Positions 1 to 64,000 of a stretch of DNA of 64,000 bases are shown here, one piece after another. Both the position numbers and the translations under genes were made by a program. Source of the stretch: Acutalibacteraceae bacterium. Lineage in GTDB: Bacteria > Bacillota > Clostridia > Oscillospirales > Acutalibacteraceae. How positions within the stretch are numbered: position 1 is the stretch's first letter; the number at the start of each line of letters is the position of its first letter. Under the pieces are notes generated by a model. The model did not search any database and was not told the origin of the DNA. It saw nothing but the letters and a program-made list of their open reading frames with translations. The DNA lies in contig JAZLLP010000006.1 in the NCBI GenBank assembly GCA_045598225.1, positions 22,230 to 86,229 on the forward strand, read 5' to 3'.

Positions 1-259
1 TGTCGCTGAGGTTACCCATAATAAACGTGGTAATAACAGCCGTTGCCGCCGACAAAGCAACCATAAGTTTTATTGCCTTCATTGAAGAAAGACCGGCAGT
101 AACCGTTCCGCCCTCATAAACGGTGTTGTAAAGAAATGTGTTGAAATACATATTTTCAAGATTCCATGCGACCTGACCGATAAACCCGAACAGGCAGAGA
201 TTAAACCATATTCTGCCGGAAAGTTTATTTTCGGCAAGTGATTTTGATGATTTACCCAT
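1..259 (-). CDS. MFS-type transporter, N-terminal part (gene continues beyond window start)
   Basis: Not in ORF track because it is open at the edge. Reverse-strand ATG at 257-259 gives MGKSSKSLAENKLSGRIWFNLCLFGFIGQVAWNLENMYFNTFLYN..., with hydrophobic TM segments typical of sugar/cation symporter-like MFS N-termini. Confidence 0.5.
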   Translation of the reverse strand, partial: MGKSSKSLAENKLSGRIWFNLCLFGFIGQVAWNLENMYFNTFLYNTVYEGGTVTAGLSSMKAIKLMVALSAATAVITTFIMGNLSD

Positions 260-480
260 AAAAATTCTCCTTAAATAAAGAATATTTTAACAATACAATT
301 ATAATTCTCTTAAATCTTATTGTCAAGAATTCTTATATAAACACGACATAAAGAGAATAATTCTGTAAAAAATACCGATAATTATTTTACTTTTAAAAAA
401 CATATAAACTGAGGTTTACAAAAATTGTCAAATATGATATTATATTGTTCTGATTTATCTTTTGAAAGGAGGGACTTACG

Positions 481-1884
481 GTGACAGAACACGCTTTAGT
501 TCATCATTCAGCCGACATTGCAATTTCCGCAATTCTCAAATATATCGACAAAGCACCTCAAAAAAATCTTCTGAAGATTTTAAATGTTGCCGAAAGACAT
601 TTTAAAATGTTTCCTCCCGACAATTTTACAAAAATGAAAAACATTGTAAAAGACGGCGACAACTGTTACATGACACTTGCTCTGAATATGCTTCGTGACG
701 TTGACAGAAACCTTATTAAATCAATGCTTCTGTCACTCGGTGTTCATGCGGGCTATTACGGCACAAAAGCAGTAAGAGCAAACCGTGAAAAGTTTAAATG
801 CAACATTCCGTGGGTAATTCTTTTTGACCCGACAAGCGCCTGCAACCTGCGTTGTAAAGGGTGCTGGGCGGCTGAATACGGGCACGAACTTCAACTTTCG
901 CTTGATGAAATGCGCTCGGTAGTAAAACAGGGCAAAGAACTCGGCACTCACTTTTATATGCTTACGGGCGGCGAACCGCTTATAAGAAAAAAAGACATTA
1001 TTACGCTTGCTTCGGAAAATCCCGAATGTACATTCCTTATTTACACAAACGCCACTCTTATTGACAAAAAACTTTGTGACGATATAAAAAAATGCGGTAA
1101 CATAACGCTTGCTTTAAGCATAGAAGGCAGTGAGGAAAGCAACGATTTCCGCCGTGGTGACGGCTCTTACAAAAGAACGCTTGAAGCAATGGAACTTTTA
1201 AAGCGTGAAAAAATACTTTACGGTCTTTCAATTTGCTACACAAGAAACAACATTGATTCTGTTACTTCCGACGAATTTCTTGACATGGTTGTTGACTTAG
1301 GCGCAAAATATGCGTTTTACTTCAACTATATGCCTGTCGGTCACGGCGCAGACAAAGAACTTATTCCCACCCCGTCACAGCGAAAATATATGTACTTCTT
1401 TATGAAGAAAACAAGAAATTCAAAAACGGGCAAACCGCTTTTCGTTATGGATTTTCAGGATGACGGCGAATACGTCGGCGGGTGTATTGCAGGCGGCAGA
1501 AACTATTTCCACATCAATTCAAACGGCGACATTGAGCCGTGCGTTTTCGTTCATTATTCCGATTCAAACATAAGAAAAGACACGCTTCTTGAAGCACTCA
1601 GAAAGCCTCTTTTTCAGGCATACAGAAAAGGTCAGCCGTTTAACGACAACCATCTTATGCCGTGTCCGATGCTTGAAAACCCCGAAAAACTCAGGGCGAT
1701 TATTAAGGAAACTGGCGCAAAAAGCACCGACCTCATAGTCAGCGAAGATGTTGATACACTCTGTTCAAGGTGCGACGATTTCAGCAAAGCGTGGAAACCC
1801 GTTGCAGAGGAAATATGGAACAGTACCTCGCATCCGAAAACTCATACGCAGTATTACAGAGACAGCGAAGCAACTAAAATATAA
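481..1884 (+). CDS. radical SAM protein
   Basis: 467-aa ORF with GTG start 7 nt after GGAGGG. CX3CX2C cluster (CNLRCKGC) followed by GGEPL; C-terminal Cys-rich region. Confidence 0.8.
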   Translation: MTEHALVHHSADIAISAILKYIDKAPQKNLLKILNVAERHFKMFPPDNFTKMKNIVKDGDNCYMTLALNMLRDVDRNLIKSMLLSLGVHAGYYGTKAVRANREKFKCNIPWVILFDPTSACNLRCKGCWAAEYGHELQLSLDEMRSVVKQGKELGTHFYMLTGGEPLIRKKDIITLASENPECTFLIYTNATLIDKKLCDDIKKCGNITLALSIEGSEESNDFRRGDGSYKRTLEAMELLKREKILYGLSICYTRNNIDSVTSDEFLDMVVDLGAKYAFYFNYMPVGHGADKELIPTPSQRKYMYFFMKKTRNSKTGKPLFVMDFQDDGEYVGGCIAGGRNYFHINSNGDIEPCVFVHYSDSNIRKDTLLEALRKPLFQAYRKGQPFNDNHLMPCPMLENPEKLRAIIKETGAKSTDLIVSEDVDTLCSRCDDFSKAWKPVAEEIWNSTSHPKTHTQYYRDSEATKI

Positions 1885-1895
1885 TAAATAAAAAT

Positions 1896-1941
1896 AAAAC
1901 GGTTTTCATTACAAATTATAATTGTAAGAAAACCGTTTTTT
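1896..1941. terminator. intrinsic terminator hairpin between convergent genes
   Basis: AAAACGGTTTTC (1896-1907) pairs with GAAAACCGTTTT (1928-1939), followed by a T-run. Confidence 0.7.
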
Positions 1942-2021
1942 GTTATTAGTTTTTTGCTTTTCGTTCTGCGCTAAATGCGACAGCCTTCTTTCGCAAAGAA
2001 CAAATCAACAAAGATTTGTCG

Positions 2022-5000
2022 TTATTTTGTTTTCATTCTCATGATTTGGAATGTGTCAACAACGTCAATAACGCCGTCATCATCAATATCGTTTGCTTTG
2101 AAGAAATTGTCTTTGACTGTCTGTGCGTTATTTTCGTTTACGGGATAAGTTTCCTCGCCGAACGTTGCACTCATTGAAATGTCGTAATCGTTTCCGTTAA
2201 TTATGCCGTTGCCGTCAACATCGCCTTTTATGATGATATATTGCCATGTATCTTTTACTACTGTCGAATCCGACGGAGAAACAAGGACTATATAAGAACC
2301 TGTTCCGACTTTATCTGTACCGTCAAGAAGTTCGTCATTGTAATTGTAAACCTTAATAAGGTCGGCGTTGTTTTCTAAGAGTGCTTTAACTTCATCAACT
2401 GTTTTTCCCGCTTCAATGCCGTAAACGGTATTTTTTTCGTCATCGAAAACTATTTCCGAAGTTTCTTTTGCAACAATCTGTTTTTCAGCCATCAAAGCAT
2501 GAACGGACATATCTGCTGTTGCGTCAGTTACAACTTCGCCCGCTTCGTTTGCCCATGAATCAAATTCGAAATTATCATAATCGGAAACTTCCGGAGCAAC
2601 AGATGCAAGAGGTTCACCTGTTTTAATTCTTACGTTTTCGGCAAGAACTGTTGTATTGTCGGAATCAAGGAAGTCGAAGAAATAATATGTGTTATTATCA
2701 AGATATTCTTCAAGTTCGGAAAGTTTTCCTTCGATTTCATCGAGTTTTTCTTCCAATGCGGGGTCATCTTCCGAAAGATCGTCAAGAGTGTCCTGAATTT
2801 CTTTTATTTTGTCTTTAACTTCATCTTCAACATCGGTGTCATATCTGTCACCCGTGCCGAGGTCGTCATCATCGTTATTGACTTTATCAAGAATTTCTTC
2901 AATTTTTCCGTCAATGTCGGGTGCTGATGCTTTGTTTTTAATATTGTTTACGGCATCAATAAGAGCCTGTGCCGCATCGTCTATTGTTTTTTGATTGTTC
3001 GGGTCGGCTACTGTAAGGGGAGGATCTATTGCGGCAATTTCCAACGCTTCTTTCAAACATTCTTCAAGAAGTTTGGCGGATGATGTTGTTTTGTCTGTTG
3101 TGTCAATTTTTTGTGCCGCTTCTATTGCCGCTTCAAGAGCACTGTAATCGCATATTTTGTTATTTGCGGCGTTTTCAAGTGCCGAAGCAATATCAGCGGC
3201 CGCATTGTCAACGGTTTTCTGGTTTTCGGTAATAGCCGAAAGGTCTTTGTCAAGATAAGTGTCGGTATTTTCTTCGTTGTTGTACTTATCAATAACTTTT
3301 TCCAACTCTTCTATTATTTCGGGCGGATATTCGTCGGCGTGATTATTTATGATGTCTTCTGCCTGTTCGACTGCCGAATTGAAATCGGAATAATCTGCTT
3401 TTTTCTCTACCGCTGTTATTTTTTCATAAAGAGCGATAGTTTCATCTTCTATCGTCTTTTGATTCACACCGTCTTTATCCGATTCAAGTTCGGTTTCGTT
3501 AACGGCGATTGCTTTTTCAAGTTCTTCTGCAAGTGCCTCGATGCTTGATGAAGTGTAAGTATCGGGATTTTCCGTCTGCTCTGCAATAATATTTTCAGCC
3601 ATTTCTATAACCGCTTCAAGATTTTCGTAATTGCAAAGCGGATGAGAATTAAGCGTTTCAATGGCGTCAAGAATTGCCTGTGTTGCATTGTCAATAGTGG
3701 TCTGGTTTTCGGCTGTTTTGTTAAGGTCTTTATCGAGATTATTATTTATGCTTGCGATTGTTTCGGTAAATTCCTCAAAATCACTGTGTTTGTATGAACG
3801 AGTACCGTTACCTTTATTTATTATAGCAGTCGCCTGTTCATACGCTTCATAATATGCTTCATAATCTGCAATAAATTCAAGACCCTCAACTGCATCTTCT
3901 ATTGCCTTTTCCTGTGCGTTTACGGTTTCCTGTGACTTATAAACAGTACCGGATACGGCTTCGGAAGCGTCATCAATGGCATCTGCGAGTGCTTTAAGTG
4001 AGGACTGTGTGTAAAGGCCGCTTTCTGCCGCATTATCATAAATATACTCGGCATCGTAATAGTCTTCAACAAGTGAACGGCAGTCGGTAACGTCTATTGT
4101 TGTCTGAACGTGAACGTCACTCAGTGTATAATCCGCTAAGGCTGTTGATCTGTATTCCCATCTGATTTTATAAACATAACTTTCGGAATAAGCGCCTCTT
4201 GAGGAAGTGTCATCGTCGTTTGCATTGAAAACTACGTTTGAAATTGCAGGGTAAACGTAATATGAGCCGGAATTGCCCTTTTTCCCTATTAAACATTTTT
4301 CTGCGAGTGTTCCGTCACCGTTTACAAGCGAAGTGCTGATTGCGTAGTCAGTGCCGTATGAGTCGGTTATCGGGTACGCTGCAAGAAGTGCGGCGGTATC
4401 ATAGTTTGTGTCTGCAACCCATGAATGAACCTTGTTATCACCTGTTGTGTAAACAGATTCGTCGAGCCTGTCAATAAAATGCTGTGTATTGTTCTGCGTA
4501 ATTTCGGGAATATAGTATCTGTGTTTGTCGTCAGAGCAACTTGTACCGGTGTCAAAAGTCATACTGAGAAATTTAGAAACATCGTCTGACTGTTTTATAT
4601 TACGGAACATCGCTATACTCTGGTTAAACGAAAGGTTTTCACCGTCGGTAAGTTGCATGAACTTAAACGAAGTATCTTCAAGGAATATTGAAACAAAGTT
4701 GTTGCCGTAACCCGTGTTGCCGTAGTTGTCATAGGGGTTGTAAGAATAATCATGAAATAAAGCATCCGGATTTTTGCAGGTGGTGTTACCGTAAAGTTTA
4801 TAAGATGTACTTCCGTCTGCGGAGGAGTTTTTCGCAACGAGTATCTGATAAGCGTTATTTATCTGCTGAACTGCCTGTGCGACTTTTTCGTTACCTTCGT
4901 CGTTATTACCGAGTTTTCTTGAAAGATTACTGTCAATATATGTGACCTGCGCCCAAAATGCTTCAAGGCTTTCCTCTGTATAGTGAGTGCCGCCTTTGTT

Positions 5001-5942
5001 GTCGTTGTATAAATACTGCGCTCTTCTGTAAGCGGTATTGTAGTCGGTGTAATCGGCAAGGTCTTCGGCAACTGCTGAAAGTTGCTCATAGTAATGGTCA
5101 ATTACATCCTGTTCAAAAAATACATCTTCCGACAAAATGTTTTCGGGGAGTTCCGCAAGTGCATCTGTAAGATTCTTTTTAAGTTTTTCGCTTACGGAAG
5201 CGTCTTGAATTTGATTATTTATTGTGTTTACAAGGTCAATGAGGTTACGCTTGTCGGTAACGTGAACGTTTACCGCAACACGAACTTCACGCTCTGTTTC
5301 GGAAGCGGAAACGGAATCATCCGCATAAGTCCACTTTAAAGACCAGTAATAACCTGTTTCAATGCCCTTTACTTCACTGCCGTTGCCCGTGAAATTGACT
5401 TTGCAGTCAAAATAATATCTCGGACAGCCTGAAAGGTCACCGATTGTGCCTTTAAGAGTGAAATTATTATGATTGACAAAGTCATTAAAAACACCGCTTG
5501 CGTTTGATGCTGCGTTTCCGACTTCGCTGTCGGATGAGGGTGCGGCTGACCAGTTAAACGTTGCACCGTAAGTATTTATAAAATCGGAAGTGGGGTTGTT
5601 TTTTATTACGGGGTATTCGTTAATTCTGCCTTCACCCTCATTGCTTGCACCCGAATAGAGGTCGAAACTCCTTACATAAACGTACCTTAAACCCGATGTT
5701 TTCTGAATAAAGAAACGGGGCGTAAATTCAAACTGCTGATTTTCTTCGGTCTGAACAAAATAATAGTCCGTATTTTTAACATAGGAATTTATTCTGCCCA
5801 GGCTGTTGCTGTCACGTGTCCACTCGTTCTGTGCATCAACCGGAGATGTTACTTCACCGGAAGCGGTTACGGTATAAGGAATGCAAGTGAACAGCATAAG
5901 TGCCGCAAGAAGAACCGATAATGCTTTGTTCGTTTTTTTCAT
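2022..5942 (-). CDS. large secreted dockerin-containing surface protein with helical FIVAR-like repeats
   Basis: Start moved to MKKTNKALSVLLAALMLF (signal peptide, RBS AAAGGTGA). Repeated NQKTIDxA...L helical motifs. C-terminal duplicated DVDGNGIINGNDYD / DIDDDGVIDVVD dockerin type I Ca-binding repeats. Confidence 0.8.
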   Translation of the reverse strand: MKKTNKALSVLLAALMLFTCIPYTVTASGEVTSPVDAQNEWTRDSNSLGRINSYVKNTDYYFVQTEENQQFEFTPRFFIQKTSGLRYVYVRSFDLYSGASNEGEGRINEYPVIKNNPTSDFINTYGATFNWSAAPSSDSEVGNAASNASGVFNDFVNHNNFTLKGTIGDLSGCPRYYFDCKVNFTGNGSEVKGIETGYYWSLKWTYADDSVSASETEREVRVAVNVHVTDKRNLIDLVNTINNQIQDASVSEKLKKNLTDALAELPENILSEDVFFEQDVIDHYYEQLSAVAEDLADYTDYNTAYRRAQYLYNDNKGGTHYTEESLEAFWAQVTYIDSNLSRKLGNNDEGNEKVAQAVQQINNAYQILVAKNSSADGSTSYKLYGNTTCKNPDALFHDYSYNPYDNYGNTGYGNNFVSIFLEDTSFKFMQLTDGENLSFNQSIAMFRNIKQSDDVSKFLSMTFDTGTSCSDDKHRYYIPEITQNNTQHFIDRLDESVYTTGDNKVHSWVADTNYDTAALLAAYPITDSYGTDYAISTSLVNGDGTLAEKCLIGKKGNSGSYYVYPAISNVVFNANDDDTSSRGAYSESYVYKIRWEYRSTALADYTLSDVHVQTTIDVTDCRSLVEDYYDAEYIYDNAAESGLYTQSSLKALADAIDDASEAVSGTVYKSQETVNAQEKAIEDAVEGLEFIADYEAYYEAYEQATAIINKGNGTRSYKHSDFEEFTETIASINNNLDKDLNKTAENQTTIDNATQAILDAIETLNSHPLCNYENLEAVIEMAENIIAEQTENPDTYTSSSIEALAEELEKAIAVNETELESDKDGVNQKTIEDETIALYEKITAVEKKADYSDFNSAVEQAEDIINNHADEYPPEIIEELEKVIDKYNNEENTDTYLDKDLSAITENQKTVDNAAADIASALENAANNKICDYSALEAAIEAAQKIDTTDKTTSSAKLLEECLKEALEIAAIDPPLTVADPNNQKTIDDAAQALIDAVNNIKNKASAPDIDGKIEEILDKVNNDDDDLGTGDRYDTDVEDEVKDKIKEIQDTLDDLSEDDPALEEKLDEIEGKLSELEEYLDNNTYYFFDFLDSDNTTVLAENVRIKTGEPLASVAPEVSDYDNFEFDSWANEAGEVVTDATADMSVHALMAEKQIVAKETSEIVFDDEKNTVYGIEAGKTVDEVKALLENNADLIKVYNYNDELLDGTDKVGTGSYIVLVSPSDSTVVKDTWQYIIIKGDVDGNGIINGNDYDISMSATFGEETYPVNENNAQTVKDNFFKANDIDDDGVIDVVDTFQIMRMKTK

Positions 5943-6242
5943 TTCAATCACCTTTGTACAGTTATGTGCAAACTTTAAAAAGTCTGCCGTCTGTTTCCCT
6001 TTCTCGAAATTTTTATATTTTTTTATGAATAATATGTAAAAAAACAACCCAACGTGAATTTTACGAGAATATTATATCTTTTTAGAAATATTCAGTCAAG
6101 TAAATCGAGCAAAATATTAGATTTTTGAACAATAATTTATAATCAGTTAATAATATTGTAAAATTTTTCCGGTTTTTTTCATATCTTTTTGGATTCTTTT
6201 GGAAACGTTAATAAAATTTTACTTTTTTCGTCTGACAAAAAG

Positions 6243-6286
6243 AAAAGGATTTCGGAAAAATTTTCCTGTTTTCCGAAATCCTTTTT
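6243..6286 (-). terminator. intrinsic terminator downstream of beta-helix gene
   Basis: AAAGGATTTCGGAAAA ... TTTTCCGAAATCCTTT inverted repeat flanked by A/T runs. Confidence 0.7.
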
Positions 6287-6311
6287 TAGTTTTTTGATAA
6301 TTATAAATTAC

Positions 6312-8936
6312 TTATTTCTTTTCAGAAACCTGTTTTACTGCCGATATAATATAAAGTACGGCGGTATATACGGAGAATATGCAGGCGGTGATAATCATTG
6401 AGTCTTTACCGCTTAAACCTATTCCGTCATCAATTCCGTAAAGAATGGCGTAAAATGCGGCGGCGGTAATAAGCGTGGGAATTATATACGCTTTAAACGA
6501 TTTTTTCTTTGAAAGTGCAAGCACCGATATTCCCGAAAGGAAAATAAATATTGCGGAAAGCGCAAAGTAAACCGCTTCAATTCTGTTTACGCAATAAAAA
6601 TGATATGAGAAATAAAGACAAACCGCCATAACGGGAAGCGCAAGAGATTGCAAAACCGAAAGTTTACCGCATTTGCGTTTAATGAGAATGAACAGAGCCG
6701 ACAAGGCAGAAACAGCGCCCGTAATTATCGAGATTATTTTTCCCGTTTTTTTGGCGGAATCCGCTTTGCCCTGATGGTATTCATAAAGGGATGCATCATA
6801 ATTGTACGGCGTTTTGCCGCCCTCTTTTTCAAGACCGATTGTTGTATTTTTCAGCGTTCCCGCTTCGGAATAATCCCAACTTTCAAAGCCGAGTGAGAAT
6901 GCGGGCGAATTTTCTTTCAGTTCAAAATCAAAATTTTTCGCATCTTTGAAAAGCGGGTCGACAACGGTATTTTCACCGATAAAGCATTTCTTTTTTGCTT
7001 CTTTGAGCGTAAGTTTTTCATTAAGGTCGCCTACGCAGAACGAAAGATTTTTTCCGCCGTTTGAAAAATCCCAGTAAACGTTGTTGCCGTCAGCAAAACT
7101 GTCGGCGGAATTCATAACATTATAAATCGGAGCGCCGCCGTCTGTAAGAATAATGTTGCCCGTGTAGTTTGAAGATACCCAGCCTTCGGGCTTTGAAACG
7201 GCTCTTATACATCCGTCGGAAGCGAAAGCGAGAATATTGTTTGTTACGGTGTTGTTTTTTCCGTAATGGGTGTGGAAACAGTTGCTTCCGCAGCAGAAAA
7301 CGAGATTGTTTTTAACAGTCATATCAGACGAGCCTTCGTCAAGGTAAAGTCCCCAGCCGCCGTAACCGCCTTCGTTGGGGTCAGCGGCAACGTTGTGAAT
7401 AACGTTACCCGAAAGTTCCGTTCCGGGCTGAGTGCCGAGCATATAAATACCGCCCATATCGGAAAGCCAGCCCTGACCGATATTGTAAATAAGATTGTTT
7501 TTTATGCTGATATTCTTTGTGATGTGATATGTATAACCCCACAGCCAGCCGCAGGAAATGCCCGTATAGTAACCGTCATGTATTTCGTTGTTTGAAACGT
7601 CGGCGGTGTCGCAGAAAGTAATGTGAATACCTATTGCACAGAAAAATTTTCTGCCGTATTTATATATTTCGTTGTTTTTTATTGTAATGTTTGACGTTCT
7701 GTTTACGTCGTTTTCATCTTCCGTATTTGTGCCGCCCGCAAAAACACCCGTGGCGGCGATATTTTCAAAATAACAGTTTTCAACAGAACTGTTTTTCACG
7801 CCGTTTGTGAATTTAACACCGTCTGCGCCGATATTTATAAATTCACAGTTTTTAACGTGAATACCGTCTGCGTAAGTTGCGGTGAAAACACCGTCAACGC
7901 CTATTGCCGCCTGCGGAAACTCCAAATTGTATTCCGCAAGCCAGTCACCCTCTTTTGCTTCGGATATTTTCCAGTCCGTATTGCAGAAACGAATACCCTC
8001 AAACGAAATGTTATCGGCACCGTTTATTTCAATGAGTTTTGTTACAGAAGCACCGTAAAGCACCAGAGTATCCGCTTTTTCGCCGTCACAGGGAACGTAA
8101 TAAAATTTGCCGTTTGTTGTGTCAAGATACCATTCGTTCGGTTTGTTGAGTTCTTCAAAAACGTTTTCAAAATAGTATCTGTCAATGTCACGTATAAGCA
8201 TTGAAGACGGGCGTGAAAGCGATACCCTGCCCGTATTTTTGTCAAAAGCGGTCACGTTCATAAGTTCGTCATGCCAGTAGTGAAGAATGCGGACATTAAC
8301 GTCTTTCAGATTGTAAAATTCTTCTTTGACGTCTTCCTTTTTTGCATTAAAAGACTGCTGACCGAGTGTAAGCGACCACGGAGTATTCTCCTCGGTAAAA
8401 AGGTTGTCATCGGTGTTTACCGAGCCTACCGTAAAATAACCCGTTTCGGGATAGCGTGTAATGTTAAGCGTTTCGCCGTCTTTGAAAAAAGATTTCATTC
8501 TTTTTCCGTCGGAAATGTCAAACGTTTTCGTAAACACTTTAATGCCGTTTACCGTTTCTTCGGAAAATCCGCTTATTTCCCTCGCACCCGAAAATTCGAC
8601 TTTTTCGCCGTTGTATGATTTAAACGTTACGTTCTGTGCATCGGAGGACTCAAAACAAAGCGTTTCATCAAAATAATATGTACCCTCACGAAAATAAACG
8701 GTTACTTTTTCACCGTTTAAATTAAGTGATTTAAGTTTTTCTTTTGCCGCTTTAACGGTTTTAAGCGGATTTTGAAAAGTGCCGTCATTACTGTCGTTTC
8801 CGTCGGGAGAAACGAAAATGCCGTTTTTATCTGTTTCTGCGTTTTTTGCCGACGCTTTACAGGAAAAAGCGGGAAAAGCAAACGGAAAAACGAATATAAG
8901 AGCAACCGAAATGCATAAAAGTCTGAAATATCGCAT
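6312..8936 (-). CDS. right-handed parallel beta-helix repeat protein with signal peptide and C-terminal multi-TM region
   Basis: 874 aa. N-terminal signal MRYFRLLCISVALIFVFPFAFPAFS. Repeated NxxI/V...G beta-helix-like segments (pectate-lyase fold style). The last ~190 aa contain about 5 hydrophobic helices. Confidence 0.65.
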   Translation of the reverse strand: MRYFRLLCISVALIFVFPFAFPAFSCKASAKNAETDKNGIFVSPDGNDSNDGTFQNPLKTVKAAKEKLKSLNLNGEKVTVYFREGTYYFDETLCFESSDAQNVTFKSYNGEKVEFSGAREISGFSEETVNGIKVFTKTFDISDGKRMKSFFKDGETLNITRYPETGYFTVGSVNTDDNLFTEENTPWSLTLGQQSFNAKKEDVKEEFYNLKDVNVRILHYWHDELMNVTAFDKNTGRVSLSRPSSMLIRDIDRYYFENVFEELNKPNEWYLDTTNGKFYYVPCDGEKADTLVLYGASVTKLIEINGADNISFEGIRFCNTDWKISEAKEGDWLAEYNLEFPQAAIGVDGVFTATYADGIHVKNCEFINIGADGVKFTNGVKNSSVENCYFENIAATGVFAGGTNTEDENDVNRTSNITIKNNEIYKYGRKFFCAIGIHITFCDTADVSNNEIHDGYYTGISCGWLWGYTYHITKNISIKNNLIYNIGQGWLSDMGGIYMLGTQPGTELSGNVIHNVAADPNEGGYGGWGLYLDEGSSDMTVKNNLVFCCGSNCFHTHYGKNNTVTNNILAFASDGCIRAVSKPEGWVSSNYTGNIILTDGGAPIYNVMNSADSFADGNNVYWDFSNGGKNLSFCVGDLNEKLTLKEAKKKCFIGENTVVDPLFKDAKNFDFELKENSPAFSLGFESWDYSEAGTLKNTTIGLEKEGGKTPYNYDASLYEYHQGKADSAKKTGKIISIITGAVSALSALFILIKRKCGKLSVLQSLALPVMAVCLYFSYHFYCVNRIEAVYFALSAIFIFLSGISVLALSKKKSFKAYIIPTLITAAAFYAILYGIDDGIGLSGKDSMIITACIFSVYTAVLYIISAVKQVSEKK

Positions 8937-9006
8937 ATAAATACCTCCGTATTAAATATATTTTTAATATATCATATAAGTTATCATTTTACAAGAAGAT
9001 GAATAA

Positions 9007-9035
9007 TTGACTTTTTTGCAATAAGCGAATATAAT
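9007..9035 (+). promoter_or_regulatory. sigma-A type promoter upstream of murD
   Basis: TTGACT (9007-9012), 17-nt spacer, TATAAT (9030-9035). Confidence 0.6.
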
Positions 9036-9078
9036 TGAATTTTGCAAAGAGATTTTATCTCATTTCGGAGGTTCTCAA

Positions 9079-10422
9079 ATGGATTTTAAAGATAAAAAAG
9101 TTCTCGTTATAGGTCTTGCAAGAAGCGGTCTTGCCGCAATAAAAGTTCTTAATATGCTCGGTGCGAAAATCACCCTTACCGAAAGCAGAAAAAAAGAAGA
9201 TATTAAAGATGCCGACTATCTCGAAAGTATCGGCGTTGAAATAGTTGAACAGGCAGACTGCGTTTTTGAAGAAAAATACGACCTTTGTGTAAAAAACCCC
9301 GGCGTTCCGTTCAACAGTCCGCAGATAAAAATGCTTGAAAAAAACGGCGTTCCCGTAATCACGGAAATTGAACTTGCGTATATTGTTTCAAAACCTCAGC
9401 ACTACGTTGCAATAACAGGAACAAACGGCAAAACGACCACAACAACGCTTGTTTATAACATACTTGAAAAAGCGTTCGGTGAAAAAGCGCATCTTTGCGG
9501 TAACATAGGCACGCCTTTGTGCGACATTGTTACGGAAAACAATCTTATGAACGAAGAAGGGCATTATATCGCTCTTGAAATATCGAATTTTCAACTTGTG
9601 AATATTGACAGATTCAGACCCGAAGTTGCGGTTATCATTAACCTCACTCCCGACCATATTGACTTTATGGGCGGGCTTGACGCTTATTACAAATCAAAAA
9701 CCGAAGTTTACAGAAATATGCGTGACGGCGACGTATTTATTCTTAATGATGATGACGAAGAGGTTAAAAAATACACGTCACTTTACCCCGTTAAGTGCAA
9801 CGTTCAGCGCATAAGCCTTGACAGAACAGATACCGATTCGTTCATTAAAGACGGGTTTATGTATATAAACGGCGAAAAAGTTCTTCCTGTTGATGCAATA
9901 AAACTTGTAGGTAAACACAATTTGCAGAACGTTATAATTGCCGTTTCAGCCGCAAAAGCACTCGGCATATCAAATGAAATAATCACAGAAGCCGTTTCGG
10001 AATTCACGGGTGTTGAACACAGAATAGAGTTTGTAAGAGAAATTAACGGAATAAGATATTACAACGATTCAAAGGGCACTAATACCGACGCTACGATAAC
10101 CGCCCTTAAATCATTCGACAAAGGCGTTATTCTTCTTGTCGGCGGCTTTGAAAAAGGTCTTTCCATGGACGAAATGAAAAAACATCTCGGATGCGTTAAA
10201 AAAGTTATCGGCTACGGTGCGTGCGGCAAAAGGCTTGTTACGGAACTTGTCGGTGAAAGCGGAACTGTCGTTACAACGCTTGACGAAGCGGTAGAAGAAG
10301 CGAACAAAGTTGCCGAAAGCGGTGATACCGTGCTTCTTTCACCGTCAACGAGTTCGTTTGACCAGTATTCCTGCTTTGAGGAACGTGGAAAGCATTTCAA
10401 GAAAATAGTAAATTCGCTGTAA
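9079..10422 (+). CDS. murD: UDP-N-acetylmuramoylalanine--D-glutamate ligase
   Basis: 447 aa. N-terminal Rossmann VLVIGLARSGLA and Mur ligase P-loop GTNGKTTTTTL. Confidence 0.92.
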   Translation: MDFKDKKVLVIGLARSGLAAIKVLNMLGAKITLTESRKKEDIKDADYLESIGVEIVEQADCVFEEKYDLCVKNPGVPFNSPQIKMLEKNGVPVITEIELAYIVSKPQHYVAITGTNGKTTTTTLVYNILEKAFGEKAHLCGNIGTPLCDIVTENNLMNEEGHYIALEISNFQLVNIDRFRPEVAVIINLTPDHIDFMGGLDAYYKSKTEVYRNMRDGDVFILNDDDEEVKKYTSLYPVKCNVQRISLDRTDTDSFIKDGFMYINGEKVLPVDAIKLVGKHNLQNVIIAVSAAKALGISNEIITEAVSEFTGVEHRIEFVREINGIRYYNDSKGTNTDATITALKSFDKGVILLVGGFEKGLSMDEMKKHLGCVKKVIGYGACGKRLVTELVGESGTVVTTLDEAVEEANKVAESGDTVLLSPSTSSFDQYSCFEERGKHFKKIVNSL

Positions 10423-10435
10423 AAAGGGTATTTTT

Positions 10436-11239
10436 ATGAATTCAAATGAAAAATATATAGGTATTTTTGACTCGGGAATAGGCGGTCTTACCGTTGTAAA
10501 AAGCATTATTGAAAAAATGCCGGGTGAAAATATAATATATTTCGGTGATACCGCTCACGTTCCGTACGGAACACGTTCAAGTGAGCAGATAACCGAATAC
10601 GTGCTGAATGACGTTGCTTTTTTAAGCACATTTGACCTTAAAGCAATAGTAATCGCCTGCAATACCGCCGACTCGATAGCACGGAAAAAAGTTGAAGAAA
10701 ATTATGATTTGCCCGTTTTCGGAGTTGTCGAACCTGCTTCAAAAAAAGCATCAACCGAAACCGTCAACGGTAAAATAGGCGTTATTGCAACAAACGCAAC
10801 CGTTCTCAGCGGTGCTTATGAAAAATCAATTTCATCTTTTAATAAAAATGCCGAAGTCACAAGTGTGGCGTGTCCGCTTCTTGTTCCGCTTGTCGAAAAC
10901 GGCAGATTCCGTAAAGGTGACGGCGTTATTGAAACGGTATTAAATGAATATCTCGAACCGTTAAAACAAAAAGGCGTGGATACTCTCGTGCTCGGCTGTA
11001 CGCATTATCCGCTTCTTTATGACATTATTGCGGAAATTATGCCCGGAGTAAATATAATAAGTTCATCTGTTGCGGCATCAAACACCCTTAAAGAGTGTCT
11101 TGAAAGAGAAGAAATGCTCAATCCTTCTTCTTCGGGCGAAAGAAAATATTTTGTCAGCGACAACCCCTCCGCTTTTGAAAAAGAAGCAACGATTTTTATG
11201 GGCGATTTGGGCGGCAAAGTTTGTCTTCATACGCTGTAA
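10436..11239 (+). CDS. murI: glutamate racemase
   Basis: 267 aa. Motifs GIFDSGIGGLTV, ACNTA and GCTHYP; adjacent to murD. Confidence 0.92.
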   Translation: MNSNEKYIGIFDSGIGGLTVVKSIIEKMPGENIIYFGDTAHVPYGTRSSEQITEYVLNDVAFLSTFDLKAIVIACNTADSIARKKVEENYDLPVFGVVEPASKKASTETVNGKIGVIATNATVLSGAYEKSISSFNKNAEVTSVACPLLVPLVENGRFRKGDGVIETVLNEYLEPLKQKGVDTLVLGCTHYPLLYDIIAEIMPGVNIISSSVAASNTLKECLEREEMLNPSSSGERKYFVSDNPSAFEKEATIFMGDLGGKVCLHTL

Positions 11240-11316
11240 ATTGTTGCGACGGTACGGATTTCCTGCTTCCCGACTTAAATATTTTTATTTTTTAAAAAAG
11301 GAAAAGAAGTGTTTTT

Positions 11317-11853
11317 ATGATTGAAAAATTCAATTACAGAGTTAATAAAGGAATAGATTTGGGCGACGGTCCCGTAAACGGACAAGGTTGCGGCGAAGTA
11401 AGCAAAATGCGTTACGGTCTTTTTCCGATGTCCTATAACGGATGTGAAATAATCGCAATTTACAACCTTTTACTCCTTGAAAACAGAAAAAGTTTTTCGC
11501 TTGCCGAAATAGCACGGGAAATGTATCCCGTTGCGTGGGCATTCTGGGGAATATTCGGCTCAAATGTTTACGTTGTTGACAAATTTTTCAACCGTCACGG
11601 AATACCGTGTGAAAAAACACTTTCGCTCGACAAATTCGTTGACGAACTCGGCAAAAGAAAATACGGTATTCTTTCAATGTGGAACGCTCATCATCCGTTT
11701 GACGGAGTACATACTGTATGCGTTGAGAAAGTTACCGGCGGTTACAGAGTTTACAACCGTTCAAACAGAAACACTCATCCCGCATTTTACAAATCACTTT
11801 ACGAAGTGGTTGACAAACCGAGATTTATGTGCGGTTACTGGCTTTACAAGTAA
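11317..11853 (+). CDS. hypothetical protein, possible papain-like (C39-like) cysteine peptidase
   Basis: 178 aa. Candidate Cys (NGCEIIAIYNLL) and His (GVHTVCVEK) followed by YRVYN, resembling a Cys-His-Asn triad. The assignment is weak. Confidence 0.35.
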   Translation: MIEKFNYRVNKGIDLGDGPVNGQGCGEVSKMRYGLFPMSYNGCEIIAIYNLLLLENRKSFSLAEIAREMYPVAWAFWGIFGSNVYVVDKFFNRHGIPCEKTLSLDKFVDELGKRKYGILSMWNAHHPFDGVHTVCVEKVTGGYRVYNRSNRNTHPAFYKSLYEVVDKPRFMCGYWLYK

Positions 11854-12729
11854 TTAACCGTTTGATATTTTATTGAAAAAACTTTCGGTACTCAGTTTAT
11901 TCGGTCTGTTGAAGCGGCCGAGTTCCCAAAGCGTTTGTCCCTGCTTTATTTCATTTACTTTTTCACAGCATGTAAGAGTTACCGTATATCCCCTGTTTTC
12001 AGCCATTCCCGTGAGAATACTGTTTTTTATTCCGTACGGGTACGCAATTATGTAAGGTTTACTCCCTGTATATTTTATAAAAGCGTTTTCAAGAAGTGTA
12101 AAATCTTCAAGAAGCGCTTTTTCATATTTTTCATCGGTTTCGCCGTTTATTTTTCCCATACCCCGCCGTATTCCGAGAGAGTGCATATTGTATGAATGAT
12201 TGCCGAGTTCGGTAAAAGGATTTTCATTTAATTTTTTTATGTCATCCCAGTTTAAATACGCATATCTGTCATCCGTATCTCCGCTTTGAGTGTACATATC
12301 GGCAAGTGCGCCGACTATTGACACAACAGCAAAAAACTCAAATTCCTCAAGAAGCGGAAGCACCTTTGTCAAAAACGAGCGTTCACCGTCATCAAACGTT
12401 ATTACAATAGGGTTTTGCGGCAGTTTGTCTGTAACTCCGTTTACATAATCGAGAACCGTTTTTAAACTTACGGGATTATATCCGTTCTCTTTCATATACT
12501 GAAAATCTTCACGCAATTTTTGTTGCGGAATAACGTAATCACCCCATATTGATTTGTTTTCGCTTATCTGGTGATACATAATAATCGGTAACTTCACGCT
12601 ATTCTCCGAAAACACCTGTTTTACGGGCGTTATGTTATTCATAACAGCCGAAAAAACAAGCAGAAAACAAACAATCGAGCATATTAAAGCGAGCCTTTTA
12701 TATGAAATAATTTTAAACATTTTTTTCAC
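11854..12729 (-). CDS. polysaccharide deacetylase family protein (NodB homology)
   Basis: 291 aa. N-terminal TM anchor, ITFDDGERSF motif and downstream His-containing motifs. Confidence 0.8.
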   Translation of the reverse strand: MKKMFKIISYKRLALICSIVCFLLVFSAVMNNITPVKQVFSENSVKLPIIMYHQISENKSIWGDYVIPQQKLREDFQYMKENGYNPVSLKTVLDYVNGVTDKLPQNPIVITFDDGERSFLTKVLPLLEEFEFFAVVSIVGALADMYTQSGDTDDRYAYLNWDDIKKLNENPFTELGNHSYNMHSLGIRRGMGKINGETDEKYEKALLEDFTLLENAFIKYTGSKPYIIAYPYGIKNSILTGMAENRGYTVTLTCCEKVNEIKQGQTLWELGRFNRPNKLSTESFFNKISNG

Positions 12730-12765
12730 CCCGTAAACAATGTATGAAAATTTTTACGGAAAAAC

Positions 12766-12781
12766 GCAAACAAATGTTTGC
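12766..12781. promoter_or_regulatory. perfect palindrome upstream of lexA (possible SOS-box variant)
   Basis: GCAAAC-AAAT-GTTTGC, a 6+4+6 palindrome with the same spacing as the Firmicutes CGAAC-N4-GTTCG box. Confidence 0.35.
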
Positions 12782-12813
12782 TTTTTTTGAAAATATGTGT
12801 TATCATTAAAAAA

Positions 12814-12827
12814 AGAATATTTGTTCG
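12814..12827. promoter_or_regulatory. LexA (Cheo/SOS) box-like site upstream of lexA
   Basis: AGAAT-ATTT-GTTCG, 14 nt before the lexA RBS. The right half-site is perfect; the left matches 3 of 5. Confidence 0.5.
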
Positions 12828-12840
12828 AAAGGGTGATTTT

Positions 12841-13431
12841 ATGGAACCTATCAATGAAACCCAGAAAAAAATATATGAATTTTTAGTAGAACGCTCACAG
12901 AACGGTGTGCCGCCGTCAGTTCGTGAAATAGGTGCGGCAGTCGGTCTTAAATCAACGTCTTCCGTTCAGAACAACCTTGACTCGCTTGAAAAAGCCGGCT
13001 ACATTATGCGTGACCCGCTTTTAAAACGTTCAATAAGAATTTTAGGTCAGGCTGAAAACGTTACGCACGTTCCGCTTCTCGGCACGGTTACTGCGGGTAT
13101 GCCCATTCTCGCCGTTGAGCAGATTGAGGGTTATATTCCGTATTCGGGCAAAGTTTCCCGTGAGAAATCACTTTTTGCTTTGCGTGTTCGCGGCGAAAGT
13201 ATGCTCTGGGCGGGTATTTTAAACGGCGACATTGTTATTGCCGAAAAAACACCGTACGCTCAAAACGGTGAAATTGTTGTCGCGATGATTGACAACGAAG
13301 CAACAGTTAAAAGGTTTTTTAAAGAAAACGGTCATTTCAGACTTCAACCCGAAAATGACGAATTTGAGCCTATTATTACAAACGAAGTTGCCATTTTGGG
13401 CAAAGTTGTTGCGCTGATGAGGTATTACTAA
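12841..13431 (+). CDS. lexA: LexA repressor
   Basis: Start moved to MEPINETQKKIYEFL (RBS AAGGGTGA). wHTH N-terminus and S24 peptidase motifs VRGESM ... TVKRF. Confidence 0.92.
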   Translation: MEPINETQKKIYEFLVERSQNGVPPSVREIGAAVGLKSTSSVQNNLDSLEKAGYIMRDPLLKRSIRILGQAENVTHVPLLGTVTAGMPILAVEQIEGYIPYSGKVSREKSLFALRVRGESMLWAGILNGDIVIAEKTPYAQNGEIVVAMIDNEATVKRFFKENGHFRLQPENDEFEPIITNEVAILGKVVALMRYY

Positions 13432-13580
13432 AGTTGCCAGTTGCCAGTTGTCAGTTGCCGGTTGTCAGTTGCTAGTCAGTTGTCAGTTGCCGGTTGCCGG
13501 TTGCCGGTTGCCGGTTGCCGGTTGTCAGTTGCTAGTCAGTTGTCAGTTGCCGGTTGCTAGTTGTTAGTTGATAAGTTGAG
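13432..13580 (+). repeat. tandem heptanucleotide array (RGTTGYY), about 20 units
   Basis: Starts the nucleotide after the lexA TAA: AGTTGCC AGTTGCC AGTTGTC AGTTGCC GGTTGTC AGTTGCT ... Two 4-nt AGTC irregularities and an internal ~60-nt higher-order duplication. Confidence 0.95.
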
Positions 13581-13600
13581 ATTATAAATATTAAGAAAAA

Positions 13601-13634
13601 AGCAGGTTTTCCGATTTTTTACGGAAGACCTGCT
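13601..13634 (+). terminator. intrinsic terminator hairpin after lexA and array
   Basis: AGCAGGTTTTCCG ... CGGAAGACCTGCT preceded by an A-run and followed by TTAATTATTATTT. Confidence 0.6.
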
Positions 13635-13660
13635 TTAATTATTATTTAGATTGCTGTTTA

Positions 13661-13689
13661 TTGACAAAATATGTCAGATATGATAATAT
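13661..13689 (+). promoter_or_regulatory. promoter of the small toxin gene
   Basis: TTGACA (13661-13666), 17-nt spacer, extended -10 TGaTAATAT (13681-13689). Confidence 0.65.
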
Positions 13690-13795
13690 TCCGTTGGTGT
13701 ATAAAGCACCCGGAAAGGTAACTATATTCGGTAGGCGGTTAGCTCTCTATTAAAGAGGGCAAAACACTTTTCGCCCTCGGAAAGGGGGCGGTGCA

Positions 13796-13885
13796 ATGGT
13801 TACATACGAAGCATTGTTTTTATTACTTGCTTTATTGGTATCAGTAATTGCACTTGTCGTTGATATAATGACAAAAAAGAAATAA
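13796..13885 (+). CDS. type I toxin, 29-aa hydrophobic peptide (holin-like toxin type)
   Basis: Below the ORF-track cut-off. ATG 7 nt after GGGGGCGG gives MVTYEALFLLLALLVSVIALVVDIMTKKK, a single TM with a Lys tail. It has its own promoter, a structured 5' UTR hairpin GAGGGC/GCCCTC next to the SD, and a 3' end overlapping a convergent sRNA. Confidence 0.7.
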   Translation: MVTYEALFLLLALLVSVIALVVDIMTKKK

Positions 13886-13956
13886 ACCGCCCAAGCCAAA
13901 AAGTGCGGTTTATTTCTAACACTTATTTAGGCTAACCGTCTATCGGTTACCTTTCT
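13873..13956 (-). ncRNA. convergent antisense small RNA (putative type I antitoxin), copy 1
   Basis: Minus-strand TTGACA (13990-13985), 16-nt spacer, TGtTATAAT (-10 at 13968-13963). Conserved hairpin AACCG-ATAGA-CGGTT. Terminator AAACCGC/GCGGTTT plus U-run. The 3' part is complementary to the toxin mRNA 3' end. End coordinates are estimated. Confidence 0.65.
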
Positions 13957-14030
13957 GTTTTTATTATAACATATCTTCACTGTTTGTCAACCGACTTTAA
14001 TATAATATTTCAAATATCCTTAAGTCCGGC

Positions 14031-14051
14031 TGTCACCTGAAAACTGAAAAC
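14031..14051 (-). repeat. degenerate mini heptamer array after the rhamnosidase stop
   Basis: Minus-strand reading after TGA TGA is GTTTTCA GTTTTCA GGTGACA. Same GTTNNCA shape and position as the larger arrays, but only 2-3 units. Confidence 0.4.
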
Positions 14052-14054
14052 TCA

Positions 14055-16388
14055 TCACAACTCAACAATATTTTCAGGCTGTATATCTTCGTCAATAATG
14101 TTATAAGTTCCGCTTTCAAGTTTTTTCGTACTTCCGCCGTTATTTTCAAATGCGAAACCTTCGGGGAGTCTGATTGTGCCGTGAACGTTCTGCGGCGCAT
14201 CAACGGTGAGTTTTATTCCGCCGTAAACACGCTCCCATTTAACGCTTACCGCACCGCCCGTCGTTTTGTAAAACGCTACTGCATTGTTAAGTTTTTTAAC
14301 AAATACGGGGTAAATCATAACTTCCGAACTGTCACGCAGATACGGATTGACACGAATACCGCCGAGATATTCAATAAACCACGCCGAAATATCGCCGAAC
14401 ATGTGGTGATTGAGTGAACACGGAAACTCGTCTTTTCTCTTGAAATCTTCGGGAAGAGATGTAAGACCTCTTTCGACAAAGTTGCCGTATGACGGATAGT
14501 CGGGACGTGTTATCATTTTGTAAGCAAGGTCATATTCGCCGAAATCGGCAAGAACTCTGAAAAGAACTCTTGCGCCCAAAATGCCGACATCAAGATGACC
14601 GTCGCTTCTTTTTATTATTTTAAGAAGTTTTTTAAATGCTTCGGGCTTTTCGCCGTTTTCAAAAACATCAAAGAAAATAGCCATTGCCTGTGAAGTCTGG
14701 CAATTTCCTACGGCAGTCATTGTGCTGAAATCAATAAAATATTTTCTTACGCTTGTGCGAATTTCGTTATAAAGTCTGTCGGCAAAATCTTTTTGAAGTG
14801 AAAGACCGAGTTGTGAGAATATGTACGAAGCCTTGCTTAAAATGCTCATACACGTTACGCTGTCGGTAAATTCAAGAGGCGATTTGACCTCTGTTACGGG
14901 ACACCAGTCACCCAGACCGAATTCAAGAAGACCTCTTTCGTTACGCTTTCTTTCAATATATTCACAATAGCGGAAAATCGACGTTGCGCTTTCCTCGATT
15001 ATTTTTCTGTCGCCTCTCAAAACGTATGCGTAATAGGGAATGTAAGTAAGTGCGGCATCCCACGCAGGACCGTTACCCCATTCAAATCCCCAGCCGCCCG
15101 TGGGTACTATGCCGGGTAATGCTCCGTCTTCACGCTGTGCTTTTCTTATGTTTCGAACCCATTCACGGTAACTTTTTGTTGCGTTAAGATTCATAAGAAC
15201 GTGTTCGGCAGAAAGTGAAGCATCGCCCGTCCAGCCGTTTTTCTCACGGTGCGGGCAGTCTGTCGGAAAATAGTAAAAGTTTGAAAGGTCGGAATTTCTC
15301 GTCATAGCCTGCAAAGTGTTTGCTACTCTGTCAGAACATCGGAATCCGCCGAGTTCATCAAGAGAAGAACTGCTGACAATGTATGTGAGAAGTGACGGAA
15401 CGGCCTCTTCCTCGGTTATTCCGAAAACAACGCAGTAACGGAAACCGTGATATGTAAACACAGGCTCAAAAATTTCTTCGCCCTCACCTTTAAGAATGTA
15501 AATGTCACGCTGTGCATATCCGTCGGGATAAAAATCTATGTTGCTTATGTCGGGATTGCCGTCATCACAGATATATTCACCGAACTGTAAATCTATCTGC
15601 CTGCCGCGTTCACCGCGGATTTTAAGGCGTTCTATACCTGTGGCATTTATTCCGAAATCATAAAGATAACCTGTTCTTTCCTCGGTGGGAAGAGGATCGG
15701 CGATTTTTTCAACGTCACCTCTCGGTCTGTATTCTTTAACCGTGCATTTTCTTATTGAAACGGGACTTATATGTCTTATGGGAGCAATCGGGTCTGCTTC
15801 GCAAAGGCGGCGTTCACCTCTCGGTGTTTCCGCTATAATTGCGTCATCCCAGAAATCGTCAACGTATTTCGCCTGCGACCAGTCGGCTATCTCTTTACGG
15901 GCGTCGTAAAAACAACCGCATCTTAAATCGTCAAATATAACGGGTGACGGTGCGGTTTTCACGTTTCTGTCAGCCTCAATTACATCAATCTTGCCGTCTT
16001 TATTGAACACTTCTATTGCAAACGCAGTACGGGGCGCACCTCGGAAATCCGCTTTGTCAAAATCCCATATCTGACCGCCGGGTGCGTTCTGCATACCGTT
16101 TCCGAGATGTATTCCGAGAACGTTTTTACCTTCGGTAATATATTCTGTGATGTCGTATTCATCGTAGTAAACAATATCGTCCGGATTTGAAATGTAAGGC
16201 GCAAGTATGCCTTTTGTAATTTTGTGACCGTTTATAAATATGTCATAAAAACCGAGACCGGTTATTGTGACTTTGCATCTTTCCGGCTGTGAATAGATAA
16301 TAAAACTTTTTCTGAAATACGGTGCGGGTATATGCTCCGCATACGTATTGAATTTATGTCTTGCGCAGATAAATTTTTTTGAAAGCAT
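14055..16388 (-). CDS. alpha-L-rhamnosidase (GH78 family)
   Basis: Start moved to MLSKKFICA (the GTG in the track lies inside the RBS AGGAGTG). N-terminal rhamnosidase-like region (FINGHKITKGILAPY...) and conserved DCPHREKNGWTGD motif. Confidence 0.85.
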   Translation of the reverse strand: MLSKKFICARHKFNTYAEHIPAPYFRKSFIIYSQPERCKVTITGLGFYDIFINGHKITKGILAPYISNPDDIVYYDEYDITEYITEGKNVLGIHLGNGMQNAPGGQIWDFDKADFRGAPRTAFAIEVFNKDGKIDVIEADRNVKTAPSPVIFDDLRCGCFYDARKEIADWSQAKYVDDFWDDAIIAETPRGERRLCEADPIAPIRHISPVSIRKCTVKEYRPRGDVEKIADPLPTEERTGYLYDFGINATGIERLKIRGERGRQIDLQFGEYICDDGNPDISNIDFYPDGYAQRDIYILKGEGEEIFEPVFTYHGFRYCVVFGITEEEAVPSLLTYIVSSSSLDELGGFRCSDRVANTLQAMTRNSDLSNFYYFPTDCPHREKNGWTGDASLSAEHVLMNLNATKSYREWVRNIRKAQREDGALPGIVPTGGWGFEWGNGPAWDAALTYIPYYAYVLRGDRKIIEESATSIFRYCEYIERKRNERGLLEFGLGDWCPVTEVKSPLEFTDSVTCMSILSKASYIFSQLGLSLQKDFADRLYNEIRTSVRKYFIDFSTMTAVGNCQTSQAMAIFFDVFENGEKPEAFKKLLKIIKRSDGHLDVGILGARVLFRVLADFGEYDLAYKMITRPDYPSYGNFVERGLTSLPEDFKRKDEFPCSLNHHMFGDISAWFIEYLGGIRVNPYLRDSSEVMIYPVFVKKLNNAVAFYKTTGGAVSVKWERVYGGIKLTVDAPQNVHGTIRLPEGFAFENNGGSTKKLESGTYNIIDEDIQPENIVEL

Positions 16389-16552
16389 TAAAAACACTCC
16401 TGAATAATTCTTACGGGAGTTAAACTATGAATTCAACTCTGTACTGATATAATAACCGAAACAAAAATAAACTTCAATACAATTAAAAAATTTTACAAAT
16501 TGTTTTGTTGACGGAGACTGTTTATTAAGATACAATGTATGTCGGTGATACT

Positions 16553-17884
16553 ATGGATATAACGGATTTTTTCAAAGAACAAAGCCGTGAAACAGCACGG
16601 CGTCTCGGTGCTGTTCTTTGCTTTAAAACGCTTACTCACGGCGCAAAAAAAGAAATTGACGGGGTTGTCGCCCGTTTTGATTTTGATACGTTCTTTTTTG
16701 ATATTATGTACGCACAAAAAGGAATTTTCGCAACGTTTCCCGATACTGTGTGGATTTCCTCAGCCTTTGAAGCGGAAGACGGCATACCGTTTTCGGTTTA
16801 CGATTTGCTCGCTTTTTTCTGTCCCGACGATTTTAATACATATACTTTCACTTCCGTTTCCGATGAAGCGCTGATGAAAAATGCTTTTGCAAAAACAGAG
16901 GAACTTTTTATTAAACTTCTGCCGTTTATGAAAAATGCCGCCGAAAACGGAGTTATAAGAAATAAAATGTTAACCGAGCAGAAAAACCGTATTTCCGAAT
17001 ATTGCGGAAACACTCTTATTTTTGACACAAGCGTTCCGTCAAGCGATTTAACCGAAAAACTCACGAATATGCTGATGGACAATTTTACCGTTACCGAAAC
17101 CGCAAGCGCAGTTACGATTTATTCGACTAAAAAATCAAAGGCAATTAAAAAACTCAAACGCAAAAAATATAAATCGCAGTATGAAAAAAATCTGCTTGAA
17201 TTTTTACTTTCGGAAAAAAGCGAAAACTATGACAGAGAATATGCGACCGACAACGTTAAAAACGCAATAAAAAAGCAATCCAAAAAAACTTTTACGGAAG
17301 TCGGTATCACGGTTTGTGCAGCCTTAATTATTCAGATTCCGCTATCCGCTATTGTATTCGGTATTTATTATGCGCTCTGTTTTTCATTTTTCCACGGTGC
17401 AACTTATACGGTGGGAACAGGCATTTCCAACGGAATTTTACCGGTTCTTTTTTCATTGTTATTAAGTTTTTGCACAGCACTTAAATACTCACCGGAAATT
17501 ATTGAAAAAATCAAAAAAACCAAAACACAGAAGCGTTCCGAAAAAGAGAAAAAAGCACTTAAATTTTTCATAATTATTGCTGAAACACTCACTTTGCTTA
17601 TGTGCGTTTACGCCGCAAACTACACAACCGCATTTTATGAAAATACTTTTACATATTCTGAAAACGGCCATTTTGTTTTGCGGCAGACGGAGTACAGTTA
17701 CACGCATATAAAATGTTATGTAAAAAGAAATGAATTTTTAAATCCGTATTATATTCTTGTTACAGATGACGGCTCCGAAATAGACCTTTACGATTCCACC
17801 TTTAACAATACCGAATATTTTGAAGAAAAAATAATACCGTTCCTTGAAGAGAAAGGCATAACACCATACAATAATTTCCGATAA
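16553..17884 (+). CDS. hypothetical multi-pass membrane protein
   Basis: About 443 aa from MDITDFFKEQ (RBS GGTGA). Soluble N-terminal half followed by several TM helices. No recognisable family. Confidence 0.6.
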   Translation: MDITDFFKEQSRETARRLGAVLCFKTLTHGAKKEIDGVVARFDFDTFFFDIMYAQKGIFATFPDTVWISSAFEAEDGIPFSVYDLLAFFCPDDFNTYTFTSVSDEALMKNAFAKTEELFIKLLPFMKNAAENGVIRNKMLTEQKNRISEYCGNTLIFDTSVPSSDLTEKLTNMLMDNFTVTETASAVTIYSTKKSKAIKKLKRKKYKSQYEKNLLEFLLSEKSENYDREYATDNVKNAIKKQSKKTFTEVGITVCAALIIQIPLSAIVFGIYYALCFSFFHGATYTVGTGISNGILPVLFSLLLSFCTALKYSPEIIEKIKKTKTQKRSEKEKKALKFFIIIAETLTLLMCVYAANYTTAFYENTFTYSENGHFVLRQTEYSYTHIKCYVKRNEFLNPYYILVTDDGSEIDLYDSTFNNTEYFEEKIIPFLEEKGITPYNNFR

Positions 17885-17974
17885 TGCGCAAGATAGTTTC
17901 TATAAAAAACACCGATAATGCGCAATATAGTTTGTGTAAAAAACACCCATAATACGCAATTTAATATAGTGTGT
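17879..17974 (+). repeat. 34-bp tandem direct repeat, about 2.8 copies
   Basis: CCGATAATGCGCAAGATAGTTTCTATAAAAAACA / CCGATAATGCGCAATATAGTTTGTGTAAAAAACA / CCCATAATACGCAATTTAATATAGTGTG. The first copy overlaps the stop codon of the upstream gene. Confidence 0.85.
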
Positions 17975-18004
17975 TCCTATATATTCATATTATACATAAT
18001 ACAT

Positions 18005-18085
18005 AAAAAAATAAACCGCCCTCGTCTAAAGGTGCGGTTTATTTCAAACTCATATTTAGGCTAACCGTCTATCGGTTGCCCTTCT
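18005..18085 (-). ncRNA. small RNA paralog, copy 2 (orphan; only about 25 nt of toxin 3' remnant upstream)
   Basis: Minus-strand TTGACA (18118-18113), TGcTATAAT (-10 at 18097-18092). Same AACCGATAGACGGTTAGCCTAAATA core as copy 1. Terminator AAACCGC/GCGGTTT plus U7. End coordinates are estimated. Confidence 0.6.
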
Positions 18086-18121
18086 TTTATTATTATAGCA
18101 TATCTTTGTCATTGTCAATCT

Positions 18122-18156
18122 GACAACCGGCAACCGACAACCGGCAACCGGCAACT
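18122..18156 (-). repeat. tandem heptanucleotide array, 5 units, abutting the glyA stop and the sRNA -35
   Basis: Minus-strand reading TG[A GTTGCC GGTTGCC GGTTGTC GGTTGCC GGTTGTC] AGATTGACA. The first unit overlaps the last base of the glyA TGA. Confidence 0.9.
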
Positions 18157-19406
18157 CAATAAAGCGGATATTTTTCACAAATCTTCGTAACTTCGTCACG
18201 GATGTAATCTGCGCTGTTGTCGAAATCAACCGCCGCAAGTTTTATGAGTTCGGCAATTTTAACCATTTCGTGTGCGCCGAATCCTCTTGTTGTGACTGCC
18301 GCCGTACCTACTCTTATTCCGCTTGTAACGAACGGTTTTTCCTGTTCGTTCGGAATGGAGTTTTTGTTTACGGTGATGTAAACTTCATCAAGTCTGTGTT
18401 CAAGTTCTTTGCCTGTAATACCGAGTGAACGCAGGTCAAGAAGAATAAGGTGGTTGTCCGAGCCGCCCGATACCATATCAACACCCTGTGCGGCAAAAGC
18501 ATTTTCAAACGCTTTGCAGTTTGAAATTATTTTTTTGCCGTATTCTTTAAATTCGGGTTTAAGCGCTTCACCGAAGCAGACCGCCTTTGCCGCAACAATG
18601 TGCATTAAAGGACCGCCCTGTATGCCGGGGAATATTGATTTGTCGATTTTTTTGGCAAGTTCCTCATTATTTGTAAGAATTATGCCGCCTCTCGGACCGC
18701 GCAAAGTTTTGTGAGTTGTTGAAGTAACAACGTCTGCATACGGGAACGGTGACGGATGAACTCCTGAAGCAACAAGTCCCGCTATATGCGCCATATCGAC
18801 CATCATAAGAGCACCGACTTTGTCGGCAACTTCTTTGATTCTCTTAAAATCAATTATTCTCGGATATGCCGAAGCACCTGCAACAATAAGTTTAGGTTTA
18901 CATTCAAGCGCCTTTTTTTCAAGAGCGTCATAATCAAGTAAACCGTTTGTGTCAACGCCGTAACTTTCAAAATTAAAATAACTGCCGCTTACGTTTACGG
19001 GTGAGCCGTGAGTAAGATGACCGCCGTCTGCAAGGCTCATACCGAGAACTGTGTCGCCGGGTTTGAGAAGTGCGAAATATACGGCAAAATTTGCCTGTGA
19101 GCCTGAATGAGGCTGAACGTTTGCGAAATTGCAATTGAAAAGTTTTTTAACTCTTTCACGTGCGATTTCTTCCGCAATATCAACACATTCGCAACCGCCG
19201 TAGTAACGGTGTGCGGGATAGCCTTCGGCATATTTATTTGTGAGTATGCTGCCCGAAGCCGCCATAACAGCGGGGGAAGCATAGTTTTCACTTGCTATGA
19301 GTTCAATGTTTCTGCTTTGCCTTGCAAACTCTTTTGAAACGCTTTCAAAGAGTTCGGGGTCGTAATTTTCAAGCAGAGAAAAATCAGTATTTATAAATTC
19401 GTTCAT
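18156..19406 (-). CDS. glyA: serine hydroxymethyltransferase
   Basis: 416 aa. Motifs [20 protein letters not shown]-Lys region [12 protein letters not shown] and SGGSDNHL. Confidence 0.95.
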
Positions 19407-19616
19407 ACCGTACCTCCTGTTTAATGATGATATTTATTTTCTTAATAATAATACAGTATATTTTATAATATTTCAACAGTATTGACGGAAGTTAAATTTT
19501 TAACATAAAAAAATACAAAAAATGACTAAAAGAAACACAAAAATACATCTTAATATCGGTATTTTTTATATTGAACACGCAAAAAATGGTGATATAATAA
19601 TATTGGTGAAGTTTGA

Positions 19617-20534
19617 ATGAATAAAAATATACTGATTGAAAAAATTCTTGAAGAAAAAAAGAAAAGAAATACGCTTATTCTTGCACACACTTATCAGAAT
19701 CCCGACATTATAGACGTTGCAGACGTTACGGGCGACAGTTTCTTTTTAAGTAAAAAAGCCGCCGAACTTAAAGCCGAAAGGGTAATTATGTGCGGCGTTC
19801 GGTTTATGGCTGAAAGCGTTAAACTTCTTTCGCCCGAAACGGAAGTTGTTCTTCCCGTTCCCGAAGCATCATGCGCTATGGCAAAACAGATAAGCCCCGA
19901 AAGAGTAAGAGAATTTAAAAAGAATAATCCCGACACGGCAGTTGTGGCATACATCAACACCACCGCCGCACTTAAAGCGGAATGTGACGTATGCGTTACA
20001 AGTTCCTCCGCCGTAAAAATAGTTTCAAAACTCCCGAATAAAAACATTCTTTTTATTCCCGACAAAAATCTCGGCTCGTTCGTTCAGAAAAAACTTCCCG
20101 AAAAAAACATTATTTTATGGGACGGCTATTGTCCCGTACACAACGAACTTACAGTTGACGATATTATAAAGTTAAAAAAAGAACACGGCGACGCACTTTT
20201 TGCAGTTCATCCCGAAGCACCGAAGGAAGTCACGGAACTTTCAGATATGGCGGGCGCAACAAGTGAAATAATAAAATATGCGCTTTCCCAAAAAGGAAAA
20301 ATACTTATAGGCACGGAAAAAGGCGTTGTCGATTACCTTTCAACTCACGAAAAAGACGGCGAAAGATTTATTCAGGTCGCACCCGAAAAACTCTGTTGTA
20401 AGGATATGAAACTTACAACACTCGAAAATCTTTATGAAAGCATTATCGGAAAATGCGGCGAAAAAATCGAACTTAATGAAGAAACGAGCAAAAAAGCACT
20501 TCTTGCAATAAATAAAATGCTTGAACTCGGTTAA
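19617..20534 (+). CDS. nadA: quinolinate synthase
   Basis: 305 aa. LAHTYQNPDIIDVADVTGDS and three-domain NadA pattern; followed by nadB and nadC. Confidence 0.9.
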   Translation: MNKNILIEKILEEKKKRNTLILAHTYQNPDIIDVADVTGDSFFLSKKAAELKAERVIMCGVRFMAESVKLLSPETEVVLPVPEASCAMAKQISPERVREFKKNNPDTAVVAYINTTAALKAECDVCVTSSSAVKIVSKLPNKNILFIPDKNLGSFVQKKLPEKNIILWDGYCPVHNELTVDDIIKLKKEHGDALFAVHPEAPKEVTELSDMAGATSEIIKYALSQKGKILIGTEKGVVDYLSTHEKDGERFIQVAPEKLCCKDMKLTTLENLYESIIGKCGEKIELNEETSKKALLAINKMLELG

Positions 20535-20552
20535 TAAAAAGGGACTTTGTTT

Positions 20553-22022
20553 ATGGATATTTCGGAAATTAAAAAAGTATATGATGTTGTTATTGTCGGC
20601 AGTGGCGTTGCAGGTCTTTACTCGTCGCTTAATTTCCCGTCCGACACAAGTATTCTTATGCTTTCAAAAAAAGAACGTCATCAGTCGAACAGTTCATTAG
20701 CACAGGGCGGCGTAGCGTGCGTTTTAAGTTTTGAAAACGACAGTTACGAACTTCATATTGAAGATACGCTTATTGCAGGCGGCAGAGCGAATGATGAAGA
20801 TGCCGTAACTCAACTCGTTCACGAAGGTCCGGGTGACGTTCTTAAAACAATAGAATACGGCGTTGACTTTGACCGTGATGAAAACGGAAATCTTATAAAA
20901 ACGCTTGAAGGCGGCCACAGCAGAAGAAGAATTGTTCACCACAAAGACACATCGGGTAAAGAACTTGTTGACAAACTCATGCTTGCGGTTGAAAAACTTC
21001 CGAACGTTACTATCAGCGACGAAACAATAGTCACTAACATTTCACGAATAAAAGACGGCTTTAAAATTGAAATAATGAACAACGGCGAATTCAAAACCGT
21101 TTATTCAAGTTTCTGTCTTATTGCATCGGGCGGAATAGGCAGAGTTTACAAATATACGACAAATCCGTCAGTCGCAACAGGTGACGGAATACGCTTTGCC
21201 TATGAAATGGGTGCTTCAATAAAAAATCTCAGTTACGTTCAGTTCCATCCGACGGCATTTAACGGCCCCGACAGAGAGCAATTTTTAATAAGCGAAGCAG
21301 TCAGGGGCGAAGGTGCTTATCTTCTTAACTCAAACAAAGAGCGTTTTATGGACAGGTACGACGAACGTTTTGAACTTGCACCGAGAGATGTTGTTTCACG
21401 CTCGATTATTATGGAATCAAGGCGGCTCGGAAGCAGTAATTTTTACCTTGACATTCGCTACAAAGGCGAAGAATATCTTAAAAACCGCTTCCCCGGCATT
21501 TACAGCGGCTGTCTTAAATACGGCGTTGACATTTCAAAGGACCTTATTCCGATTTTCCCATGTCAGCATTACTTAATGGGCGGAATTGAAGTAGATCTCA
21601 ATTCACGAACAACACTTCCGAGGCTTTATGCCGCAGGCGAATGTTCCTGCACGGGCGTTCACGGCAAAAACAGGCTTGCAAGCAATTCACTTCTTGAAGC
21701 GCTTGTTTTCGGAAGAAAAGCGGCGGAGGACATTACACGCTGTATGAAAGCGGGGTATTCTTCCGTAAAACCGCAGGATGACGCACCCGCCTGCAACTCG
21801 GGAGCGCCGCTTCCCAAAGGCACAAGAACGGAAATTCGTGAAATAATGCAAAAGGCGTATTTCGTAATTCCCGACGAGGGCGCAATTCACGAGGGATTAA
21901 AACGAATAGAAGCAATACTTAAAAGACTTAAAAACGGTAAATTCGCCGTTACCGCCGATTACTGCGAAGCGGTTTCGCTCGCAACGGTTGCATACATCAT
22001 TCTCAAGGAGGCAGACAGATGA
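20553..22022 (+). CDS. nadB: L-aspartate oxidase
   Basis: Start at MDISEIKK. FAD motif VVIVGSGVAGL, HPTA, GGIEVD and RLASNSLLE. Confidence 0.9.
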   Translation: MDISEIKKVYDVVIVGSGVAGLYSSLNFPSDTSILMLSKKERHQSNSSLAQGGVACVLSFENDSYELHIEDTLIAGGRANDEDAVTQLVHEGPGDVLKTIEYGVDFDRDENGNLIKTLEGGHSRRRIVHHKDTSGKELVDKLMLAVEKLPNVTISDETIVTNISRIKDGFKIEIMNNGEFKTVYSSFCLIASGGIGRVYKYTTNPSVATGDGIRFAYEMGASIKNLSYVQFHPTAFNGPDREQFLISEAVRGEGAYLLNSNKERFMDRYDERFELAPRDVVSRSIIMESRRLGSSNFYLDIRYKGEEYLKNRFPGIYSGCLKYGVDISKDLIPIFPCQHYLMGGIEVDLNSRTTLPRLYAAGECSCTGVHGKNRLASNSLLEALVFGRKAAEDITRCMKAGYSSVKPQDDAPACNSGAPLPKGTRTEIREIMQKAYFVIPDEGAIHEGLKRIEAILKRLKNGKFAVTADYCEAVSLATVAYIILKEADR

Positions 22023-22858
22023 TTTTACCTCAGTTTTATGTTGACGACCTTATTAAAAACGCAATTTCGGAAGATATAAACTACATTGACGTTGCAACAG
22101 ATTATCTGCTTGACGAAAATGAAACGAGCGAAGCGTATTTTGTTTCAAAAGCAGACGGAATTGTTTGCGGCATTGACGTTTCAATGCGTGTTTTTGAACT
22201 TCTTGATGACAGTTTTAAATGCACGCTTTATAAAAAAGACGGCGACAAAGTAAAAAAGGGTGACGTTATTGCCGAATTTTCGGGCAAAACAGTCAGACTT
22301 TTAAAAGGTGAAAGAACTTCTCTTAACTTAATTCAGCACATGAGCGGCATTGCAACGCTTACAAATATTTGCGTAAAAGAAATTGAAGGCACAAATTCAA
22401 GTATAGCAGACACAAGAAAAACACTTCCCGGTCTTCGTGCTTTGCAGAAATATGCCGTAACGTGCGGCGGCGGCAAAAATCACCGTTTCAACCTTTCGGA
22501 CTGCGCCATGCTTAAAGACAATCACATTGATGCAAAAGGCGGAATTACTCCGGCGGTTAATGCACTTCGTGAAAAAATCGGTCACACGGTAAAAATCGAA
22601 GTTGAAACAAGAACGCTTGACGAAGTAAAAGAAGCACTCTCTGCCGGTGCGGACATTATAATGCTTGACAATATGGACAACGAAACAATGGCGAAAGCAG
22701 TTGAAATTGTTGACAATAAAGCACTTCTTGAAGCGTCGGGAAACCTTACTCCCGAAAGGCTTAAAAGCGTCGCCGAACTCGGTGTGGATATTCTTTCAAT
22801 AGGCGCTCTTACACACTCTGTCAGCGCATTTGATATTTCAATGAAAATGAAAAAATAA
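22019..22858 (+). CDS. nadC: nicotinate-nucleotide pyrophosphorylase (carboxylating)
   Basis: 279 aa overlapping the nadB stop (ATGA). Motifs TRKTLPGLR, KNHR and MLDNM. Confidence 0.9.
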   Translation: MILPQFYVDDLIKNAISEDINYIDVATDYLLDENETSEAYFVSKADGIVCGIDVSMRVFELLDDSFKCTLYKKDGDKVKKGDVIAEFSGKTVRLLKGERTSLNLIQHMSGIATLTNICVKEIEGTNSSIADTRKTLPGLRALQKYAVTCGGGKNHRFNLSDCAMLKDNHIDAKGGITPAVNALREKIGHTVKIEVETRTLDEVKEALSAGADIIMLDNMDNETMAKAVEIVDNKALLEASGNLTPERLKSVAELGVDILSIGALTHSVSAFDISMKMKK

Positions 22859-22879
22859 AAGATAATCGAAACAAAAATC

Positions 22880-22911
22880 AAGACTTCGGGCAAACACAAT
22901 CCCGAAGTCTT
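22880..22911. terminator. bidirectional intrinsic terminator
   Basis: AAGACTTCGGG ... CCCGAAGTCTT between convergent nadC and the kinase gene. Confidence 0.75.
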
Positions 22912-22925
22912 AATTTATTATGTTA

Positions 22926-24815
22926 TTACATAAACGCTTTCATTGTTTTTATAATTTCTTTTACGTCAATAGGTTTGCTCAGATGTGCATTCATTCCGGC
23001 ATCAACAGCCTCTTTTTTGTCTTCTTCAAAAGCGTTTGCCGTCATGGCGAAAATGGGCAGAGTTTTTGTCCATTCTTTATTCATTGCACGAATTGCACGA
23101 GTTGCATCATAGCCGTTCATAAACGGCATTTGAATGTCAATAAGAGCATATTTATAATAATAAGGCTCTGCTTTTTCAATAATATCGACAGCCTCCGTAC
23201 CGTCGGTAGCCGTATCAATAATCATACCGAGTTCTTCAAGAACATCCTGTGCAATTTCACGGTTTAACGGGTTGTCGTCTACAAGAAGAACTCTGGCTCC
23301 GTCGAGAAATTCCGTTGATGTTTCTTCTTCAACTTCTTCAACCTCAATTTCTGACGGGTCGCACTTTTCAAAAGAGAACTGACATGATATTGTAGTACCT
23401 TTTCCCTTCTGACTTTCAACATTCAGCGTACCGTTCATTAAATCGGTCAGTTTCTTAACTATTGACATACCGAGGCCGGTGCCCTCGATTCCGCTTGCGG
23501 TAGCGGTTTGTTCTCTTTCAAATTCGTCAAAGAGATGTTTGACAAATTCTTCGGACATTCCCATGCCGGTATCTGCAACGGTGAATTTGTAAATAACATT
23601 GTTTTCGCCTTCACCGACCTGTTCTATTGTATATGTAATACTTCCGTCTAACGTATATTTGAAAGCGTTTGACAAAATGTTCATCAGCACCTGATTGAGA
23701 TGAAGCATATCGTAACAAACAGCAGTAGATTTAATGTTAACTGTTTTAAACCGGAAGTCAAGCGTTTTGTTTGTACCGAGTTGTTTTACGATTGTAATAA
23801 GTTTCTCCTGATCTTTTATTAAGTCGCCGGGTTGATTTATTATTTCAACTTTTCCGGACTCGATTCGTGACATATCGAGTATTTCGTTTATTAAAGCAAG
23901 CAGATGTTCTGCCGAAACGGTTACTTTACCTAAACATTCATTAAGATACTCTTTATCATCCGCATTCTTTTTTGCAAGGTTTGTAAAACCGATTATGGCG
24001 TTCATCGGCGTTCTGATGTCGTGACTCATATTGAAAAGGAACCTTGTTTTTGCTTCATTGGCTTTCTGAGCAGATTCAAGCATCAACCTGTTCTTTTCCT
24101 CTTCGTAACGGTTTTTAAAATATTCCGCTCTCTGTTTTGTAACCGTTGTTGTGTAAATGAATATGCCCGACATCATAAATCCGAGCGAATACATCGGTGC
24201 ATCGGGGAACTGAAGTTGCCCGAAACCGAAAAGAAGCGGAATAACGGAAAACATTATTATAGTTCTGCCGTTTTTGAATTTTGAAGTCTTTTTCGTTTTT
24301 TTGTTTGAAAAAACTCTTAAACCGTAGAAAATTAAAATAAAGTAATAAGACATCTGAATACAGAAGTTTACAGTACGCAAATAATCGGTATGGTAAACGC
24401 TGTTTTCGTCTATTGTGAAAAATTTGCCCGTAAACGGGTTTGTACCTATAATTACAAGTTGTGCTATAAGCAAAAGCGTTCTGATAACGTGAATCGGTTT
24501 GGCCGAAACGCCGGAGTCTGAAATATACGCTACCGTGTAACCCGCCCAGAAATATGCCGAAAGTGCGGCGAAAATGTGAAAGCCGTATGTAAAAATAACA
24601 TAACCTGTTCTGCCTGTATTAACGACCGACGACATAAAAACGCCCCAGACACTGTCTTCAACAGCAAACAGTAAGAAGAATGTCAGCAAACGGGAAAAAG
24701 GTTTGTCGATTGTGTCTTTGTATTCCGTATCATTTACTTTTTGTATCAATACCAAATAAACTATTGCAGCAACTGCGGCGACTACCGAATACAGCAGTCC
24801 TATATCCATTTTCAT
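22926..24815 (-). CDS. hybrid sensor histidine kinase / response regulator
   Basis: N-terminal ~7 TM helices. HisKA H-box FLFNMSHDIRTPMNAI, HATPase (GTGLGMSIV), C-terminal receiver (VLLVDDNPLNRE ... DIQMPFMNGYD ... K). Start chosen at MKMDIG after AGGGGA. Confidence 0.85.
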   Translation of the reverse strand: MKMDIGLLYSVVAAVAAIVYLVLIQKVNDTEYKDTIDKPFSRLLTFFLLFAVEDSVWGVFMSSVVNTGRTGYVIFTYGFHIFAALSAYFWAGYTVAYISDSGVSAKPIHVIRTLLLIAQLVIIGTNPFTGKFFTIDENSVYHTDYLRTVNFCIQMSYYFILIFYGLRVFSNKKTKKTSKFKNGRTIIMFSVIPLLFGFGQLQFPDAPMYSLGFMMSGIFIYTTTVTKQRAEYFKNRYEEEKNRLMLESAQKANEAKTRFLFNMSHDIRTPMNAIIGFTNLAKKNADDKEYLNECLGKVTVSAEHLLALINEILDMSRIESGKVEIINQPGDLIKDQEKLITIVKQLGTNKTLDFRFKTVNIKSTAVCYDMLHLNQVLMNILSNAFKYTLDGSITYTIEQVGEGENNVIYKFTVADTGMGMSEEFVKHLFDEFEREQTATASGIEGTGLGMSIVKKLTDLMNGTLNVESQKGKGTTISCQFSFEKCDPSEIEVEEVEEETSTEFLDGARVLLVDDNPLNREIAQDVLEELGMIIDTATDGTEAVDIIEKAEPYYYKYALIDIQMPFMNGYDATRAIRAMNKEWTKTLPIFAMTANAFEEDKKEAVDAGMNAHLSKPIDVKEIIKTMKAFM

Positions 24816-25026
24816 CAGCATTCCCCTGATTTTCAAAATATAATATGCCTTTCCCACCAATAAGTCAGTTTAATGTTTTAAATGTAAAATGTCAATAGAA
24901 AATGTAAAATATGTGTATGTTTTTTTTAATTCCATTTGCTCTCTCCGTTGAAAAAACATTTTTTATATGGTATGATTTTATCATTAAAAAAAGATAAGGT
25001 CAACGGATATTGAGAAAGGGATTTTT

Positions 25027-25422
25027 ATGAAAATTTTTATTTGCCTTGATGATGACAACGGAATGATGTTCAACAACCGCCGTCAAAGCCGTGACGGAAA
25101 AGTCGTTGAAGATGTTATAAAAACAGTTGGCGAGAACATACTTTTTACTGACGAATATTCAAAAAATCTGTTTAAAAATTTTGAAAACGTCACCGTTACA
25201 GACGAATTTCAGGATGACGGTTTTTTCTTTGTCGAAAACCGTGATATTGAAGAATTTTGCGAAAAAATATCGGTTTTGACCGTTTACAGGTGGAACAGAA
25301 AATATCCGAATGATTTTGCGCTTTCGTTCAATATTGAGGACAAAGGATTTAAACTTTTTGAAACTTCGGAATTTGAAGGCAATTCGCACGAAAAAATAAC
25401 AAAAGAGGTATGGGTAAAATGA
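25027..25422 (+). CDS. hypothetical protein (DHFR-like N-terminus)
   Basis: 131 aa with good RBS (GAAAGGGA). MKIFICLDDDNGMMFNNRRQSRD resembles RibD_C/DHFR-fold proteins; function not supported further. Confidence 0.6.
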   Translation: MKIFICLDDDNGMMFNNRRQSRDGKVVEDVIKTVGENILFTDEYSKNLFKNFENVTVTDEFQDDGFFFVENRDIEEFCEKISVLTVYRWNRKYPNDFALSFNIEDKGFKLFETSEFEGNSHEKITKEVWVK

Positions 25423-25850
25423 ACCGCACTTTAAGAATATTTTCTTTAGTTTTGTCGCTTCTGCTTCTTCTCGGCATATTTACTTCGTGCGACAAACCGA
25501 CAACTTTGCCGTATTACGCTCCCGAAGACACCGGCAAAAACGGCGAACTCACAACGGTTCGGGAAACTTCCGCAACAGGTGAATTTTCACTTTCGTCAAT
25601 TCCCGAATACAGCGGCAAACCGTACGTTACAGTCAATAACAACACTCCGTTTTTTAAAGAAAATGAAATAACAAAAAAATCTTATGAATACTACGCTCCT
25701 CTTGATTCGCTCCTCAGGTGCGGTGTAACTGTTGCCTGCATAGGCAAAGATTTGATGCCGACTGAAAAAAGAGGCGAAATCGGCTCGGTAAAACCGACGG
25801 GGTGGTGCAACGAAAAATATGATTTTATTGACGGGCATTATTTATACAAC
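25419..25850 (+). pseudogene. 5' part of a disrupted secreted DNA/RNA non-specific endonuclease (EndA-like lipoprotein)
   Basis: ATGA-coupled to the upstream gene. Lipobox LLLLGIFTSC. The frame reads ...VKPTGWCNEKYDFIDGHYLYN up to 25850, then enters element sequence (IWNI stop). It continues in frame at 36596. Confidence 0.85.
25845..25850. repeat. left copy of flanking direct repeat TACAAC (ATACAAC if extended 1 nt)
   Basis: The identical hexamer recurs at 36590-36595 immediately outside the right inverted repeat. Confidence 0.75.
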
Positions 25851-25873
25851 ATATGGAACATTTAGAAAGTGTT
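25851..25873. repeat. left terminal inverted repeat
   Basis: ATATGGAACATTTAGAAAGTGTT against the reverse complement of 36567-36589, TTATGGAACATTTTAAAAGTGTC: 19 of 23 identical. Confidence 0.8.
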
Positions 25874-25936
25874 AAATATTTAGCTAATAATAGGTGAACA
25901 CAATTGACTTAATTTTATTAATCAAGGAGATAGAAT

Positions 25937-27118
25937 ATGAATAATAAAACATTGAGAGTATGCTCACTATTATTGAGTTTGCTCTTACTTTTTTCTATAT
26001 ATGGTTGTGTTGGGGATTTTTCTGTAAATGTACAAGAACAACAGACAACAGAATCAATTACTAATACAACAGAATATTCAGGCGAGACCCCAATATATCA
26101 TGATGATAATTTCAAACTCCATATGCTTGATGTTGGACAGGGACTTTCTTTGCTTATAGAAAGTAACGGACATTTTATGATTTATGACGGCGGAGGAAGA
26201 GAGGCATCATCTTTTGTGGTAAGTTATTTAAAAAAATATGGTGTTAAATCTTTGGATTATATGTTTGTTTCCCACTATGATGAAGACCATATAAATGGTT
26301 TGGTCGGTGTACTACACACTGTTAAGTGTAGTGAGGTTGTTTGTCCGGATTATACTACAGATTCAAATGTATACAATTCATTCGTTAATGCAATGGCTGA
26401 TTCAAAAGCAATAATTAACCATCCTTTTATTGGAGATGAATTCAAGCTCGGAGATGCAAACATCCTGGTTGTTGGCCCTACAGACTATAATAATGACAAC
26501 GATAATGACCAATCTGTATCTATTAAAATAACCTGCGGTAATTATTCATATCTTGTTTGCGGCGATGCAACAACGGAAAGTGAATCCGAAATGCTCGGTA
26601 CAGGAATGAATCTTGATTGTGATGTGTATGTTGTAAGCCATCATGGAAGTTCGTCATCGAGCGGAATGTCGTTTTTGCGTACAATCACTCCGGAGTGTTC
26701 GCTGATTAGCAGCGGAAAGGATAATAAGTACGGTCACCCAACAGAGAAAACACTTTCATCTTTAGAAGAAGTAAATAGCGAAATATTCAGAACGGATGAA
26801 GAAGGAACAATAATTATAGAATCTGATGGCGATGACCTTGTAATAAGTGCGAATGACATTTTACTTTATTATAAAGAGAATCCTAATGATAGTGTAACAA
26901 GGGCATCGATTAACGCAAAAAATGAAAATAAAACAGAGACTGAGGTTTCTAATGAATCTCAGCAACAATACATCCTTAATACAAATTCCAAAAAATTTCA
27001 TTACCCTGATTGTCCATCAGTTGGAAAAATGAGTGAAAAAAATAAAAGGTCCGTAATTTCTTCACGAGATGAATTGCTTAATCAAGGATACGAGCCGTGC
27101 AATTACTGTAACAGTTAA
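25937..27118 (+). CDS. secreted MBL-fold hydrolase (ComEC C-terminal-like) with C-terminal Cys4 zinc-ribbon tail
   Basis: 393 aa, RBS AAGGAG. Lipobox-like LLFSIYGC. MLDVGQGLS ... SHYDEDH metallo-beta-lactamase motifs. Tail YILNTNSKKFHYPDCPSV...GYEPCNYC. Confidence 0.8.
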   Translation: MNNKTLRVCSLLLSLLLLFSIYGCVGDFSVNVQEQQTTESITNTTEYSGETPIYHDDNFKLHMLDVGQGLSLLIESNGHFMIYDGGGREASSFVVSYLKKYGVKSLDYMFVSHYDEDHINGLVGVLHTVKCSEVVCPDYTTDSNVYNSFVNAMADSKAIINHPFIGDEFKLGDANILVVGPTDYNNDNDNDQSVSIKITCGNYSYLVCGDATTESESEMLGTGMNLDCDVYVVSHHGSSSSSGMSFLRTITPECSLISSGKDNKYGHPTEKTLSSLEEVNSEIFRTDEEGTIIIESDGDDLVISANDILLYYKENPNDSVTRASINAKNENKTETEVSNESQQQYILNTNSKKFHYPDCPSVGKMSEKNKRSVISSRDELLNQGYEPCNYCNS

Positions 27119-27123
27119 TATAA

Positions 27124-27167
27124 GAGGCTATGACGAAATGAAAAGTTTCATCATAGCCTCGTTTTTT
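27124..27167. terminator. intrinsic terminator
   Basis: GAGGCTATGA ... TCATAGCCTC followed by GTTTTTT. Confidence 0.75.
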
Positions 27168-27175
27168 ATTTGTGA

Positions 27176-27385
27176 TTATGAAATTGTAATTTTTACCCGC
27201 TCTATTAATTCTATTTGATAATTCAGAGTATCATGAATCCGCTCCGCTGGCACACCCTTTTCGAGTAAAGTTTTTATAAAATCTTCTTTGTTATGCATAG
27301 AAACCTCCTCGGAAACTTTCTTAGTTACTTCTTTAATGCCTTTTTCAGTACCTTCTTTGATGGTTCCTTCGGAATCTTCTACCAA
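27176..27385 (-). CDS. small K/E-rich protein, paralog of 27647-28000 (start uncertain, TTG; possibly frameshifted)
   Basis: 69 aa. The tail FIKTLLEKGVPAERIHDTLNYQIELIERV aligns with IIALLDAGVSTELICDILECPAELVNEV of the divergent neighbour. An upstream ATG (MSKIMEDFG) is in another frame. Confidence 0.4.
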   Translation of the reverse strand: MVEDSEGTIKEGTEKGIKEVTKKVSEEVSMHNKEDFIKTLLEKGVPAERIHDTLNYQIELIERVKITIS

Positions 27386-27646
27386 AGTCTTCCATAATTT
27401 TACTCATAACATTATAAACTTTCATAAATTAAATTGTAAGAACATTTTTCCTCCGCCATATTATTATCTCCTACAGGGTTTGTTGTTATTTGCTAAATAA
27501 AACGGAGTTACCTCATAGGCAACTCCAAAATAAGCAGTATATCCTTACCGTTATTTATAAGACATATATCTTGCACTATTTACTTTAATGTCATATAATT
27601 ATGATTGTTACTTATATGCGAAAAAATAGAAAGGAGAACTTTGTTT

Positions 27647-28000
27647 ATGAGTGAAACCGAATCAAAAAAGTACTATGAAAACATGACTAACGAAATCTAT
27701 AAGGCTATTCACAAAAATATTGAAGAGAAACTTACAGATGAACTGATTGACGAGGTCGTTAAAGAAGCTACCAAACGGTTTGCTGATGACCTATCAAAGA
27801 AGCTTAGCAAGGAATTCACGGAACGAATCAAAAAAGATGTCACAGAGAACGTAACCCGAGAAATTAAGGAAAAGGAAATAATAGCTTTGCTTGATGCTGG
27901 AGTTTCAACCGAGCTGATTTGCGATATTCTCGAATGTCCGGCAGAACTGGTCAATGAAGTTCGGAACGCTCCGCCCACTTCGTTCGAGTGGATAGAATAA
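27647..28000 (+). CDS. small K/E-rich helical protein with HTH-like tail
   Basis: 117 aa from MSETESKKYY (RBS AAAGGAG). Charged heptad-like region, then LLDAGVSTELICDILECPAELVNEV. Confidence 0.6.
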   Translation: MSETESKKYYENMTNEIYKAIHKNIEEKLTDELIDEVVKEATKRFADDLSKKLSKEFTERIKKDVTENVTREIKEKEIIALLDAGVSTELICDILECPAELVNEVRNAPPTSFEWIE

Positions 28001-28014
28001 GTGATGAATATTAA

Positions 28015-28053
28015 AACAACGAGGACTTAATGTGATGAGTCCTCGTTGTTTTG
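28015..28053 (+). terminator. intrinsic terminator
   Basis: AACAACGAGGACT ... AGTCCTCGTTGTT followed by TTG. Confidence 0.7.
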
Positions 28054-28408
28054 CTCTTTTATCCACTATATTAGAGGGCGTGTCATATTTTTATCTCGCT
28101 GATTTAACAAAGAATTATTTAGTGTATTTTTTCCATCTCCATTATATTGTAATTACCCAAATTTATTCATAGTAGTTTTTTATTCTCTCAAAACATTTAT
28201 ATAGCTCTTGCGGATTTCATATTATATTTATAAGTGTGATATCAGGAGTAAAGATATTTAGATTTTATAACCCCTAAAGCGTCTTTAAAATGGTATTTCT
28301 ATAACCAGTATATAAAAAATTAAGTTATATTTATGTAACTTGCATGATAAAAAATAATAAAACGGTTGAAAAAAGAAAAAAATAATGTTAGAATAGGCGG
28401 TGCAAAAT

Positions 28409-28948
28409 ATGAAAGGGCTATCAGAAATGGAAAAACAATTAATTGAGCAAAAATCGCAAGAAATAATCAATAAATATAATTCTGATTCATCTAATGTTGA
28501 CATTGTAAAAATTGCAAAACAAATGGGATTTGTTGTTGGTGATGCAGTACTGTCGGAAGATTATGACGGTTTTATTCTTGTTAATAATAGTATTAAAAAC
28601 CTGCGTTCGCAAAAAGGTGTTAAGTTAATAGGTGTTAATCCAAGACTAACTCCCGAGGAGAAGAATTTTGTAATTGCTCACGAACTTGGCCATTACATTT
28701 TAGATAATGGTGAAAATGAAAGTATTTTTGCTCATAGAGAACATAAAAAGGGAAAAGATGATAAAGAAAACGATATTGATTATTTTGCTGCAAATGTTTT
28801 GATGCCTAAAGAACTCTTCGAAAAAAGATATAGAGCACTTAAGCCTCTATACAATGGTAATAATGACGGTTTAGTAGAGGATTTAGCCCGTTACTTTATG
28901 GTTGAATGTGACTGTGTAAAACGTAGGGTTGGTGAAGTAATTGGATAA
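28409..28948 (+). CDS. ImmA/IrrE family (COG2856) zinc metalloprotease
   Basis: About 179 aa. HEXXH as IAHELGHYIL, with downstream E...DYFAANVLMP typical of this family. Confidence 0.8.
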   Translation: MKGLSEMEKQLIEQKSQEIINKYNSDSSNVDIVKIAKQMGFVVGDAVLSEDYDGFILVNNSIKNLRSQKGVKLIGVNPRLTPEEKNFVIAHELGHYILDNGENESIFAHREHKKGKDDKENDIDYFAANVLMPKELFEKRYRALKPLYNGNNDGLVEDLARYFMVECDCVKRRVGEVIG

Positions 28949-29462
28949 ATCTGCTAATACAGACAAATATGAGTCTATATATCAAGACCTTTGTGATACA
29001 CCAATTTTATCTTCATATGAAAATAAAATTCAATTATCAAATAAAGACCCTTTTCAAACACAAGAACAAGAATTAAGAGACCAATCTATTACAATATTAT
29101 TAAGGGAATATGTTTGCTTTTTTAAAGACAGAAAAGAAGAAAACAAACAAGGTCGCAAGGAAATAAAATATTTTTGTTTTTTATCTGTGATTCTTTTGCT
29201 CGTTATAATCTTTAGTATTGTATCTCTGACTATTATACATAATGTTAAAGATATTTCGGTAGTGGCCGTTATCATTTCTTCCATTATAGGACTGTTTGGT
29301 TCCATATTTGGACTTATTAAATATGTCGCTATGTATTCATTCCCTGTAGAAGATGAGAAATATGTAACAGATATCGTTAAAGCGATTCAAGAAAATGATT
29401 TTAAGCATAAACACGAAAACTTCAAAATCTCCCAAGCATTAAAAAAGGATAATCAAGATTAA
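28941..29462 (+). CDS. hypothetical 2-TM membrane protein, translationally coupled to the ImmA-like gene
   Basis: 173 aa. TTG start overlaps the last codons of the upstream gene (8-nt overlap). Two hydrophobic helices (FCFLSVILLLVIIFSIVSLTII and VVAVIISSIIGLFGSIFGLI). No other in-frame Met near the start. Confidence 0.55.
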   Translation: MDKSANTDKYESIYQDLCDTPILSSYENKIQLSNKDPFQTQEQELRDQSITILLREYVCFFKDRKEENKQGRKEIKYFCFLSVILLLVIIFSIVSLTIIHNVKDISVVAVIISSIIGLFGSIFGLIKYVAMYSFPVEDEKYVTDIVKAIQENDFKHKHENFKISQALKKDNQD

Positions 29463-29476
29463 ATTTCTAAATTCTG

Positions 29477-29513
29477 ATGAACTGTCTGTTAAAGCAGACG
29501 GTTCATCTTTTTG
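29477..29513 (+). terminator. intrinsic terminator
   Basis: GATGAACTGTCTG ... CAGACGGTTCATC followed by TTTTT. Confidence 0.75.
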
Positions 29514-29772
29514 ATATACCTATCATATCAGAAAAAGACTGTGTTATTATAAAAATAATACTATTTGTTTTTCAACAATCAATAAATATATAGCATTGCT
29601 ATAATAAAAACCAATTTTCATGCGATTATAGGATGATAAAAAATATTATTTTACTATTGACATAATGTGAGTTATTGTATAAAATGAAATTGTATATAAA
29701 ATTATTTAATTTTATATAAAATTGTTTTACAAGAATACTTTAACATCACGCCGTGTTTAAGGAAGTGACAGT

Positions 29773-29961
29773 GTGTCAAGAGCGAAAAAGGATGGAGAAG
29801 CTATAAGTTTTTACATGAGTAAAGATGTTGCAAATCTTCTTCGCCAATATGCAGATGAAAAAGGTCAGACCCTTACAACAGCAGTAGAGAGATTGATATT
29901 AAAACAAATCGAAGTTGAAAGAATGTCTGAGAAACCAGAAAAACAAAAAGAATTGTATTAA
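29773..29961 (+). CDS. ribbon-helix-helix (CopG/Arc-like) DNA-binding protein
   Basis: 62 aa, GTG start after AAGGAAG. ISFYMSKDVANLLRQYADEKGQTLTTAVERLI fits the beta-strand/helix/helix RHH pattern. It sits directly upstream of the recombinase genes. Confidence 0.6.
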   Translation: MSRAKKDGEAISFYMSKDVANLLRQYADEKGQTLTTAVERLILKQIEVERMSEKPEKQKELY

Positions 29962-30167
29962 AAATACTCAACAATTAAATATATACCGCCAAATAGGACG
30001 TGCAATTAACAATCAACAAACGCCTAAATGCGGATGCTTATGATAATCAATGATTATTATCTGACTAACTTTGATGACGATTCTCTATGCATCTAATTCA
30101 TCGTACGCAGCATTCCGTATTTGTGCGTTTGTTTTATTTGTTGTTGTATTGTTTTATGGAGGAATAT

Positions 30168-31487
30168 ATGATAAAGGTTTCAGAGGTACGATGCTACGAC
30201 GGTATAAGATATCATGTAACATTCGCAAACAATAAAAAAATAGAAACATCCAATACAATAAACTATCGTACTGCTATCGTAGACAAAGATAATAAAAAAT
30301 ACTACATTTTATATTCATCAAAAATGGTTCCAATAAGTCCTGTCTTTGATTATATCAATTATAATATCGCAGATGCTTCCGATAATACAAAAGAAAAAAC
30401 ATTGTCAGCATTGCGATTTCTATATTCATTTTCAGAAATGATAGGCAAAGGAATAGACAAGTTTGTGCCAATGGATGTAATCGATTTAAGACGCTTTTTA
30501 TTAGGATATAACTATACTGGAACATCAATTTGTTTTGAGAATTTAACGGAGCGTTCCAACAAAACAATTAATGGCTATTTCAGTATTTACAGAAGCTATT
30601 TGAATTTTCTCAATGTAAAAGATTCTCCTTTTTTCAATAGCAAAAAGTCTTATCGTGTAATCGATTCGATAAGAAAAGAAACAGTTAAGTATGATTATAA
30701 CGTTAATATGTCTGCAGCATCCATTGAAGTGCCGGATTATGTATCAGTTAAAGATTTCAAAAAGATGTTAGATGATGTAAGAAAAAGACATCAAATTCGT
30801 GACGAATGTATTATTCGGTTAATGTATGAAAGCGGGTTGAGAATAGGTGAGGTCTTGGGGTTAACTAACGAAGACGTAGTAATACAAAACTATACCCCTA
30901 TCGTATTAATACGCAACAGGATTACCGATAAACCATATCAAAAAGCAAAGACCTGCATGGAAATAAAAAGACAATCCGACTACAAAAAGGCGATGAAGTA
31001 TATTGATTCAGGATATCAAATTGTGACAATATCCCAAGAACTATATGAACTTATCGGTAAGTATATAGATGAAGAACATTCAAAGCAAAGAATCGAACAC
31101 AAGCAAAACTATCAAAGTACAGCTATTACGGATTCAATAGATTCAGATGACGAAAATTTTTATATTTTTCTTAATGGCCTTGGCAAACCATTATCTCAAC
31201 GCATATGGAATATACAAATGCGTGAAATATTTAATAACATCGGTTTAGTTGTCGACAAAGGAAAGAAAGAACATAATCTCAATCATAGATTGAGACATGG
31301 CTTTGCGATGTTTAATGTGAAATATATGAAGAAACAACCATTGGAATTAAAACTACTATTACGCCATAAATCGCTTGCATCGGTTTCATGTTATTATAAA
31401 CCAACAAGAGAGGACCAGATTCAATTAAAAGGTGATTTCATAAAAAGTTTATACGACGTGATTCTGGAGCTGAAAGGGGAAGAGTAG
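30168..31487 (+). CDS. tyrosine recombinase A of trio
   Basis: Start moved to MIKVSEVRCYDG (RBS GGAGG). Catalytic pattern GLRIGE (Arg), HRLRHG (His-x-x-Arg-His), LLRHKSLASVSCYY (His...Tyr). Confidence 0.85.
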   Translation: MIKVSEVRCYDGIRYHVTFANNKKIETSNTINYRTAIVDKDNKKYYILYSSKMVPISPVFDYINYNIADASDNTKEKTLSALRFLYSFSEMIGKGIDKFVPMDVIDLRRFLLGYNYTGTSICFENLTERSNKTINGYFSIYRSYLNFLNVKDSPFFNSKKSYRVIDSIRKETVKYDYNVNMSAASIEVPDYVSVKDFKKMLDDVRKRHQIRDECIIRLMYESGLRIGEVLGLTNEDVVIQNYTPIVLIRNRITDKPYQKAKTCMEIKRQSDYKKAMKYIDSGYQIVTISQELYELIGKYIDEEHSKQRIEHKQNYQSTAITDSIDSDDENFYIFLNGLGKPLSQRIWNIQMREIFNNIGLVVDKGKKEHNLNHRLRHGFAMFNVKYMKKQPLELKLLLRHKSLASVSCYYKPTREDQIQLKGDFIKSLYDVILELKGEE

Positions 31488-34133
31488 ATGCCGAGAAAAG
31501 GTGCCGTAATAAAACTTGATTATAAAGATTTTAAGGATGAACAAATCGCTTCTGTCGTTGAAGAAATTCTTGTGAGTTCAGACAAGGTAATTAGAACCAG
31601 GGGCGTGAGTGCGAACAATCAAGCTAAAAAAATAATAATTAATGTTTGTAAAAATGCTTTAAGCGAGCTTTCAGTAAATGATTTTACAAGTGAAAATATT
31701 GCCAATCTTTTTAAAAACAAAACAACTAAAGAATGTCTTTACATACAAAGAGTACTTATCTCTTTACTGAAAAAGAAAATTATACCCGATGAAAATCTTT
31801 ATAAAATATTACCGTTTAAAAAAAGACTTTTAAAAATTTTCTACCAAAGCGATATTCCTATTATTTTATCAGCTCCGTATTATGATTTTCTGGTAATAAA
31901 TGATGTTTGTTTATTTGAAAATTTGTTCTTTTTTCAACCAGAATTAAAGGGAATTACACCGGGGTGGTTGAAAAATATTCTAATCGATTACGCTGAATAC
32001 TTGCGTGTGAATCAGCAGGGGACTCCGAAAAGCAACTATGCTTTGCTGACAAAAATGCAACGAATAATAACCGATTTATTCACTGAAATAAAAGATATTA
32101 ACGATATCAACAGAGATTGGCTTTTCAAATCTTTGACAGATTTCTCGTATATAAGTGGCGGAATGAAAATAGTTAATGACTTGTTGATAAAAATATCCGA
32201 AAAACAAAAAATAAAAGATAAATGGATATTAAAAATCCTTGCAGAACAACCTTATGTAACTGGTAATTATCAAGTATCTGAGTACCTTAAAATATTAGCT
32301 TGCGAAAACCCTGACTGTTTTTCCGTGAAAGAAAGTAAAAACAACGGATTTTCGGGTCTCTATATTGATGCTCCATACAATTCGGATTTATTTGTTACGC
32401 TAACTGAATATTTTGATTGTTCTGTATATCAATGCAAAGAATTCACCGATATAATGGGTAACTTTTATAAATCTTTGAATGATGATTCTATTTATTCGGC
32501 AGACGATATATCTTACAAATCTTTAGAGAGTTGTTCAAAATTCTTTTTATCTCGTAAAGGCAACCGCAATTCATATAGTACAATACTTGCAAATATTTTT
32601 TCGTTTTTTTACTTTGAGAAAAGATATAATATTTTCTCCCGCGATAAAATTAATCCCGAAATAATAACAAAACCCGGCATTATTAAATATATTGTTGATG
32701 GATATTGTGCTATAAAATACAATCCCTTTGAAGATGTGCCGATTTACGATAAATGGATTCTGATATTTGACCTCAATATTGAATCGCAAACAGTAATCAA
32801 GCCTGCAAATATTGAATTATTTGATTTTACAAAAATAAAGAATAAAACACTAAAAAATGCCTGTAAATTCTATATCTGGAAGGCTAACAGTACTATTAGC
32901 ACAAAGGCCGTGAGATTTTCACAATATATCGAATTTTTAAATTATATAAATGATTTGCAAACAGGCGGAGAGATATCTATATATTATTCTTCGAACCAAT
33001 CAACCGATAATGTGATTACCGCAACAGAAATAATGTCATATGATTTTTGGGTAAAAACACAGCATAAAACCGAATATTCTGCTAATCAAGTAAAAAGTAA
33101 TGTATTCGCATTCTTGCATTTTTTAGATGAAAATAAAGTGTTAAATGTTGATGAATGGGCATGGCAGTTTATTAAAGTGCAAAATCCCAAAAGTGGTAAC
33201 CCAAAATCAATTCCGGACAATGAATTGCAATTACTCAGCAAAATACTCAAAGAACGCGGTGAAAACAATATACGAGACAAAATCATATATTATATTTTTT
33301 GGATGTTAATTAATACTGAATTCAGACTTACAACCGTCCTTAATTTGAAAAGAGATTGCATACAAGAAGAAATAAAATCCGGACAATATTCGATAAAAAC
33401 AAAAGTTAAAACAAGTAAAAACGAATATGTTACCATACCAATATCAATTGAGGTAAAAAAACATGTTGACGAGATGATAAAAATAACCGAGCCCTTAAGC
33501 CAATCTCTTCGAGGAACCTTAAAGGGAAATTTTTTGTGTCTAATTCCCTGTAAAGGAACTAAAAAAGCCCATGTTCTTTCTAATGAAATATTCAGAAAGC
33601 ACATTGAATCAGCTTGCAAAGAGGCAAACATTTCTAAATATTCTGCAGCAAACATAAGAGACACCCATATGACAAAAGCCGAGCAATACAAAATACGAAA
33701 ACATCTTACTGATGCAGAACAAAACACGTTAACAGGACACCGTTCTTCTTATACAACAGATAAATTTTATGTTGACATGCCTATTGATGATTTGCTATCC
33801 GCTACATATGGAGTGATTATAGGAAATGTTGATATTGCGGGTAATATTGTTTCCGAAGCCTCTCCGGTAGTATCAGTAAAAAACGAAGTGTCTAATAATT
33901 GTGGATACTGTTCCGCCCATAGTTGTAATGAGTTTTCATATTTGGACTGTCTTATGTGTAAAAACTTTGTCACAACACCGTCCAGAATTGTTTTCTTTGA
34001 GGACCAAATAAAAATAATTGACGAAAAAATATTAAAAACATCCATTCCCCATGATAAGGAAGACCTTGTAAACATTAAACGATTACTGGTTTCATACAAA
34101 GAAAAAATCATTCAATTTAAGGAGACTAATTGA
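31488..34133 (+). CDS. tyrosine recombinase B of trio (881 aa, long N-terminal extension, C-terminal Cys cluster)
   Basis: TAGATG junction with the upstream gene. EFRLTTVLNLKRDC (Arg), NIRDTHMT, LTGHRSSYTTDKFY (His...Tyr). Cys cluster CGYCSAHSCNEFSYLDCLMC. Confidence 0.8.
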   Translation: MPRKGAVIKLDYKDFKDEQIASVVEEILVSSDKVIRTRGVSANNQAKKIIINVCKNALSELSVNDFTSENIANLFKNKTTKECLYIQRVLISLLKKKIIPDENLYKILPFKKRLLKIFYQSDIPIILSAPYYDFLVINDVCLFENLFFFQPELKGITPGWLKNILIDYAEYLRVNQQGTPKSNYALLTKMQRIITDLFTEIKDINDINRDWLFKSLTDFSYISGGMKIVNDLLIKISEKQKIKDKWILKILAEQPYVTGNYQVSEYLKILACENPDCFSVKESKNNGFSGLYIDAPYNSDLFVTLTEYFDCSVYQCKEFTDIMGNFYKSLNDDSIYSADDISYKSLESCSKFFLSRKGNRNSYSTILANIFSFFYFEKRYNIFSRDKINPEIITKPGIIKYIVDGYCAIKYNPFEDVPIYDKWILIFDLNIESQTVIKPANIELFDFTKIKNKTLKNACKFYIWKANSTISTKAVRFSQYIEFLNYINDLQTGGEISIYYSSNQSTDNVITATEIMSYDFWVKTQHKTEYSANQVKSNVFAFLHFLDENKVLNVDEWAWQFIKVQNPKSGNPKSIPDNELQLLSKILKERGENNIRDKIIYYIFWMLINTEFRLTTVLNLKRDCIQEEIKSGQYSIKTKVKTSKNEYVTIPISIEVKKHVDEMIKITEPLSQSLRGTLKGNFLCLIPCKGTKKAHVLSNEIFRKHIESACKEANISKYSAANIRDTHMTKAEQYKIRKHLTDAEQNTLTGHRSSYTTDKFYVDMPIDDLLSATYGVIIGNVDIAGNIVSEASPVVSVKNEVSNNCGYCSAHSCNEFSYLDCLMCKNFVTTPSRIVFFEDQIKIIDEKILKTSIPHDKEDLVNIKRLLVSYKEKIIQFKETN

Positions 34134-34134
34134 T

Positions 34135-35943
34135 ATGGGTATCGAAAATGCTAAATATATACATGAGTTGGATTTAGAATACACTCCTTCATTTCAAGGA
34201 AATATTTTCAACCAAGATAACGGATTATTAGCTACGATAAAAAAGTCCAATATTCTACCCTTTAAAGAGAAAAAAATATATTATTCGGATGATGTTTGGT
34301 ATTTGGGTGAATCAAATTATGCAAATACATCATTGCTTTTTACGAAGTGTCCCGACGTTTTTCGAGATGTCCTGAAAGATTATACCATTATCACGTTTAT
34401 TCAAACAGATATCAGATTAATAACATTAAAAAATCATGTCAGTGTGTTGTCACGCTTTTTTACTTTTCTATATGAAGACAATATAATTGATATTCAAACT
34501 ATGTCTATAAGTGATGTAAAAATTATTTTAAATAAATGGGAATATTCTGATTCGTTGTGTATGAACTTCATTTATTGTTTTAAAAATTTTCTATCATTTT
34601 ACAATACATTTATTCGTAAATATTTCGGTGATGAGTGGTTTGCGTTTTTGAACGAACAAAATTATGTTAAAAATTCCCAAAAGACCCCCAATATTCCTGA
34701 CGAGTATTTTAATAAATTAATATTAAAAACTATGAACATCGCTCGTGATAAAACCGCAGATACTTTAAATCGAGGGATTGCTTGCATGATACTGATTTTA
34801 TCACAGACAGGAATAAGGGTGGGAGAATTGGTTGAATTGAAAATAAATTCGCTTAAAGAAAAAGAAATAAGTAGTGGTCAAACAACAAGCTTTTTAATTT
34901 ATGAAACCACAAAAAGAACTCATGGTAATAGTTCTCCTGAAAAAGTAATTACATACGCAAATGAAATTGTTGTGTTCGCATACAAAACACTTGTAGAATT
35001 GTATGATGAATTGAGAAAACAGCACAAGTCAGAGTATTTGTTCCCTGAGGTCGCCTCGGTTTTTAACAAGGTGGATGTAGGCCGTTTTTATTGTTTGCTT
35101 GATGATTTCTTTTACTCGTTAAATAGTGATGATTTCCGTACGGTTTATTACACCAAAATTGAGAACCCGCCGCAACCTCTTCACAAGAAAGGTAGGGGAA
35201 AAGATGTAATATATATATCTCGTCCTAATTGTCATCAGTTCAGGGTTCATGCGTGTACGGAATTATATAATAAGGGTGTTCCGATAGAATATATCCAACG
35301 ATATATGTCTCATTTGACTTCGGAAACCACATCAGCATATATTAGACCACAAAACACCCCACAAGAAGATATGGCCGCGTCAATAGAAATTCTCAAAGGC
35401 ATTGTTAATGGTGACCTAACACCTATCGGAACTGATAAAAAACGATTGATAAACGGAATTCAGCAATTTATTAATGACAACCATTTCAACATTGAAAAAG
35501 ATATGGACGCCATAGTAAATAAGCTTAGTGAAAAAATACCAATAAGAATTAAGGCCGGTGGTGCTTGTATTAAATCTTCTCTTTTCCGCGAATGTTCTGT
35601 CGATGCCAAAACGAATGAATTTTACTGTGCGTACGGGGTTTGTCCTAACTTATTCACATTTTATTATACCATTGATGTGACATATGAAAAGTGTAAAACA
35701 CTACAAGATGCAATAATAATAAATGAGAATCGTGGCTGTGAAAAGCAAGTTCAGAAAAATAAAAACATGCTAAAAACCATAGCTCAAAAACAATTATTAC
35801 CCGAATTAGAAGAATTGAAACGACTTCTGGATGAAAAAGGAAGAGACTGGATTTTAGAAAAACATCCGGAATTATTTTATATTCTAAATAATTATTCTAC
35901 CATCATTAAGGAGGCAAGCGAATGGATATCGAATTATGCGTAA
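34135..35943 (+). CDS. tyrosine recombinase C of trio (602 aa, C-terminal Cys cluster)
   Basis: RBS AAGGAG, start 1 nt after the upstream stop. TGIRVGELVEL (Arg), HQFRVHACT (His-x-x-Arg-x-His), MSHLTSETTSAYI (His...Tyr). GGACIKSSLFRECS...FYCAYGVC. Confidence 0.8.
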   Translation: MGIENAKYIHELDLEYTPSFQGNIFNQDNGLLATIKKSNILPFKEKKIYYSDDVWYLGESNYANTSLLFTKCPDVFRDVLKDYTIITFIQTDIRLITLKNHVSVLSRFFTFLYEDNIIDIQTMSISDVKIILNKWEYSDSLCMNFIYCFKNFLSFYNTFIRKYFGDEWFAFLNEQNYVKNSQKTPNIPDEYFNKLILKTMNIARDKTADTLNRGIACMILILSQTGIRVGELVELKINSLKEKEISSGQTTSFLIYETTKRTHGNSSPEKVITYANEIVVFAYKTLVELYDELRKQHKSEYLFPEVASVFNKVDVGRFYCLLDDFFYSLNSDDFRTVYYTKIENPPQPLHKKGRGKDVIYISRPNCHQFRVHACTELYNKGVPIEYIQRYMSHLTSETTSAYIRPQNTPQEDMAASIEILKGIVNGDLTPIGTDKKRLINGIQQFINDNHFNIEKDMDAIVNKLSEKIPIRIKAGGACIKSSLFRECSVDAKTNEFYCAYGVCPNLFTFYYTIDVTYEKCKTLQDAIIINENRGCEKQVQKNKNMLKTIAQKQLLPELEELKRLLDEKGRDWILEKHPELFYILNNYSTIIKEASEWISNYA

Positions 35944-36449
35944 TCGAAACAGTTGAGGCTTTAGATGAAAATTATGAATTACTTCCGGAAAATGTGAAAA
36001 AACAATTAAAATCAATAGAAGAAATAATCTCAGGCAAGGAAAGTCTTCTTGGTCAATGTAAGGATAATCTCAAACAATCAGATTTTTCAATTAAATCGAT
36101 TTCAAAAGAATTAGGCTGTTCGCGTACAACATTATACAATACACCGTTATTCAAAAAATATATCGAATACCGCAGCGAAGTACTGGAAAATAATAACCCG
36201 ATTCAACAAGTGAAGATATCGCAGAATAAAATAAAAGAGTTAAATGATGTCATAAAACAGATGGAATTGCGTGATGTCGAAATTGAAAACCTAAAGCACG
36301 AGATTAAAATACTTAATAACAAACTTAAAGAAGCGACCGAAGTTAATGAAAATTTGAGAATATCCGTCAATGAATATAAAGCACAACTCAGTAAAGATTC
36401 TGAAAAATCTCATAAAAATACATGCTTATTTTATCCAAAAAATAAGTGA
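35922..36449 (+). CDS. HTH plus coiled-coil accessory protein (TnpC-like by position)
   Basis: 175 aa, RBS AAGGAGG, overlapping recombinase C by 22 nt. ISKELGCSRTTLYN HTH-like segment, then a heptad-rich coiled coil. Confidence 0.65.
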   Translation: MDIELCVIETVEALDENYELLPENVKKQLKSIEEIISGKESLLGQCKDNLKQSDFSIKSISKELGCSRTTLYNTPLFKKYIEYRSEVLENNNPIQQVKISQNKIKELNDVIKQMELRDVEIENLKHEIKILNNKLKEATEVNENLRISVNEYKAQLSKDSEKSHKNTCLFYPKNK

Positions 36450-36566
36450 ACACTTTTTAAAAATACATACTTAATTTGTACGCTTTTATTTTTAAATTAA
36501 GTTCATTTCGCCCAAAAACAATAAAAGTTAAATAATGTCAGTATTTATGCAGTTTCGCAGCGTTTG

Positions 36567-36589
36567 GACACTTTTAAAATGTTCCATAA
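36567..36589. repeat. right terminal inverted repeat
   Basis: GACACTTTTAAAATGTTCCATAA; its reverse complement matches 25851-25873 at 19 of 23 positions. Confidence 0.8.
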
Positions 36590-36595
36590 TACAAC
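36590..36595. repeat. right copy of flanking direct repeat TACAAC
   Basis: Identical to 25845-25850. In the rejoined gene one copy encodes the Tyr-Asn codons before RCHLIG. Confidence 0.75.
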
Positions 36596-37114
36596 CGCTG
36601 TCACCTTATAGGCTACCAACTTTCGGGCGAAAACGCAAACGAAAAAAATCTTATTACCGGCACAAGATATATGAACGTTGACGGTATGCTTCCTTTTGAA
36701 AATATGGTTGCCGATTATGTAAAAGAAACGGATAATCACGTTATGTACCGTGTAACACCCGTGTTTGACGGGTACAATCTTCTTGCTTCGGGCGTTCTTA
36801 TGGAAGCGTATTCGGTTGAAGATGACGGTGACGGCGTTCTTTTCTGCGTTTTTTGCTACAACGTTCAACCGGGTGTAAAAATAGATTATAAAACCGGTGA
36901 AAATGCAATTGACGGTAATTCATTAACCACCGCAAATGACAGTTCATCTTATAAAAACAGCTCATATATTCTTAACACAAAATCAAAAAAAATACATAAA
37001 CCGACTTGTTCTTCCGTAAATACAATAAATGAAGAAAACAAAGAAGAGTACAAAGGAAACATAGGCAATTTGCTCAATAAAGGTTACTCAAAATGCGGAA
37101 GTTGTTTTAAGTGA
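36596..37114 (+). pseudogene. 3' part of the disrupted EndA-like nuclease gene
   Basis: The frame is open from 36596: RCHLIGYQLSGENANEKNLITGTRYMNVDGMLPFENMVADYVKE... The track ORF begins only at the internal Met at 36671. C-terminal tail YILNTKSKKIHKPTCSSV...GYSKCGSC. Confidence 0.85.
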
Positions 37115-37118
37115 GGTC

Positions 37119-37174
37119 AGTTGCCGGTTGCTAGTTGCCGGTTGTTAGTTGCTAGTTGTTAGTTGCTGGTGGCA
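37119..37174 (+). repeat. tandem heptanucleotide array, 7-8 units
   Basis: Four nt after the nuclease TGA: AGTTGCC GGTTGCT AGTTGCC GGTTGTT AGTTGCT AGTTGTT AGTTGCT GGTGGCA. Confidence 0.9.
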
Positions 37175-37208
37175 GATATTAAAAAAAGAATAACAAAACG
37201 ATAATATA

Positions 37209-37236
37209 AGGGGCTGTGATTTTTTCACAGTCCCCT
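37209..37236. terminator. bidirectional intrinsic terminator
   Basis: AGGGGCTGTGA-TTTTT-TCACAGTCCCCT, between the array and the convergent XRE gene. Confidence 0.75.
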
Positions 37237-37237
37237 G

Positions 37238-37480
37238 TTATTTTATTTCCTGCTCAAGATTTCTGAATGTATCTGTGTCAAAAAATTCAGTTATTGAAAT
37301 ATCCAATCCGTCGCATATTTTCTTAATGGTTGTGATGCTTGGATTTTTGCTTTGATTATAAATGATTGACTTAACTGTTGTATAAGGGATTCCGGAGATA
37401 GTCGCAAGTCTGCAAAAGTTAATGTTACGTTCATTACACAGTTCTTCTATACGCATTTTAGTTGCTTCAACTATTGTCAT
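37238..37480 (-). CDS. XRE-family HTH transcriptional regulator
   Basis: Start at MTIVEATKMRIEELC (RBS AGGAGTG). HTH_3 pattern LATISGIPYTTVKSIIYNQSKNPSITTIKKICDGLDISITEFF. Confidence 0.8.
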   Translation of the reverse strand: MTIVEATKMRIEELCNERNINFCRLATISGIPYTTVKSIIYNQSKNPSITTIKKICDGLDISITEFFDTDTFRNLEQEIK

Positions 37481-37548
37481 CCATATCACTCCTGACAAAA
37501 TTATGATACTGATTTTGCAGGAATGATATAGACTACAAATTATACGAA

Positions 37549-37716
37549 TTACGATATATAGTCTTTTTTGACTTTTGCTGCAATCAACGCAATAAACAAT
37601 TCAGGATCAATATTATATCCCGCCATCTCTAAAGCCTTGCGAATTTCTGTTTCAACTTCTTCAGAAGTAGTGTTATTCTCCTTTGCTATTTGATTTAATA
37701 TTTTTTGATAACTCAT
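37549..37716 (-). CDS. small hypothetical protein (Spo0A C-terminal-like, phage/ICE-type)
   Basis: 55 aa from MSYQKILNQIAKENNTTSEEVETEIRKALEMAG (RBS AAAGGAGG). Family resemblance is from memory only. Confidence 0.5.
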   Translation of the reverse strand: MSYQKILNQIAKENNTTSEEVETEIRKALEMAGYNIDPELFIALIAAKVKKDYIS

Positions 37717-37780
37717 AATTTTGCCTCCTTTCAACAACATAGTATAATATATAGTCTATCAAAATTTGTCGAAAGGTGCG

Positions 37781-37853
37781 ATTAAAAAAATAAATTTGTT
37801 GTGATAATCAGTATTGTAGGTTTTTCGTTGATCGTGAGCATAAAAAGAAATAA
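37781..37853 (+). pseudogene. decayed copy of the type I toxin gene
   Basis: Aligns with 13796-13885 (GGTGCgATTaaa against GGTGCaATGgtt; ...TCGTTGAT...AAAAAGAAATAA(A)CCGCCC). The start codon is ATT and the frame is broken by TGA/TAG. An alternative GTG ORF at 37801-37908 (MIISIVGFSLIVSIKRNNRP...) keeps a hydrophobic segment. Confidence 0.4.
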
Positions 37854-37929
37854 CCGCCCCTCCGTCCAAAGAGTGCGGTTAAATCTTATCACATTTCTAA
37901 TGGCGTAACCGTCTATCGGTTGCCTTTTT
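37842..37929 (-). ncRNA. small RNA paralog, copy 3
   Basis: Minus-strand CTGACA -35, 16-nt spacer, TGcTATGAT -10 (37941-37936). Core GGCAACCGATAGACGGTTACGCC. Terminator AACCGC/GCGGTT plus U-run. More diverged than copies 1 and 2. Confidence 0.5.
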
Positions 37930-37966
37930 GTTATTATCATAGCATATCTTTTTCGTTTGTCAGTCT

Positions 37967-38127
37967 GCCAACCTGCAACTAACAACTAACAACTGGCAAC
38001 TGGCAACTAGCAACTAACAACTAACAACTAACAACTAGCAACCGGCAACTAACAACTGGCAACCGGCAACTAACAACTGGCAACTAACAACCGGCAACTG
38101 ACAACTGCCAACCGGCAACTGGCAACT
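37967..38127 (-). repeat. tandem heptanucleotide array, 23 units in perfect 7-nt register
   Basis: Minus-strand reading after the lysK TGA-TTTT: AGTTGCC AGTTGCC GGTTGGC AGTTGTC ... AGTTGCA GGTTGGC. 161 nt is exactly 23 x 7 with no indel, and it runs into the sRNA -35. Confidence 0.95.
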
Positions 38128-38131
38128 AAAA

Positions 38132-40153
38132 TCACTTAATCATAGTTCCCGTCGGTACGCAATCAGCGACAAATACTACCTGACAGCCGCAAGCGCCGTT
38201 TGTTGCGGCAAGAAGCATTCCGTTGCTTTCAACACCCGAAAATCTTGCAGGTTCAAGGTTTGCAATAACAATAATCTTTTTACCGACAAGTTGTTCGCAG
38301 GTGTATTCGCTTTTGATTGATGAAACAATTACACGGTTTTCGCCGCTTCCGTCATCGAGAGTAAGTTTAAGACAACTGTGCGATTTTCTTATTTCCTGCG
38401 CTTTTACTATTTCGCATACACGAAGGTCAAGTTTTGCAAAATCGTCAATCGAAACTTTTTCTTCTTTGAAAGGCGTGAAAGCGTCTGCTTCGCCGTAAAC
38501 GTGTTTGTCCTCATTTTCCTGCTTTTCTTCCTCAACGGGTGCTTTCGCTTCCTCTTCTGTTTTGTCGTAAGAGAAATCAAGAAGACCGACATATTTCTGC
38601 GGGTCAATAGCATAAAGGAAGAGGTAAAGACGTGGACCTTTTTCTTTGTCAATAAGAAGTTTGTAAATGTTTTTGAAGAATGTTCCCTGAAGTGCTTTAA
38701 GCGCTTTTTCGTCAAGTTCTTCGCCGCTTACTTCTTTCGGAATTGCGTAAAGTTTTTTGTTGAGTTCGTCAAGAGTGTAGCCGCCTTTTGAAATGTATTC
38801 AAAAAGTGCTTTTACTTCTGCTTTCTGCGGCTCTGTGAGTGTTTCGTAAACATCCCAGTTACGAAGAGTACGAAGTCTGTTTACCTGGTCGGGAGCGCAG
38901 TTTTCAAGCCAGTATTTCGCTCTTTCAAGTCTGTCGGAGAACTGTTCATATTTATACGGTGTACCTATTTTTTCAAAAACGGTTTCAAGCATAGGTATGT
39001 TGAAGTCAACAACCGAACCCATCTGAACAAGAAGGCTCATGGGAACGGTGTCAAGTTCTCTGTCGCCTACCGTTGTGTTATACATTATTTCAAGTTGTGC
39101 GTTTGACGCCGTACCGTCTTTTATTGCGTTATACATTTTGTCAAACTCAAAATACTGACGGAGAATACCGTCATCAAAACAGAAATCAAACGCCTTTAAC
39201 GGCTCTGTTTTTGAATAAAGCCACAAAATAACTTCGGGCTCATATATTTTAAGAAGCGTTTCGGGAGTAAGGTTAAGTCCCGATGAACCGGACATTTTGC
39301 CCGTTGTGCCTTTTATGCCTATAAATTCATATCCCTGGAATATCGGCGGCTCATAGTTGAATATTTTTCTTGCAATATCTTTACTTGTGTCATAACTGCC
39401 GTGAGGTGAAGCGTGGTCTTTTCCGCCCGGCTCAAAGTCAACGCCCTCATACATCCAGCGCATGGGCCAGTCAATTTTCCACGCAAGTTTGCAGTTGAAA
39501 TCTTTTGTAAAATCAAAAGTTCCTTTATGACCGCATGCACATTCGTATTCGGCAACTGTGCAGTCATCGGAAAGTGATGTGATTTTTGTAGTATCTCTGC
39601 CGCATTCGGGACAGTAAATGCTTACGGGGTAATAATTCTCTCTTTCGCCGTCCTGCGCTTTCTGTGTGCGGTGGCTGTCGAGAATATCAAATATTTCGCC
39701 CCTCTTTTTAAGAGCAAGAAGAATGTATTCCGTATATTTGCCACTTCTGTACATATCTGCCTGATAGCGGTAATCCATATCAATACCGAATTTTACAATG
39801 GAGTCCATAAACTCTTTTTCAAAATATTCGGCATAGGTTTTTGCGTCTGACTCCTTAAAAGGATTCCTTACATCAACGTACGGACAGCCGATATATTTTT
39901 CCATATCATCATCAACTGCGGCAACGTTTACGGGAACTTTTCTCATTCTGTCGAACTCGTCCCACGAGAAAAGAAGTTTTGCTTTTTTACCTTTTTTTCT
40001 GAGTGCGCGTACAACAAAGTAACTTGTCGCTATATCACGGAAATTGCCTATGTGTATTGAGCCTGACGGACTAATACCGGCAGCACAGACGTATTCTTCC
40101 TTATCGGGATTTCTTCTGATTATTCTTTCCGCTATTTCTTCTGACCAATGCAT
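38132..40153 (-). CDS. lysK: class I lysine--tRNA ligase fused to a C-terminal tRNA-binding (Trbp111/EMAP-like) domain
   Basis: 673 aa. SPSGSIHIGNFRD (HIGH-type) and GKMSGSSG (KMSKS-type) class I LysRS motifs. The last ~110 aa (DLRVCEIVKAQEI...GVESNGMLLAA) resemble an OB-fold tRNA-binding domain. Confidence 0.8.
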   Translation of the reverse strand: MHWSEEIAERIIRRNPDKEEYVCAAGISPSGSIHIGNFRDIATSYFVVRALRKKGKKAKLLFSWDEFDRMRKVPVNVAAVDDDMEKYIGCPYVDVRNPFKESDAKTYAEYFEKEFMDSIVKFGIDMDYRYQADMYRSGKYTEYILLALKKRGEIFDILDSHRTQKAQDGERENYYPVSIYCPECGRDTTKITSLSDDCTVAEYECACGHKGTFDFTKDFNCKLAWKIDWPMRWMYEGVDFEPGGKDHASPHGSYDTSKDIARKIFNYEPPIFQGYEFIGIKGTTGKMSGSSGLNLTPETLLKIYEPEVILWLYSKTEPLKAFDFCFDDGILRQYFEFDKMYNAIKDGTASNAQLEIMYNTTVGDRELDTVPMSLLVQMGSVVDFNIPMLETVFEKIGTPYKYEQFSDRLERAKYWLENCAPDQVNRLRTLRNWDVYETLTEPQKAEVKALFEYISKGGYTLDELNKKLYAIPKEVSGEELDEKALKALQGTFFKNIYKLLIDKEKGPRLYLFLYAIDPQKYVGLLDFSYDKTEEEAKAPVEEEKQENEDKHVYGEADAFTPFKEEKVSIDDFAKLDLRVCEIVKAQEIRKSHSCLKLTLDDGSGENRVIVSSIKSEYTCEQLVGKKIIVIANLEPARFSGVESNGMLLAATNGACGCQVVFVADCVPTGTMIK

Positions 40154-40326
40154 AACATCACTCTTTCGGTTTTCTTTTTATACAAATAAGTATTTTACAA
40201 TATTATACATTTTATGTCAAGGTGAAAAACACATGATGACTGTCAGGTATAAAAACCGGCTGTGACGAAGTAAAAGCCCGCCACAACCGGTTTTTTAAAA
40301 TTTTATTATCTCTGCTTTTTTTAATC

Positions 40327-41316
40327 TTAATTATTTACCAAATCTGTGTACTGATAAGCACGGACATAGTCAACAATAAACTCTGCCGGAAGTTCGTCTT
40401 TATTGTTGTCTGTAATAACGCCCGACCAGCCGTAATAGGGTTCACCGTCAACGCCGTCAACCTCGCAGGAAAGAATCATAAATTCGGGAGCCTTTGAAAC
40501 TCCGCCGTAATCGCTTCTTCCGACTTCAACGCCGTTTACATAGAAAATATATTCATCCTCATTCCATTCAAGTCCGTAAGTGTTATACTCGGTATAAGGA
40601 TTTACCGCCTTTGAAATCGCAACATTTGTATATTTTGTCTGCAAACCGTACCCGCAGTAATGAAGATTTGATGTAACCATATTGTTATCCTGTCCGGTCA
40701 ATTTTCTGTAATAAAACGGCGACTCAAAAACATCAATCTCGGTGCCTTCCGTGCCGGGTGTTCCGTCTACGGAAACCGCTTCATTTGTAAGCCAGAACGC
40801 AGACCACATACCCTGTGCCGCCGGAAGAATACAACGGCATTCATAATACCCGTATGTCTGGGTGTATTTATTTCGTGTATCAACACGGTCTGAATAATAC
40901 CCTGCACCGTATTTGCCGTCTTCTTTATAATTTGTTTTAATTACAAGATTTCCGTCACGAAGAAAAGTCTGGTCCTTATCCCAATACCCGCCTTTTCTTA
41001 CGCCGTTACTGCAATTCCATACACTTGAATCGAGCGTTTCACCGTCAAATTCATCTTCAAAAACAAGCGTAAACTTGGACATATCAACCTGTCTTGAAAA
41101 TACAGGCTGCCACGGAAAACGCACAATCATAAGAAGTCTGTTAACAATATCAATAATTACATTTGTAAGTTTATCAAATGCGTTTTGAAATCCCGCCGGA
41201 ACTTCGATTGTTGTGTTGTTTGCCGTCGCCTTAACCGAAAAAACCGGATTTGCCGCACCGAACAGTAAAGTCAGACACAACACAAGCGACAGTACAACGG
41301 TAAGTTTTTTCTTCAT
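40327..41316 (-). CDS. GH16 family beta-glucanase (secreted)
   Basis: Start at MKKKLTVVLSLVLCLTLLFG (signal peptide). EDEFDG and catalytic-type GTEIDVFE motif. Confidence 0.8.
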   Translation of the reverse strand: MKKKLTVVLSLVLCLTLLFGAANPVFSVKATANNTTIEVPAGFQNAFDKLTNVIIDIVNRLLMIVRFPWQPVFSRQVDMSKFTLVFEDEFDGETLDSSVWNCSNGVRKGGYWDKDQTFLRDGNLVIKTNYKEDGKYGAGYYSDRVDTRNKYTQTYGYYECRCILPAAQGMWSAFWLTNEAVSVDGTPGTEGTEIDVFESPFYYRKLTGQDNNMVTSNLHYCGYGLQTKYTNVAISKAVNPYTEYNTYGLEWNEDEYIFYVNGVEVGRSDYGGVSKAPEFMILSCEVDGVDGEPYYGWSGVITDNNKDELPAEFIVDYVRAYQYTDLVNN

Positions 41317-41461
41317 AGTTTTAACAACCCTTTCGCTGTGCCGTAAAAATATAATATTTTTCACCGACACACAAAATACATAATCACAAGGCGAAAACCA
41401 TCACCTGTATTATAAGTACATTATACCGACGTGTAAATTTTTGTCAACATAAAAAAGAATT

Positions 41462-42394
41462 TTATTTGTTATTAAAAGCAGGCGTTGACAAATATCTTTC
41501 GCCCGTATCGGGTAAAAGCGCAACTATTGTTTTGCCTTTGTTTTCGGGAAGTTTTGCGATTTGCTCTGCGACATATACAGCCGCACCCGAAGTAATGCCG
41601 ACAAGTATTCCCTCTTTTCGTGCAAGGTCTCTTACTGTTTTGTATGCACTTTCGTCATCAACCGTCACAACTTCATCAATTAAAGACATATCAAGTATTT
41701 CGGGTTTAAAACCTGCGCCTATGCCCTGAAGACCGTGAGCACCCGAAGTTCCCTTTGTTAAAAACGGAGAGCCGGAAGGCTCAAAGCCGACTGTTTTTAT
41801 TTCGGGATTTTTTTCTTTCAGATATTTTGCCGTTCCCGTTATTGTGCCGCCCGTACCTATACCGGCAACGAAAATGTCAACGGTGCCGTCTGTGTCACGC
41901 CATATTTCCGGACCTGTTGTAAGGTAATGCGCCTGCGGATTTGACGGATTGTCAAACTGCCCCGGAAGAAAACTGCCGGGCGTGTTTTCGTGAATTTCTT
42001 TTGCTTTTTCTATTGCGCCCGCCATACCTTTTTTGCCGTCTGTAAGAACTATTTCGGCACCGTACGCCTTTAAAAGATTCTGCCTTTCAACGCTCATTGT
42101 TTCGGGCATGGTGAGTACGACTTTATACCCTTTTGAAGATGCCACCGCCGCAAGACCTATACCCGTATTTCCGCTTGTCGGCTCAATTATTACCGCACCT
42201 TTTTTGAGTTTACCCTCTGCTTCGGCATTTTTTATCATATTAACCGCAACTCTGTCTTTGGCACTTCCGGCAGGATTGAAACATTCAAGTTTTGCGAGTA
42301 TAAGCGCATCTGTTTTTATTTCATTTTCAATATTTGAAAGTTCGTAAAGCGGAGTGTTTCCCGTAAGTTCCGAAAAATTTTTCTTAATGTTCAT
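41462..42394 (-). CDS. cysK: cysteine synthase A (O-acetylserine sulfhydrylase)
   Basis: 310 aa. GNTPL, PLP-Lys NPAGSAKDR, TSGNTGIGLA and GIGTGGT. Confidence 0.92.
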   Translation of the reverse strand: MNIKKNFSELTGNTPLYELSNIENEIKTDALILAKLECFNPAGSAKDRVAVNMIKNAEAEGKLKKGAVIIEPTSGNTGIGLAAVASSKGYKVVLTMPETMSVERQNLLKAYGAEIVLTDGKKGMAGAIEKAKEIHENTPGSFLPGQFDNPSNPQAHYLTTGPEIWRDTDGTVDIFVAGIGTGGTITGTAKYLKEKNPEIKTVGFEPSGSPFLTKGTSGAHGLQGIGAGFKPEILDMSLIDEVVTVDDESAYKTVRDLARKEGILVGITSGAAVYVAEQIAKLPENKGKTIVALLPDTGERYLSTPAFNNK

Positions 42395-42569
42395 AATTAT
42401 AAAAACTCTGACGCCGTATAATACAGCGTATGTCCGTTCCTCTCTTTATAAATATCTTTATTATTATACTACTTTCGTTTTTTATCTGCAACTTCAGATG
42501 TTTATTTTTTTATTGAAAATCGGATATAAAAGTGGTATTATAAATATATAATTTTTACGGAGGTGCGGT

Positions 42570-42935
42570 ATGCAGTTACAGGAATCAGGCGAAATGTATC
42601 TTGAAACAATTTATATTCTGTCAACAAAAAGCGACTGTGTCCGTTCTCTTGACGTTGCCGAATATATGAATTTTTCAAAACCGAGCGTAAGCCGTGCTGT
42701 CAGCCTTTTAAAACAGGGCGAATATATTACCGTTGATAAAGACGGGTTTTTGCATCTTACCGAAATCGGTAAAAAAACCGCCGTTAAAATATATGAACGC
42801 CACACAATGCTCACCGAATTTCTTATTAAACTCGGCGTAAGTGCTTCCGTTGCAACGGAAGATGCCTGCAAAATCGAGCACGATATAAGTGACGAATCTT
42901 TTGAAGCTATAAAAAAGCACGCACAAAACATTTAA
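42570..42935 (+). CDS. DtxR/MntR family metal-dependent transcriptional regulator
   Basis: 121 aa. EMYLETIYIL, wHTH SLDVAEYMNFSKPSVSRAV and a helical dimerisation/metal region with EHD. Confidence 0.85.
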   Translation: MQLQESGEMYLETIYILSTKSDCVRSLDVAEYMNFSKPSVSRAVSLLKQGEYITVDKDGFLHLTEIGKKTAVKIYERHTMLTEFLIKLGVSASVATEDACKIEHDISDESFEAIKKHAQNI

Positions 42936-42945
42936 TAAAAAAATT

Positions 42946-42971
42946 AAACTTCGGAGTTTTTTCCGAAGTTT
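42946..42971 (+). terminator. intrinsic terminator
   Basis: AAACTTCGGA-GTTTTT-TCCGAAGTTT followed by a T-run. Confidence 0.75.
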
Positions 42972-43049
42972 TTTGTTTTATACTTTTGTGTGTTTACATT
43001 TTTTTATTATGTGATAAAATATAATAAATGAGTAACAGAAGGTGTTTTT

Positions 43050-44129
43050 ATGACTGCTGAACTTGAAAAAAGAAAAGTACCCGATATTTTTACGTTTTTT
43101 GACGGTAAAAAAGTTGAAACTTCCGAAGACTGGGAAAAGAGAAAGGCGGAACTGCGCTCATATTTTCAGGAGGAAATGTACGGCGTTCTTCCCGAGAAAC
43201 CGCTGTCAGTCACTTCCGAAATATATTATTCGGAAGACAATTACTGTGCAGGTAAAGCATTACTTAAAAAAATAAATCTTACGCTCCATTTTGAAAATAA
43301 AGATTTTACTTTTCCGATTACCTCTGTTATTCCGAAGAAAAAGGCAAAACTTACTTTTCTTCTCATAAATTTCCGTGACAACGTTCCCGACAGATATTAT
43401 CCGACGGAAGAAATAATTGACAGCGAATGTGCCGGCATTTCTTTCAATTATAAAGATGTATCTTCCGACGACAATGATTTTACAAACGGTCTTGCCGGTG
43501 TATTTTTTGAAAACGGAGAACGCAATAACAACGGAGCAAGTAAAATAACACTTTGGGCGTACGCCGCTATGCGTGTTCTTGACTACATTGAAACCGTACC
43601 CGAACTTGATGCTTCGAGAACAGTAGTTATAGGTCATTCACGTCTCGGAAAAACCGCACTTTTTACGGGTGCTCTCGACAGCAGATTTTACGGCGTTATT
43701 TCTAACGACTCGGGTTGCTGCGGTGCTGCAATAACACGGGGAAAAATCGGTGAAACTTATAAAAAAATAAATGATGTATTCCCGTTCTGGTTCTGCAAAA
43801 ATTTTGAAAAATATGCAGAAAGTAAAGAAGAATTCAAAACAGACCAGAATGCGCTCATTGCTTTGTCTGCACCGAACAAAGTATATGTTGCAAGCGCAGA
43901 AGAAGACAGTTGGGCTGACCCGTATTCCGAATTTCTCGGAATTTACTCCGCTTCAGCCGCTTACGGATTTTACGGTAAAAAAGGATTTTCCGAAAACTGC
44001 GAATTTCTTAATGAGCCGTTTAAAATACACGGTGAAAACTGCGCTTACAGAATGAGAGCGGGCACTCACTATTTAGGCAGAGAAGACTGGCAAAACTACA
44101 TTGAATATTTTACGGAAGTGAAGAAATGA
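43050..44129 (+). CDS. alpha/beta hydrolase, CE15 glucuronoyl-esterase-like
   Basis: 359 aa. GHSRLGKTAL resembles the GCSRxGK nucleophile motif of CE15. No signal peptide. Confidence 0.6.
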   Translation: MTAELEKRKVPDIFTFFDGKKVETSEDWEKRKAELRSYFQEEMYGVLPEKPLSVTSEIYYSEDNYCAGKALLKKINLTLHFENKDFTFPITSVIPKKKAKLTFLLINFRDNVPDRYYPTEEIIDSECAGISFNYKDVSSDDNDFTNGLAGVFFENGERNNNGASKITLWAYAAMRVLDYIETVPELDASRTVVIGHSRLGKTALFTGALDSRFYGVISNDSGCCGAAITRGKIGETYKKINDVFPFWFCKNFEKYAESKEEFKTDQNALIALSAPNKVYVASAEEDSWADPYSEFLGIYSASAAYGFYGKKGFSENCEFLNEPFKIHGENCAYRMRAGTHYLGREDWQNYIEYFTEVKK

Positions 44130-45826
44130 AATACGATTTTACAAGCATTCCCGACCGTTCAAAAGACGGTGCGGCAAAATGGAATGAGGGCGCATCAACA
44201 GAATTTGTTCCGCTTTCGGTTGCAGATATGGAGTTTTATACTGCACCGAAAATAAAGGAAGCATTAAAAAATCTTGCGGAAAATTCAATACTCGGCTATA
44301 CCAATCCTACTGAAAGATATTATGAAGCACTTAAAAACTGGATGAAACGCCGTCACGGTTTTGATATTGAAAACGAATGGGTAATTACCACTCCGGGCGT
44401 TGTTGACGCATTGGGGCTTATTATTGACGGTGTTACAAATGTCGGTGAAGCGGTGCTTATTCTTACGCCTGTTTACTATCCTTTTGATATGTCTGTTGTT
44501 GCAAAGGGCAGACACATAGTTTACAGCAAACTCATAAATAATAACGGTATTTACGAAATTGACCGTGAAGATTTTCTTAAAAAGGTAAAAAGAAAAGATG
44601 TTACCGCCTTGCTTCTTTCAAATCCGCACAACCCGGTAGGTAAAGTGTGGACAAAAGAAGAACTTACATTTTTTGCAGAAAACTGCTGTGAAAACAACGT
44701 TTTCATAATAGATGACGAAATACATAACGACCTCATTATGAAAGGTTATGAACACACCGTTTTAGCAAACATAAGTGAAGACATTAAAAATAACTGTGCC
44801 GTTTGCACCGCACCGAGTAAAACTTTTAACCTTGCGGGTCTTCAATGCTCCAACATCATTATTCCGAATAAGGAATACCGTCAGAAAGTTGAACTTTGCA
44901 GTAAAATAAACCTTCACTCACACCTTAACATTTTCGCTTACACGGCGTGCGAAACCGCATACAATGAATGTGAGGACTGGCTCGAAGAACTTCTCGGGGT
45001 AATTAAGAGCAACGCCGAATACGTTGAAAACTTTATGAAAAAGAATTTCCCGTCGGTAAAATGTTCACCGCTTGAGGGAACTTACCTTCAATGGCTTGAT
45101 ATGCGTTCGCTCGGTTTCACTCACGAAGAAATGAAAGAAATTCTCGAAGGTGAAAAAATATTCGTTGACAACGGCGAAATGTTCGGCGTTTGCGGCAGAG
45201 GTTTTCAGCGTATAAACCTTGCGTGTGCTCAAAAAACGCTTGAATCTGCTTTGGAAAGATTTAAAAACGGCGTAAATAAAAAACTTTGCGAATATGAAAA
45301 AAACGGAAAGCCCGTTCATATCAATCTTGAAAAAGGCGTTGAGTTCACCGATACAGAAAAAGACGGTAAAAAGAAAATAATTGCATTTTCAAGACCGCTC
45401 GGCTCATATTTCAGCGAAAACATTTTCTCATATCTTGACGGTATTTACGAAAAAACAGATAAAGATATTTATGTTTTTGTTCCGTCAGAAAAAGAAATTA
45501 CCGCAAAAGAAAACGAAAAGCACGCCTATACGCTCATTTCCGATGAAAACGGCGATATTTTCAAAAAATACAACTGTTTTGAAACGTTCAGCGGAATACA
45601 ACTTGTTGCAGGCGATGAAAGTTTTGAACAGTATTGCGACAAAATTGTCAATAAACCGCTTTTCGATACCGAACTTTTAAAAATACTTTTCGGCATTTCC
45701 GAAAATAACATTAAAAGAAATCTTCAACTTCCCGTTTTTGCCGTGCTTGACGAAAATAACACGGTTATAAGCGCATATTACGGCGAAACGGCTAATGACT
45801 TTCCTGAAAAAACATTTTTTAATTGA
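44126..45826 (+). CDS. MalY/PatB-type PLP-dependent C-S lyase with ~170-aa C-terminal extension
   Basis: 566 aa, ATGA overlap with the upstream gene. N-terminal ~390 aa are aminotransferase class I/II-like (SNPHNPVGKVW, SKTFNLAGL). The C-terminal region has no motif I recognise. Confidence 0.75.
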   Translation: MKYDFTSIPDRSKDGAAKWNEGASTEFVPLSVADMEFYTAPKIKEALKNLAENSILGYTNPTERYYEALKNWMKRRHGFDIENEWVITTPGVVDALGLIIDGVTNVGEAVLILTPVYYPFDMSVVAKGRHIVYSKLINNNGIYEIDREDFLKKVKRKDVTALLLSNPHNPVGKVWTKEELTFFAENCCENNVFIIDDEIHNDLIMKGYEHTVLANISEDIKNNCAVCTAPSKTFNLAGLQCSNIIIPNKEYRQKVELCSKINLHSHLNIFAYTACETAYNECEDWLEELLGVIKSNAEYVENFMKKNFPSVKCSPLEGTYLQWLDMRSLGFTHEEMKEILEGEKIFVDNGEMFGVCGRGFQRINLACAQKTLESALERFKNGVNKKLCEYEKNGKPVHINLEKGVEFTDTEKDGKKKIIAFSRPLGSYFSENIFSYLDGIYEKTDKDIYVFVPSEKEITAKENEKHAYTLISDENGDIFKKYNCFETFSGIQLVAGDESFEQYCDKIVNKPLFDTELLKILFGISENNIKRNLQLPVFAVLDENNTVISAYYGETANDFPEKTFFN

Positions 45827-45866
45827 GTATCGGTAAATGTATAATATATCATTTTTTCCATATCAT

Positions 45867-45898
45867 ATAGTGTACACAGTTGACATTGTGTACACTAT
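45867..45898. promoter_or_regulatory. palindromic operator overlapping a promoter
   Basis: ATAGTGTACAC-N10-GTGTACACTAT, with TTGACA (45880-45885) in the centre and TATTATAAT 17 nt downstream. Confidence 0.6.
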
Positions 45899-45924
45899 AT
45901 GTTATTATAATGGAGGTAAAGGAG

Positions 45925-46344
45925 ATGAAAAGTATGCCGACAACAACCGCTACCGATATTCGCAAAAACTGGAGTAAAACTTTAGATATAGTTTCACGAA
46001 AAAAACCGATTATGTTTACACGTACACATGATGATTTTCTTGTTTCCAATACAGAACTTGTATATTCTTTGTTAGATGCTTATACTTTTACGGCAGAAAA
46101 ATTCATTGAATCAGACGGCAGTGTAACCTTATCGTTAAATGAAATTGATATAGTTGAAAATGCGCCAACACAGGAAGATGCTATATCGGCACTCAAATTG
46201 TCGATTATTGAATATGCCAAAGACTTCTATGAAGAATTTGAGGTGTGGTACACTGCTTCTAACAGAAAAAAACATGTACCTTATGTTTTAAAGGCTCTGC
46301 TTTGCGATGATATTAAAGAACTGGAGTTGAATATCATTGCCTAA
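45925..46344 (+). CDS. Phd/YefM-like antitoxin-domain protein with extended C-terminus
   Basis: About 139 aa from MKSMPTTTATDIRKNWSKTLDIVSRKKPIMFTRTHDDFLV (typical Phd/YefM N-terminus), with an autoregulatory-looking operator upstream. Confidence 0.5.
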   Translation: MKSMPTTTATDIRKNWSKTLDIVSRKKPIMFTRTHDDFLVSNTELVYSLLDAYTFTAEKFIESDGSVTLSLNEIDIVENAPTQEDAISALKLSIIEYAKDFYEEFEVWYTASNRKKHVPYVLKALLCDDIKELELNIIA

Positions 46345-46438
46345 GTGGTCTGATTTGAAAAGATATTGCGAAAAAGACTGTCACATTTAATTAAAAATGA
46401 CAATAAGAAAAAACCGAGCATCTTTTTCAGATGTTCGG

Positions 46439-47011
46439 TTATTTTATTACTGCGTTACTTATTAAATATACAACAAGATTAACTGCTCCGCATAAAAGCA
46501 TTACAATTATCGGGTTCAGTTTAAATTTGCGAAGAACGAAAAATGCGACGGCAAAAAGAATACATCCGATTATACTGACGGAATTTAACGCATATTCCCC
46601 GCCGCCGAATATTACAAGCAGAAGAATTGACAAACCTGCCGAGGCAATAAGCGCAACAACCGCAGGACGAAGCGTGCCGAGAACGGTTTGAAGACCTTTC
46701 ATTGTTTTATATTTATAATATACGAAAGAAAGAAGTGTCACAATTATTAAAGACGGTACCAAAAAACCGATACTTGCGACTATCGCTCCGGGAATACCTG
46801 CTATTCGCGTGCCTACAAACGTTGCGGAGTTTATCGCTATCGGTCCGGGCGTCATTTCTGCAATGGTAATAAGGTCTGTAAATTCCGACATTGTAAGCCA
46901 GCCGTTTTTATCGACAACCTGACTCTGAATAAACGGCATTGCGGCATATCCTCCGCCGATGCTGAAAAGCCCGACTTGAAGAAAACTCAGAAAAAGTTTT
47001 ATATATATCAT
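46439..47011 (-). CDS. chromate transporter family protein (half-size, second of pair)
   Basis: 190 aa. GGGYAAMPFIQ and multiple TM helices; overlaps the partner by 4 nt. Confidence 0.8.
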   Translation of the reverse strand: MIYIKLFLSFLQVGLFSIGGGYAAMPFIQSQVVDKNGWLTMSEFTDLITIAEMTPGPIAINSATFVGTRIAGIPGAIVASIGFLVPSLIIVTLLSFVYYKYKTMKGLQTVLGTLRPAVVALIASAGLSILLLVIFGGGEYALNSVSIIGCILFAVAFFVLRKFKLNPIIVMLLCGAVNLVVYLISNAVIK

Positions 47012-47589
47012 TTTTTGCCCCCCTTTTTATATTCTGCGAGGGCAATAATTATTCCGACAGCCATTGCGGCAAGAATAATAAATATCACATTTACTTTAAA
47101 GAAAAATACGGCAACAAACGAAGCGACTGCTATTATAATATGTATTACCGATTTTCCCTTAACCACTTTAAGTCCGAGGTCGCACACAACATCAAGAATA
47201 ACTGCGGCAACTCCCGCCTGCATACCTTTTAAAACGGTCGCAACATAAATGTTGTCTGCAAACGCACTGTAAAAAAACGATATTACCGACAAAATTACCA
47301 TCGGCGGTATAACCGTTCCGAGAACTGCCGCCGCAATTCCGGCAGCACCGGCTACACGGCTTCCCACAAGTATGGAGGCATTTACGGCAATCGCTCCGGG
47401 TGATGACTGTGCAAGTGCGGTCAAATCAAGCATTTCATCTTCTTCAATCCACTTGTACTCATCAACAAATTTTTTCTTCATAAAGGTAACGATGACAAAA
47501 CCTCCGCCAAACGTGAAGGTACTGATGTAAAGCATACTCAAAAACAGTTTGAGTATGGGATTTTTTTGTTTTTTGTCACCGTTTTCCAT
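47008..47589 (-). CDS. chromate transporter family protein (half-size, first of pair)
   Basis: 193 aa. FGGGFVIVTFMKK and SPGAIAVN motifs. Confidence 0.8.
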   Translation of the reverse strand: MENGDKKQKNPILKLFLSMLYISTFTFGGGFVIVTFMKKKFVDEYKWIEEDEMLDLTALAQSSPGAIAVNASILVGSRVAGAAGIAAAVLGTVIPPMVILSVISFFYSAFADNIYVATVLKGMQAGVAAVILDVVCDLGLKVVKGKSVIHIIIAVASFVAVFFFKVNVIFIILAAMAVGIIIALAEYKKGGKK

Positions 47590-47601
47590 TTATTTTCACT
47601 T

Positions 47602-47898
47602 TCACTTTAAAATTTTCTGCGCTTCATACATATTGTATGAAACGCAGAGATTATTATTTTCAATCGGTCTTTCCGATATTTTAAGACAAATATCGGTAAT
47701 AACGAAAGAAGCGGCAAACAGGAGAATAAGCATAATGATAATGAGAATTTTCCTTATAAATTCTTTTTTTCTTACAACACGGCTTTCACCTATAACATAT
47801 TTTGAAGACCCGAGTTTTCCGGGATAATTACTTGCGAAGCCGTAGTAACTTTTTCTTTTGACAACGTCTTCGGTTTTGCCTGATTTTTTAAATATCAT
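47602..47898 (-). CDS. small single-pass membrane protein
   Basis: 98 aa with one TM (IIIMLILLFAASFVITDI), tightly packed downstream of the LCP gene. Confidence 0.5.
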   Translation of the reverse strand: MIFKKSGKTEDVVKRKSYYGFASNYPGKLGSSKYVIGESRVVRKKEFIRKILIIIMLILLFAASFVITDICLKISERPIENNNLCVSYNMYEAQKILK

Positions 47899-47903
47899 AA
47901 ATG

Positions 47904-49628
47904 TTATTCACCCGTTGTTTCAATAGGTTTTTCGGTCTGTTTTTCTGTAATTTTTTCAGTCGGTTTTTCCGTTAACGCTTCTGTGGGCTGTTCTGTCGAT
48001 ACTTCCGTAACAGGTTCTGTAACCTGTGTTTCGGTTTCTGAAACAGGCTCGTTTGAAGAAGTTGTATTTTCTGTTACATTTTCAGTCGATTCATCGCAGT
48101 TTGTTATTTTTTCCGTTATTTTTTCAGTCTGAGAAACTTTTGTTTCAGTTCCTGAAACGGTTGTCTGTATTTCATTTGCTTTTGTAACTTCTTCATGATT
48201 TGACGAAGTAGCCTGAACTGTTGCGGAACTTCCCGAACCTGATGTTCCGGTAGCGCCTCTGCCTTTGTAAACGTCAATAAGAGTTCTTCTGCCGTCTTCA
48301 AGAGTAATATTGGAAGAACCGTAAATTTCAGTTTGAAGTTGATGAGCCGCAAGTTGGTAGTCAACAACCCAAATCCATGCATTTCCGGCATATCCGCTGT
48401 CACGGGCTTCCGAAAACGGCATTTGAAGTTGGGTTCTGTCATATTTTGCCCATCCGCCCGTTATTGCTTTCATACCGAGAGTTATAATTTCGGTTTTACC
48501 GTAACCGGTATAGACGTACGGAAGAACAGTATCAATATACTTATTCATATCCGAAAGAGAAGCGGTTTTTACTCTGTCCATAATGGCGTTGATTACCTGA
48601 CGCTGTCTTCTTGTTCTTGATACATCGGCATCAGCGTCACATCCTCTTATACGGCAGAAAATGAGAGCCTGTTTACCCGAAAGTTTAACGTTTTCGCCCA
48701 CAGGCATTTCAATTTTATCCCTTTTGTAAATATAATCCGCTTCATATTTCTGAACGTCAACGTTTACGCCGTCCATTGCATCAATAATTGCTTTGAAAGA
48801 CTCAAAATTAACCATAACAAAATTATCTATGTCAATTTTGTAGTTGTTTTCAATCGTTTTCAAAAGACACGGAGCACCGCCCACCGAATATGCGGCGTTT
48901 AGTTTGTTGAAACAGCCGTTTCCGTTGTTTTCAATATAAAGATAACTGTCACGGAAAAATGAAATAAGTTTTATCTGTTTCGTTTTTCTGTTAAGCGAAA
49001 CAAGAATCATTGCATCTGTATTGCCGCTGTTTGTGCCGTAACGGCTGTCCGCACCTATAAGAAGAACGTTAATAACGTTTTTACTTGACATAATGTTACT
49101 GTTGCCTGTTGTTGCCCATGCTTTAAGTGCATCGTTAAATCCGGCCGCGCCGACTTCGCCGCTTATTTCTTCAAATTCTTCATCATCATAAATTACGTCA
49201 TCGGAATAATTTACGTCATCGCCCATTAACTTGAATTTTTTAATGACAAAAGATACGGTAATACTTCCGAGAATAATTGCTATACAAAGAATTACTGCAA
49301 TAATGCTGACAATAATTTTTTTCTTTTTGGGTAAATTTTTATACCATACCGCAATTCTTTTAAAAGGATTTTTTTCTTTTTGAGAATTGCTTGAAATGTC
49401 ATCAAACTCTCCGTTTGTTTTTTCTGATATTTCCGTTAAATTATCACCGCTTGCCGTTTCCTGTTCGTTTTGTGTTTGCGTATCACTTTCCGGTACTTCG
49501 TTGATAATATTATTTTCAACACCGTTTTCTTCCGGCATTTCAACGTTATACGTTTTTTGCAACAATTTGAGGTATTCATCGTTTAAATCATTATCAAAAG
49601 ACGGTATATTTTCTTTTTCATCGGACAT
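47904..49628 (-). CDS. LCP (LytR-CpsA-Psr) family protein with Thr/Glu-rich C-terminal repeats
   Basis: 574 aa. TM anchor, LCP core VLLIGADSR...NTDAMILVSLN, and a C-terminal TEKxTEK low-complexity tail. Confidence 0.85.
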   Translation of the reverse strand: MSDEKENIPSFDNDLNDEYLKLLQKTYNVEMPEENGVENNIINEVPESDTQTQNEQETASGDNLTEISEKTNGEFDDISSNSQKEKNPFKRIAVWYKNLPKKKKIIVSIIAVILCIAIILGSITVSFVIKKFKLMGDDVNYSDDVIYDDEEFEEISGEVGAAGFNDALKAWATTGNSNIMSSKNVINVLLIGADSRYGTNSGNTDAMILVSLNRKTKQIKLISFFRDSYLYIENNGNGCFNKLNAAYSVGGAPCLLKTIENNYKIDIDNFVMVNFESFKAIIDAMDGVNVDVQKYEADYIYKRDKIEMPVGENVKLSGKQALIFCRIRGCDADADVSRTRRQRQVINAIMDRVKTASLSDMNKYIDTVLPYVYTGYGKTEIITLGMKAITGGWAKYDRTQLQMPFSEARDSGYAGNAWIWVVDYQLAAHQLQTEIYGSSNITLEDGRRTLIDVYKGRGATGTSGSGSSATVQATSSNHEEVTKANEIQTTVSGTETKVSQTEKITEKITNCDESTENVTENTTSSNEPVSETETQVTEPVTEVSTEQPTEALTEKPTEKITEKQTEKPIETTGE

Positions 49629-49633
49629 TGAAA

Positions 49634-52225
49634 TTATTCCTCCGTATTATCAGTTTGTACCGGCTCATCATCGGAAATTATTTCTTCTTCGGTTTCTTCG
49701 GGTGTTTCTGTTTCACCTTCACCCTCCGTTGCCGTGCCGTCATCTTCAACTTCACCGTTAATTTCTTCTTCATCATGCTCGGTGGTTGAAAGTGTAACGA
49801 CTCTGTCACCTTCCGAAAGTTTCATAACTCTTACACCTTTTGAAGGTCTTGCACAAATTCTTACGGCGTCTGCCGGTATTCTTATGACAATACCGTCTGA
49901 CGAAACAAGAATAATATCATCTTCCGTATTTATGTCGGTAACTGATGCGACTTCACCGTATTTCAATACATTGTAGTTCTTTATACCTTTACCTGCTCTT
50001 GACTGAACACGGTAATTATCCTCGTTACTTATTCTGCCCAGACCCGTAGCACTTACCGTAAGAATAAGACTTTCGGGTTTAACAACGCACATACCTATAA
50101 CTTCGTCGCCGTCTTTAAGGTTAATTGCTCTTACGCCCGAAGCGGTTCTGCCGAGAGGTCTTGCGTCATTTTCATTGAAACGTATGCACATACCCTGACG
50201 TGTGGCAACAAGCAGGTCATCATTTCCGGATGTAAGTTTTACCCATGCAAGTTCGTCATCTTCACGCAAAGTAACGGCAATAATACCGTTTCTTCTCGTA
50301 TTTTTGTAAACGTCAAGCGAAGACCTCTTTATAAGACCTTTTCTTGTTACCATGCAAAGGTACATACCCTCGTCATCCTGCGGCAACTGTATCATTGCGG
50401 AAACTTTTTCGTTCTGTTCAAGCGGAAGAATATTGACAATATTCATACCTTTGCTTGTTTTACTGCCTTCGGGTATTTCATATCCTTTAAGTTTATATGC
50501 TCTGCCCCTTGTTGTGTAGAACATAATGTTATCGTGAGATGATGCAATAAACATTGTCTGTGCAACGTCATCTTCACGCCTTGTCATACCTTTAACGCCT
50601 CTGCCGCCTCTGTTCTGTATTGTGAACACGTCAACCGGCTGACGTTTAATGTAACCCATTGTAGTATAGGTATACATACATTTTTCTTCGGGAATGAGGT
50701 CTTCAATATCAACTTCACCGCTGATATTTTCAATTCTTGTTTTTCTTTCATCACCGAATTTTTCTTTTATTGCAATGAGTTCATCTTTAAGAACGCCGCA
50801 AAGCATATCTTCATTTTCAAGAAGCTGACGGAAATATGCTATTTTTTCTTCAAGTTCTTTGTACTCATTAACAAGTTTTTCACGGTCAAGTCCCTGAAGT
50901 GCTTTAAGACGCATATCAAGTATAGCCTGAGCCTGAACATCATCAAGACCGAAGCGTGCCATCAGGTTTTCTTTTGCATCGTCATAACTTGTGCGGATAA
51001 TTTTAATTACTTCGTCAATATTATCCTGCGCTATGATAAGACCTTCAAGAAGATGTGCTCTTTCGAGTGCTTTTCTGAGGTCAAACTGTGTTCTTCTTCT
51101 TAAAACGTCTTTCTGGAAAACAAGGTATTCGTCAAGTACCTGACGAAGCGTAAGTATTTTCGGCTGTTTCTGATTGTCAACGAGTGCAAGCATAATTATT
51201 GAAAACGTTGACTGCATTGCCGTCTGTGAGAAAAGTTTGTTTAAAACAACCTGAGCGTTTGCATCTCTTTTAAGTTCAATAACAATTCTCATACCGTTAC
51301 GGTCTGTTTCGTCACGCAAATCGGAAATACCTTCAATGCGTTTTTCTTTGACCTGGTCGGCTATTGTTTTAATAAGAGCACGTTTTTTTACCAGATACGG
51401 AAGTTCCGTAACGATTATTCTCGTACGGTTGTCTTTGCCGTATTCTTCAAATTCCGTGTTTGCTCTTACAATTACTTTGCCTCTGCCCGTAGCATAAGCC
51501 TGACGTATGCCTGCTCTGCCCATAATTATTCCCTTTGTCGGGAAGTCGGGTCCTTTAATATGTTCCATAAGGTCTTCAAGACCTGCATCGGGATTATCAA
51601 GAACACATATACAGGCATCAATAACTTCACTGAGGTTGTGCGGGGGTATGCTTGTAGCCATACCGACGGCAACACCCTGCGAGCCGTTTACAAGAAGGTT
51701 CGGAAAACGTGACGGAAGTACACGGGGCTCTTTTCTGCTTTCGTCAAAGTTCGGGTCCCAGTCAACAGTATCTTTATTTATGTCACGAAGCATTTCATCG
51801 CTTATTTTGCTCATTCTTGTTTCTGTGTAACGGTATGCCGCAGGCGGGTCACCGTCAACCGAGCCGAAGTTTCCGTGACCGTCAACAAGCATATATCTCA
51901 TTGAAAAATTCTGCGCAAGCCTTACCATTGCATCATAAACAGATGCGTCACCGTGCGGATGATATTTACCGAGAACGTCACCGACACAGGTTGCCGATTT
52001 TTTAAACGGCTTGTCTGACGTAAGACCGTCTTCATACATTGCGTAAAGAATACGGCGGTGAACGGGTTTAAGGCCGTCACGAACATCGGGAAGCGCACGG
52101 CTTATGATGACGGACATAGCGTATTCTATATAACTGTTCTGCATTTCGTTTACAAGTTCGGATTCCGTTATTACCTGATCCGGAAATGCAATATCTTCGG
52201 GTTTATAATCTCTGTTGTGTGCCAT
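49634..52225 (-). CDS. gyrA: DNA gyrase subunit A
   Basis: 863 aa. [16 protein letters not shown], active-site AAYRYTE region, and an acidic C-terminal tail. Confidence 0.95.
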
Positions 52226-52240
52226 TATTCCGCCACCTCC

Positions 52241-54253
52241 TTATTTATCTATATTATCAACGTATTTTGCGTTTGATTCTATCCATTCACGTCTGGGCTC
52301 AACTTCTTCGCCCATAAGTACCGTAAATACCTGGTCTGCTGCAACCGCATCATCAAGAGTGATACGTCTTAACGAACGTCTTTCGGGGTCCATGGTTGTT
52401 TCCCAGAGTTCGTGCGGGTCCATTTCACCAAGACCTTTAAATCGGCTTATGTCAACTTTTACATTCGGATTATCTCCTCTGAGTTCAGCGGAAATACGGT
52501 CTCTTTCCTCATCCGAATATGCAACTCTTGTAGTTTTGCCTCTTACAATTTTGTAAAGCGGCGGAACTGCGGAATAAACGTAACCGTTATCTATAAGCGG
52601 ACGCATATAACGGAAGAAGAACGTCAGAAGAAGCGTTCTTATATGTGCGCCGTCAACGTCGGCATCCGCCATAATTATTATTTTATGGTAACGGAGTTTT
52701 TCAAGATTGAATTCATCGCCTATACCCGCACCGAGAGCAACTATCATCGGATTGAGTTTTTCGTTGTCATATACTTTGTCAACTCTTGCTTTTTCAACGT
52801 TGAGCATTTTGCCCCACATTGCAAGAATAGCCTGAAAACGTGAATCCCTGCCCTGAATTGCCGAGCCCGCCGCAGAATCGCCCTCGACGATGTAAATTTC
52901 GCAAAGGCTTGGGTCACGTTCGTTGCAGTCCTGCAATTTGTCGGGCATCTGCCCCGATTCAAGACCTGTTTTTCTTCTTACGGATTCTCTTGCTTTTCGT
53001 GCCGCTTCTCTTGCTCTGTTTGCGGTAAGCGCCTTTTCAAGTATCGATTTACCCGTTGAGGGATTTTCTTCAAGATACTGTTCAAGTGCTTCATTAACAA
53101 TGTTATTTACAAGAGTACGGACTTCACTGTTGCCGAGTTTTGCTTTTGTCTGCCCTTCAAACTGCGCTTCGGTAAGTTTTACCGAGATAATACAGGTTAT
53201 ACCTTCACGGCAGTCTTCGCCCGAAACTTTGTCATCACCTTTAAGAATATTCATTCTTTTGCCGTATTTGTTAAGGGCATTTGAAAGAGCACGTTTAAAA
53301 CCGTCTTCGTGCATACCGCCTTCGGGAGTATGAACGTTATTTGCGAAAGATACAATAACTTCGTTGTAAGTATCTGTATACTGAAGTGCTATTTCAGCCA
53401 TTGCATCGTCTTTTTTACCTGCCATATAAATGACATCTTCATGAACGGGAGTTTTATTTTTGTTAAGGTAGGTTACAAATTCTCTTATACCGCCCTCATA
53501 ACACATAACGTCAAGGCGTTCTTCCTCCGGTTTGTCTTCGGATTCGGGACGCTTGTCTTCTATTGTTATATTAAGACCTGCATTAAGAAATGCTTCCTCA
53601 CGGAGTCTTTTGTGAAGAGTGTCATAATCGTACACGGTTGTGTCGGTAAACATTTCGGGATCGGGTTTGAATCTTACGCATGTTCCCGTTTTGTCGGTAT
53701 CTCCGACAATGTGCATACCTTCGGTAATATATCCTCTTGAAAATTTCATTCTGTGAATTTTACCGTTCTTATGTACTTCTACTTCAAGCCACTCCGAAAG
53801 AGCGTTTACAACAGACGCACCTACGCCGTGAAGACCGCCGGACACTTTGTATCCGCCGCCGCCGAATTTACCGCCTGCGTGAAGAACCGTAAATACAACT
53901 TCAAGAGCACTTTTTCCCGTCTGTTCCTGAATATCAACGGGAATACCTCTTCCGTTGTCGGTAACACAAATGATGTTTCCGGGCTCTATTACTACTTCAA
54001 TGTGAGTACAGAATCCCGCAAGTGCTTCGTCGATTGAGTTGTCGACAATTTCATACACAAGGTGATGAAGACCGGAAGCACTTGTCGAGCCGATATACAT
54101 ACCCGGTCTTTTTCTTACCGCTTCAAGTCCTTCAAGTACTTGTATGGCACTTGCGTCGTATTCCTCTGTTACCGAAGTATCCATATTACCGTCTTCACTG
54201 AGTATTACGGATTCATCAAGCATTTCTTCACTTTTAATGATATTTTCGTCCAA
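52241..54253 (-). CDS. gyrB: DNA gyrase subunit B
   Basis: 670 aa. [16 protein letters not shown], Toprim [13 protein letters not shown] and PLRGKILN-type region. Confidence 0.95.
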
Positions 54254-54305
54254 AACATTAACCTCCGTCAGAAGTGATAGTTTTATTTAAAATAATAAAT
54301 TATTT

Positions 54306-54557
54306 TCATCCTGTTATTCTTTTAAGAACCGTTCCCACAGATACGGGAGATATGTGTATTTTTCTGCCGTTCGGCGTTTCGCATACAATAAAAGATTTCG
54401 GCAGTTCATACGGAGCAACGTTGTTTACCTGCCCGCTTTTTTCCGCCTTTACAAGGTAATCAACCGTATTTTTCATTGTTGTTGTATTTTCCATATCGAA
54501 AATACCTATTATTTCATTGTCAATAACAACAGAATCCTGCCCGATATGAATATACAT
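54306..54557 (-). CDS. remB: DUF370 (RemA/RemB family) protein
   Basis: Start at MYIHIGQDSVV. Located between recF and gyrB as in the Bacillus yaaB position. C-terminal ISPVSVGTVLKR. Confidence 0.75.
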   Translation of the reverse strand: MYIHIGQDSVVIDNEIIGIFDMENTTTMKNTVDYLVKAEKSGQVNNVAPYELPKSFIVCETPNGRKIHISPVSVGTVLKRITG

Positions 54558-54604
54558 AATATTATTGTCTGAAAACAAAAAAGTTTTCAGATATGCCTTT
54601 CAGT

Positions 54605-55705
54605 TTATTTCTGTATGAAATTTCCGTTTTTTATATAAAATGATTTTCCCCCGCACATTCTCATAACCTGTGACGGGTCACAGCATGTAAGAAATACCTG
54701 ACGCTCTTTTATGTGATTGAGAATATAATCCTGCCTTTTTTCGTCAAGTTCGCTCATTACGTCATCAAGCAGAGCAACGGGAGTTTCGCCCGTAACTTTT
54801 TCTATTATTTCCGCTTCACCGAGTTTTAAAGCAAGTGCGCTTGACCTCTGCTGACCCTGTGAGCCGAAACTTCTTGCGCTTTTTCCGTTTATTAAAATGT
54901 TTAAATCATCTCTGTGCGGACCTACGGAAGTTGTTTTAAATATAACGTCTTCTTTTCTTTTATTTTTCAGTTCCGAAAGAATTACTTCGTAAATTTCTTC
55001 TGTTTTTCCGCAATCATTTATATTTACCGAAGAATCGTAGAAAACTGAAAATTTTTCAAGATTTTCGGAAATTCCCGAATAAATTTCACTGCAATAACCG
55101 GAAAGTAACTCTGTATATTTTATTCTTTCGCTTATTACAGCAGATGCATATTTTGCAAGGCTCTCGTCCCAACTGTCAAGAACGTCATAAAGTTCCGAAT
55201 TTATGTGAATGTCTTTAAGTACCGAATTTCTCTGTAAAAGAGAATGTTTATATGCTTTTAAACATTGTGCATACCTCGGTTTTAACTGACAGAGCGCCGT
55301 ATCTAAAAATCTGCGCCTTTCAAAAGGACCGTCTTTAATCAGCGAAAGATGTGACGGAGAAAAAATAACCGCATAAAATTCACCTATAAGTTCAGACGGA
55401 GTTTTTAATTCAATTCCGTTTAAACTTATTTTTTTCTTTTCGCCGATTATCATTTCCGCTTTTTTCTGACGGATTTTATTTGAAAATGTAATTTCGGTTT
55501 TTGTAAAATCTTCACCGAATTTTATAAATTCCGAATCTTTTGAGCCCCTGAAACTTTTACAGCCGGTAAAAAGCCATATTGATTCTAAAATATTTGTTTT
55601 TCCCTGTGCGTTTTCACCGTAAATTACGTTTACTCCGTCTGACGGAATAAGGTTTAATGACGGTATATTTCTGAAATTTATTATATTTACCGAATCTACC
55701 GTCAT
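54605..55705 (-). CDS. recF: DNA replication/repair protein RecF
   Basis: 366 aa. Walker A GENAQGKTN, signature GSQGQQRS and Walker B LLDDV. Confidence 0.93.
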   Translation of the reverse strand: MTVDSVNIINFRNIPSLNLIPSDGVNVIYGENAQGKTNILESIWLFTGCKSFRGSKDSEFIKFGEDFTKTEITFSNKIRQKKAEMIIGEKKKISLNGIELKTPSELIGEFYAVIFSPSHLSLIKDGPFERRRFLDTALCQLKPRYAQCLKAYKHSLLQRNSVLKDIHINSELYDVLDSWDESLAKYASAVISERIKYTELLSGYCSEIYSGISENLEKFSVFYDSSVNINDCGKTEEIYEVILSELKNKRKEDVIFKTTSVGPHRDDLNILINGKSARSFGSQGQQRSSALALKLGEAEIIEKVTGETPVALLDDVMSELDEKRQDYILNHIKERQVFLTCCDPSQVMRMCGGKSFYIKNGNFIQK

Positions 55706-55717
55706 ATAAACTTCCCT

Positions 55718-55960
55718 TTACTTTTTTATGTTATAAATTATTCTTTCGTATTCGGCGCTGTCGCCTTCACGCAGTTTTTTTCCGCGCATTGCGCATACTT
55801 CGCCGTTTACTTTAACTTCGCCGTCCTGAATGACGATTTTTGCGTGCCCTCCGGTATTTACGACACCGACATTTTTCAAAAGGTCGTCAAGTCTTATATA
55901 TTCGCCTTTCAGTATGAAATCTTTTTCTTCTTTTTTCGCTATTTTTACACTTATTTTCAT
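55718..55960 (-). CDS. yaaA: S4-domain RNA-binding protein (YaaA/RlbA-like)
   Basis: 80 aa between dnaN and recF. IRLDDLLK ... GGHAK ... V.VNGE S4 pattern. Confidence 0.8.
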   Translation of the reverse strand: MKISVKIAKKEEKDFILKGEYIRLDDLLKNVGVVNTGGHAKIVIQDGEVKVNGEVCAMRGKKLREGDSAEYERIIYNIKK

Positions 55961-55972
55961 ATTATTTGTTCT

Positions 55973-57088
55973 TTACTGCACGTTTTCGTTTTTAAGACGC
56001 ATCGGTATTATAAGGAATACAAAACTGTCTCCCTCAAGCGGTCTTATTATAATAGGTGAAATAGGTCCGTTAAGTTCTATGAGAACTTCATCGGAATCAA
56101 CGGTTTTAAGAGCGTCTGTAAGATATGAATTGTTAAAACCTATTTCAATGCGTTTACCGTCAATCTGAGCTGGTATTTTGTCGTTTGCCGCACCGAGTGA
56201 TGTTGAACTTGATACTCTTATTGTATTATCGTCAAAAACACACCTTACCGGGCTTTTTAATTTTCCCGTTATAAGAAGTGAAGTTCTGTCAACACTGTCT
56301 GTGAGAAGTTTTAAATTAACTCTTGCTTTCGTTGAATTTTCTGTCGGAATTGCATTTTTGTAATTGAAAAATTCACCCTCAAGAAGCCTTGAAACAATTC
56401 TGTAATTGCCTATTTCGAAAAGTATATATTTTTTTCCTATGTTGAGAGATATGTTTTCATCTTCATCGGTTATAAGTTTAACAACTTCCGAAAGTGTTTT
56501 TGCAGGAACAACGAATGTAATTTCGTCATTGTCATAATCTATTTTTTCATTTCTTACGGCAAGTCTGAAACCGTCACAGGAAATAAGTCTTAAATTGTTG
56601 TTTGAAACTTCGAATTTTATTCCTTTATGAACGGGTTTAAGGTCCGAAACCGCTACTGCGAAAATTGTCTGTCTTATCATATCTTTAAGAACGGACTGTT
56701 TAATAACAAGCGGGAATCCTCCCGTTACAGTGGGAAGTTCGGGATAATCGTCGGCGGGGATGCTTATAAGTGAAAATTCGGCATTCCCCGAACGGATTTT
56801 ACAGAGGTTGTGTTCGTCTATTTCTATTTCAACATTTTCGTTGGGAAGTCTTCTTAAAATGTCACAAAGAAGATGTGAATTGAGAACTATGTTTCCTTCT
56901 TTTTCAACTTTACATTCAATAGCTGTTGTTATTCCGACTTCAATGTCATAACCCGAAAGTGTAAGACCTGAATTTTTTGCCTGAAATAAAATACCTTCGG
57001 TTGCGGGTATTGTGCTTTTTTGAGATACGCCTCTCTGTACTATATTGCATGCTTCTGCAAGTACGCTTGTGTTGCAGGTTATTTTCAT
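55973..57088 (-). CDS. dnaN: DNA polymerase III beta sliding clamp
   Basis: 371 aa with the three-domain clamp pattern, directly downstream of dnaA. Confidence 0.93.
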   Translation of the reverse strand: MKITCNTSVLAEACNIVQRGVSQKSTIPATEGILFQAKNSGLTLSGYDIEVGITTAIECKVEKEGNIVLNSHLLCDILRRLPNENVEIEIDEHNLCKIRSGNAEFSLISIPADDYPELPTVTGGFPLVIKQSVLKDMIRQTIFAVAVSDLKPVHKGIKFEVSNNNLRLISCDGFRLAVRNEKIDYDNDEITFVVPAKTLSEVVKLITDEDENISLNIGKKYILFEIGNYRIVSRLLEGEFFNYKNAIPTENSTKARVNLKLLTDSVDRTSLLITGKLKSPVRCVFDDNTIRVSSSTSLGAANDKIPAQIDGKRIEIGFNNSYLTDALKTVDSDEVLIELNGPISPIIIRPLEGDSFVFLIIPMRLKNENVQ

Positions 57089-57349
57089 AATAAAAACCTC
57101 CGTGTAAAATTGAAATTTTGAGTTTTTCGGTTAAATAAAATAATAATTATCAGTAGTAGCAGTAGTGTGTGTTTAAATTGTAGAATTTCCGAAATTTTCC
57201 TTATTTTCCGAGTCTTTTTACACTCTTTTATTTTGTTTGGAAAATGTAAAATAATGTCAGGAAATTAAAGTTTTTTTAAACAGTGTAGATTTTGTTTAAA
57301 ACTTATAAACATTTAACGTTCAAAATGTCAGTATTTTTCAGGTACCGGG
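57089..57349. other. dnaA-dnaN intergenic region, candidate oriC segment
   Basis: 261-bp AT-rich non-coding gap in the canonical Firmicutes oriC position. Only degenerate DnaA-box-like 9-mers seen (TTTTACACT, TGTAGATTT, TGTAGAATT). Confidence 0.5.
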
Positions 57350-58690
57350 TTACTCGTCATGTTCATTTTTTATGTTTTTCATAATGTCGAATACCATTGA
57401 TTTTAAAGCGGGATTTTCTTCCATTTTACTTTCCGCCGCTTCAAGCGAATAAATAACCGTCGAGTGTTTTTTACCGCCGAATTCTTTACCTATGTCTTCA
57501 TAAGTAAGGTTTGTTATTTCACGCATAACATACATGGCAAACTGCCTTGCGTTTGATATTTCCGCTTTTTTCTTTTCGGAGCGTATGTCTTCGGGTGAAA
57601 CGCCGAATGTTCTTCCTACCTGTTCGATAATGTTGTTTATTGTAACTTCCGTCGGCTGTGCGTAATAAATAACATCTTTAATTGCATCATTTGCTATTCC
57701 TATTGTCGGAACTTGCCCAGTCATCTGGTAAACGGCAAATATTTTTTTAACGACGCCTTCTATCTGCCGAACGTTGTTTTTGAGCCTTTCTGCAATAAAG
57801 TTTACAACATCATCTGACATTTTCATATCAAGAAGTTGTGCTTTGCGCCTGATGATTGCTATTCTCGTTTCAAGCATAGGCGGCTGTATGTCTGCAAGCA
57901 GTCCTTGAATAAAACGGCTTCTTAACCTTTCTTCAAGCGACTGTATATCTTTCGGAGGACGGTCGGAAACAAGAACAATCTGTTTTTTCTCGTTTATAAG
58001 CGCTTCGAAAGTATAGAAAAATTCCTCCTGAACAGACGGACTTCTGCTTATGAACTGAATATCGTCCATTAAAAGTACGTCGGCAGTTCTGTATTTTTTA
58101 TGAAATTCCGACATACTTTTTTCACCGAGGTGAGTTATCATTTCATTAAGAAAACTTTCACCGTTTGTGTAAATGATGTTGAGATTCGGCCTTGTTGATG
58201 AAAGTTCTATGTTTATTGCCTTGAGAAGATGTGTTTTGCCGAGCCCCGAATCACCGTAAATGAAAAGCGGATTATGTATGCTTCCCGGATTTTTCGCAAC
58301 TGCGCCCGCCGCAACGTAAGCAAATTTATTTGTCGGACCTACAATGAAATTTGCAAACGTACATTCAAGATTTGCGGTAAGGTCGGTATTCGGAATATTT
58401 TGAATTGCGTTTTCAAAACCGTTTTCATTTTCAACTTCATTCGGAGAATCGGAAACTATTTTTGCTTTTAATTTAAAACCTACTACGTTTTCAATAGCCT
58501 GCTCGATTTCTTTTATGAAACGTTTTTCAATAATATCTTTTTTAAACCCGGTGGAAGTTTTAAGAATAAAAGCGTCGTCGGAAATTGAAACAGGTTCGAG
58601 TGATTCCATCCACGCTTTGACAACCGTTTCCGTACAAAGTAATTTTAATTCTTCAAGAACGGCAAGCCACATTTCCGATAAATTGTCCAA
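57350..58690 (-). CDS. dnaA: chromosomal replication initiator DnaA
   Basis: 446 aa. AAA+ Walker A GDSGLGKTHL, sensor motifs and C-terminal DNA-binding HSTV. Confidence 0.96.
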   Translation of the reverse strand: MDNLSEMWLAVLEELKLLCTETVVKAWMESLEPVSISDDAFILKTSTGFKKDIIEKRFIKEIEQAIENVVGFKLKAKIVSDSPNEVENENGFENAIQNIPNTDLTANLECTFANFIVGPTNKFAYVAAGAVAKNPGSIHNPLFIYGDSGLGKTHLLKAINIELSSTRPNLNIIYTNGESFLNEMITHLGEKSMSEFHKKYRTADVLLMDDIQFISRSPSVQEEFFYTFEALINEKKQIVLVSDRPPKDIQSLEERLRSRFIQGLLADIQPPMLETRIAIIRRKAQLLDMKMSDDVVNFIAERLKNNVRQIEGVVKKIFAVYQMTGQVPTIGIANDAIKDVIYYAQPTEVTINNIIEQVGRTFGVSPEDIRSEKKKAEISNARQFAMYVMREITNLTYEDIGKEFGGKKHSTVIYSLEAAESKMEENPALKSMVFDIMKNIKNEHDE

Positions 58691-58915
58691 TATTTTTCAC
58701 CCCAAAAAACAAAATAAAATGTATATATATATTTATATTATAATAATTCCTATTTAGTATATCATATATATAATAATTTTTCAACATTACTGTCGAAAAA
58801 ATAACGTAAAATTTTAAATAAAATTAACAAATACCGTATTGCTTTTTTTTCCTATATTTAGTAAAATTCAAAATGGTTGATTATATTTAGAAAAAAGAGG
58901 TATAAAACAGTAAAT
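58691..58915. other. dnaA upstream AT-rich region, candidate oriC segment / DNA-unwinding element
   Basis: 225 bp, extremely AT-rich with TA-repeat runs (ATGTATATATATATTTATATTATAATAATT). Coding strands diverge here: all genes from 46.4 to 58.7 kb are minus, and all from 58.9 to 64 kb are plus. Confidence 0.5.
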
Positions 58916-59878
58916 ATGGATTATAAAGGACAGATTTGCCCTGTTTGCAAAAACAGGTTTGAAAATAATGATGACGTTGTCGTATGTCCCGAATGCGGCA
59001 CGCCTCACCACCGTGAATGCTATTTTGAAAACGGTAAATGCGCCAACGAAAATCTTCATAATACGGGTTATGAATTTAAAAATCCGGTTGAAGAAAATGT
59101 CGTTGAAAGTAATGACAAAAACGAAACACAAACAACCGATATATTCTTTTCCGACAAAAAAACTCAGGAAGAGTTTGAAAAATTTCAGAATAAGCGTGAA
59201 GAAGAACAGAATACTTTTCAGGGTATAGCGGATGATATAAATAACAAAACATCCGAGCAGATTTATATTGACGGCAAAAAAGCGACTTATTATGAAGAGG
59301 CAATAGGTAAAAATCAAAAGTATTATATTCCCCGTTTTCTTGTTATTGACAGAACGGGAAAAAAGGCGGTAGTGAACTTTTTTGCTTTTCTTTTTCCGTT
59401 TGCGTGGTCGCTTTACAGAAAACTTTATAAAATAAGCGCGGCTGTATTCGCTTTTTACATTCTTATTTTCGGAGTAACGCTTTTACCCGTTATCACGAAT
59501 GAAAACTATATGAATGCAGTCAACAAAGTCATTACTTCCGAAGGGTATGAAGCACTTTACAACATAGCCGAATACGGGAACGGCAAAGACGTTCAACTGA
59601 CTAAAGATGAAGCGGCGCTTGTTGAAGCGGCAGAAGAAACTCAGATGCCGGCAGTTCTTTATTACACTATACAGTTAAGTATGTTTGCCGTAAAAATTCT
59701 TATTTCGGTTTTCGGTACGAAAATGTATCTTGATTCGCTGAAAAAGAAAATTGACCGTGCAGTTTCTTTAAATTCCGATGAAGAGGGAATAAAAGCGTAT
59801 CTTAAAAGCAAAGCGGGCGTTATTCCGATAGTAATTGCCGTTATTGCTTCAATAGCCGATTTATCGGCAATGTTATAA
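58916..59878 (+). CDS. zinc-ribbon plus multi-TM protein (DUF2628-like)
   Basis: Start at MDYKGQICPVCKNRF...CPECGTPHHRECY (RBS AGAGG). C-terminal half has several TM helices. Confidence 0.6.
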   Translation: MDYKGQICPVCKNRFENNDDVVVCPECGTPHHRECYFENGKCANENLHNTGYEFKNPVEENVVESNDKNETQTTDIFFSDKKTQEEFEKFQNKREEEQNTFQGIADDINNKTSEQIYIDGKKATYYEEAIGKNQKYYIPRFLVIDRTGKKAVVNFFAFLFPFAWSLYRKLYKISAAVFAFYILIFGVTLLPVITNENYMNAVNKVITSEGYEALYNIAEYGNGKDVQLTKDEAALVEAAEETQMPAVLYYTIQLSMFAVKILISVFGTKMYLDSLKKKIDRAVSLNSDEEGIKAYLKSKAGVIPIVIAVIASIADLSAML

Positions 59879-59900
59879 ATTTATTCGGGGGAATGAAAAA

Positions 59901-61172
59901 ATGATGACACCCCTTGCGGACAGAATTCGTCCGCAGTCACTTGACGATATTGTCGGACAAACACACCTTATAGGTGAGGGTAAACCTTTAAGAAACATAA
60001 TTGAATCGGGCGAACTGCCGAATCTTATTTTTTACGGTCCGTCGGGAACGGGCAAAACAACCCTTGCCCGTATGATAGCGAAAAAGACCGACAGAACGCT
60101 GAGAAGACTTAACTGCACTACGGCGGGAACGCAGGATATCCGTGACATTGTGGCTGACCTCAATGCCTTTACCGCACCGAACGGAATACTTCTTTACCTT
60201 GACGAAATTCAGTATTTTAACAAAAAACAGCAGCAGACGCTTCTTGAATACATAGAAAACGGTTCAATTACACTTATTGCTTCCACTACGGAAAATCCGT
60301 ATTTTTATGTTTACAGCGCAATTTTAAGCCGTTCCTCTGTTTTTGAATTCAAATATGTCACTCCCGAAGAAGCCGAAAAAGCGGTAATACGAGGTTTCAA
60401 ATTTCTTGAAGAAGAAAAAGGCGAAACATTTGAGATTGAAGACGGAGTAACGTTTCATATTGCATCCGCCTGTGGCGGAGATGTGAGAAAATCTTTAAAT
60501 GCTGTCGAACTTTGCGTACTCGGCTCAATAATTCCCGCTTCGGGCGAAAAAAGAATAATCACGTTTGAAAATGCAAAAGAACTCACGCAAAAAAGCGCAA
60601 TGCGCTATGACCGTGAGGGTGATGACCATTACGATATTCTTTCCGCATTTCAGAAATCAATGCGGGGTTCCGACCCGGATGCGGCGGTACATTACCTCGG
60701 CAGGCTTCTCGAAGCGGGCGATATGACATCCGCAATAAGGCGGCTTCTTGTATGCGCCGCCGAAGATGTCGGACTTGCTTACCCTATGATTTTGCCGATA
60801 GTCAAAGCGGCGACTGATATTGCACTTCAGGTCGGTATGCCCGAAGCGAGACTTCCGCTTGCGGATGCGGTAATTCTTGTTGCCAATTCGCCTAAATCGA
60901 ACACGGGGCATAACGCTATTATCGCCGCTATGGAGGATTTGCAGAACGGAAAAAGCGGTCCTGTTCCGAGACAACTTCAAAACAAGCATTTTGACGGAGA
61001 CGATGCCGAAGAAAAAGGTCAGTTCTACCTTTATCCGCACGATTATAAAAACAGGTGGGTAAAACAGCAGTATCTTCCCGACGCCATAAAAAACCGCCGT
61101 TATTATGAATACGGCGACAATAAACAGGAGCAGGCGGCAAAAGAATACTGGGAAAAAATAAAAGGTAATTAA
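59901..61172 (+). CDS. rarA: replication-associated recombination protein A (AAA+ ATPase)
   Basis: 423 aa. RPQSLDDIVGQTHL, Walker A GPSGTGKTT, DEIQYFNK and the MgsA C-terminal domain. Confidence 0.92.
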   Translation: MMTPLADRIRPQSLDDIVGQTHLIGEGKPLRNIIESGELPNLIFYGPSGTGKTTLARMIAKKTDRTLRRLNCTTAGTQDIRDIVADLNAFTAPNGILLYLDEIQYFNKKQQQTLLEYIENGSITLIASTTENPYFYVYSAILSRSSVFEFKYVTPEEAEKAVIRGFKFLEEEKGETFEIEDGVTFHIASACGGDVRKSLNAVELCVLGSIIPASGEKRIITFENAKELTQKSAMRYDREGDDHYDILSAFQKSMRGSDPDAAVHYLGRLLEAGDMTSAIRRLLVCAAEDVGLAYPMILPIVKAATDIALQVGMPEARLPLADAVILVANSPKSNTGHNAIIAAMEDLQNGKSGPVPRQLQNKHFDGDDAEEKGQFYLYPHDYKNRWVKQQYLPDAIKNRRYYEYGDNKQEQAAKEYWEKIKGN

Positions 61173-61183
61173 CAGAGGTTTTT

Positions 61184-61903
61184 ATGAAGAAAAAATTATT
61201 TTCGGTTATTTTTGCAATTACATTGATTTGCATATTTTCTTCTGTTGCTTTTGCTTCACCCGAGGGACTGTCACAGGCGGGTGAAATTGCAAAAGAAAAC
61301 GCATCCGAAGTGCCGGATTTTTCAATTACGTTTGACGAAAACAATGAATTTAACGGTTTCGATATTGAAAACGCCGAAGAAAAAGACGTTGAAAACGGTA
61401 TTGATGAATTTGATGAATTCAATAACGAAGATTTTCCCGAATTTGATGAGGAAGATTTTGACTTTGAAGATTATTTTGAAAAAGACGAAAACGTCTTAAC
61501 GGAAAAACAGAAAGAAAAAATGATGGATGCAATAGAAAGTAATCCGTTATTTTTAATATGTATCGTTGCAGAGTCAACTTGTATTATTCTTTTTATTCCG
61601 TTACTGATTCTGCTTACAGTATTTATTGTACTGAATTCAAAACAGAAAAAGAAAATAAAAGAGTACGAAAGGCGAATTGCCACGGGATTCGGAATAAAAG
61701 CGAATAACGGAATAAGAACGGTACAGTTCGGCTCTCAACAGTTCAATACGCAGGATACGGGCGGATATACGCCTTATAACAATACAGGTTACGCTTCCGA
61801 AAACGGTGCATATAATAATTACGGTACAAATCCCGTTCAGCCTGAAAGCAATCAGCAGAATACACAGGAAAAAGACGAAACGGGAGGTAACGAAAATGAA
61901 TAA
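61184..61903 (+). CDS. hypothetical acidic secreted/anchored protein
   Basis: 239 aa. Signal peptide, D/E-rich region, one TM, then KKKIKEYERR. Confidence 0.55.
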   Translation: MKKKLFSVIFAITLICIFSSVAFASPEGLSQAGEIAKENASEVPDFSITFDENNEFNGFDIENAEEKDVENGIDEFDEFNNEDFPEFDEEDFDFEDYFEKDENVLTEKQKEKMMDAIESNPLFLICIVAESTCIILFIPLLILLTVFIVLNSKQKKKIKEYERRIATGFGIKANNGIRTVQFGSQQFNTQDTGGYTPYNNTGYASENGAYNNYGTNPVQPESNQQNTQEKDETGGNENE

Positions 61904-62777
61904 AACGGTTAAAAAAATACTTGCTGTTATTTTTCTTTCTGTTTTCGTTATTTCCGCGTTGAGTGTTACTTCTTTTTGTTCTGACAAGAGCGAAAAAACG
62001 AAAAAAGTTGAAAACTTTGAAATTTTCAATGACGTTTTTTACACAAAAATACCCGAAAATTTTGTTATTTATTACAACGCCGAAAATTACTGCTTTTTAA
62101 AAGATAATTCTTTTGATACCCACTATATAAAATTCAGATTTGAAGAAAATAAAGATAATACGGATATATATTTATTACTTGCAAGTTCGCAGTTGAATCC
62201 CGAAAAAGAGTTTGCGAAAAAAGTAATTGAAGATTTGTATTCCTCGGATTACTGCAAGTATACGGATATTGAAACAGATATTGAAATTATCAGCGAAAAC
62301 GGTCCTTATATTGAGGTTGAATGTAAAGCGGATTACGGTGACGGCGAGCCGTGCGAAACAGAAATATATATTTTTACGACAAAAAAATATATTTTTACGG
62401 TTTATGCCGAATCGGTAGTTGAAATTCCCGAAGATGATGTTGAATACGTTCTCGGGAATCTTTGCATAAACGATGAATATTTTGACAAAAGCATATCTGC
62501 TGACAGAATTGATTTTACGGATGCACCCGCTTATGAAGACGCACTTGCAAAAGATATTGAAAACAGCGAAAACGAAGAAGATCTGATAAGCGGTACAAAA
62601 ATGAGTTTTGATGATGAAGAACTTCAAAAATATATGAAAGCACTTATGATTTTGTCGCTTGTTTTCATTGTTCCGTTCACTGTTATTTTTGTTGTGACAA
62701 TAATTTTTATTGTTAAATATATTAAAAAGAAGAAAAAATTAAGAGAGTACGAATCAAAATACGGTACTCTCATTTAA
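61896..62777 (+). CDS. hypothetical secreted/anchored protein (same layout as upstream gene)
   Basis: Start moved to MNKTVKKILAVIFLSVFVISALS (RBS GGAGG), overlapping the upstream stop. C-terminal TM followed by KKKKKLREYESKYG, parallel to the neighbour. Confidence 0.6.
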   Translation: MNKTVKKILAVIFLSVFVISALSVTSFCSDKSEKTKKVENFEIFNDVFYTKIPENFVIYYNAENYCFLKDNSFDTHYIKFRFEENKDNTDIYLLLASSQLNPEKEFAKKVIEDLYSSDYCKYTDIETDIEIISENGPYIEVECKADYGDGEPCETEIYIFTTKKYIFTVYAESVVEIPEDDVEYVLGNLCINDEYFDKSISADRIDFTDAPAYEDALAKDIENSENEEDLISGTKMSFDDEELQKYMKALMILSLVFIVPFTVIFVVTIIFIVKYIKKKKKLREYESKYGTLI

Positions 62778-62789
62778 GGAGTGTTTTTT

Positions 62790-63635
62790 ATGTACAAATT
62801 CCCGATAGGCGTAATCATCAACAGTTTCAGAACGGATATTCCCACATCCGTTAAAAAGGCGGCGGAAGTCGGCGCACAGGGTATTCAGGTCTATGCCACA
62901 AGCGGCGAAATGGCTCCCGAAAATCTCAATGCACAGGGCAGACGTGAATTTCTTGACCTTGTAAAATCAAACGGTCTTACCATTTCCGCACTTTGCGGCG
63001 ACCTCGGCGGCGGCGGATTTACTCACCCCGAACTCAATCCCGCTAAAATAGAAAAATCAAAAAGAATACTCGACCTTGCAAAAGACCTTGAAACAGACGT
63101 TGTTACAACCCATATAGGCGTTGTTCCCGAAGACAAAAACCATGACAGATACAAACTTTTGCAGGAAGCGTGTCACGAACTTGCGGAATATGCAGACTCA
63201 ATCGACGCTCATTTCGCCATTGAAACAGGTCCCGAAACATCCGCTACACTTAAAGAATTTCTCGATTCTCTCGGCTCAACGGGCGTTGGCGTAAACCTTG
63301 ATCCCGCAAATCTTGTTATGGTTACAGGCGACAACCCCGTTACGGCTGTTCACAATCTTAAAAAGTACATAGTACATACCCACGCCAAAGACGGCAAACA
63401 ACTTTTCTATAAAGACCCCGAAATCGTTTACGGTATGAAGCCCGACGTTATCGTTACAGGCTCATCATTTATTGAAGTACCGCTCGGTGAAGGCTCTGTT
63501 CCGTTTAAAGAGTACCTCGGCGCACTCGAAGAAATCGGTTTCAAAGGCTTCCTTACAATAGAGCGTGAAGTCGGTGACAATCCTGAAGGCGATATTAGAA
63601 AAGCAGTAAAATTCCTTGAGGAAATGATGGCTTAA
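62790..63635 (+). CDS. sugar phosphate isomerase/epimerase (xylose isomerase-like TIM barrel)
   Basis: Start at MYKFPIGV (RBS AAGGAG). Typical E...D...H...E metal-site spacing (AIETGPE, VNLDPAN, HAKD, TIERE). Confidence 0.8.
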   Translation: MYKFPIGVIINSFRTDIPTSVKKAAEVGAQGIQVYATSGEMAPENLNAQGRREFLDLVKSNGLTISALCGDLGGGGFTHPELNPAKIEKSKRILDLAKDLETDVVTTHIGVVPEDKNHDRYKLLQEACHELAEYADSIDAHFAIETGPETSATLKEFLDSLGSTGVGVNLDPANLVMVTGDNPVTAVHNLKKYIVHTHAKDGKQLFYKDPEIVYGMKPDVIVTGSSFIEVPLGEGSVPFKEYLGALEEIGFKGFLTIEREVGDNPEGDIRKAVKFLEEMMA

Positions 63636-64000
63636 TGATTATTGAAAATAAATCTTTTGACGGTGAACGTGAATTTTACGGTTGCGACGGCGTTACTCTT
63701 AAAAACTGTTCTTTTGACGGCGAACGTGACGGCGAAAGCGCATTTAAGGAAAGCAGAAATATTACGCTATGTAACTGTTATTTCAATTTGCGTTATCCGT
63801 TCTGGCATGACAGTACGGCGGTTATAAAAAACTGCGAACTTACGGAGTTTTGCAGAGCGGCAATATGGTATTCCGAAAATATCGAAATAGGCAACACGAA
63901 ACTGCACGGCATTAAAGCACTTCGTGAATGTAAAAATGCAAGTATTTTTGATTGCGATATTGTTTCACCCGAATTCGGCTGGTCATGTGAGAAAGTTAGT
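63635..64000 (+). CDS. DUF3737-like beta-helix protein, N-terminal part (runs off window end)
   Basis: Not in the track because it is open at the edge. TAATG overlap start, then MIIENKSFDGEREFYGCDGVTLKNCSFDGERDGESAFKESRNITLCNCYF... with no stop to position 64000. Confidence 0.6.
   Translation, partial: MIIENKSFDGEREFYGCDGVTLKNCSFDGERDGESAFKESRNITLCNCYFNLRYPFWHDSTAVIKNCELTEFCRAAIWYSENIEIGNTKLHGIKALRECKNASIFDCDIVSPEFGWSCEKVS

Follow-up and report, generated by a model that had tools for sequence, protein, structure and literature searches.

The heptanucleotide tandem repeats closest to those studied here have been described in other bacteria. TAACTGA direct repeats occur in Beggiatoaceae, Cyanobacteria and Bacteroidetes (MacGregor 2015, PMC4679880), where the arrays reach up to ~43 copies and differ in 7-nt steps between strains. 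Most of them are in forward orientation and lie a few nucleotides ahead of start codons, and a reverse-oriented set is found immediately behind a stop codon (PMC4679880). The GGGNATC repeats of Xanthomonas and Nostoc have the G-rich strand as the sense strand when they lie ≤50 bp after a stop codon or overlap it (Rehm 2015, PMC4692102). In the alternative placement, ≤50 bp upstream of a start codon, the G-rich strand is antisense, and the repeats lie nearer to the 5' neighboring ORF regardless of the orientation of that ORF (PMC4692102). These repeats show large length variation among close relatives, can occur as inverted pairs and are mostly transcribed; they contain G-tracts, form G-quadruplexes with a preference for four units, and mark regions of increased genome stability (PMC4692102). 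A function was found in neither study (PMC4679880, PMC4692102). As cited in both, Mrazek 2007 reported that, in many prokaryotes, heptamers outnumber all other long simple repeats, and attributed them tentatively to polymerase slippage. In these same accounts, the cyanobacterial STRRs and long simple sequence repeats (SSRs) come mainly from heterocystous cyanobacteria, Burkholderia and Xanthomonas (via PMC4692102, PMC4679880).

Here, we describe GTTGYYR arrays in a 64-kb stretch of Clostridia DNA (the window, meaning the whole stretch analyzed), which are head-to-tail, intergenic and have a period of 7. The initial annotation had presented them as an unrecognized repeat family, a view that has to be given up, since the heptanucleotide class is known and its placement rule is published (PMC4692102, PMC4679880). 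The arrays are members of this class; new are the clade, the unit variant and the observation that the rule is obeyed without G-tracts.

As with the TAACTGA repeats, the period is 7, the location is intergenic, copy number differs between strains, and one dominant unit seems to occur at many loci per genome; moreover, the reverse complement of TAACTGA, read in tandem, is GTTATCA, one base off GTTGTCA. However, the TAACTGA repeats were reported outside Clostridia, and the window arrays all lie after stops and in the opposite orientation (a start-adjacent class occurs in other phyla). The GTTGYYR unit also differs from TAACTGA in its G at position 4 and its transition-variable positions 5-7. The placement rule, the length variation and the inverted pairs are shared with the GGGNATC repeats, but GTTGYYR has no G-tract, and its distal flanks are swapped whereas the GGGNATC repeats mark regions of increased stability. 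To the extent that they are summarized in later work, STRRs and long SSRs are likewise tandem heptanucleotides in non-coding DNA. Their units (CCCCAGT, TTGGTCA and CAACAGT) differ from GTTGYYR. Finally, the contingency SSRs of Haemophilus, Neisseria and Moraxella are also slippage-prone and strain-variable in unit number, but their sites (within ORFs, in the 5' UTR or separating promoter elements) are such that a change in unit number switches expression, whereas the GTTGYYR arrays are found behind the stops of housekeeping genes, upstream of -35 elements or terminators. The arrays do not fit a phase-variation locus, given that they are not in an ORF, in a 5' UTR or between -35 and -10.

Results

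The four arrays of the initial annotation were recovered at the sites given there, 0-4 nt past stop codons, and re-counting gave 20, 7, 5 and 23 units. The lexA array (13432-13580, plus strand) starts directly after the TAA stop (13429-13431) and has 20 GTTG anchors, with a 4-nt GTCA insertion behind 2 of the 20 and a 60-nt higher-order duplication inside the array. Behind the nuclease gene, seven units and a degenerate GGTGGCA (37119-37174, plus strand) follow the TGA (37112-37114) and the letters GGTC. On the minus strand, the glyA array (18121-18155) consists of five units, with GTTG beginning at the base next to the TGA (18156-18158), and the lysK array (37967-38127) of 23 units, all at 7-nt spacing, after a TGA (38132-38134) followed by TTTT. 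All four (4/4) are in the sense orientation of the gene that they follow. The weak fifth case proposed behind the rhamnosidase stop is also present, as a degenerate mini-array (GTTTTCA GTTTTCA GGTGACA, 14031-14051, minus strand) after the TGA plus a second TGA, and is directly followed by the 12-mer CCGGACTTAAGG (14018-14029, minus strand).

For the window arrays, TRF reported a period of 7 with 19.7, 7.0, 4.6 and 21.9 copies. Over a larger set of ~135 units, the anchor-to-anchor spacing was 7 nt in nearly all. The near-invariance of GTTG was borne out as well, the motif being altered in only 2-3 of these ~135 units. The two-unit pattern GTTGYYRGTTGYYR had 43 matches in the window versus 0.03 expected, and a looser three-unit pattern with one mismatch allowed also had 43, versus 0.30 expected; this looser search of the window returned no further arrays beyond the four. 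Depending on whether the degenerate case is counted, there are 4-5 GTTGYYR loci in the 64-kb window, with 4 in 13 kb of a sister strain, and all belong to a single unit family.

The gene names were compared with Pfam domain assignments, and LexA, serine hydroxymethyltransferase (SHMT, glyA), a class I LysRS with a tRNA-binding domain, and rhamnosidase all agreed. The naming of the nuclease gene held only in part, as this ORF covers only the C-terminal portion of an Endonuclease_NS_2 protein, whose length in a sister strain is 315 aa. The source belongs to the uncultured Oscillospiraceae (Clostridia); the best LysRS matches were 92% identical and labeled as Oscillospiraceae MAG proteins, and exact-protein look-ups for GlyA, LysRS, a DUF4153-like protein and the nuclease ORF gave no match. 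A coding repeat was ruled out, since the arrays trail the stops of complete conserved proteins, many units make TAG, and orthologues stop at the same residue without any array. The initial annotation had argued for the non-coding status from in-frame TAG codons; the conclusion stands, but the argument is not general, since TAG arises only from units ending in TA, and arrays of GCCR and GTCR units are open in every frame. As an example, gene calling in a sister strain turned a 41-unit array into a gene of 168 aa.

Within the GTTGYYR unit, position 5 is C in 59 and T in 62 cases, position 6 is C in 83 and T in 40, and position 7 is A in 71 and G in 54. Positions 5-7 are saturated with transitions, transversions accounting for only 6 of their 375 letters, and YTG units are nearly absent (1/125). 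The reverse-complement unit in the window is YRRCAAC (CGGCAAC, TGACAAC, TAACAAC) and never TAACTGA. A G-quadruplex was ruled out because no unit holds GGG, and CRISPR or iterons because the units are 7 nt long and without spacers. GTTGCCR is the first unit in 7/7 arrays of this species, and the farther a unit lies from the stop codon, the more it departs from GTTGCCG (permutation p = 0.001). However, this gradient was absent in 80 arrays from other phyla, among the matches listed (p = 0.23), and unit addition at the stop-proximal end was rejected as an explanation.

Each array was expected to lie between a stop codon and the next terminator or promoter, and this was the case. The terminator-like hairpin T1 (13599-13636, plus strand), with an A-run, a 15-bp stem and a T-run, is located 19 nt past the lexA array, and a further terminator-like hairpin (37210-37234, plus strand) 35 nt past the nuclease array. 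The ORF boundary is separated from the array by 0-5 nt and the array from the terminator by 19-35 nt. Since they are upstream of terminators, the arrays would sit at the start of the 3' UTR, in agreement with the placement predicted initially. On the minus strand, the glyA and lysK arrays run into the -35 elements of adjoining promoter-like sites (at 18118 and 37963, respectively), so that, as had been noted, two of the arrays abut the -35 of a small-RNA gene.

This small-RNA module is present in three minus-strand copies in the window. Copy 1 (13875-13990) has a perfect TTGACA-16-TGnTATAAT promoter, a conserved hairpin (GGUAACCG-AUAGA-CGGUUAGCC) and a terminator, and is convergent with a 29-aa toxin ORF. 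Copy 2 (18005-18118) lies immediately 3' of the glyA array and copy 3 (37845-37963) immediately 3' of the lysK array. Overall, the module is found behind an array in 4/4 copies. A known RNA or tRNA was ruled out, since Rfam at gathering score gave no match anywhere in the window and an ARAGORN tRNA search of the window returned nothing. Below the Rfam threshold, a BsrG match was observed on the neighboring toxin mRNA only.

Unit number was compared in contigs of the same species, with 96-98% nucleotide identity in lexA, glyA and the rhamnosidase gene. As suggested by the initial annotation, the arrays are length-variable, and at this level of identity the differences are large. The lexA array has 20 units in the window, 10 in L001 and ~31 in L002, where it is found behind a TGA stop and adjoins a different downstream gene. 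At the rhamnosidase site, the three degenerate units of the window compare with 41 GTTGYCR units in the sister strain (L001/L399), and the five units behind glyA with 2.5 in L399, followed there by terminator T1. Beyond the species, no heptamer array was found within 600 nt of the stop in any of 70 LexA orthologues (0/70; 51-95% identity, rumen and gut metagenomes), nor in the LysRS relatives at 87-92% identity, and ~400 kb of related loci contained a single 4-unit GTTTTCR array. Taken together, the variation between strains and the absence in related species show that the GTTGYYR arrays, which are young and look like a species-level burst, are not a conserved feature of these genes.

In three strain comparisons (lexA, glyA and nuclease), the array is kept at the gene stop while the distal DNA differs. 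Behind the lexA array, the window has T1, the toxin and the small RNA, and in L002 both the terminator and the neighboring gene are different. The glyA array is followed in the window by the small-RNA module and 34-bp repeats, and in L399 by a terminator homologous to the T1 of the lexA locus, so that T1 is common to the distal sides of the lexA and glyA arrays. Behind the nuclease array, a terminator, an HTH gene, a small ORF and a small RNA are found in the window, versus CCGGACTTAAGG, another terminator and a different neighboring gene in L399. This 12-mer has only two copies in all related DNA, each directly 3' of an array and at different loci. The swapped flanks, together with the recurrence of the 12-mer and of the small-RNA module behind arrays, argue from sequence comparison that the arrays behave as junctions where intergenic modules are exchanged.

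A scan of reference genomes for (GTTGYYR)5 gave at least 120 stretches, and the taxa among the matches listed include Cyanobacteria, Planctomycetota, Acidobacteriota, Bacteroidota, Lysobacterales, Streptomyces, Chloroflexota and Saccharibacteria, among others. An array was counted as stop-adjacent if its 5' end, in the GTTG-sense reading, was ≤10 nt from the stop of an ORF in sense orientation with 100 or more codons. Among the matches listed, the 5' end of the GTTG-sense strand was ≤10 nt from a sense stop in 32/92 arrays, whereas the 3' end was ≤10 nt from the stop of a convergent ORF in 1/80 (Fisher p = 2e-9). The rule of sense orientation behind a stop codon, obeyed by 4/4 arrays in the window, thus extends across phyla. 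Within convergent gaps, the 5' distance was the smaller one in 14/18 cases, and arrays outside convergent gaps follow the same rule, as co-directional gene pairs also obey it (both among the matches listed). In a second class, also among the matches listed, the 5' end is located at the start of an opposite-strand ORF (17/106, versus 3/92 at the 3' end), a weaker figure given that start calls are biased. Inverted array pairs were inward-facing in 15 cases and outward-facing in none (among the matches listed).

Several further features were noted in this screen. Arrays of other phyla, among the matches listed, resemble microsatellites in that the units at either end are degenerate, and at three loci (L038, L059 and L108) GTTATCA units edge GTTGTCA arrays. 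GTTGYYR is not uniquely enriched, since control heptamers on viral contigs gave 23 and at least 119 stretches versus 54, that is, they were as common or nearly so, and ~80 other heptamer arrays were found in the flanks of the reference-genome loci (among the matches listed). A replication-strand cause of the orientation was ruled out, as opposite orientations occur only 800 bp apart. Because GTTGYYR obeys the placement rule without G-tracts, the rule cannot depend on quadruplexes.

Discussion

In more than 30 years, to our knowledge, neither a function nor an origin could be established for heptanucleotide repeats. The explanation that we prefer, and to which we would give an even chance of being right, is that the arrays are driven by slippage and recombination, are tolerated where 3' UTRs begin, the G/T-rich strand being the sense strand, and mediate the exchange of intergenic modules. 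Unit number would change quickly through slipped-strand mispairing, the presumed cause, and through unequal or ectopic recombination. The arrays would persist where they are harmless, that is, directly behind a stop codon, with the G/T-rich strand sense and ahead of the terminator, and in the transcript they would open the 3' UTR. As the same repeat is present at several gene ends, the arrays would serve as patches of homology, through which whole intergenic modules (T1, the small-RNA module, the type I toxin-antitoxin) would be exchanged while the array stays on the gene end. A dedicated sequence-specific function would not be needed, although the arrays may have one.

Four observations count against this explanation. 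The near-invariance of GTTG, the almost complete restriction of positions 5-7 to transitions and the rarity of YTG do not obviously resemble neutral decay. In addition, independent slippage at each locus would give differing units, and therefore one unit family at many loci needs a copying process or a trans-acting factor. A filter of tolerance does not explain the polar, flush contact with the ORF boundary next to 19-35 nt of spacer on the terminator side. Finally, the retention of the array behind lexA in two different downstream contexts has to be counted against it as well.

The sense orientation behind stops and upstream of terminators, strict in the window, would also be expected of an element that acts at the RNA level, where the 3' UTR would begin with (GUUGYYR)n; we regard such an element as unlikely. 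Three modes of action can be envisaged, namely, the binding of an RNA-binding protein with a ~7-nt footprint (of the cold-shock-domain or S1 type), pairing with an RNA that carries GGCAAC, such as the GGCAACCG arm of the neighboring small RNA, or a protective fold through G-U pairs. Cold-shock domains bind ~7 nt, which speaks for the first mode. Csp, S1 and CsrA have in fact been proposed for the TAACTGA repeats (PMC4679880), and this counts for an RNA-level role too. The second mode is favored by the unit itself, since with GTTG invariant and the other positions varying by transitions only, every unit variant could pair with UGGCAAC via G-U wobble, and by the frequency of CGGTTGCC, the complement of the small-RNA arm, with 10 occurrences versus 1.1 expected, 7 of them in arrays. 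However, the duplex energies between small RNA and arrays are no better than those of dinucleotide shuffles (z from -2.6 to +1.6), and a small-RNA sponge is thereby ruled out. For the third mode, CCG-rich arrays fold strongly as sense RNA and do not fold as antisense (for lexA, -50 kcal/mol and z = -4.5 in sense, compared with z = -0.4 in antisense), but the lysK array (z = -1.2) is unstructured in both orientations. The commonest units elsewhere, GTTGTTA and GTTGTTG, are unstructured both ways, so G-U structure fails as a general cause of the orientation. Moreover, arrays are lacking on orthologous genes in sister species, a single site can have from 3 to 41 units, and across phyla the DNA polarity is the same when the adjoining ORF is on the other strand (among the matches listed, and in PMC4692102), for which a single RNA role is insufficient.

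The inverted pairs raise a different reading, in which the arrays are the variable-length inverted ends, or the attachment sites, of a foldback-like non-autonomous cassette whose recombinase or transposase is encoded elsewhere. The initial annotation had already suggested the ends of a mobile cassette, and part of this is supported: two inward-facing pairs in the window surround inserts of 450 nt and 790 nt, the content between arrays differs among strains while the arrays stay (with the distal flank swapped in the three comparisons), and identical distal modules recur at separate loci. In other phyla, inward-facing pairs outnumber outward-facing ones 15 to 0 (among the matches listed), which points in the same direction, as does the species-level burst of a single unit family. 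Against the idea, arrays without a partner exist (lexA in L002 and glyA, as well as numerous co-directional arrays of other phyla), and neither a target-site duplication nor a fixed terminal sequence nor a recombinase nearby was seen. It should also be considered that two independent arrays, each on its own convergent gene, would look inward-facing too. We find the cassette as such distinctly improbable. A version in which the repeat is recognized in a single DNA polarity by an enzyme of recombination or resection, and the modules between foldback-like ends are replaced as a unit, seems to us marginally better placed, though still improbable. If it were true, the array would stay welded to the ORF end because the enzyme reads one polarity, and this would explain, for all bacterial heptamers, the DNA polarity rule, the 15:0 ratio of inward pairs and the presence of one family per genome. 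The modules between inward-facing arrays would then be terminators, small-RNA and type I toxin modules, and small regulator genes.

Polarity at the DNA level suggests a further reading. The arrays would then act as a guard or recombination hotspot similar to Chi, read in one polarity by AddAB or RecBCD; resection of breaks in the variable intergenic DNA would stop at the array and repair would start there, which would protect the ORF and promote the replacement of the cassette. Known Chi sites are G/T-rich, as is the GTTGYYR unit, which counts for this reading. The 5' end of the G-rich strand abuts the ORF at its stop or at its start, so that the polarity is defined by the DNA (PMC4692102), and strains differ by replacement on the 3' side of the arrays, the sequence on the 5' side being conserved. 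However, single GTTGYYR units outside the arrays show neither Chi-like enrichment nor strand skew in the 64-kb window (51 on the plus and 46 on the minus strand versus 44 and 42 expected), the unit sequence varies by genome, and many heptamer families coexist in cyanobacteria. We consider such a guard very unlikely.

Least credible of all is a promoter-related element, in which the unit, read as G + TTGYYA and thus near the -35 TTGACA, would feed, tune or spawn small-RNA promoters: the units do agree with TTGACA at 4-5 of 6 positions, and the array is in register with the -35 in 4/4 small-RNA copies (GTTGACA, GATTGACA, GACTGACA), but terminators and no promoters follow the lexA and nuclease arrays, the rhamnosidase copy of the small RNA in the window has a perfect promoter and almost no array, and the promoter tuning by array length suggested at first is unlikely, since the arrays sit upstream of the -35 and unit number therefore leaves the -35/-10 spacing unchanged.

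Returning to slippage- and recombination-driven arrays that mediate module exchange, three questions can now be tested: do the arrays serve as junctions of recombination, is it DNA or RNA on which the orientation rule acts, and does the addition of units take place at one end? Practical consequences arise as well, as arrays that lack TA-ending units are open in all frames and become annotated as hypothetical proteins, and heptamer arrays break short-read assemblies. For the repeat class itself, the arrays described here extend the heptanucleotide repeats to gut or rumen Clostridia. Since the placement rule holds for a unit that does not form quadruplexes, quadruplexes cannot be its cause. In the same-species comparisons made here, the array remains attached to its gene and the other parts of the intergenic region are exchanged.

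A small-RNA gene family adjoining the arrays and a candidate toxin-antitoxin pair

Within the window, a putative small-RNA gene family of ~85 nt is represented by three copies, all on the minus strand and each composed of a promoter, a 5' hairpin and a terminator: copy 1 (window 13875-13990) beside the weak array that follows the rhamnosidase stop codon, copy 2 (18005-18118) beside the glyA array, and copy 3 (37845-37963) beside the lysK array. A further member was found in L001, a locus from a sister strain of the same species (3735-3870, minus strand). Directly 5' of every copy lies a heptamer array. A strong promoter is predicted ahead of each copy, in one case a perfect TTGACA-16-TGnTATAAT, the 5' hairpin (GGYAACCG-AUAGA-CGGUUA) is invariant among the copies, and each ends in a predicted intrinsic terminator. 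Fold z-scores range from -4.6 to -6.1, and the family has no match in Rfam.

Convergent with copy 1, and overlapping it at the 3' end, is a 29-aa hydrophobic ORF (MVTYEALFLLLALLVSVIALVVDIMTKKK; window 13796-13885, plus strand) with its own promoter (13661-13689). The ORF was weakly matched to Hol_Tox (PF16935, E = 0.0014) and its mRNA gave a sub-threshold match to BsrG (RF01412, E = 0.0012); together, ORF and copy 1 look like a type I toxin-antitoxin of the bsrG/SR4 type. The toxin ORF is absent from L001.

Beside copy 2, a 34-bp unit (CCGATAATGCGCAAGATAGTTTCTATAAAAAACA) is repeated in tandem 2.4 times (window 17878-17959), the repeat beginning at the stop codon of a 449-aa gene. The repeat is absent from the sister-strain locus L399, where the counterpart of this gene is one codon shorter at its end.

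Nuclease locus

The match of the window's nuclease ORF (36671-37114, plus strand, 147 aa) to the Endonuclease_NS_2 domain is confined to the final third of that domain, and L399 carries a 315-aa Endonuclease_NS_2 gene (519-1466, minus strand) in another neighbourhood, adjoining nadABC and glyA; the window copy is probably truncated or rearranged. At the end of the nuclease array, GCTGGTGG (37162-37169) is identical to the E. coli Chi octamer, probably a coincidence in a Clostridia genome. Between the inverted arrays lie, both on the minus strand, a Cro/C1-type HTH gene (37238-37498, 86 aa) and a 55-aa ORF (37549-37716), the latter with weak similarity to the Spo0A C-terminal domain.

Arrays and their 3' modules in related DNA

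In L124, a locus from a relative whose LysRS is 92% identical to that of the window, no GTTGYYR array is present; (GTTTTCR)x4 lies 3' of a hairpin (5172-5201), a variant unit also found in the weak rhamnosidase array. At L001 3643-4149 (minus strand), the stretch that corresponds to L399 11173-11679, a 41-unit array lacks TA units and contains no stop codon in any frame. It had been annotated as a protein of 168 aa, for which Pfam gave no match; heptamer arrays can therefore yield spurious hypothetical proteins.

The 12-mer CCGGACTTAAGG occurs just twice across all related DNA: at window 14018-14029 and at 445-456 of L399 and L400, both on the minus strand. The two loci are different, and in each a heptamer array directly precedes the 12-mer on its 5' side. 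A terminator hairpin (GCAGGTTTTCCG...CGGAARACCTGC) with an A-rich leader lies 3' of the lexA array in the window (13599-13636), and the same hairpin and leader lie 3' of the glyA mini-array in L399 (7293-7327). Array plus terminator is a dispersed module, located at lexA in the window and at glyA in the sister strain.

Follow-up and report, generated by a model that had tools for sequence, protein, structure and literature searches.

A site-specific integrative element with three predicted tyrosine recombinases inside a secreted nuclease gene of an Acutalibacteraceae bacterium

The window analysed here, a stretch of 64,000 nucleotides from an Acutalibacteraceae bacterium, contains a secreted nuclease gene that is split by a 10.7-kb insert carrying its own cargo genes and a recombinase operon. 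The two parts of the nuclease gene and the ends of the insert are arranged as follows.

25410-25850, + strand: 5' part of the nuclease gene (lipoprotein; signal peptide to ...DGHYLYN), delimited with the uninterrupted orthologues L005 and L006
25844-25850, no strand: left 7-bp direct repeat ATACAAC, present once in the empty site, putative crossover (overlap) region
25852-25872, + strand: left terminal inverted repeat TATGGAACATTTAGAAAGTGT, from inverted-repeat comparison and a pattern search of the window
36568-36588, - strand: right terminal inverted repeat, reading TATGGAACATTTTAAAAGTGT on that strand, from the same comparison and search
36589-36595, no strand: right 7-bp direct repeat ATACAAC, identical to the left copy
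36596-37114, + strand: 3' part of the nuclease gene, resuming RCHLIGYQL..., from PF13930 and the empty-site comparison

When position 25850 is joined to 36596, a single ORF of 960 nt (319 aa) with one terminal stop is obtained, while neighbouring joins around 25850/36596 give 18 stops, and the rejoined protein matches PF13930 (Endonuclea_NS_2, 1.1e-21). Its RCH motif aligns by eye with what we take to be the active-site motif, DRGH, of such nucleases. Two related metagenomic contigs, L005 (87% nucleotide identity) and the syntenic L006 (83%), contain the nuclease gene uninterrupted, with the junction ...TATTTATACAAC|CGCTGTCAC... and a single ATACAAC. Both carry the gene intact at the exact insertion point, which confirms the proposal of the initial annotation that a split nuclease ORF can be rejoined to 319 aa. 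The insertion into the secreted nuclease gene is precise. Because ATACAAC is present exactly once in two relatives, it is unlikely that the empty alleles are deletions of an ancestral segment 25851-36595. The 5' frame of the nuclease continues for five codons inside the element and then meets a stop, and at the other end translation from the element cannot enter the 3' part, because of an in-frame stop at 36587-36589; the nuclease is inactivated by the insertion.

The terminal inverted repeats are 21 nt long and imperfect, with 90% complementarity (19/21 matched), and their pattern occurs at only two places in the window, both at the element ends (0.02 expected), with no further copies elsewhere in the window. 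From the anatomy of direct and inverted repeats, the insert spans 25851-36588, or 25851-36595 including one repeat copy, within a few bases of the boundaries given previously (25851-36589). The GC content is 31.4% in the insert, whereas the flanks, each taken as about 20 kb, have 39.8% and 39.3%. Both the short terminal inverted repeats and the higher AT content had been noted in the initial annotation, the latter from hand counts, and both hold at these values. A partial direct copy of the inner part of the right inverted repeat is present at 36448-36463.

The left part of the element contains cargo genes, followed by a candidate regulator and its upstream region.

25937-27118, + strand: lipoprotein with ComEC-type metallo-beta-lactamase fold (PF00753, 3.5e-15; TIGR00361 ComEC, 2.2e-39; phrog_14556, 2.4e-91)
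27605-28000, + strand: cargo ORF of 131 aa, Glu/Lys-rich, with no assigned function (ORF call)
28012-28053: terminator-like hairpin after the 131-aa ORF
28400-28948, + strand: ImmA/IrrE-type M78 metallopeptidase, CapP/RmrA-like (PF06114, 3.6e-17; PADLOC capP, 1.2e-19; phrog_87)
28941-29462, + strand: cargo ORF of 173 aa with an apparent membrane-spanning hydrophobic segment, overlapping the M78 gene
29476-29507: terminator-like hairpin after the 173-aa ORF
29657-29685, + strand: best sigma-70-like promoter match in the element, TTGACA-17-TAAAAT, by consensus match (11/12)
29773-29961, + strand: RHH (ribbon-helix-helix, CopG-like) protein of 62 aa, candidate operon regulator (PF16777, 1.1e-06)

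None of the cargo ORFs has internal stops. The ComEC-type lipoprotein and the interrupted nuclease share homologous C-termini, over ~100 aa of the lipoprotein (34% identity, E 4e-12). The sigma-70-like promoter match precedes both the RHH gene and the recombinase operon, which together make up the right half of the element as one operon encoding the RHH regulator and four further proteins, here called A, B, C, and D.

30168-31487, + strand: A, tyrosine recombinase of 439 aa, Tn554 TnpA-like (PF00589, 3.9e-13; family HMM vs TnpA)
31488-34133, + strand: B, divergent tyrosine recombinase of 881 aa (AlphaFold/Foldseek, catalytic residues, homology to C)
34135-35943, + strand: C, tyrosine recombinase of 602 aa, Tn554 TnpB-like (PF00589, 5.5e-14; family HMM vs TnpB)
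35922-36449, + strand: D, HTH and coiled-coil accessory protein of 175 aa (weak Pfam match), overlapping the end of C

The four genes are all uninterrupted and overlap or lie 0-1 nt apart. A longer ORF of 466 aa is open for A, but the start lies at 30168, where a GGAGG site precedes it, and alignments with homologues begin at residue 28 of this longer frame, in agreement with the 439 aa assigned earlier. The catalytic residues R252/H400/R403/H427/Y436 of A (466-aa ORF numbering) are invariant across the family described below. B has no match in Pfam; it has a long helical N-terminal region and a C-terminal Cys cluster. Its AlphaFold (AF2) model (pLDDT 87.5) matches PDB structures of XerH, Cre, and lambda Int in Foldseek. 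Conservation of R613/K641/R724/H751/Y761 amounts to 97-99% among 127 homologues, and these residues are present in 14/14 locus members. B is a distant paralogue of C, with homology between the two extending over 416 columns (probability 98%); in C, R228/K260/R370/H393/Y402 and a C-terminal Cys cluster are likewise conserved. Tyrosine-recombinase catalytic residues are kept in A, B, and C alike. The presence of three tyrosine recombinases, first proposed from the ORF translations, is therefore upheld, for A and C by PF00589 and for B by the model and the conserved residues, and the assignment of the fourth gene as HTH/coiled-coil stands at the level of weak Pfam matches.

The element is real, intact, and site-specific, and is of the Tn554/SE/GInt kind; judging from its intact genes, ends, and repeats, it may still be mobile, which the initial annotation held to be probable. 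The analysis revealed no circle junction, no second copy (within the window), and no empty allele from the same strain. An old insertion that has kept intact genes by chance and no longer moves would fit the single-copy state of the element, the proteins of which are singletons in a collection of 15 billion proteins with no identical copy, and no identical element was found in a metagenome scan for its ends. Such a dead relic is improbable, however, given four uninterrupted module genes, cargo ORFs free of internal stops, intact catalytic residues, inverted repeats matched at 19/21 positions, and identical 7-bp repeats. Moreover, the GC content is still 8 points below that of the host, which argues for recent arrival.

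If the element is mobile, it would excise or copy out as a circle in which its two ends abut. The circle joint, ...AAATGTTCCATA-ATACAAC-A-TATGGAACATTT..., would then constitute a classic tyrosine-recombinase core site with two inverted arms and an overlap of 7-8 bp, and would recombine with the ATACAAC located in the codons just before the RCH motif of the nuclease. Since attB and the element ends have nothing but the overlap in common, the element arms and the target half-sites are probably recognised by different members of the trio, which would divide the labour in a heteromeric synapse. D may help assembly or orientation, by analogy with TnpC of Tn554 and Srap/GinD of SE/GInt, whose type of position it occupies. 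Precise recombination of attL with attR would bring back an intact nuclease gene. The identical 7-bp repeat fits conservative recombination and, equally, carriage of 6 bp from an identical previous site as in Tn554 and SEs.

Relatives of B comprise 504 cluster representatives out of 1.84 billion at E<=1e-3, and 252 at the stricter cutoff of E<=1e-30; B ranges from 722 to 889 aa in the family. The order A-B-C-D was found wherever the contig allowed, at 15 further loci (13 in genomes, one metagenomic element spread over two contigs, and megaplasmids of Enterococcus faecium), and B varies in step with A, C, and D, at 25-39% identity. Wherever the junction is readable (10/10 members), the insertion lies within a protein-coding gene, and a surrogate of the broken gene is carried by at least two members. 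The element of E. faecium pBN83-1 is 26.8 kb long and lies inside hsdM with the 6-bp repeat CGTCTT, and its empty site is found in pNUITMVRE1_1; it is an independent second case of the same insertion logic. In most members, 120-260 nt separate the left junction from the start of the operon, and cargo between the left end and the operon is found in the present element and the E. faecium element. One E. faecium member hosts a nested Tn554-family element. We found no description of a Bacillota-wide A-B-C-D family in the literature. Based on the sequence relationships considered below, the four-gene kit appears to be distantly related to Tn554 and to define a widespread Firmicutes family.

Three adjacent tyrosine recombinases that keep the catalytic Tyr and lie between inverted repeats are also found in RIT elements (ritA-ritB-ritC). 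But RIT recombinases are 315-410 aa long, the terminal inverted repeats are 34 bp, and RitA, RitB, and RitC are the only recombination proteins given (PMC10214605, Table 1). The present element is set apart from this description by its 439/881/602-aa recombinases, two of them very large, its conserved fourth gene, and its cargo. NCBIfam and Pfam scans of the module gave generic Xer/integrase matches only. No phage structural, relaxase, conjugation, or mobilisation genes were found among the element ORFs, and the family is absent from phage collections, B having no relatives in GenBank phages and IMG/VR. We consider it highly improbable that the element is a RIT or the remnant of a prophage or ICE.

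A distant relationship exists to Tn554, which inserts at att554 (radC) with a 6-bp core and carries its right-hand hexamer from the previous site. The family HMM of A scores 78.1 bits against Tn554-family TnpA (L004), and relatives of A match TnpA by BLASTP at E 3e-13. For C, the family HMM scores 55.7 bits against TnpB, C of the present element shares 26% identity with TnpB across 220 aa (E 1e-9), and Tn554-family TnpB genes of staphylococcal and enterococcal plasmids are retrieved when C is used in tblastn. D and TnpC share an HTH and coiled-coil build, and TnpC is the best reference match of the family-D HMM, albeit a weak one (14.8 bits); Pfam DUF6262 is touched by only 1/9 D proteins (E 0.036), as compared to 2.2e-16 for true TnpC. 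The initial annotation held that the element matches neither Tn554 nor RIT: indeed no named family matches it end to end, but homology to Tn554 (TnpA 78, TnpB 56, TnpC 15 bits) does exist.

The element might accordingly be suspected to be a plain Tn554-family transposon (tnpA-tnpB-tnpC) with an extra integrase gene as passenger, since, of the reference proteins compared, TnpA, TnpB, and TnpC pair best with A, C, and D, respectively. Like Tn554 and its relatives (Tn558, Tn559, Tn6188, and Tn6674), the present family is found in Firmicutes hosts and combines strict target specificity with junction sequences of 6-7 bp, and, as noted, an E. faecium member even has a Tn554-family element nested within it. 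However, the Tn554 module of three genes has exactly two recombinases and no counterpart of B, whereas here the tnpA-like gene is followed, wherever the contig allowed, by a second large recombinase and only then by the tnpB-like gene, in frames that overlap or abut; B co-varies with its neighbours and keeps its catalytic residues. In addition, the similarity to Tn554 proteins is remote, at very low sequence identity and with D below the DUF6262 threshold, and the targets are other genes (the nuclease in the present element) rather than radC/att554. The identical junction 7-mers fit a carried or a shared core alike. We regard the passenger explanation as rather unlikely.

In architecture, the present element comes closest to the four-gene elements of the SE and GInt families (PMC10214605, PMC5385486), which the initial annotation had left out of its comparison. 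SEs are strand-biased circularizing integrative elements with the genes intA-tfp-intB-srap (Idola et al. 2023, PMC10214605), in which attL x attR gives a circle from one strand and no empty site is left (PMC10214605). The order and size pattern are the same here, namely an ordinary recombinase, a very large recombinase-fold protein, a large recombinase, and a small HTH/coiled-coil protein (439/881/602/175 vs 545/614/671/161 in pAQU1). SEs likewise have short imperfect terminal inverted repeats around a ~6-bp spacer in the joined form, lack mobilisation genes, are target-specific, and have a GC content below that of their host. GInts (ginABCD; Bardaji et al. 2017, PMC5385486) consist of two catalytic recombinases, a degenerate GinC in third place, and GinD, all four genes being required for recombination (PMC5385486). 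They also combine three recombinase-type genes with a small fourth one and insert with high specificity, often at gene ends, with a deduced 6-7-nt staggered crossover.

The element could be a Firmicutes member of SE or GInt, possibly corresponding to the 'gin operons' of Roseburia inulinivorans and Eubacterium cylindroides, two Firmicutes loci listed with undefined ends in Table S3 of Bardaji et al. (PMC5385486). Layout, imperfect terminal repeats, and target specificity agree with such a membership. Nevertheless, we think it has a low probability. Tfp and GinC are without RHRY residues (PMC10214605), whereas B keeps its catalytic residues; the gene order differs from that of GInts, no recombinase being degenerate here; and SEs are reported from Gammaproteobacteria only, outside of which PSI-BLAST by their authors found no Tfp or Srap homologue (PMC10214605). 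The B HMM against Tfp (-1.5 bits) and the D HMM against Srap (0.3 bits) detected no similarity. Comparison with the E. coli Sakai GinA-D proteins gave a weak similarity of A to GinA (19 bits) as the only one (GinC -2.5, GinD 4.9 bits).

On balance, we slightly favour the view that the insert is an intact integrative element of the site-specific type, a transposon as the word is used for Tn554, belonging to a Bacillota-wide family for which no description was found in the literature. A broader reading, which seems plausible to us at somewhat less than even chances, is that it is the first recognised representative of a Tn554-related family with three catalytically competent tyrosine recombinases and a TnpC-like protein, which homes into conserved motif-coding stretches of genes (nuclease, hsdM, nadE, rtcB, cca, and Y-family polymerase) and in some cases brings along a replacement copy, or a surrogate 5' end, of the broken gene. 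If this is true, the four-gene systems of the SE/GInt type have a Gram-positive counterpart, possibly an evolutionary bridge that links SE and GInt to Tn554.

The open reading frame of the secreted nuclease starts at 25410, reads ...DGHYLYN up to 25850, continues for five foreign codons and then meets a stop. Joining 25850 to 36596 gave a 960-nt ORF of 319 aa whose sole stop is terminal, whereas adjacent joins gave 18 stops, and the rejoined product matched the DNA/RNA non-specific endonuclease family PF13930 (Pfam, 1.1e-21). Its nearest intact homologues, with 87% and 77% protein identity, are found on two contigs from relatives (L005 and L006), the latter of which retains the neighbourhood of the window (hybrid kinase, 131-aa gene, nuclease, and Met-tRNA synthetase). 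Both relatives are uninterrupted at the exact insertion point, where they read ...TATTTATACAAC|CGCTGTCAC..., with a few substitutions in L006, and contain ATACAAC only once. Thus, the 319-aa ORF and the uninterrupted alleles bear out the initial annotation, which had described a nuclease gene split by an insert and restored by this join, and its boundaries, 25851-36589, were right to within a few bases. The insert is also more AT-rich than its flanks, as had been estimated by hand, with 31.4% GC inside and 39-40% in ~20 kb on each side. No tRNA was found in the 64-kb window. Judged by the nuclease homologues and by the taxa of related loci, the host is a Clostridia-like bacterium. The features of the element are as follows.

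Features of the window element
25844-25850 and 36589-36595: 7-bp direct repeat ATACAAC at the insert boundaries
25852-25872 and 36568-36588: 21-nt terminal inverted repeats, 19/21 complementary, just inside the direct repeat
25937-27118: cargo, lipoprotein with ComEC-type metallo-beta-lactamase (MBL) fold
Cargo: two small Glu/Lys-rich ORFs
28400-28948: cargo, ImmA/IrrE-type M78 peptidase with CapP/RmrA-like scores
28941-29462: cargo, 173-aa ORF with a hydrophobic segment, overlapping the M78 gene
29657-29685: best promoter match in the element (11/12), upstream of the ribbon-helix-helix gene
29773-29961: ribbon-helix-helix gene, 62 aa
30168-31487: recombinase A, 439 aa, with a GGAGG ribosome-binding site
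31488-34133: recombinase B, 881 aa, first base directly after the A stop
34135-35943: recombinase C, 602 aa, starting one base past the B stop
35922-36449: D, 175 aa, overlapping the C end

The inverted-repeat pattern, for which 0.02 matches were expected, has no further occurrence in the window beyond the two ends. Further copies of the termini had been suggested as worth a search; the termini proved unique in the window, and four metagenome matches to the 21-nt end motif were dismissed as chance, being without further similarity or a nearby module. Immediately 3' of the D stop, GAACACTTTTTAAAAA (36448-36463) is a direct copy of the inner part of the right inverted repeat, GGACACTTTTAAAATG (36566-36581), and stands ~120 nt upstream of it, while GTGAACAC is found again near the left end (25893-25903). 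Motifs resembling TGTTCAA, TGTACAA, and TGAACA are dense in the end regions of other members, and such repeated motifs near the ends may be candidate accessory binding sites.

When the ends of the window element are joined, they read ...AAATGTTCCATA-ATACAAC-A-TATGGAACATTT..., and the predicted joint of the element ends is AAAATGTTCCATAATACAACATATGGAACATTTAG, with TATTTATACAACCGCTGTCACC as the predicted repaired nuclease allele. Judged from the sequence, the joined ends would place a 7-8-bp spacer between two arms in inverted orientation, the canonical core site of tyrosine recombinases. ATACAAC is therefore best read as an overlap region common to the element joint and the target, rather than as a transposase-type duplication. 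The target site, attB, resembles the element ends in the overlap only. Partly for this reason, and in analogy to the genes that Tn554, SE (intA-tfp-intB-srap) and GInt (ginABCD) elements require, we suspect a division of labour in which the element arms and the target half-sites may be read by different recombinases among the three. The data fit either a cut-out mechanism, in which the nuclease is restored, or an SE-like copy-out. To our knowledge, Tn554, SE, GInt, and RIT (recombinase-in-trio) elements are the least understood of the tyrosine-recombinase elements, and we know of no account of why multi-recombinase transposons have several recombinases or of whether they are cut out or copied out.

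The cargo makes up the left 3.8 kb of the element. The MBL lipoprotein matches the phage family phrog_14556 (2.4e-91), and its C-terminal ~100 aa are homologous to the C-terminus of the interrupted nuclease (34% identity, E 4e-12), with paired Cys motifs in the shared region (25937-27118 product against 36671-37114). There is thus a hint that the lipoprotein may substitute for the secreted DNase function destroyed by the insertion. ImmA/ImmR and CapP/CapH pairs usually include an adjacent HTH partner gene, which the M78 gene lacks. Beyond the cargo, the element looks like a single transcription unit, with the D stop 118 nt from the right inverted repeat.

All three large ORFs had been taken for tyrosine recombinases. 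For A and C this was confirmed by matches to PF00589, but B had no match in Pfam, PHROG models or PDB sequences (including a profile of B against PDB) and only a weak match to an NCBIfam Xer model (2.4e-4). A word-index protein search found only three proteins from the B sequence by itself and again three from a 55-sequence alignment, and the B family became visible only through an exhaustive HMMER scan of 1.84 billion proteins, which gave 504 cluster representatives, 252 of them at E<=1e-30. Across 127 full-length homologues, conservation is 97-99% at residues R613, K641, R724, H751, and Y761 and likewise in a five-Cys cluster at the C-terminus. An AlphaFold2 model of B built on 55 homologues (mean pLDDT 87.5) matched XerH, XerA, IntI, Cre, Tn1549 Int, and lambda Int in Foldseek over ~330-350 columns with a probability of 1.0, and profile-profile comparison showed that B and C are homologous across 416 columns (probability 98%). 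These conserved residues, the structural matches and the homology to C establish that B is also a tyrosine recombinase. The equivalent catalytic residues show little or no variation in the families of A and C. D combines a conserved helix-turn-helix (SRxTxYN) with a coiled coil at its C-terminus.

The order A-B-C-D was present wherever the contig allowed. Thirteen genome loci carry it: those of Ruminococcus albus 8, Vallitalea, Blautia, Clostridium, Acetobacterium, Anaerobium, Anaerocolumna, and Mobilitalea, and the remainder in MAGs of Peptostreptococcaceae, Oscillospiraceae, Lachnospiraceae, and Bacillaceae and in one MAG labelled Anaerobiospirillum. Nine Enterococcus faecium megaplasmids carry it as well, with three of the four genes annotated as 'hypothetical protein'. 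Orthologue identity across the family is 25-47%, and the family was not found in GenBank phages or IMG/VR. In one metagenomic member, recovered on two contigs, a VRR_NUC gene is inserted after A (126 aa, between A and B; L001 2657-3037, L002 1852-2232), and the terminal repeat ATCAC(G/A)AAGTTAGCTAACA occurs twice at the left end of this member, 164 bp apart. The locus labelled Anaerobiospirillum sp., a gammaproteobacterial genus, is a MAG contig (L010) with the element inside a sodium:solute symporter gene, and reflects either genuine spread beyond Bacillota or an error in binning.

Generic searches for inverted repeats, alone or with direct repeats, located the ends of the window element and L001 only; the ends of other members were located via empty sites (E. 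faecium) or truncated target genes. At least one junction was readable in ten members, and in all ten it lies inside a protein-coding gene, as listed here.

Target genes of ten members (target domain cut short at the element junction, Pfam)
Window member: EndA-like nuclease, just 5' of the RCH motif
E. faecium member: hsdM, inside N6_Mtase
L013 and L015: hsdM
L014 and L018: nadE
L017: rtcB
L012: cca
L011: Y-family polymerase gene
L010: sodium:solute symporter gene

The three hsdM insertions (L013, L015, and E. faecium L003/L024) are in independent, mutually divergent elements and hit three different conserved places of N6_Mtase. Together with the window nuclease, they hint at a preference for DNA-degrading or defence-system genes, albeit in a small sample. 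In L012 (Mobilitalea MAG), the host cca is cut at the FTINA-motif codons with loss of the PolyA_pol head domain, and a full-length cca, 40% identical, begins 25 nt after the D stop (copies at 6821-7870 on the minus strand and 14065-15411 on the plus strand). This second copy appears to be a substitute, carried by the element, for an essential target. L018 (Anaerocolumna) contains another nadE copy (53% identity) on the downstream side of D. The host-side hexamer at its nadE junction (~7960-7975) is GATGTA, which we take to be the att554 core hexamer of Tn554, probably by coincidence. The L011 element (Peptostreptococcaceae MAG) is minimal, with ~6.4 kb and A-D only. An imperfect direct repeat of ~155 bp (8180-8334 and 14610-14760) stands on either side of it and corresponds to the 5' end of the polymerase gene: a 57-codon 5' fragment lies upstream of A, with the gene complete downstream of D. 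Alignment of these copies extends to AACGAGGCCAGCCG-N-CA-Y-GGAA; the element thus appears to provide a substitute 5' end that would keep its target intact. An apparent terminal inverted repeat of L011 proved to be the repeated 5' ends of the polymerase genes. Insertion into conserved codons, combined with replacement of essential targets, would serve as a rule for automatic end-finding.

In most members, A starts 120-260 nt from the left junction; the window and E. faecium members are unusual in that cargo separates the operon from the left end. An operon that lies at the right end and reads outward, considered as a general feature, holds for these two but was rejected as a rule for the family. 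The E. faecium element of pBN83-1 (L024, NZ_CP142416.1 36000-72000), the second case to be fully resolved, agrees with that of the window: it is 26.8 kb long, interrupts hsdM, and is bounded by the 6-bp repeat CGTCTT, its D stop being 186 nt from the right junction; in the empty site of pNUITMVRE1_1, hsdM is intact and reads ...GCTAT-CGTCTT-GCCACACGG.... The type I hsdS/hsdR genes beside the module, considered as cargo, belong to the target locus. Within the E. faecium element lie a Tn554-family module, carrying optrA and erm(A), and an IS256-family element, both of which are later acquisitions; on this resistance megaplasmid, a three-gene relative is thus nested in a four-gene element. B, C, and D of the E. 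faecium element bear the annotation 'hypothetical protein', and the family is relevant to the annotation of such resistance plasmids.

The precise insertion, the empty sites, and the conserved catalytic residues support the original view of an intact, site-specific multi-recombinase element with three tyrosine recombinases. For comparison with known systems, HMMs of A, B, C, and D, built from 14-15 members each, were scored on a Tn554-family module (L004), the SE of pAQU1 (L021), and the GInt of E. coli Sakai (L022).

Scores of the family profiles on the reference modules
A against Tn554 TnpA: 78 bits
C against Tn554 TnpB: 55.7 bits
B against Tn554 TnpB: 17.7 bits
D against Tn554 TnpC: 14.8 bits
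A against GInt GinA: 19 bits
C against SE IntB: 16 bits
B against SE Tfp, D against SE Srap, and B against GInt GinC: each below 1 bit

These scores argue that the element's proteins are remote Tn554 relatives, and the module reads as tnpA-like, an extra tnpB-like paralogue, tnpB-like, and tnpC-like genes. The earlier impression that it matches neither Tn554 nor RIT holds in that no named family matches end to end; A, C, and D are nonetheless related to Tn554 proteins. The layout of ordinary, very large, large, and small genes is that of the SE intA-tfp-intB-srap, an operon reported from Gammaproteobacteria only, which differs from Tn554 by its extra middle gene (PMC10214605). GInts are reported from Gamma- and Betaproteobacteria, with a few examples in other phyla mentioned in passing. 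Tn554 relatives were listed only for Staphylococcus and Enterococcus in the 2023 SE review, and an earlier survey found them in Actinobacteria too (PMC3414803). Full-text literature searches turned up no account of a Firmicutes family of this kind, with the caveat that Bardaji et al. (PMC5385486) list undefined 'gin operons' in Roseburia inulinivorans and Eubacterium cylindroides, which might belong to it. In the literature covered here, four-gene systems are essentially Proteobacterial; the large family found here is from Clostridia and Enterococcus.

As in most members of this family, the first gene of Tn554 and SEs lies near the left junction, from which the window and E. faecium members differ. 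Unlike Tfp of SEs and GinC of GInts, which have lost the RHRY residues, B retains its catalytic residues, and three recombinases, all catalytically intact, distinguish the element from both Tn554 and SEs. A family with such a middle recombinase offers a natural comparison for the role of the extra protein. The element is best filed as a variant within the Tn554/SE/GInt multi-recombinase transposons, Tn554-related in sequence and SE-like in layout, and its family may plausibly connect these groups in evolution.

Follow-up and report, generated by a model that had tools for sequence, protein, structure and literature searches.

A coupled operon of three tyrosine recombinases as the probable transposition module of a Tn554-related mobile element

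What three tyrosine recombinases of very unequal size and a fourth, overlapping gene might do together is the question raised by one operon in the window, a 64,000-nucleotide stretch of DNA from an Acutalibacteraceae bacterium. An earlier note, made from the sequence alone, had proposed that the proteins form a single machine, with Cys clusters as possible contact modules and the fourth protein as a possible directionality or targeting factor. The four genes are as follows.

30168..31487, + strand: A, canonical tyrosine recombinase, TnpA(Tn554)-like, 439 aa (Pfam Phage_integrase, E 3.2e-13)
31488..34133, + strand: B, 881-aa recombinase paralogue (AlphaFold model, pLDDT 91.7)
34135..35943, + strand: C, large tyrosine recombinase, TnpB(Tn554)-like, 602 aa (Pfam Phage_integrase, E 5.5e-14)
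35922..36449, + strand: D, 175-aa HTH (..CSRTTLYN..) and coiled-coil protein, TnpC/DUF6262-like (weak HTH matches)

The operon and its proteins

Open reading frame coordinates agree with the coupling described previously: the TAG of A directly abuts the ATG of B (TAGATG, 31485-31490), B and C are joined by TGA-t-ATG (34131-34137), and C runs 22 nt into D, with AAGGAGG lying within C. The start of A is more likely at 30168 than at 30087, as the ATG at 30168 has GGAGG 5' of it and homologues begin with the same MI.I.E.

Profile comparison aligned A with Tn554-type TnpA over nearly its full length (98.3% probability, E 2.6e-14, 335 columns), and residues R225, K261, H373, R376, H400, and Y409 were invariant or nearly so among 15 homologues; on these alignments, A is a TnpA-like recombinase. 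C was matched to Tn554-type TnpB (98.3%, E 2.6e-14, 359 columns) and is assigned in the same way as a TnpB-like large recombinase, with R228, K260, R370, and H393 present in 16/16 sequences and Y402 in 15/16.

A Pfam Phage_integrase search returned no match for B. Profile comparisons aligned it with C (98.5%, E 2.8e-15) and with XerA (E 1.4e-3, R/R/H/Y aligned), Foldseek retrieved XerH, Cre, lambda Int, and Tn1549 Int (E 2e-6 to 1e-3, target TM 0.5-0.68), and the catalytic residues of B also align with those of Tn1549 Int. The B family comprises 638 clusters; among 129 family sequences, R613, K641, and R724 are each conserved in 128, H751 in 125, and Y761 in 127. Judged by sequence, B has diverged from its paralogue C and retains the Arg-Lys-Arg-His-Tyr set. 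Profiles and structure search thus give all three proteins the recombinase fold, each with its catalytic Arg, Lys, Arg, His, and Tyr conserved, as the earlier note had supposed; the Arg/His/Tyr motifs it quoted fall on the true catalytic positions in homologue alignments, and A, B, and C all have these residues in place, as degenerate copies would not. The AlphaFold model shows B to begin with a helical N-terminal extension of ~415-440 aa; core-binding and catalytic domains follow, then a Cys cluster (805-824), and a helical hairpin closes the C-terminus. An unrecognized N-terminal region is therefore present as claimed, but it is shorter than the 550 aa given for it, the fold beginning near residue 440.

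At the His of the HxxR box, the residue varies across the 129 B sequences, and the window's B lacks this His; it is likewise not conserved in C (16 sequences), so the chemistry of both proteins may differ from that of canonical enzymes. The terminal Cys clusters pointed out in B and C withstood alignment: C808, C813, C821, and C824 of B are found in 129/129 family sequences, and all four Cys of the C-terminal cluster of C (478, 487, 498, 503) in 15/16. They are among the most conserved positions, a pattern compatible with metal binding.

The HTH and coiled coil proposed for D find agreement in weak HTH matches and in S67, R68, T70, and Y72, which are invariant among 15 homologues. Compared directly, D and Tn554-type TnpC, itself a DUF6262 protein, align weakly (28% only). 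The RefSeq-annotated DUF6262 protein of a compact module on Clostridium botulinum pCDC5900 was matched to D at 95.7% (E 1e-8), and through this link D is classed as a TnpC/DUF6262-like HTH and coiled-coil protein.

The order A-B-C-D was kept in 18/18 further loci fetched (17 distinct places), which derive from Clostridia, one Bacillaceae MAG, Enterococcus faecium megaplasmids, and one Anaerobiospirillum MAG; partial modules occurred only at contig ends. Of 13 tabulated loci, the window included, 7 show a C/D overlap of exactly 22 nt. As the same order and tight coupling recur in every other locus examined, the arrangement is not due to chance, and A-D are inherited as one block. The four genes thus co-occur well beyond this genome, a point on which the earlier reading could have failed.

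The mobile element and its insertion site

The operon lies within a larger segment, whose features are listed here.

25410..25850, + strand: 5' part of the split target gene, a lipoprotein DNA/RNA non-specific endonuclease (ends ...YLYN)
25845..25850, no strand: left 6-bp target duplication TACAAC (one TACAAC in the empty site)
25851..36589, + strand: complete mobile element of 10,739 bp, missing in syntenic contig L023
25851..25876, + strand: left terminal inverted repeat ATATGGAACATTTAGAAAGTGTTAAA (21/26 match to the reverse complement of the right end)
25937..27118, + strand: cargo, metallo-beta-lactamase-fold protein with C-terminal Cys-rich domain (Pfam Lactamase_B, E 3.5e-15)
27605..28000, + strand: cargo, 131-aa charged helical protein (ORF; Pfam matches sub-threshold only)
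28400..28948, + strand: cargo, ImmA/IrrE (M78) metallopeptidase (Pfam Peptidase_M78, E 3.6e-17)
28941..29462, + strand: cargo, 173-aa predicted membrane protein (hydrophobic stretch; overlaps the peptidase gene)
29773..29961, + strand: cargo, ribbon-helix-helix (CopG-like) protein just 5' of the recombinase operon (Pfam RHH_7, E 1.1e-6)
36564..36589, + strand: right terminal inverted repeat TTGGACACTTTTAAAATGTTCCATAA, 115 bp 3' of the D stop codon
36590..36595, no strand: right 6-bp target duplication TACAAC, the second copy
36590..37114, + strand: 3' part of the split nuclease gene (YNRCHLIGYQLSGEN... to stop)

A syntenic metagenome contig, L023, served as the empty-site reference for the element. 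Window positions 24921-25850 and 36590-37129 map to adjacent positions of this contig with a 6-bp overlap between them, and its empty site holds a single TACAAC in an intact nuclease gene (331-aa orthologue). The 10,739-bp segment is an insertion relative to the genome of a close relative; this element, with its inverted repeats and 6-bp duplication inside a nuclease gene, had been missed in the earlier note. Joining 25410-25850 to 36596-37114 restores a 319-aa protein with Pfam Endonuclea_NS_2 spanning the junction (profile 8-128/132, E 1.1e-21), and the insertion point falls in the codons of the nuclease catalytic motif. G+C content is ~31% in the element versus ~40% in its surroundings. The inverted repeats are imperfect and 26 bp long; the left repeat has a two-box layout, with TATGG at the tip and a TGTnCAA-like inner box. 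Neither a circular form, an excision product, nor a second insertion of the exact window element was seen, and its proteins are singletons at 90% identity.

Among the cargo proteins, PADLOC matched the metallo-beta-lactamase-fold protein to the MBL domains of LmuA, DRT, and Avs1a, and the M78 metallopeptidase, possibly a regulator, to a capP-like protein (E 1.2e-19). The membrane protein matched no Pfam family above threshold.

Elements with window-like end structure were delimited in loci L017 (11,046 bp, duplication GCAGAT) and L009 (8,120 bp, duplication GCTTTA). Both share the two-box layout, and the right end of the L017 element is identical to the window's right repeat at ~21/26 positions by manual comparison. 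In several further loci, manual reading of the flanks found sequences resembling the window's right repeat at a distance of 90-170 bp 3' of D; the flanks of L010 are at odds with a simple insertion. Conserved genes are interrupted by related elements as well: nadE (L017), probably cca (L011), and probably hsdM. Some of these elements bring along a second copy of the interrupted gene. The window operon, and probably that of the E. faecium copy, occupies the end towards which it is transcribed and has cargo 5' of A; the operons of L008, L009, and L017 occupy the opposite end and have cargo 3' of D. The left end is 209-243 bp upstream of A in these three loci and 4.3 kb upstream in the window.

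Outside the element, 0.5 kb downstream, the segment 37116-38130 between inverted heptamer arrays is inverted relative to L023.

Proposed mechanism and rival explanations

We consider it probable that A-D are the transposition/integration module of the 10.7-kb element (25851-36589), which would place it in a Tn554 superfamily of multi-tyrosine-recombinase elements. In such a mechanism, the recombinases would assemble on both ends, with the tip box TATGG beside the crossover and the TGTnCAA-like box ~13 nt further in, and would cut with a 6-bp stagger. The element would leave as a circle with a 6-bp overlap at its junction and re-insert where a target offers the same 6-bp core, so that each side again has the repeat. 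One strand-exchange pair is probably performed by the small, Xer-like A and the other by a large recombinase, while the paralogues B and C would discriminate the non-identical ends, or element from target half-sites. By analogy, A, B, and C would act as one machine and D as an accessory factor, probably binding and bending subterminal DNA, perhaps with a role in directionality. The Cys clusters of B and C probably bind zinc and serve as DNA or subunit contact modules.

Alternatively, B could have the recombinase fold but serve only as an architectural, non-catalytic part, as Tfp does in SEs and GinC in GInts, so that A and C alone cut DNA. One member of the set, and no more, is inactive in this way in the known four-gene systems (PMC10214605, PMC5385486), and B combines the missing Pfam Phage_integrase match and HxxR His with a large extra N-terminal domain. 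However, retention of R613, K641, R724, H751, and Y761 in 125-128 of 129 diverse members is hard to explain without catalysis; these residues align with those of XerA and Tn1549 Int, and C, a homologue of the catalytic TnpB, is likewise without a conserved His at that position. We hold a structural role for B to be unlikely, while giving it real weight. The window element may also be a composite, in which an operon-only minimal autonomous element and an older cargo-only element (25851 to ~29980), sharing an att site in tandem, are now mobilised or fossilised together. The 4.3 kb between left end and A, against 209-243 bp in L008, L009, and L017, would fit this origin, as would a right end directly after D with similar repeats after D in several loci. 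Yet the best internal left-end candidate, which lies near 29982, shares only ~9/26 positions with the right repeat (manual count), no internal junction of right and left ends was seen in the window element, and the outer repeats agree at 21/26 and are bounded by a perfect 6-bp duplication. D of the E. faecium copy is also near the right-hand junction, with at least 1.1 kb between A and the upstream flank gene; a tandem origin strikes us as improbable.

That the three recombinases are merely clustered and work separately, for example in integration, in resolving dimers, and in inverting a switch nearby, appears very improbable. The inversion of 37116-38130 relative to L023 does imply some inversion activity in the neighbourhood, but L023 has the heptamer arrays and not the element, so this inversion is independent of A-D. 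Strict co-linearity and translational coupling across distant genera with different flanks argue for one function, and clustered genes are jointly required in GInts and SEs. We give almost no credence to the module being a recombinase-in-trio (RIT) element or gamma-mobile-trio (GMT) island, to which three side-by-side recombinase genes and a weak NCBIfam GmtY match for A (43 bits) might point: that score is far under the cut-off of 340, and B and C matched no other Gmt model in NCBIfam. As Ricker et al. reportedly described them in 2013, RIT elements comprise three small recombinases without a fourth gene. The same composition is given in PMC8138268, whereas here two of three proteins have Cys clusters and measure 600-880 aa, and a DUF6262-like gene comes after the recombinases.

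Relation to known systems

With A-D read as one transposition module, its named relatives, Tn554 by sequence and SEs and GInts by architecture, make it less unprecedented than the earlier note implied. SEs, described in 2023 (PMC10214605), have the same order by type: an ordinary recombinase, an odd large recombinase-fold protein, a large recombinase, and a small coiled-coil accessory. They share with the window element imperfect terminal inverted repeats with a 6-bp core, small size, and the absence of conjugation genes; they need intA, intB, and srap and are reported from Gammaproteobacteria only (PMC10214605). Unlike B, Tfp lacks the RHRY residues, and the 6-bp flanks of SEs differ from each other (footprint, fingerprint), whereas the window's are identical. 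Profile comparisons found no specific sequence relationship of A-D to SE-Pda04Ya311 proteins: IntB aligned with C over 51 columns only (E 5e-5), and comparisons of Tfp, Srap, and IntA with the module proteins were not significant.

GInts (ginABCD; Bardaji et al. 2017, PMC5385486) likewise have an operon of three recombinase-fold genes plus a small fourth one, with products of 401/437/543/132 aa in E. coli Sakai. GInts insert site-specifically in conserved genes, and their cargo varies, restriction-modification and defence genes being among it; excision and integration require the full gin set of four (PMC5385486). Their atypical member is the third gene, without the first Arg, and B, unlike GinC, retains its catalytic residues; GInt ends are 10-17-nt imperfect direct repeats. 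The layout is alike, but no specific sequence relationship of the four-gene module was found in profile comparisons, where A with GinA (E 9e-9) was the sole significant match and B with GinC and C with GinB were not significant. Two Firmicutes GInts, from Roseburia inulinivorans and Eubacterium cylindroides, both in helicase genes (PMC5385486), may belong to the window module's family, the proteins compared here being those of E. coli Sakai.

A compact true homologue of the whole module is found on C. botulinum pCDC5900 (NZ_KJ776580.1, 2873-7372), with overlapping genes of 369/490/509/142 aa. Its gene 2 matches B, Cys cluster included (E 1.4e-23), and its gene 3 matches C (E 1.8e-27); it is without the ~415-aa N-terminal extension of B and part of the N-terminus of C. 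RefSeq labels it only as integrases and a DUF6262 protein, no paper on this four-gene module was found, and PLSDB gave no match for A, B, or C on any other Clostridium plasmid. C. botulinum type E and F6 neurotoxin cassettes lie within a coding gene, with identical 6-bp TTCATC at both ends, and bring an intact second copy of the interrupted gene, rarA or topB (Carter et al. 2016, PMC4824171). The L017 (nadE) and L011 (cca) elements share this insertion pattern; the cassettes show no sign of encoding or using an A-D module, and the resemblance is a lead only.

Closest by sequence is the Tn554 family (tnpA-tnpB-tnpC; Staphylococcus, Enterococcus). Its TnpC is the positional equivalent of D, and the sequence equivalent through pCDC5900; in its TnpB, too, the catalytic domain is followed by a stretch rich in Cys and His. 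In Tn554 as in the window element, genes overlap, the junctions contain a 6-bp core, and the insertion lies within a gene (radC for Tn554). In Murphy's work, Tn554 is said to use att554 and to make no target duplication. The window element, unlike Tn554, ends in clear 26-bp inverted repeats flanked by the same 6 bp on either side, and hosts of the module are mainly Clostridia. Tn554 has two recombinases against three here, with no counterpart of B, and all three of its products are required for transposition, according to Bastos & Murphy 1988 as cited in PMC8138268. The window element is a little-described Clostridia relative of staphylococcal Tn554 with one extra large recombinase.

Organization of the recombinase operon and its products

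ORF calling placed the four genes exactly where the earlier note had read them, and its observation that they are coupled proved correct and non-random.

30168..31487, plus strand, ORF of recombinase A (439 aa)
31488..34133, plus strand, ORF of recombinase B (881 aa)
34135..35943, plus strand, ORF of recombinase C (602 aa)
35922..36449, plus strand, ORF of protein D (175 aa)

Because GGAGG lies 6 nt 5' of position 30168 and homologues of A all begin with MI.I.E, we assign the start of A to 30168; the alternative ATG at 30087 is unlikely. The A/B and B/C junctions read GAGTAGATGCC and AATTGATATGGG, and C and D overlap by 22 nt, with AAGGAGG located within C. Spacing between the module genes is tight or overlapping across loci. 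None of the four proteins is named in the protein collection, and the proteins of the element are singletons at 90% identity.

Both A (E 3e-13) and C (E 5.5e-14) match Pfam Phage_integrase. The complete R-K-H-R-H-Y set is conserved in A (15 homologues), while in C residues R228, K260, R370, and H393 are invariant in 16 homologues and Y402 is kept in 15 of the 16. In C, as in B, the HxxR His varies. Cysteines 478, 487, 498, and 503 of C are likewise retained in 15 of 16 homologues.

A word-indexed protein search returned 2 or 3 relatives of B only. An exhaustive profile/HMM search of 1.84 billion representative proteins recovered 638 related clusters (E below 1e-30 for 420), whose lengths group around either 740 or 880 aa; the notion that B is almost unique was therefore rejected, and its apparent rarity is an artefact of word-indexed searching. 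Matches of B to Pfam Phage_integrase were absent, those to NCBIfam tyrosine recombinases were weak, and a 4-sequence profile found no match to the PDB by sequence. In the family alignment, R613, K641, and R724 are each present in 128 of 129 sequences, Y761 in 127, and H751 in 125. The sole canonical residue absent is the His of HxxR, the position of which is variable, and an Asn one residue later is kept in 121 of 129. Downstream, C808, C813, C821, and C824 are invariant (129/129), accompanied by C805 (123/129) and H855 (122/129). The B profile aligned with XerA (PDB 5hxy, E 1.4e-3) and with Tn1549 Int, placing residues of B on the catalytic Arg, Arg, His, and Tyr.

An AlphaFold model of B built from 3 sequences reached a pLDDT of only 45, and the model used here, built from the 129-sequence alignment, reached a pLDDT of 91.7 and a pTM of 0.76. 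By Foldseek, this model matched XerH, Cre, lambda Int, and Tn1549 Int over 310 to 350 columns (E 2e-6 to 1e-3; target TM-score 0.5 to 0.68). In the model, a helical N-terminal extension of approximately 415 to 440 aa precedes a recombinase portion at residues ~440 to 775 (core-binding and catalytic fold), which is followed by the Cys cluster and then a long helical hairpin. B and C are paralogous (hhalign 98.5%, E 2.8e-15, 357 columns).

The profile-HMM and structure comparisons proposed in the earlier note thus found a recombinase fold and R-K-R-H-Y in B, and A, B, and C all keep the catalytic Arg and Tyr positions in family alignments, rather than being degenerate copies. By fold and residues, A, B, and C are tyrosine recombinases, and their catalysis is predicted. 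B may alternatively be a scaffold and not an enzyme, a reading to be set beside both the absent HxxR His and the five catalytic positions that its family retains; we proceed with B as a predicted recombinase. D is a helix-turn-helix (HTH) and coiled-coil protein with weak HTH matches only in Pfam.

Element ends and the interrupted nuclease gene

The module lies within a stretch of low G+C content (~30%, versus ~40% around it), and the 3' two-fifths of a gene for a DNA/RNA non-specific endonuclease lies directly to the right of D. A related 11,046-bp element at positions 7971-19016 of locus L017, from the complete chromosome of an Anaerocolumna sp. (NZ_CP121445.1), has ends that are directly readable because it splits the host nadE gene. 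Its left flank encodes the NAD_synthase part, its right flank matches CN_hydrolase profile positions 1-144, and the two reading frames meet between GIEIC and EDLW. The L017 ends are imperfect inverted repeats with GCAGAT on both sides. Scanning the window with the L017 end identified two terminal repeats, identical to each other at 21 of 26 positions.

25851-25876, left terminal inverted repeat, ATATGGAACATTTAGAAAGTGTTAAA, preceded by TACAAC
36564-36589, right terminal inverted repeat, TTGGACACTTTTAAAATGTTCCATAA, followed by TACAAC

The missing 5' portion of the nuclease gene is an ORF at 25410..25865 that had previously been assigned to no family. When 25410-25850 is fused to 36596-37114, the product is a 319-aa lipoprotein in which Endonuclea_NS_2 runs across the junction (profile 8-128 of 132, E 1.1e-21); the fragment alone scores 25.7 bits. 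The insertion point falls in the codons of the nuclease motif, between YLYN and RCHLIGYQ. Exact look-up of B and of the neighbouring class-I lysyl-tRNA synthetase (LysRS) returned no contigs, and a syntenic metagenome contig (L023) was reached via cluster mates of this LysRS. In L023 the nuclease gene is intact (331 aa), and window positions 24921-25850 and 36590-37129 align to it at positions sharing exactly six bases, TACAAC. From the inverted repeats and this alignment, therefore, the element spans 25851-36589 (10,739 bp) with a 6-bp duplication. Its recombination sites are thus defined by clear ends and an empty site.

The repeat at 25851, beside TACAAC, and the empty site led us to reject a left end at 29982 (~186 bp upstream of A), placed there by analogy with other loci, and likewise the view of the broken nuclease as cargo or as a sign of rearrangement. 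MAFFT alignment of non-coding flanks across loci and a naive inverted-repeat search gave no informative signal, and no tRNA or Rfam feature is involved at the element. Common to the element ends are a tip, TATG(G/A), abutting the 6-bp duplication and, ~13 nt inward, a TGTnCAA-like box. Upstream of A, the cargo comprises an MBL-fold protein, a 131-aa helical protein, an ImmA/IrrE peptidase, a membrane protein, and a ribbon-helix-helix protein.

The cargo MBL-fold protein (26921-27109) and the target nuclease (36917-37105) share a C-terminal Cys-rich domain of ~60 aa at 41% identity, with the common pattern ..KK.H.P.C..V......N....GY..C..C. Beside the element, a heptamer array (GTTGCYR)n at 37116-37173 and its inverse complement at 37955-38130 bracket ~0.8 kb with two small genes.

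37238..37498, minus strand, HTH_26 gene
37549..37740, minus strand, 63-aa ORF

The arrays each start at a stop codon, those of the nuclease and LysRS genes, which are convergent (TTAAGTGA / TCACTTAA). The segment 37116-37564 occurs in L023 in the opposite orientation at 93% identity, and the bracketed segment therefore looks invertible or recombining. Since L023 is without the element, this inversion is independent of it.

Related elements, their targets, and a proposed mechanism

Family HMMs run on all ORFs found the order A-B-C-D in every locus, with partial modules at contig ends only; on co-occurrence, the expectation of the earlier note was borne out. Among 185,579 species genomes scanned, 14 module loci were found, in hosts that include Ruminococcus albus 8, Vallitalea, Blautia, Acetobacterium, Anaerocolumna, Terrisporobacter, Mobilitalea, Anaerobium, a Clostridium, and MAGs of Peptostreptococcaceae, Oscillospiraceae, Lachnospiraceae, Bacillaceae (one), and Anaerobiospirillum (one). 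The module is also present on three metagenome contigs (L003, L004, and L005). L003 and L004, from two samples, carry one element whose left flanks differ. In this single metagenomic lineage, a gene for a 126-aa VRR_NUC nuclease lies between A and B (L003, 2657-3037; L004, 1852-2232). Relatives of B were not found in 2.9 million viral contigs, from which we conclude that phages do not carry the element.

The 6-bp core differs from element to element and occurs on both flanks of each. L009 has the same end structure (8,120 bp, duplication GCTTTA), and L008, a whole contig of Vallitalea maricola (1-9380), begins and stops at the inverted repeats of the element, which suggests several copies in that genome and an assembly broken at repeat boundaries. 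The cargo of the L017 element includes a complete nadE (16922..18928, minus strand) whose identity to the interrupted host copy is 55-64%; in effect, the element supplies a spare for the gene that it disrupts. In a Mobilitalea MAG (L011, 6857-15387), the module adjoins a cca gene without its head domain, a complete cca follows directly after D, and the right end lies beyond the range read. This locus shows the spare-copy pattern of L017, with cca probably the split target.

On megaplasmids of E. faecium (L001, 4961-11850; 9 records), the module encodes proteins of 449, 855, 625, and 147 aa, and C and D again overlap by 22 nt; RefSeq labels B, C, and D hypothetical. It adjoins the C-terminal third of hsdM (the last 130 N6_Mtase profile positions), and this partial gene lies beside hsdS and hsdR. 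For the E. faecium copy no left end was identified; its left flank is a fragment of a type ISP enzyme and not the 5' part of hsdM. Both B and C have lost their Cys clusters, and the copy is therefore probably decaying. A 6.4-kb copy without cargo in a Peptostreptococcaceae MAG (L010) lies beside Y-family polymerase sequences (8199-8360 and 14622-15860), with the first ~48 codons of such a gene (dinB) on the left and a complete copy, 75% identical, on the right; this arrangement at L010 is not consistent with simple insertion. Overall, the genes interrupted by members are conserved ones (nadE, a nuclease gene, and probably cca and hsdM), and some members bring spare copies.

By analogy with Tn554, the SE (strand-biased circularizing integrative elements) and GInt (ginABCD) elements, and canonical tyrosine recombination, excision would proceed by a 6-bp staggered exchange at the two ends to yield a circle with the predicted junction ...TGTTCCATAA-TACAAC-ATATGGAACA... 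and a restored target ...TATTTATACAACCGCTGT..., and the circle would re-insert at a target sharing the core. Neither a circular form nor a second copy of the window's element was observed. A, small and Xer-like, may share the work with the large paralogues B and C, which would read the non-identical ends or the half-sites of element versus target. The Cys clusters of B and C may bind zinc, and D is a putative DNA-bending accessory or directionality factor. The earlier note had pictured a probable hetero-oligomeric machine with possible zinc-binding Cys clusters and a possible directionality or targeting factor; the recombinase folds with conserved active-site residues, the conserved Cys clusters, and co-inheritance lend it partial support, and that interpretation was incomplete.

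That the window's element is a tandem composite appears quite improbable to us; the point in its favor is that, with respect to cargo, the operon occupies the end opposite to the one it has in L008, L009, and L017, and it has to be set beside the six-base overlap of the two flanks in the empty site. We retain a 10,739-bp element bounded at 25851 and 36589. A broader proposal, which we hold as possible and rather doubtful when taken as a whole, is that B is a third active recombinase, such that three different active recombinases and a DUF6262 protein would act in each synaptic complex, and that these elements form a widespread Clostridia class homing into conserved catalytic-motif codons, sometimes with a spare copy. 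We know of no characterised system that combines three different active recombinases and a DUF6262 protein in one synaptic complex.

Comparison with known multi-recombinase elements

Tn554 is the nearest family by sequence. The A family matches the staphylococcal Tn554-type TnpA (98.3%, E 2.6e-14, 335 columns) and the C family the Tn554-type TnpB (98.3%, E 2.6e-14, 359 columns). Tn554 has a three-gene module with two recombinases, whereas every locus here has a third recombinase gene, B, separating the TnpA-like gene from the TnpB-like one. Tn554 TnpC corresponds to Pfam DUF6262; D gets no hit from this Pfam model, and its direct comparison with TnpC gave 28% probability. The C. botulinum plasmid pCDC5900 (L026, NZ_KJ776580.1, 2873-7372) carries a compact homologous four-gene module of 369, 490, 509, and 142 aa, which shows that three-recombinase Tn554-like modules also exist in short form. 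Its second gene matches B (E 1.4e-23, with the Cys cluster in the aligned region), its third matches C (E 1.8e-27), and its last, annotated DUF6262 in RefSeq, matches D (95.7%, E 1e-8). From the Tn554 and pCDC5900 profile matches, the module therefore consists of TnpA-like, TnpB-like paralogue, TnpB-like, and probably TnpC-like genes. Tn554 is described as inserting at att554 (radC) without identical flanking repeats, whereas the element here interrupts a nuclease gene and is flanked by TACAAC on either side.

Two further systems were considered and rejected. RIT elements consist of three small recombinases, RitA, RitB, and RitC, with no fourth gene (PMC8138268), compared with proteins of 439, 881, and 602 aa plus D here, and no Rit-type family match was found. 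For GMT, A scored 43 bits against GmtY (cut-off 340), and none of A-D matched GmtZ or GmtX in NCBIfam. Literature searches found no description of the Clostridia four-gene family.

Tn554, SE, GInt, and GMT move resistance, defence, and virulence genes, and the A-D family bears on why several recombinases are needed. The type E and F6 toxin cassettes of C. botulinum have a split-gene and spare-copy pattern that was reported without a mechanism (PMC4824171); if our reading is true, the A-D family is a candidate for the mobility of the bont/E cassette (rarA, repeat TTCATC) and the bont/F6 cassette (topB), which we offer as a lead only. The "three integrase genes" mentioned in that report belong to an unrelated 3.7-kb insertion.

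The gene order of the SE core, intA-tfp-intB-srap, is by protein type the same as A-B-C-D, and both SE and our element have imperfect inverted repeats with a 6-bp core. The SE operon lies at one end, and so does the window operon, at the distal end relative to its reading direction. SE and GInt are experimentally mobile and need all core genes tested (PMC10214605, PMC5385486), and strict co-inheritance of A-D is consistent with a GInt-like joint requirement for four genes. SE copy out without an empty donor site and with strand-biased junctions, and tfp-srap blocks were found by the SE authors in Gammaproteobacteria only (PMC10214605). Given that each of our elements has its own core on both sides, site-specific recombination with a matching overlap fits better than the SE pattern of differing flanks. 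Tfp and GinC are reported to be without catalytic residues (PMC10214605, PMC5385486); unlike Tfp, which is described without RHRY, B has each of R, R, H, and Y in 125 or more of 129 sequences. The architecture of ginABCD also resembles A-D. The atypical GInt member, GinC, is third and without the first Arg, whereas the atypical member here, B, is second and has kept it.

With SE-Pda04Ya311 from pAQU1 and the GInt of E. coli Sakai as references, the only significant match was that of A to GinA (E 9e-9). Comparisons of a profile with a single sequence, which have limited sensitivity, gave E 0.042 and 1% probability for the B family against Tfp and E 0.39 for the D family against Srap; IntA of SE-Pda04Ya311 gave no significant match, nor did GinB or GinC match the module families. 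Two Firmicutes GInts, ROSEINA2194_02362 (ACFY01000093) and EC1_RS04255 (NC_021019), are listed by Bardaji et al. (PMC5385486) and might belong to the A-D family. In Firmicutes, the four-gene layout occurs here with an extra member that still looks catalytic. The family links the two-recombinase Tn554, at the level of sequence, to the four-gene layout of SE and GInt. It is placed within the multi-tyrosine-recombinase mobile elements, nearest to Tn554 and in parallel with SE and GInt.
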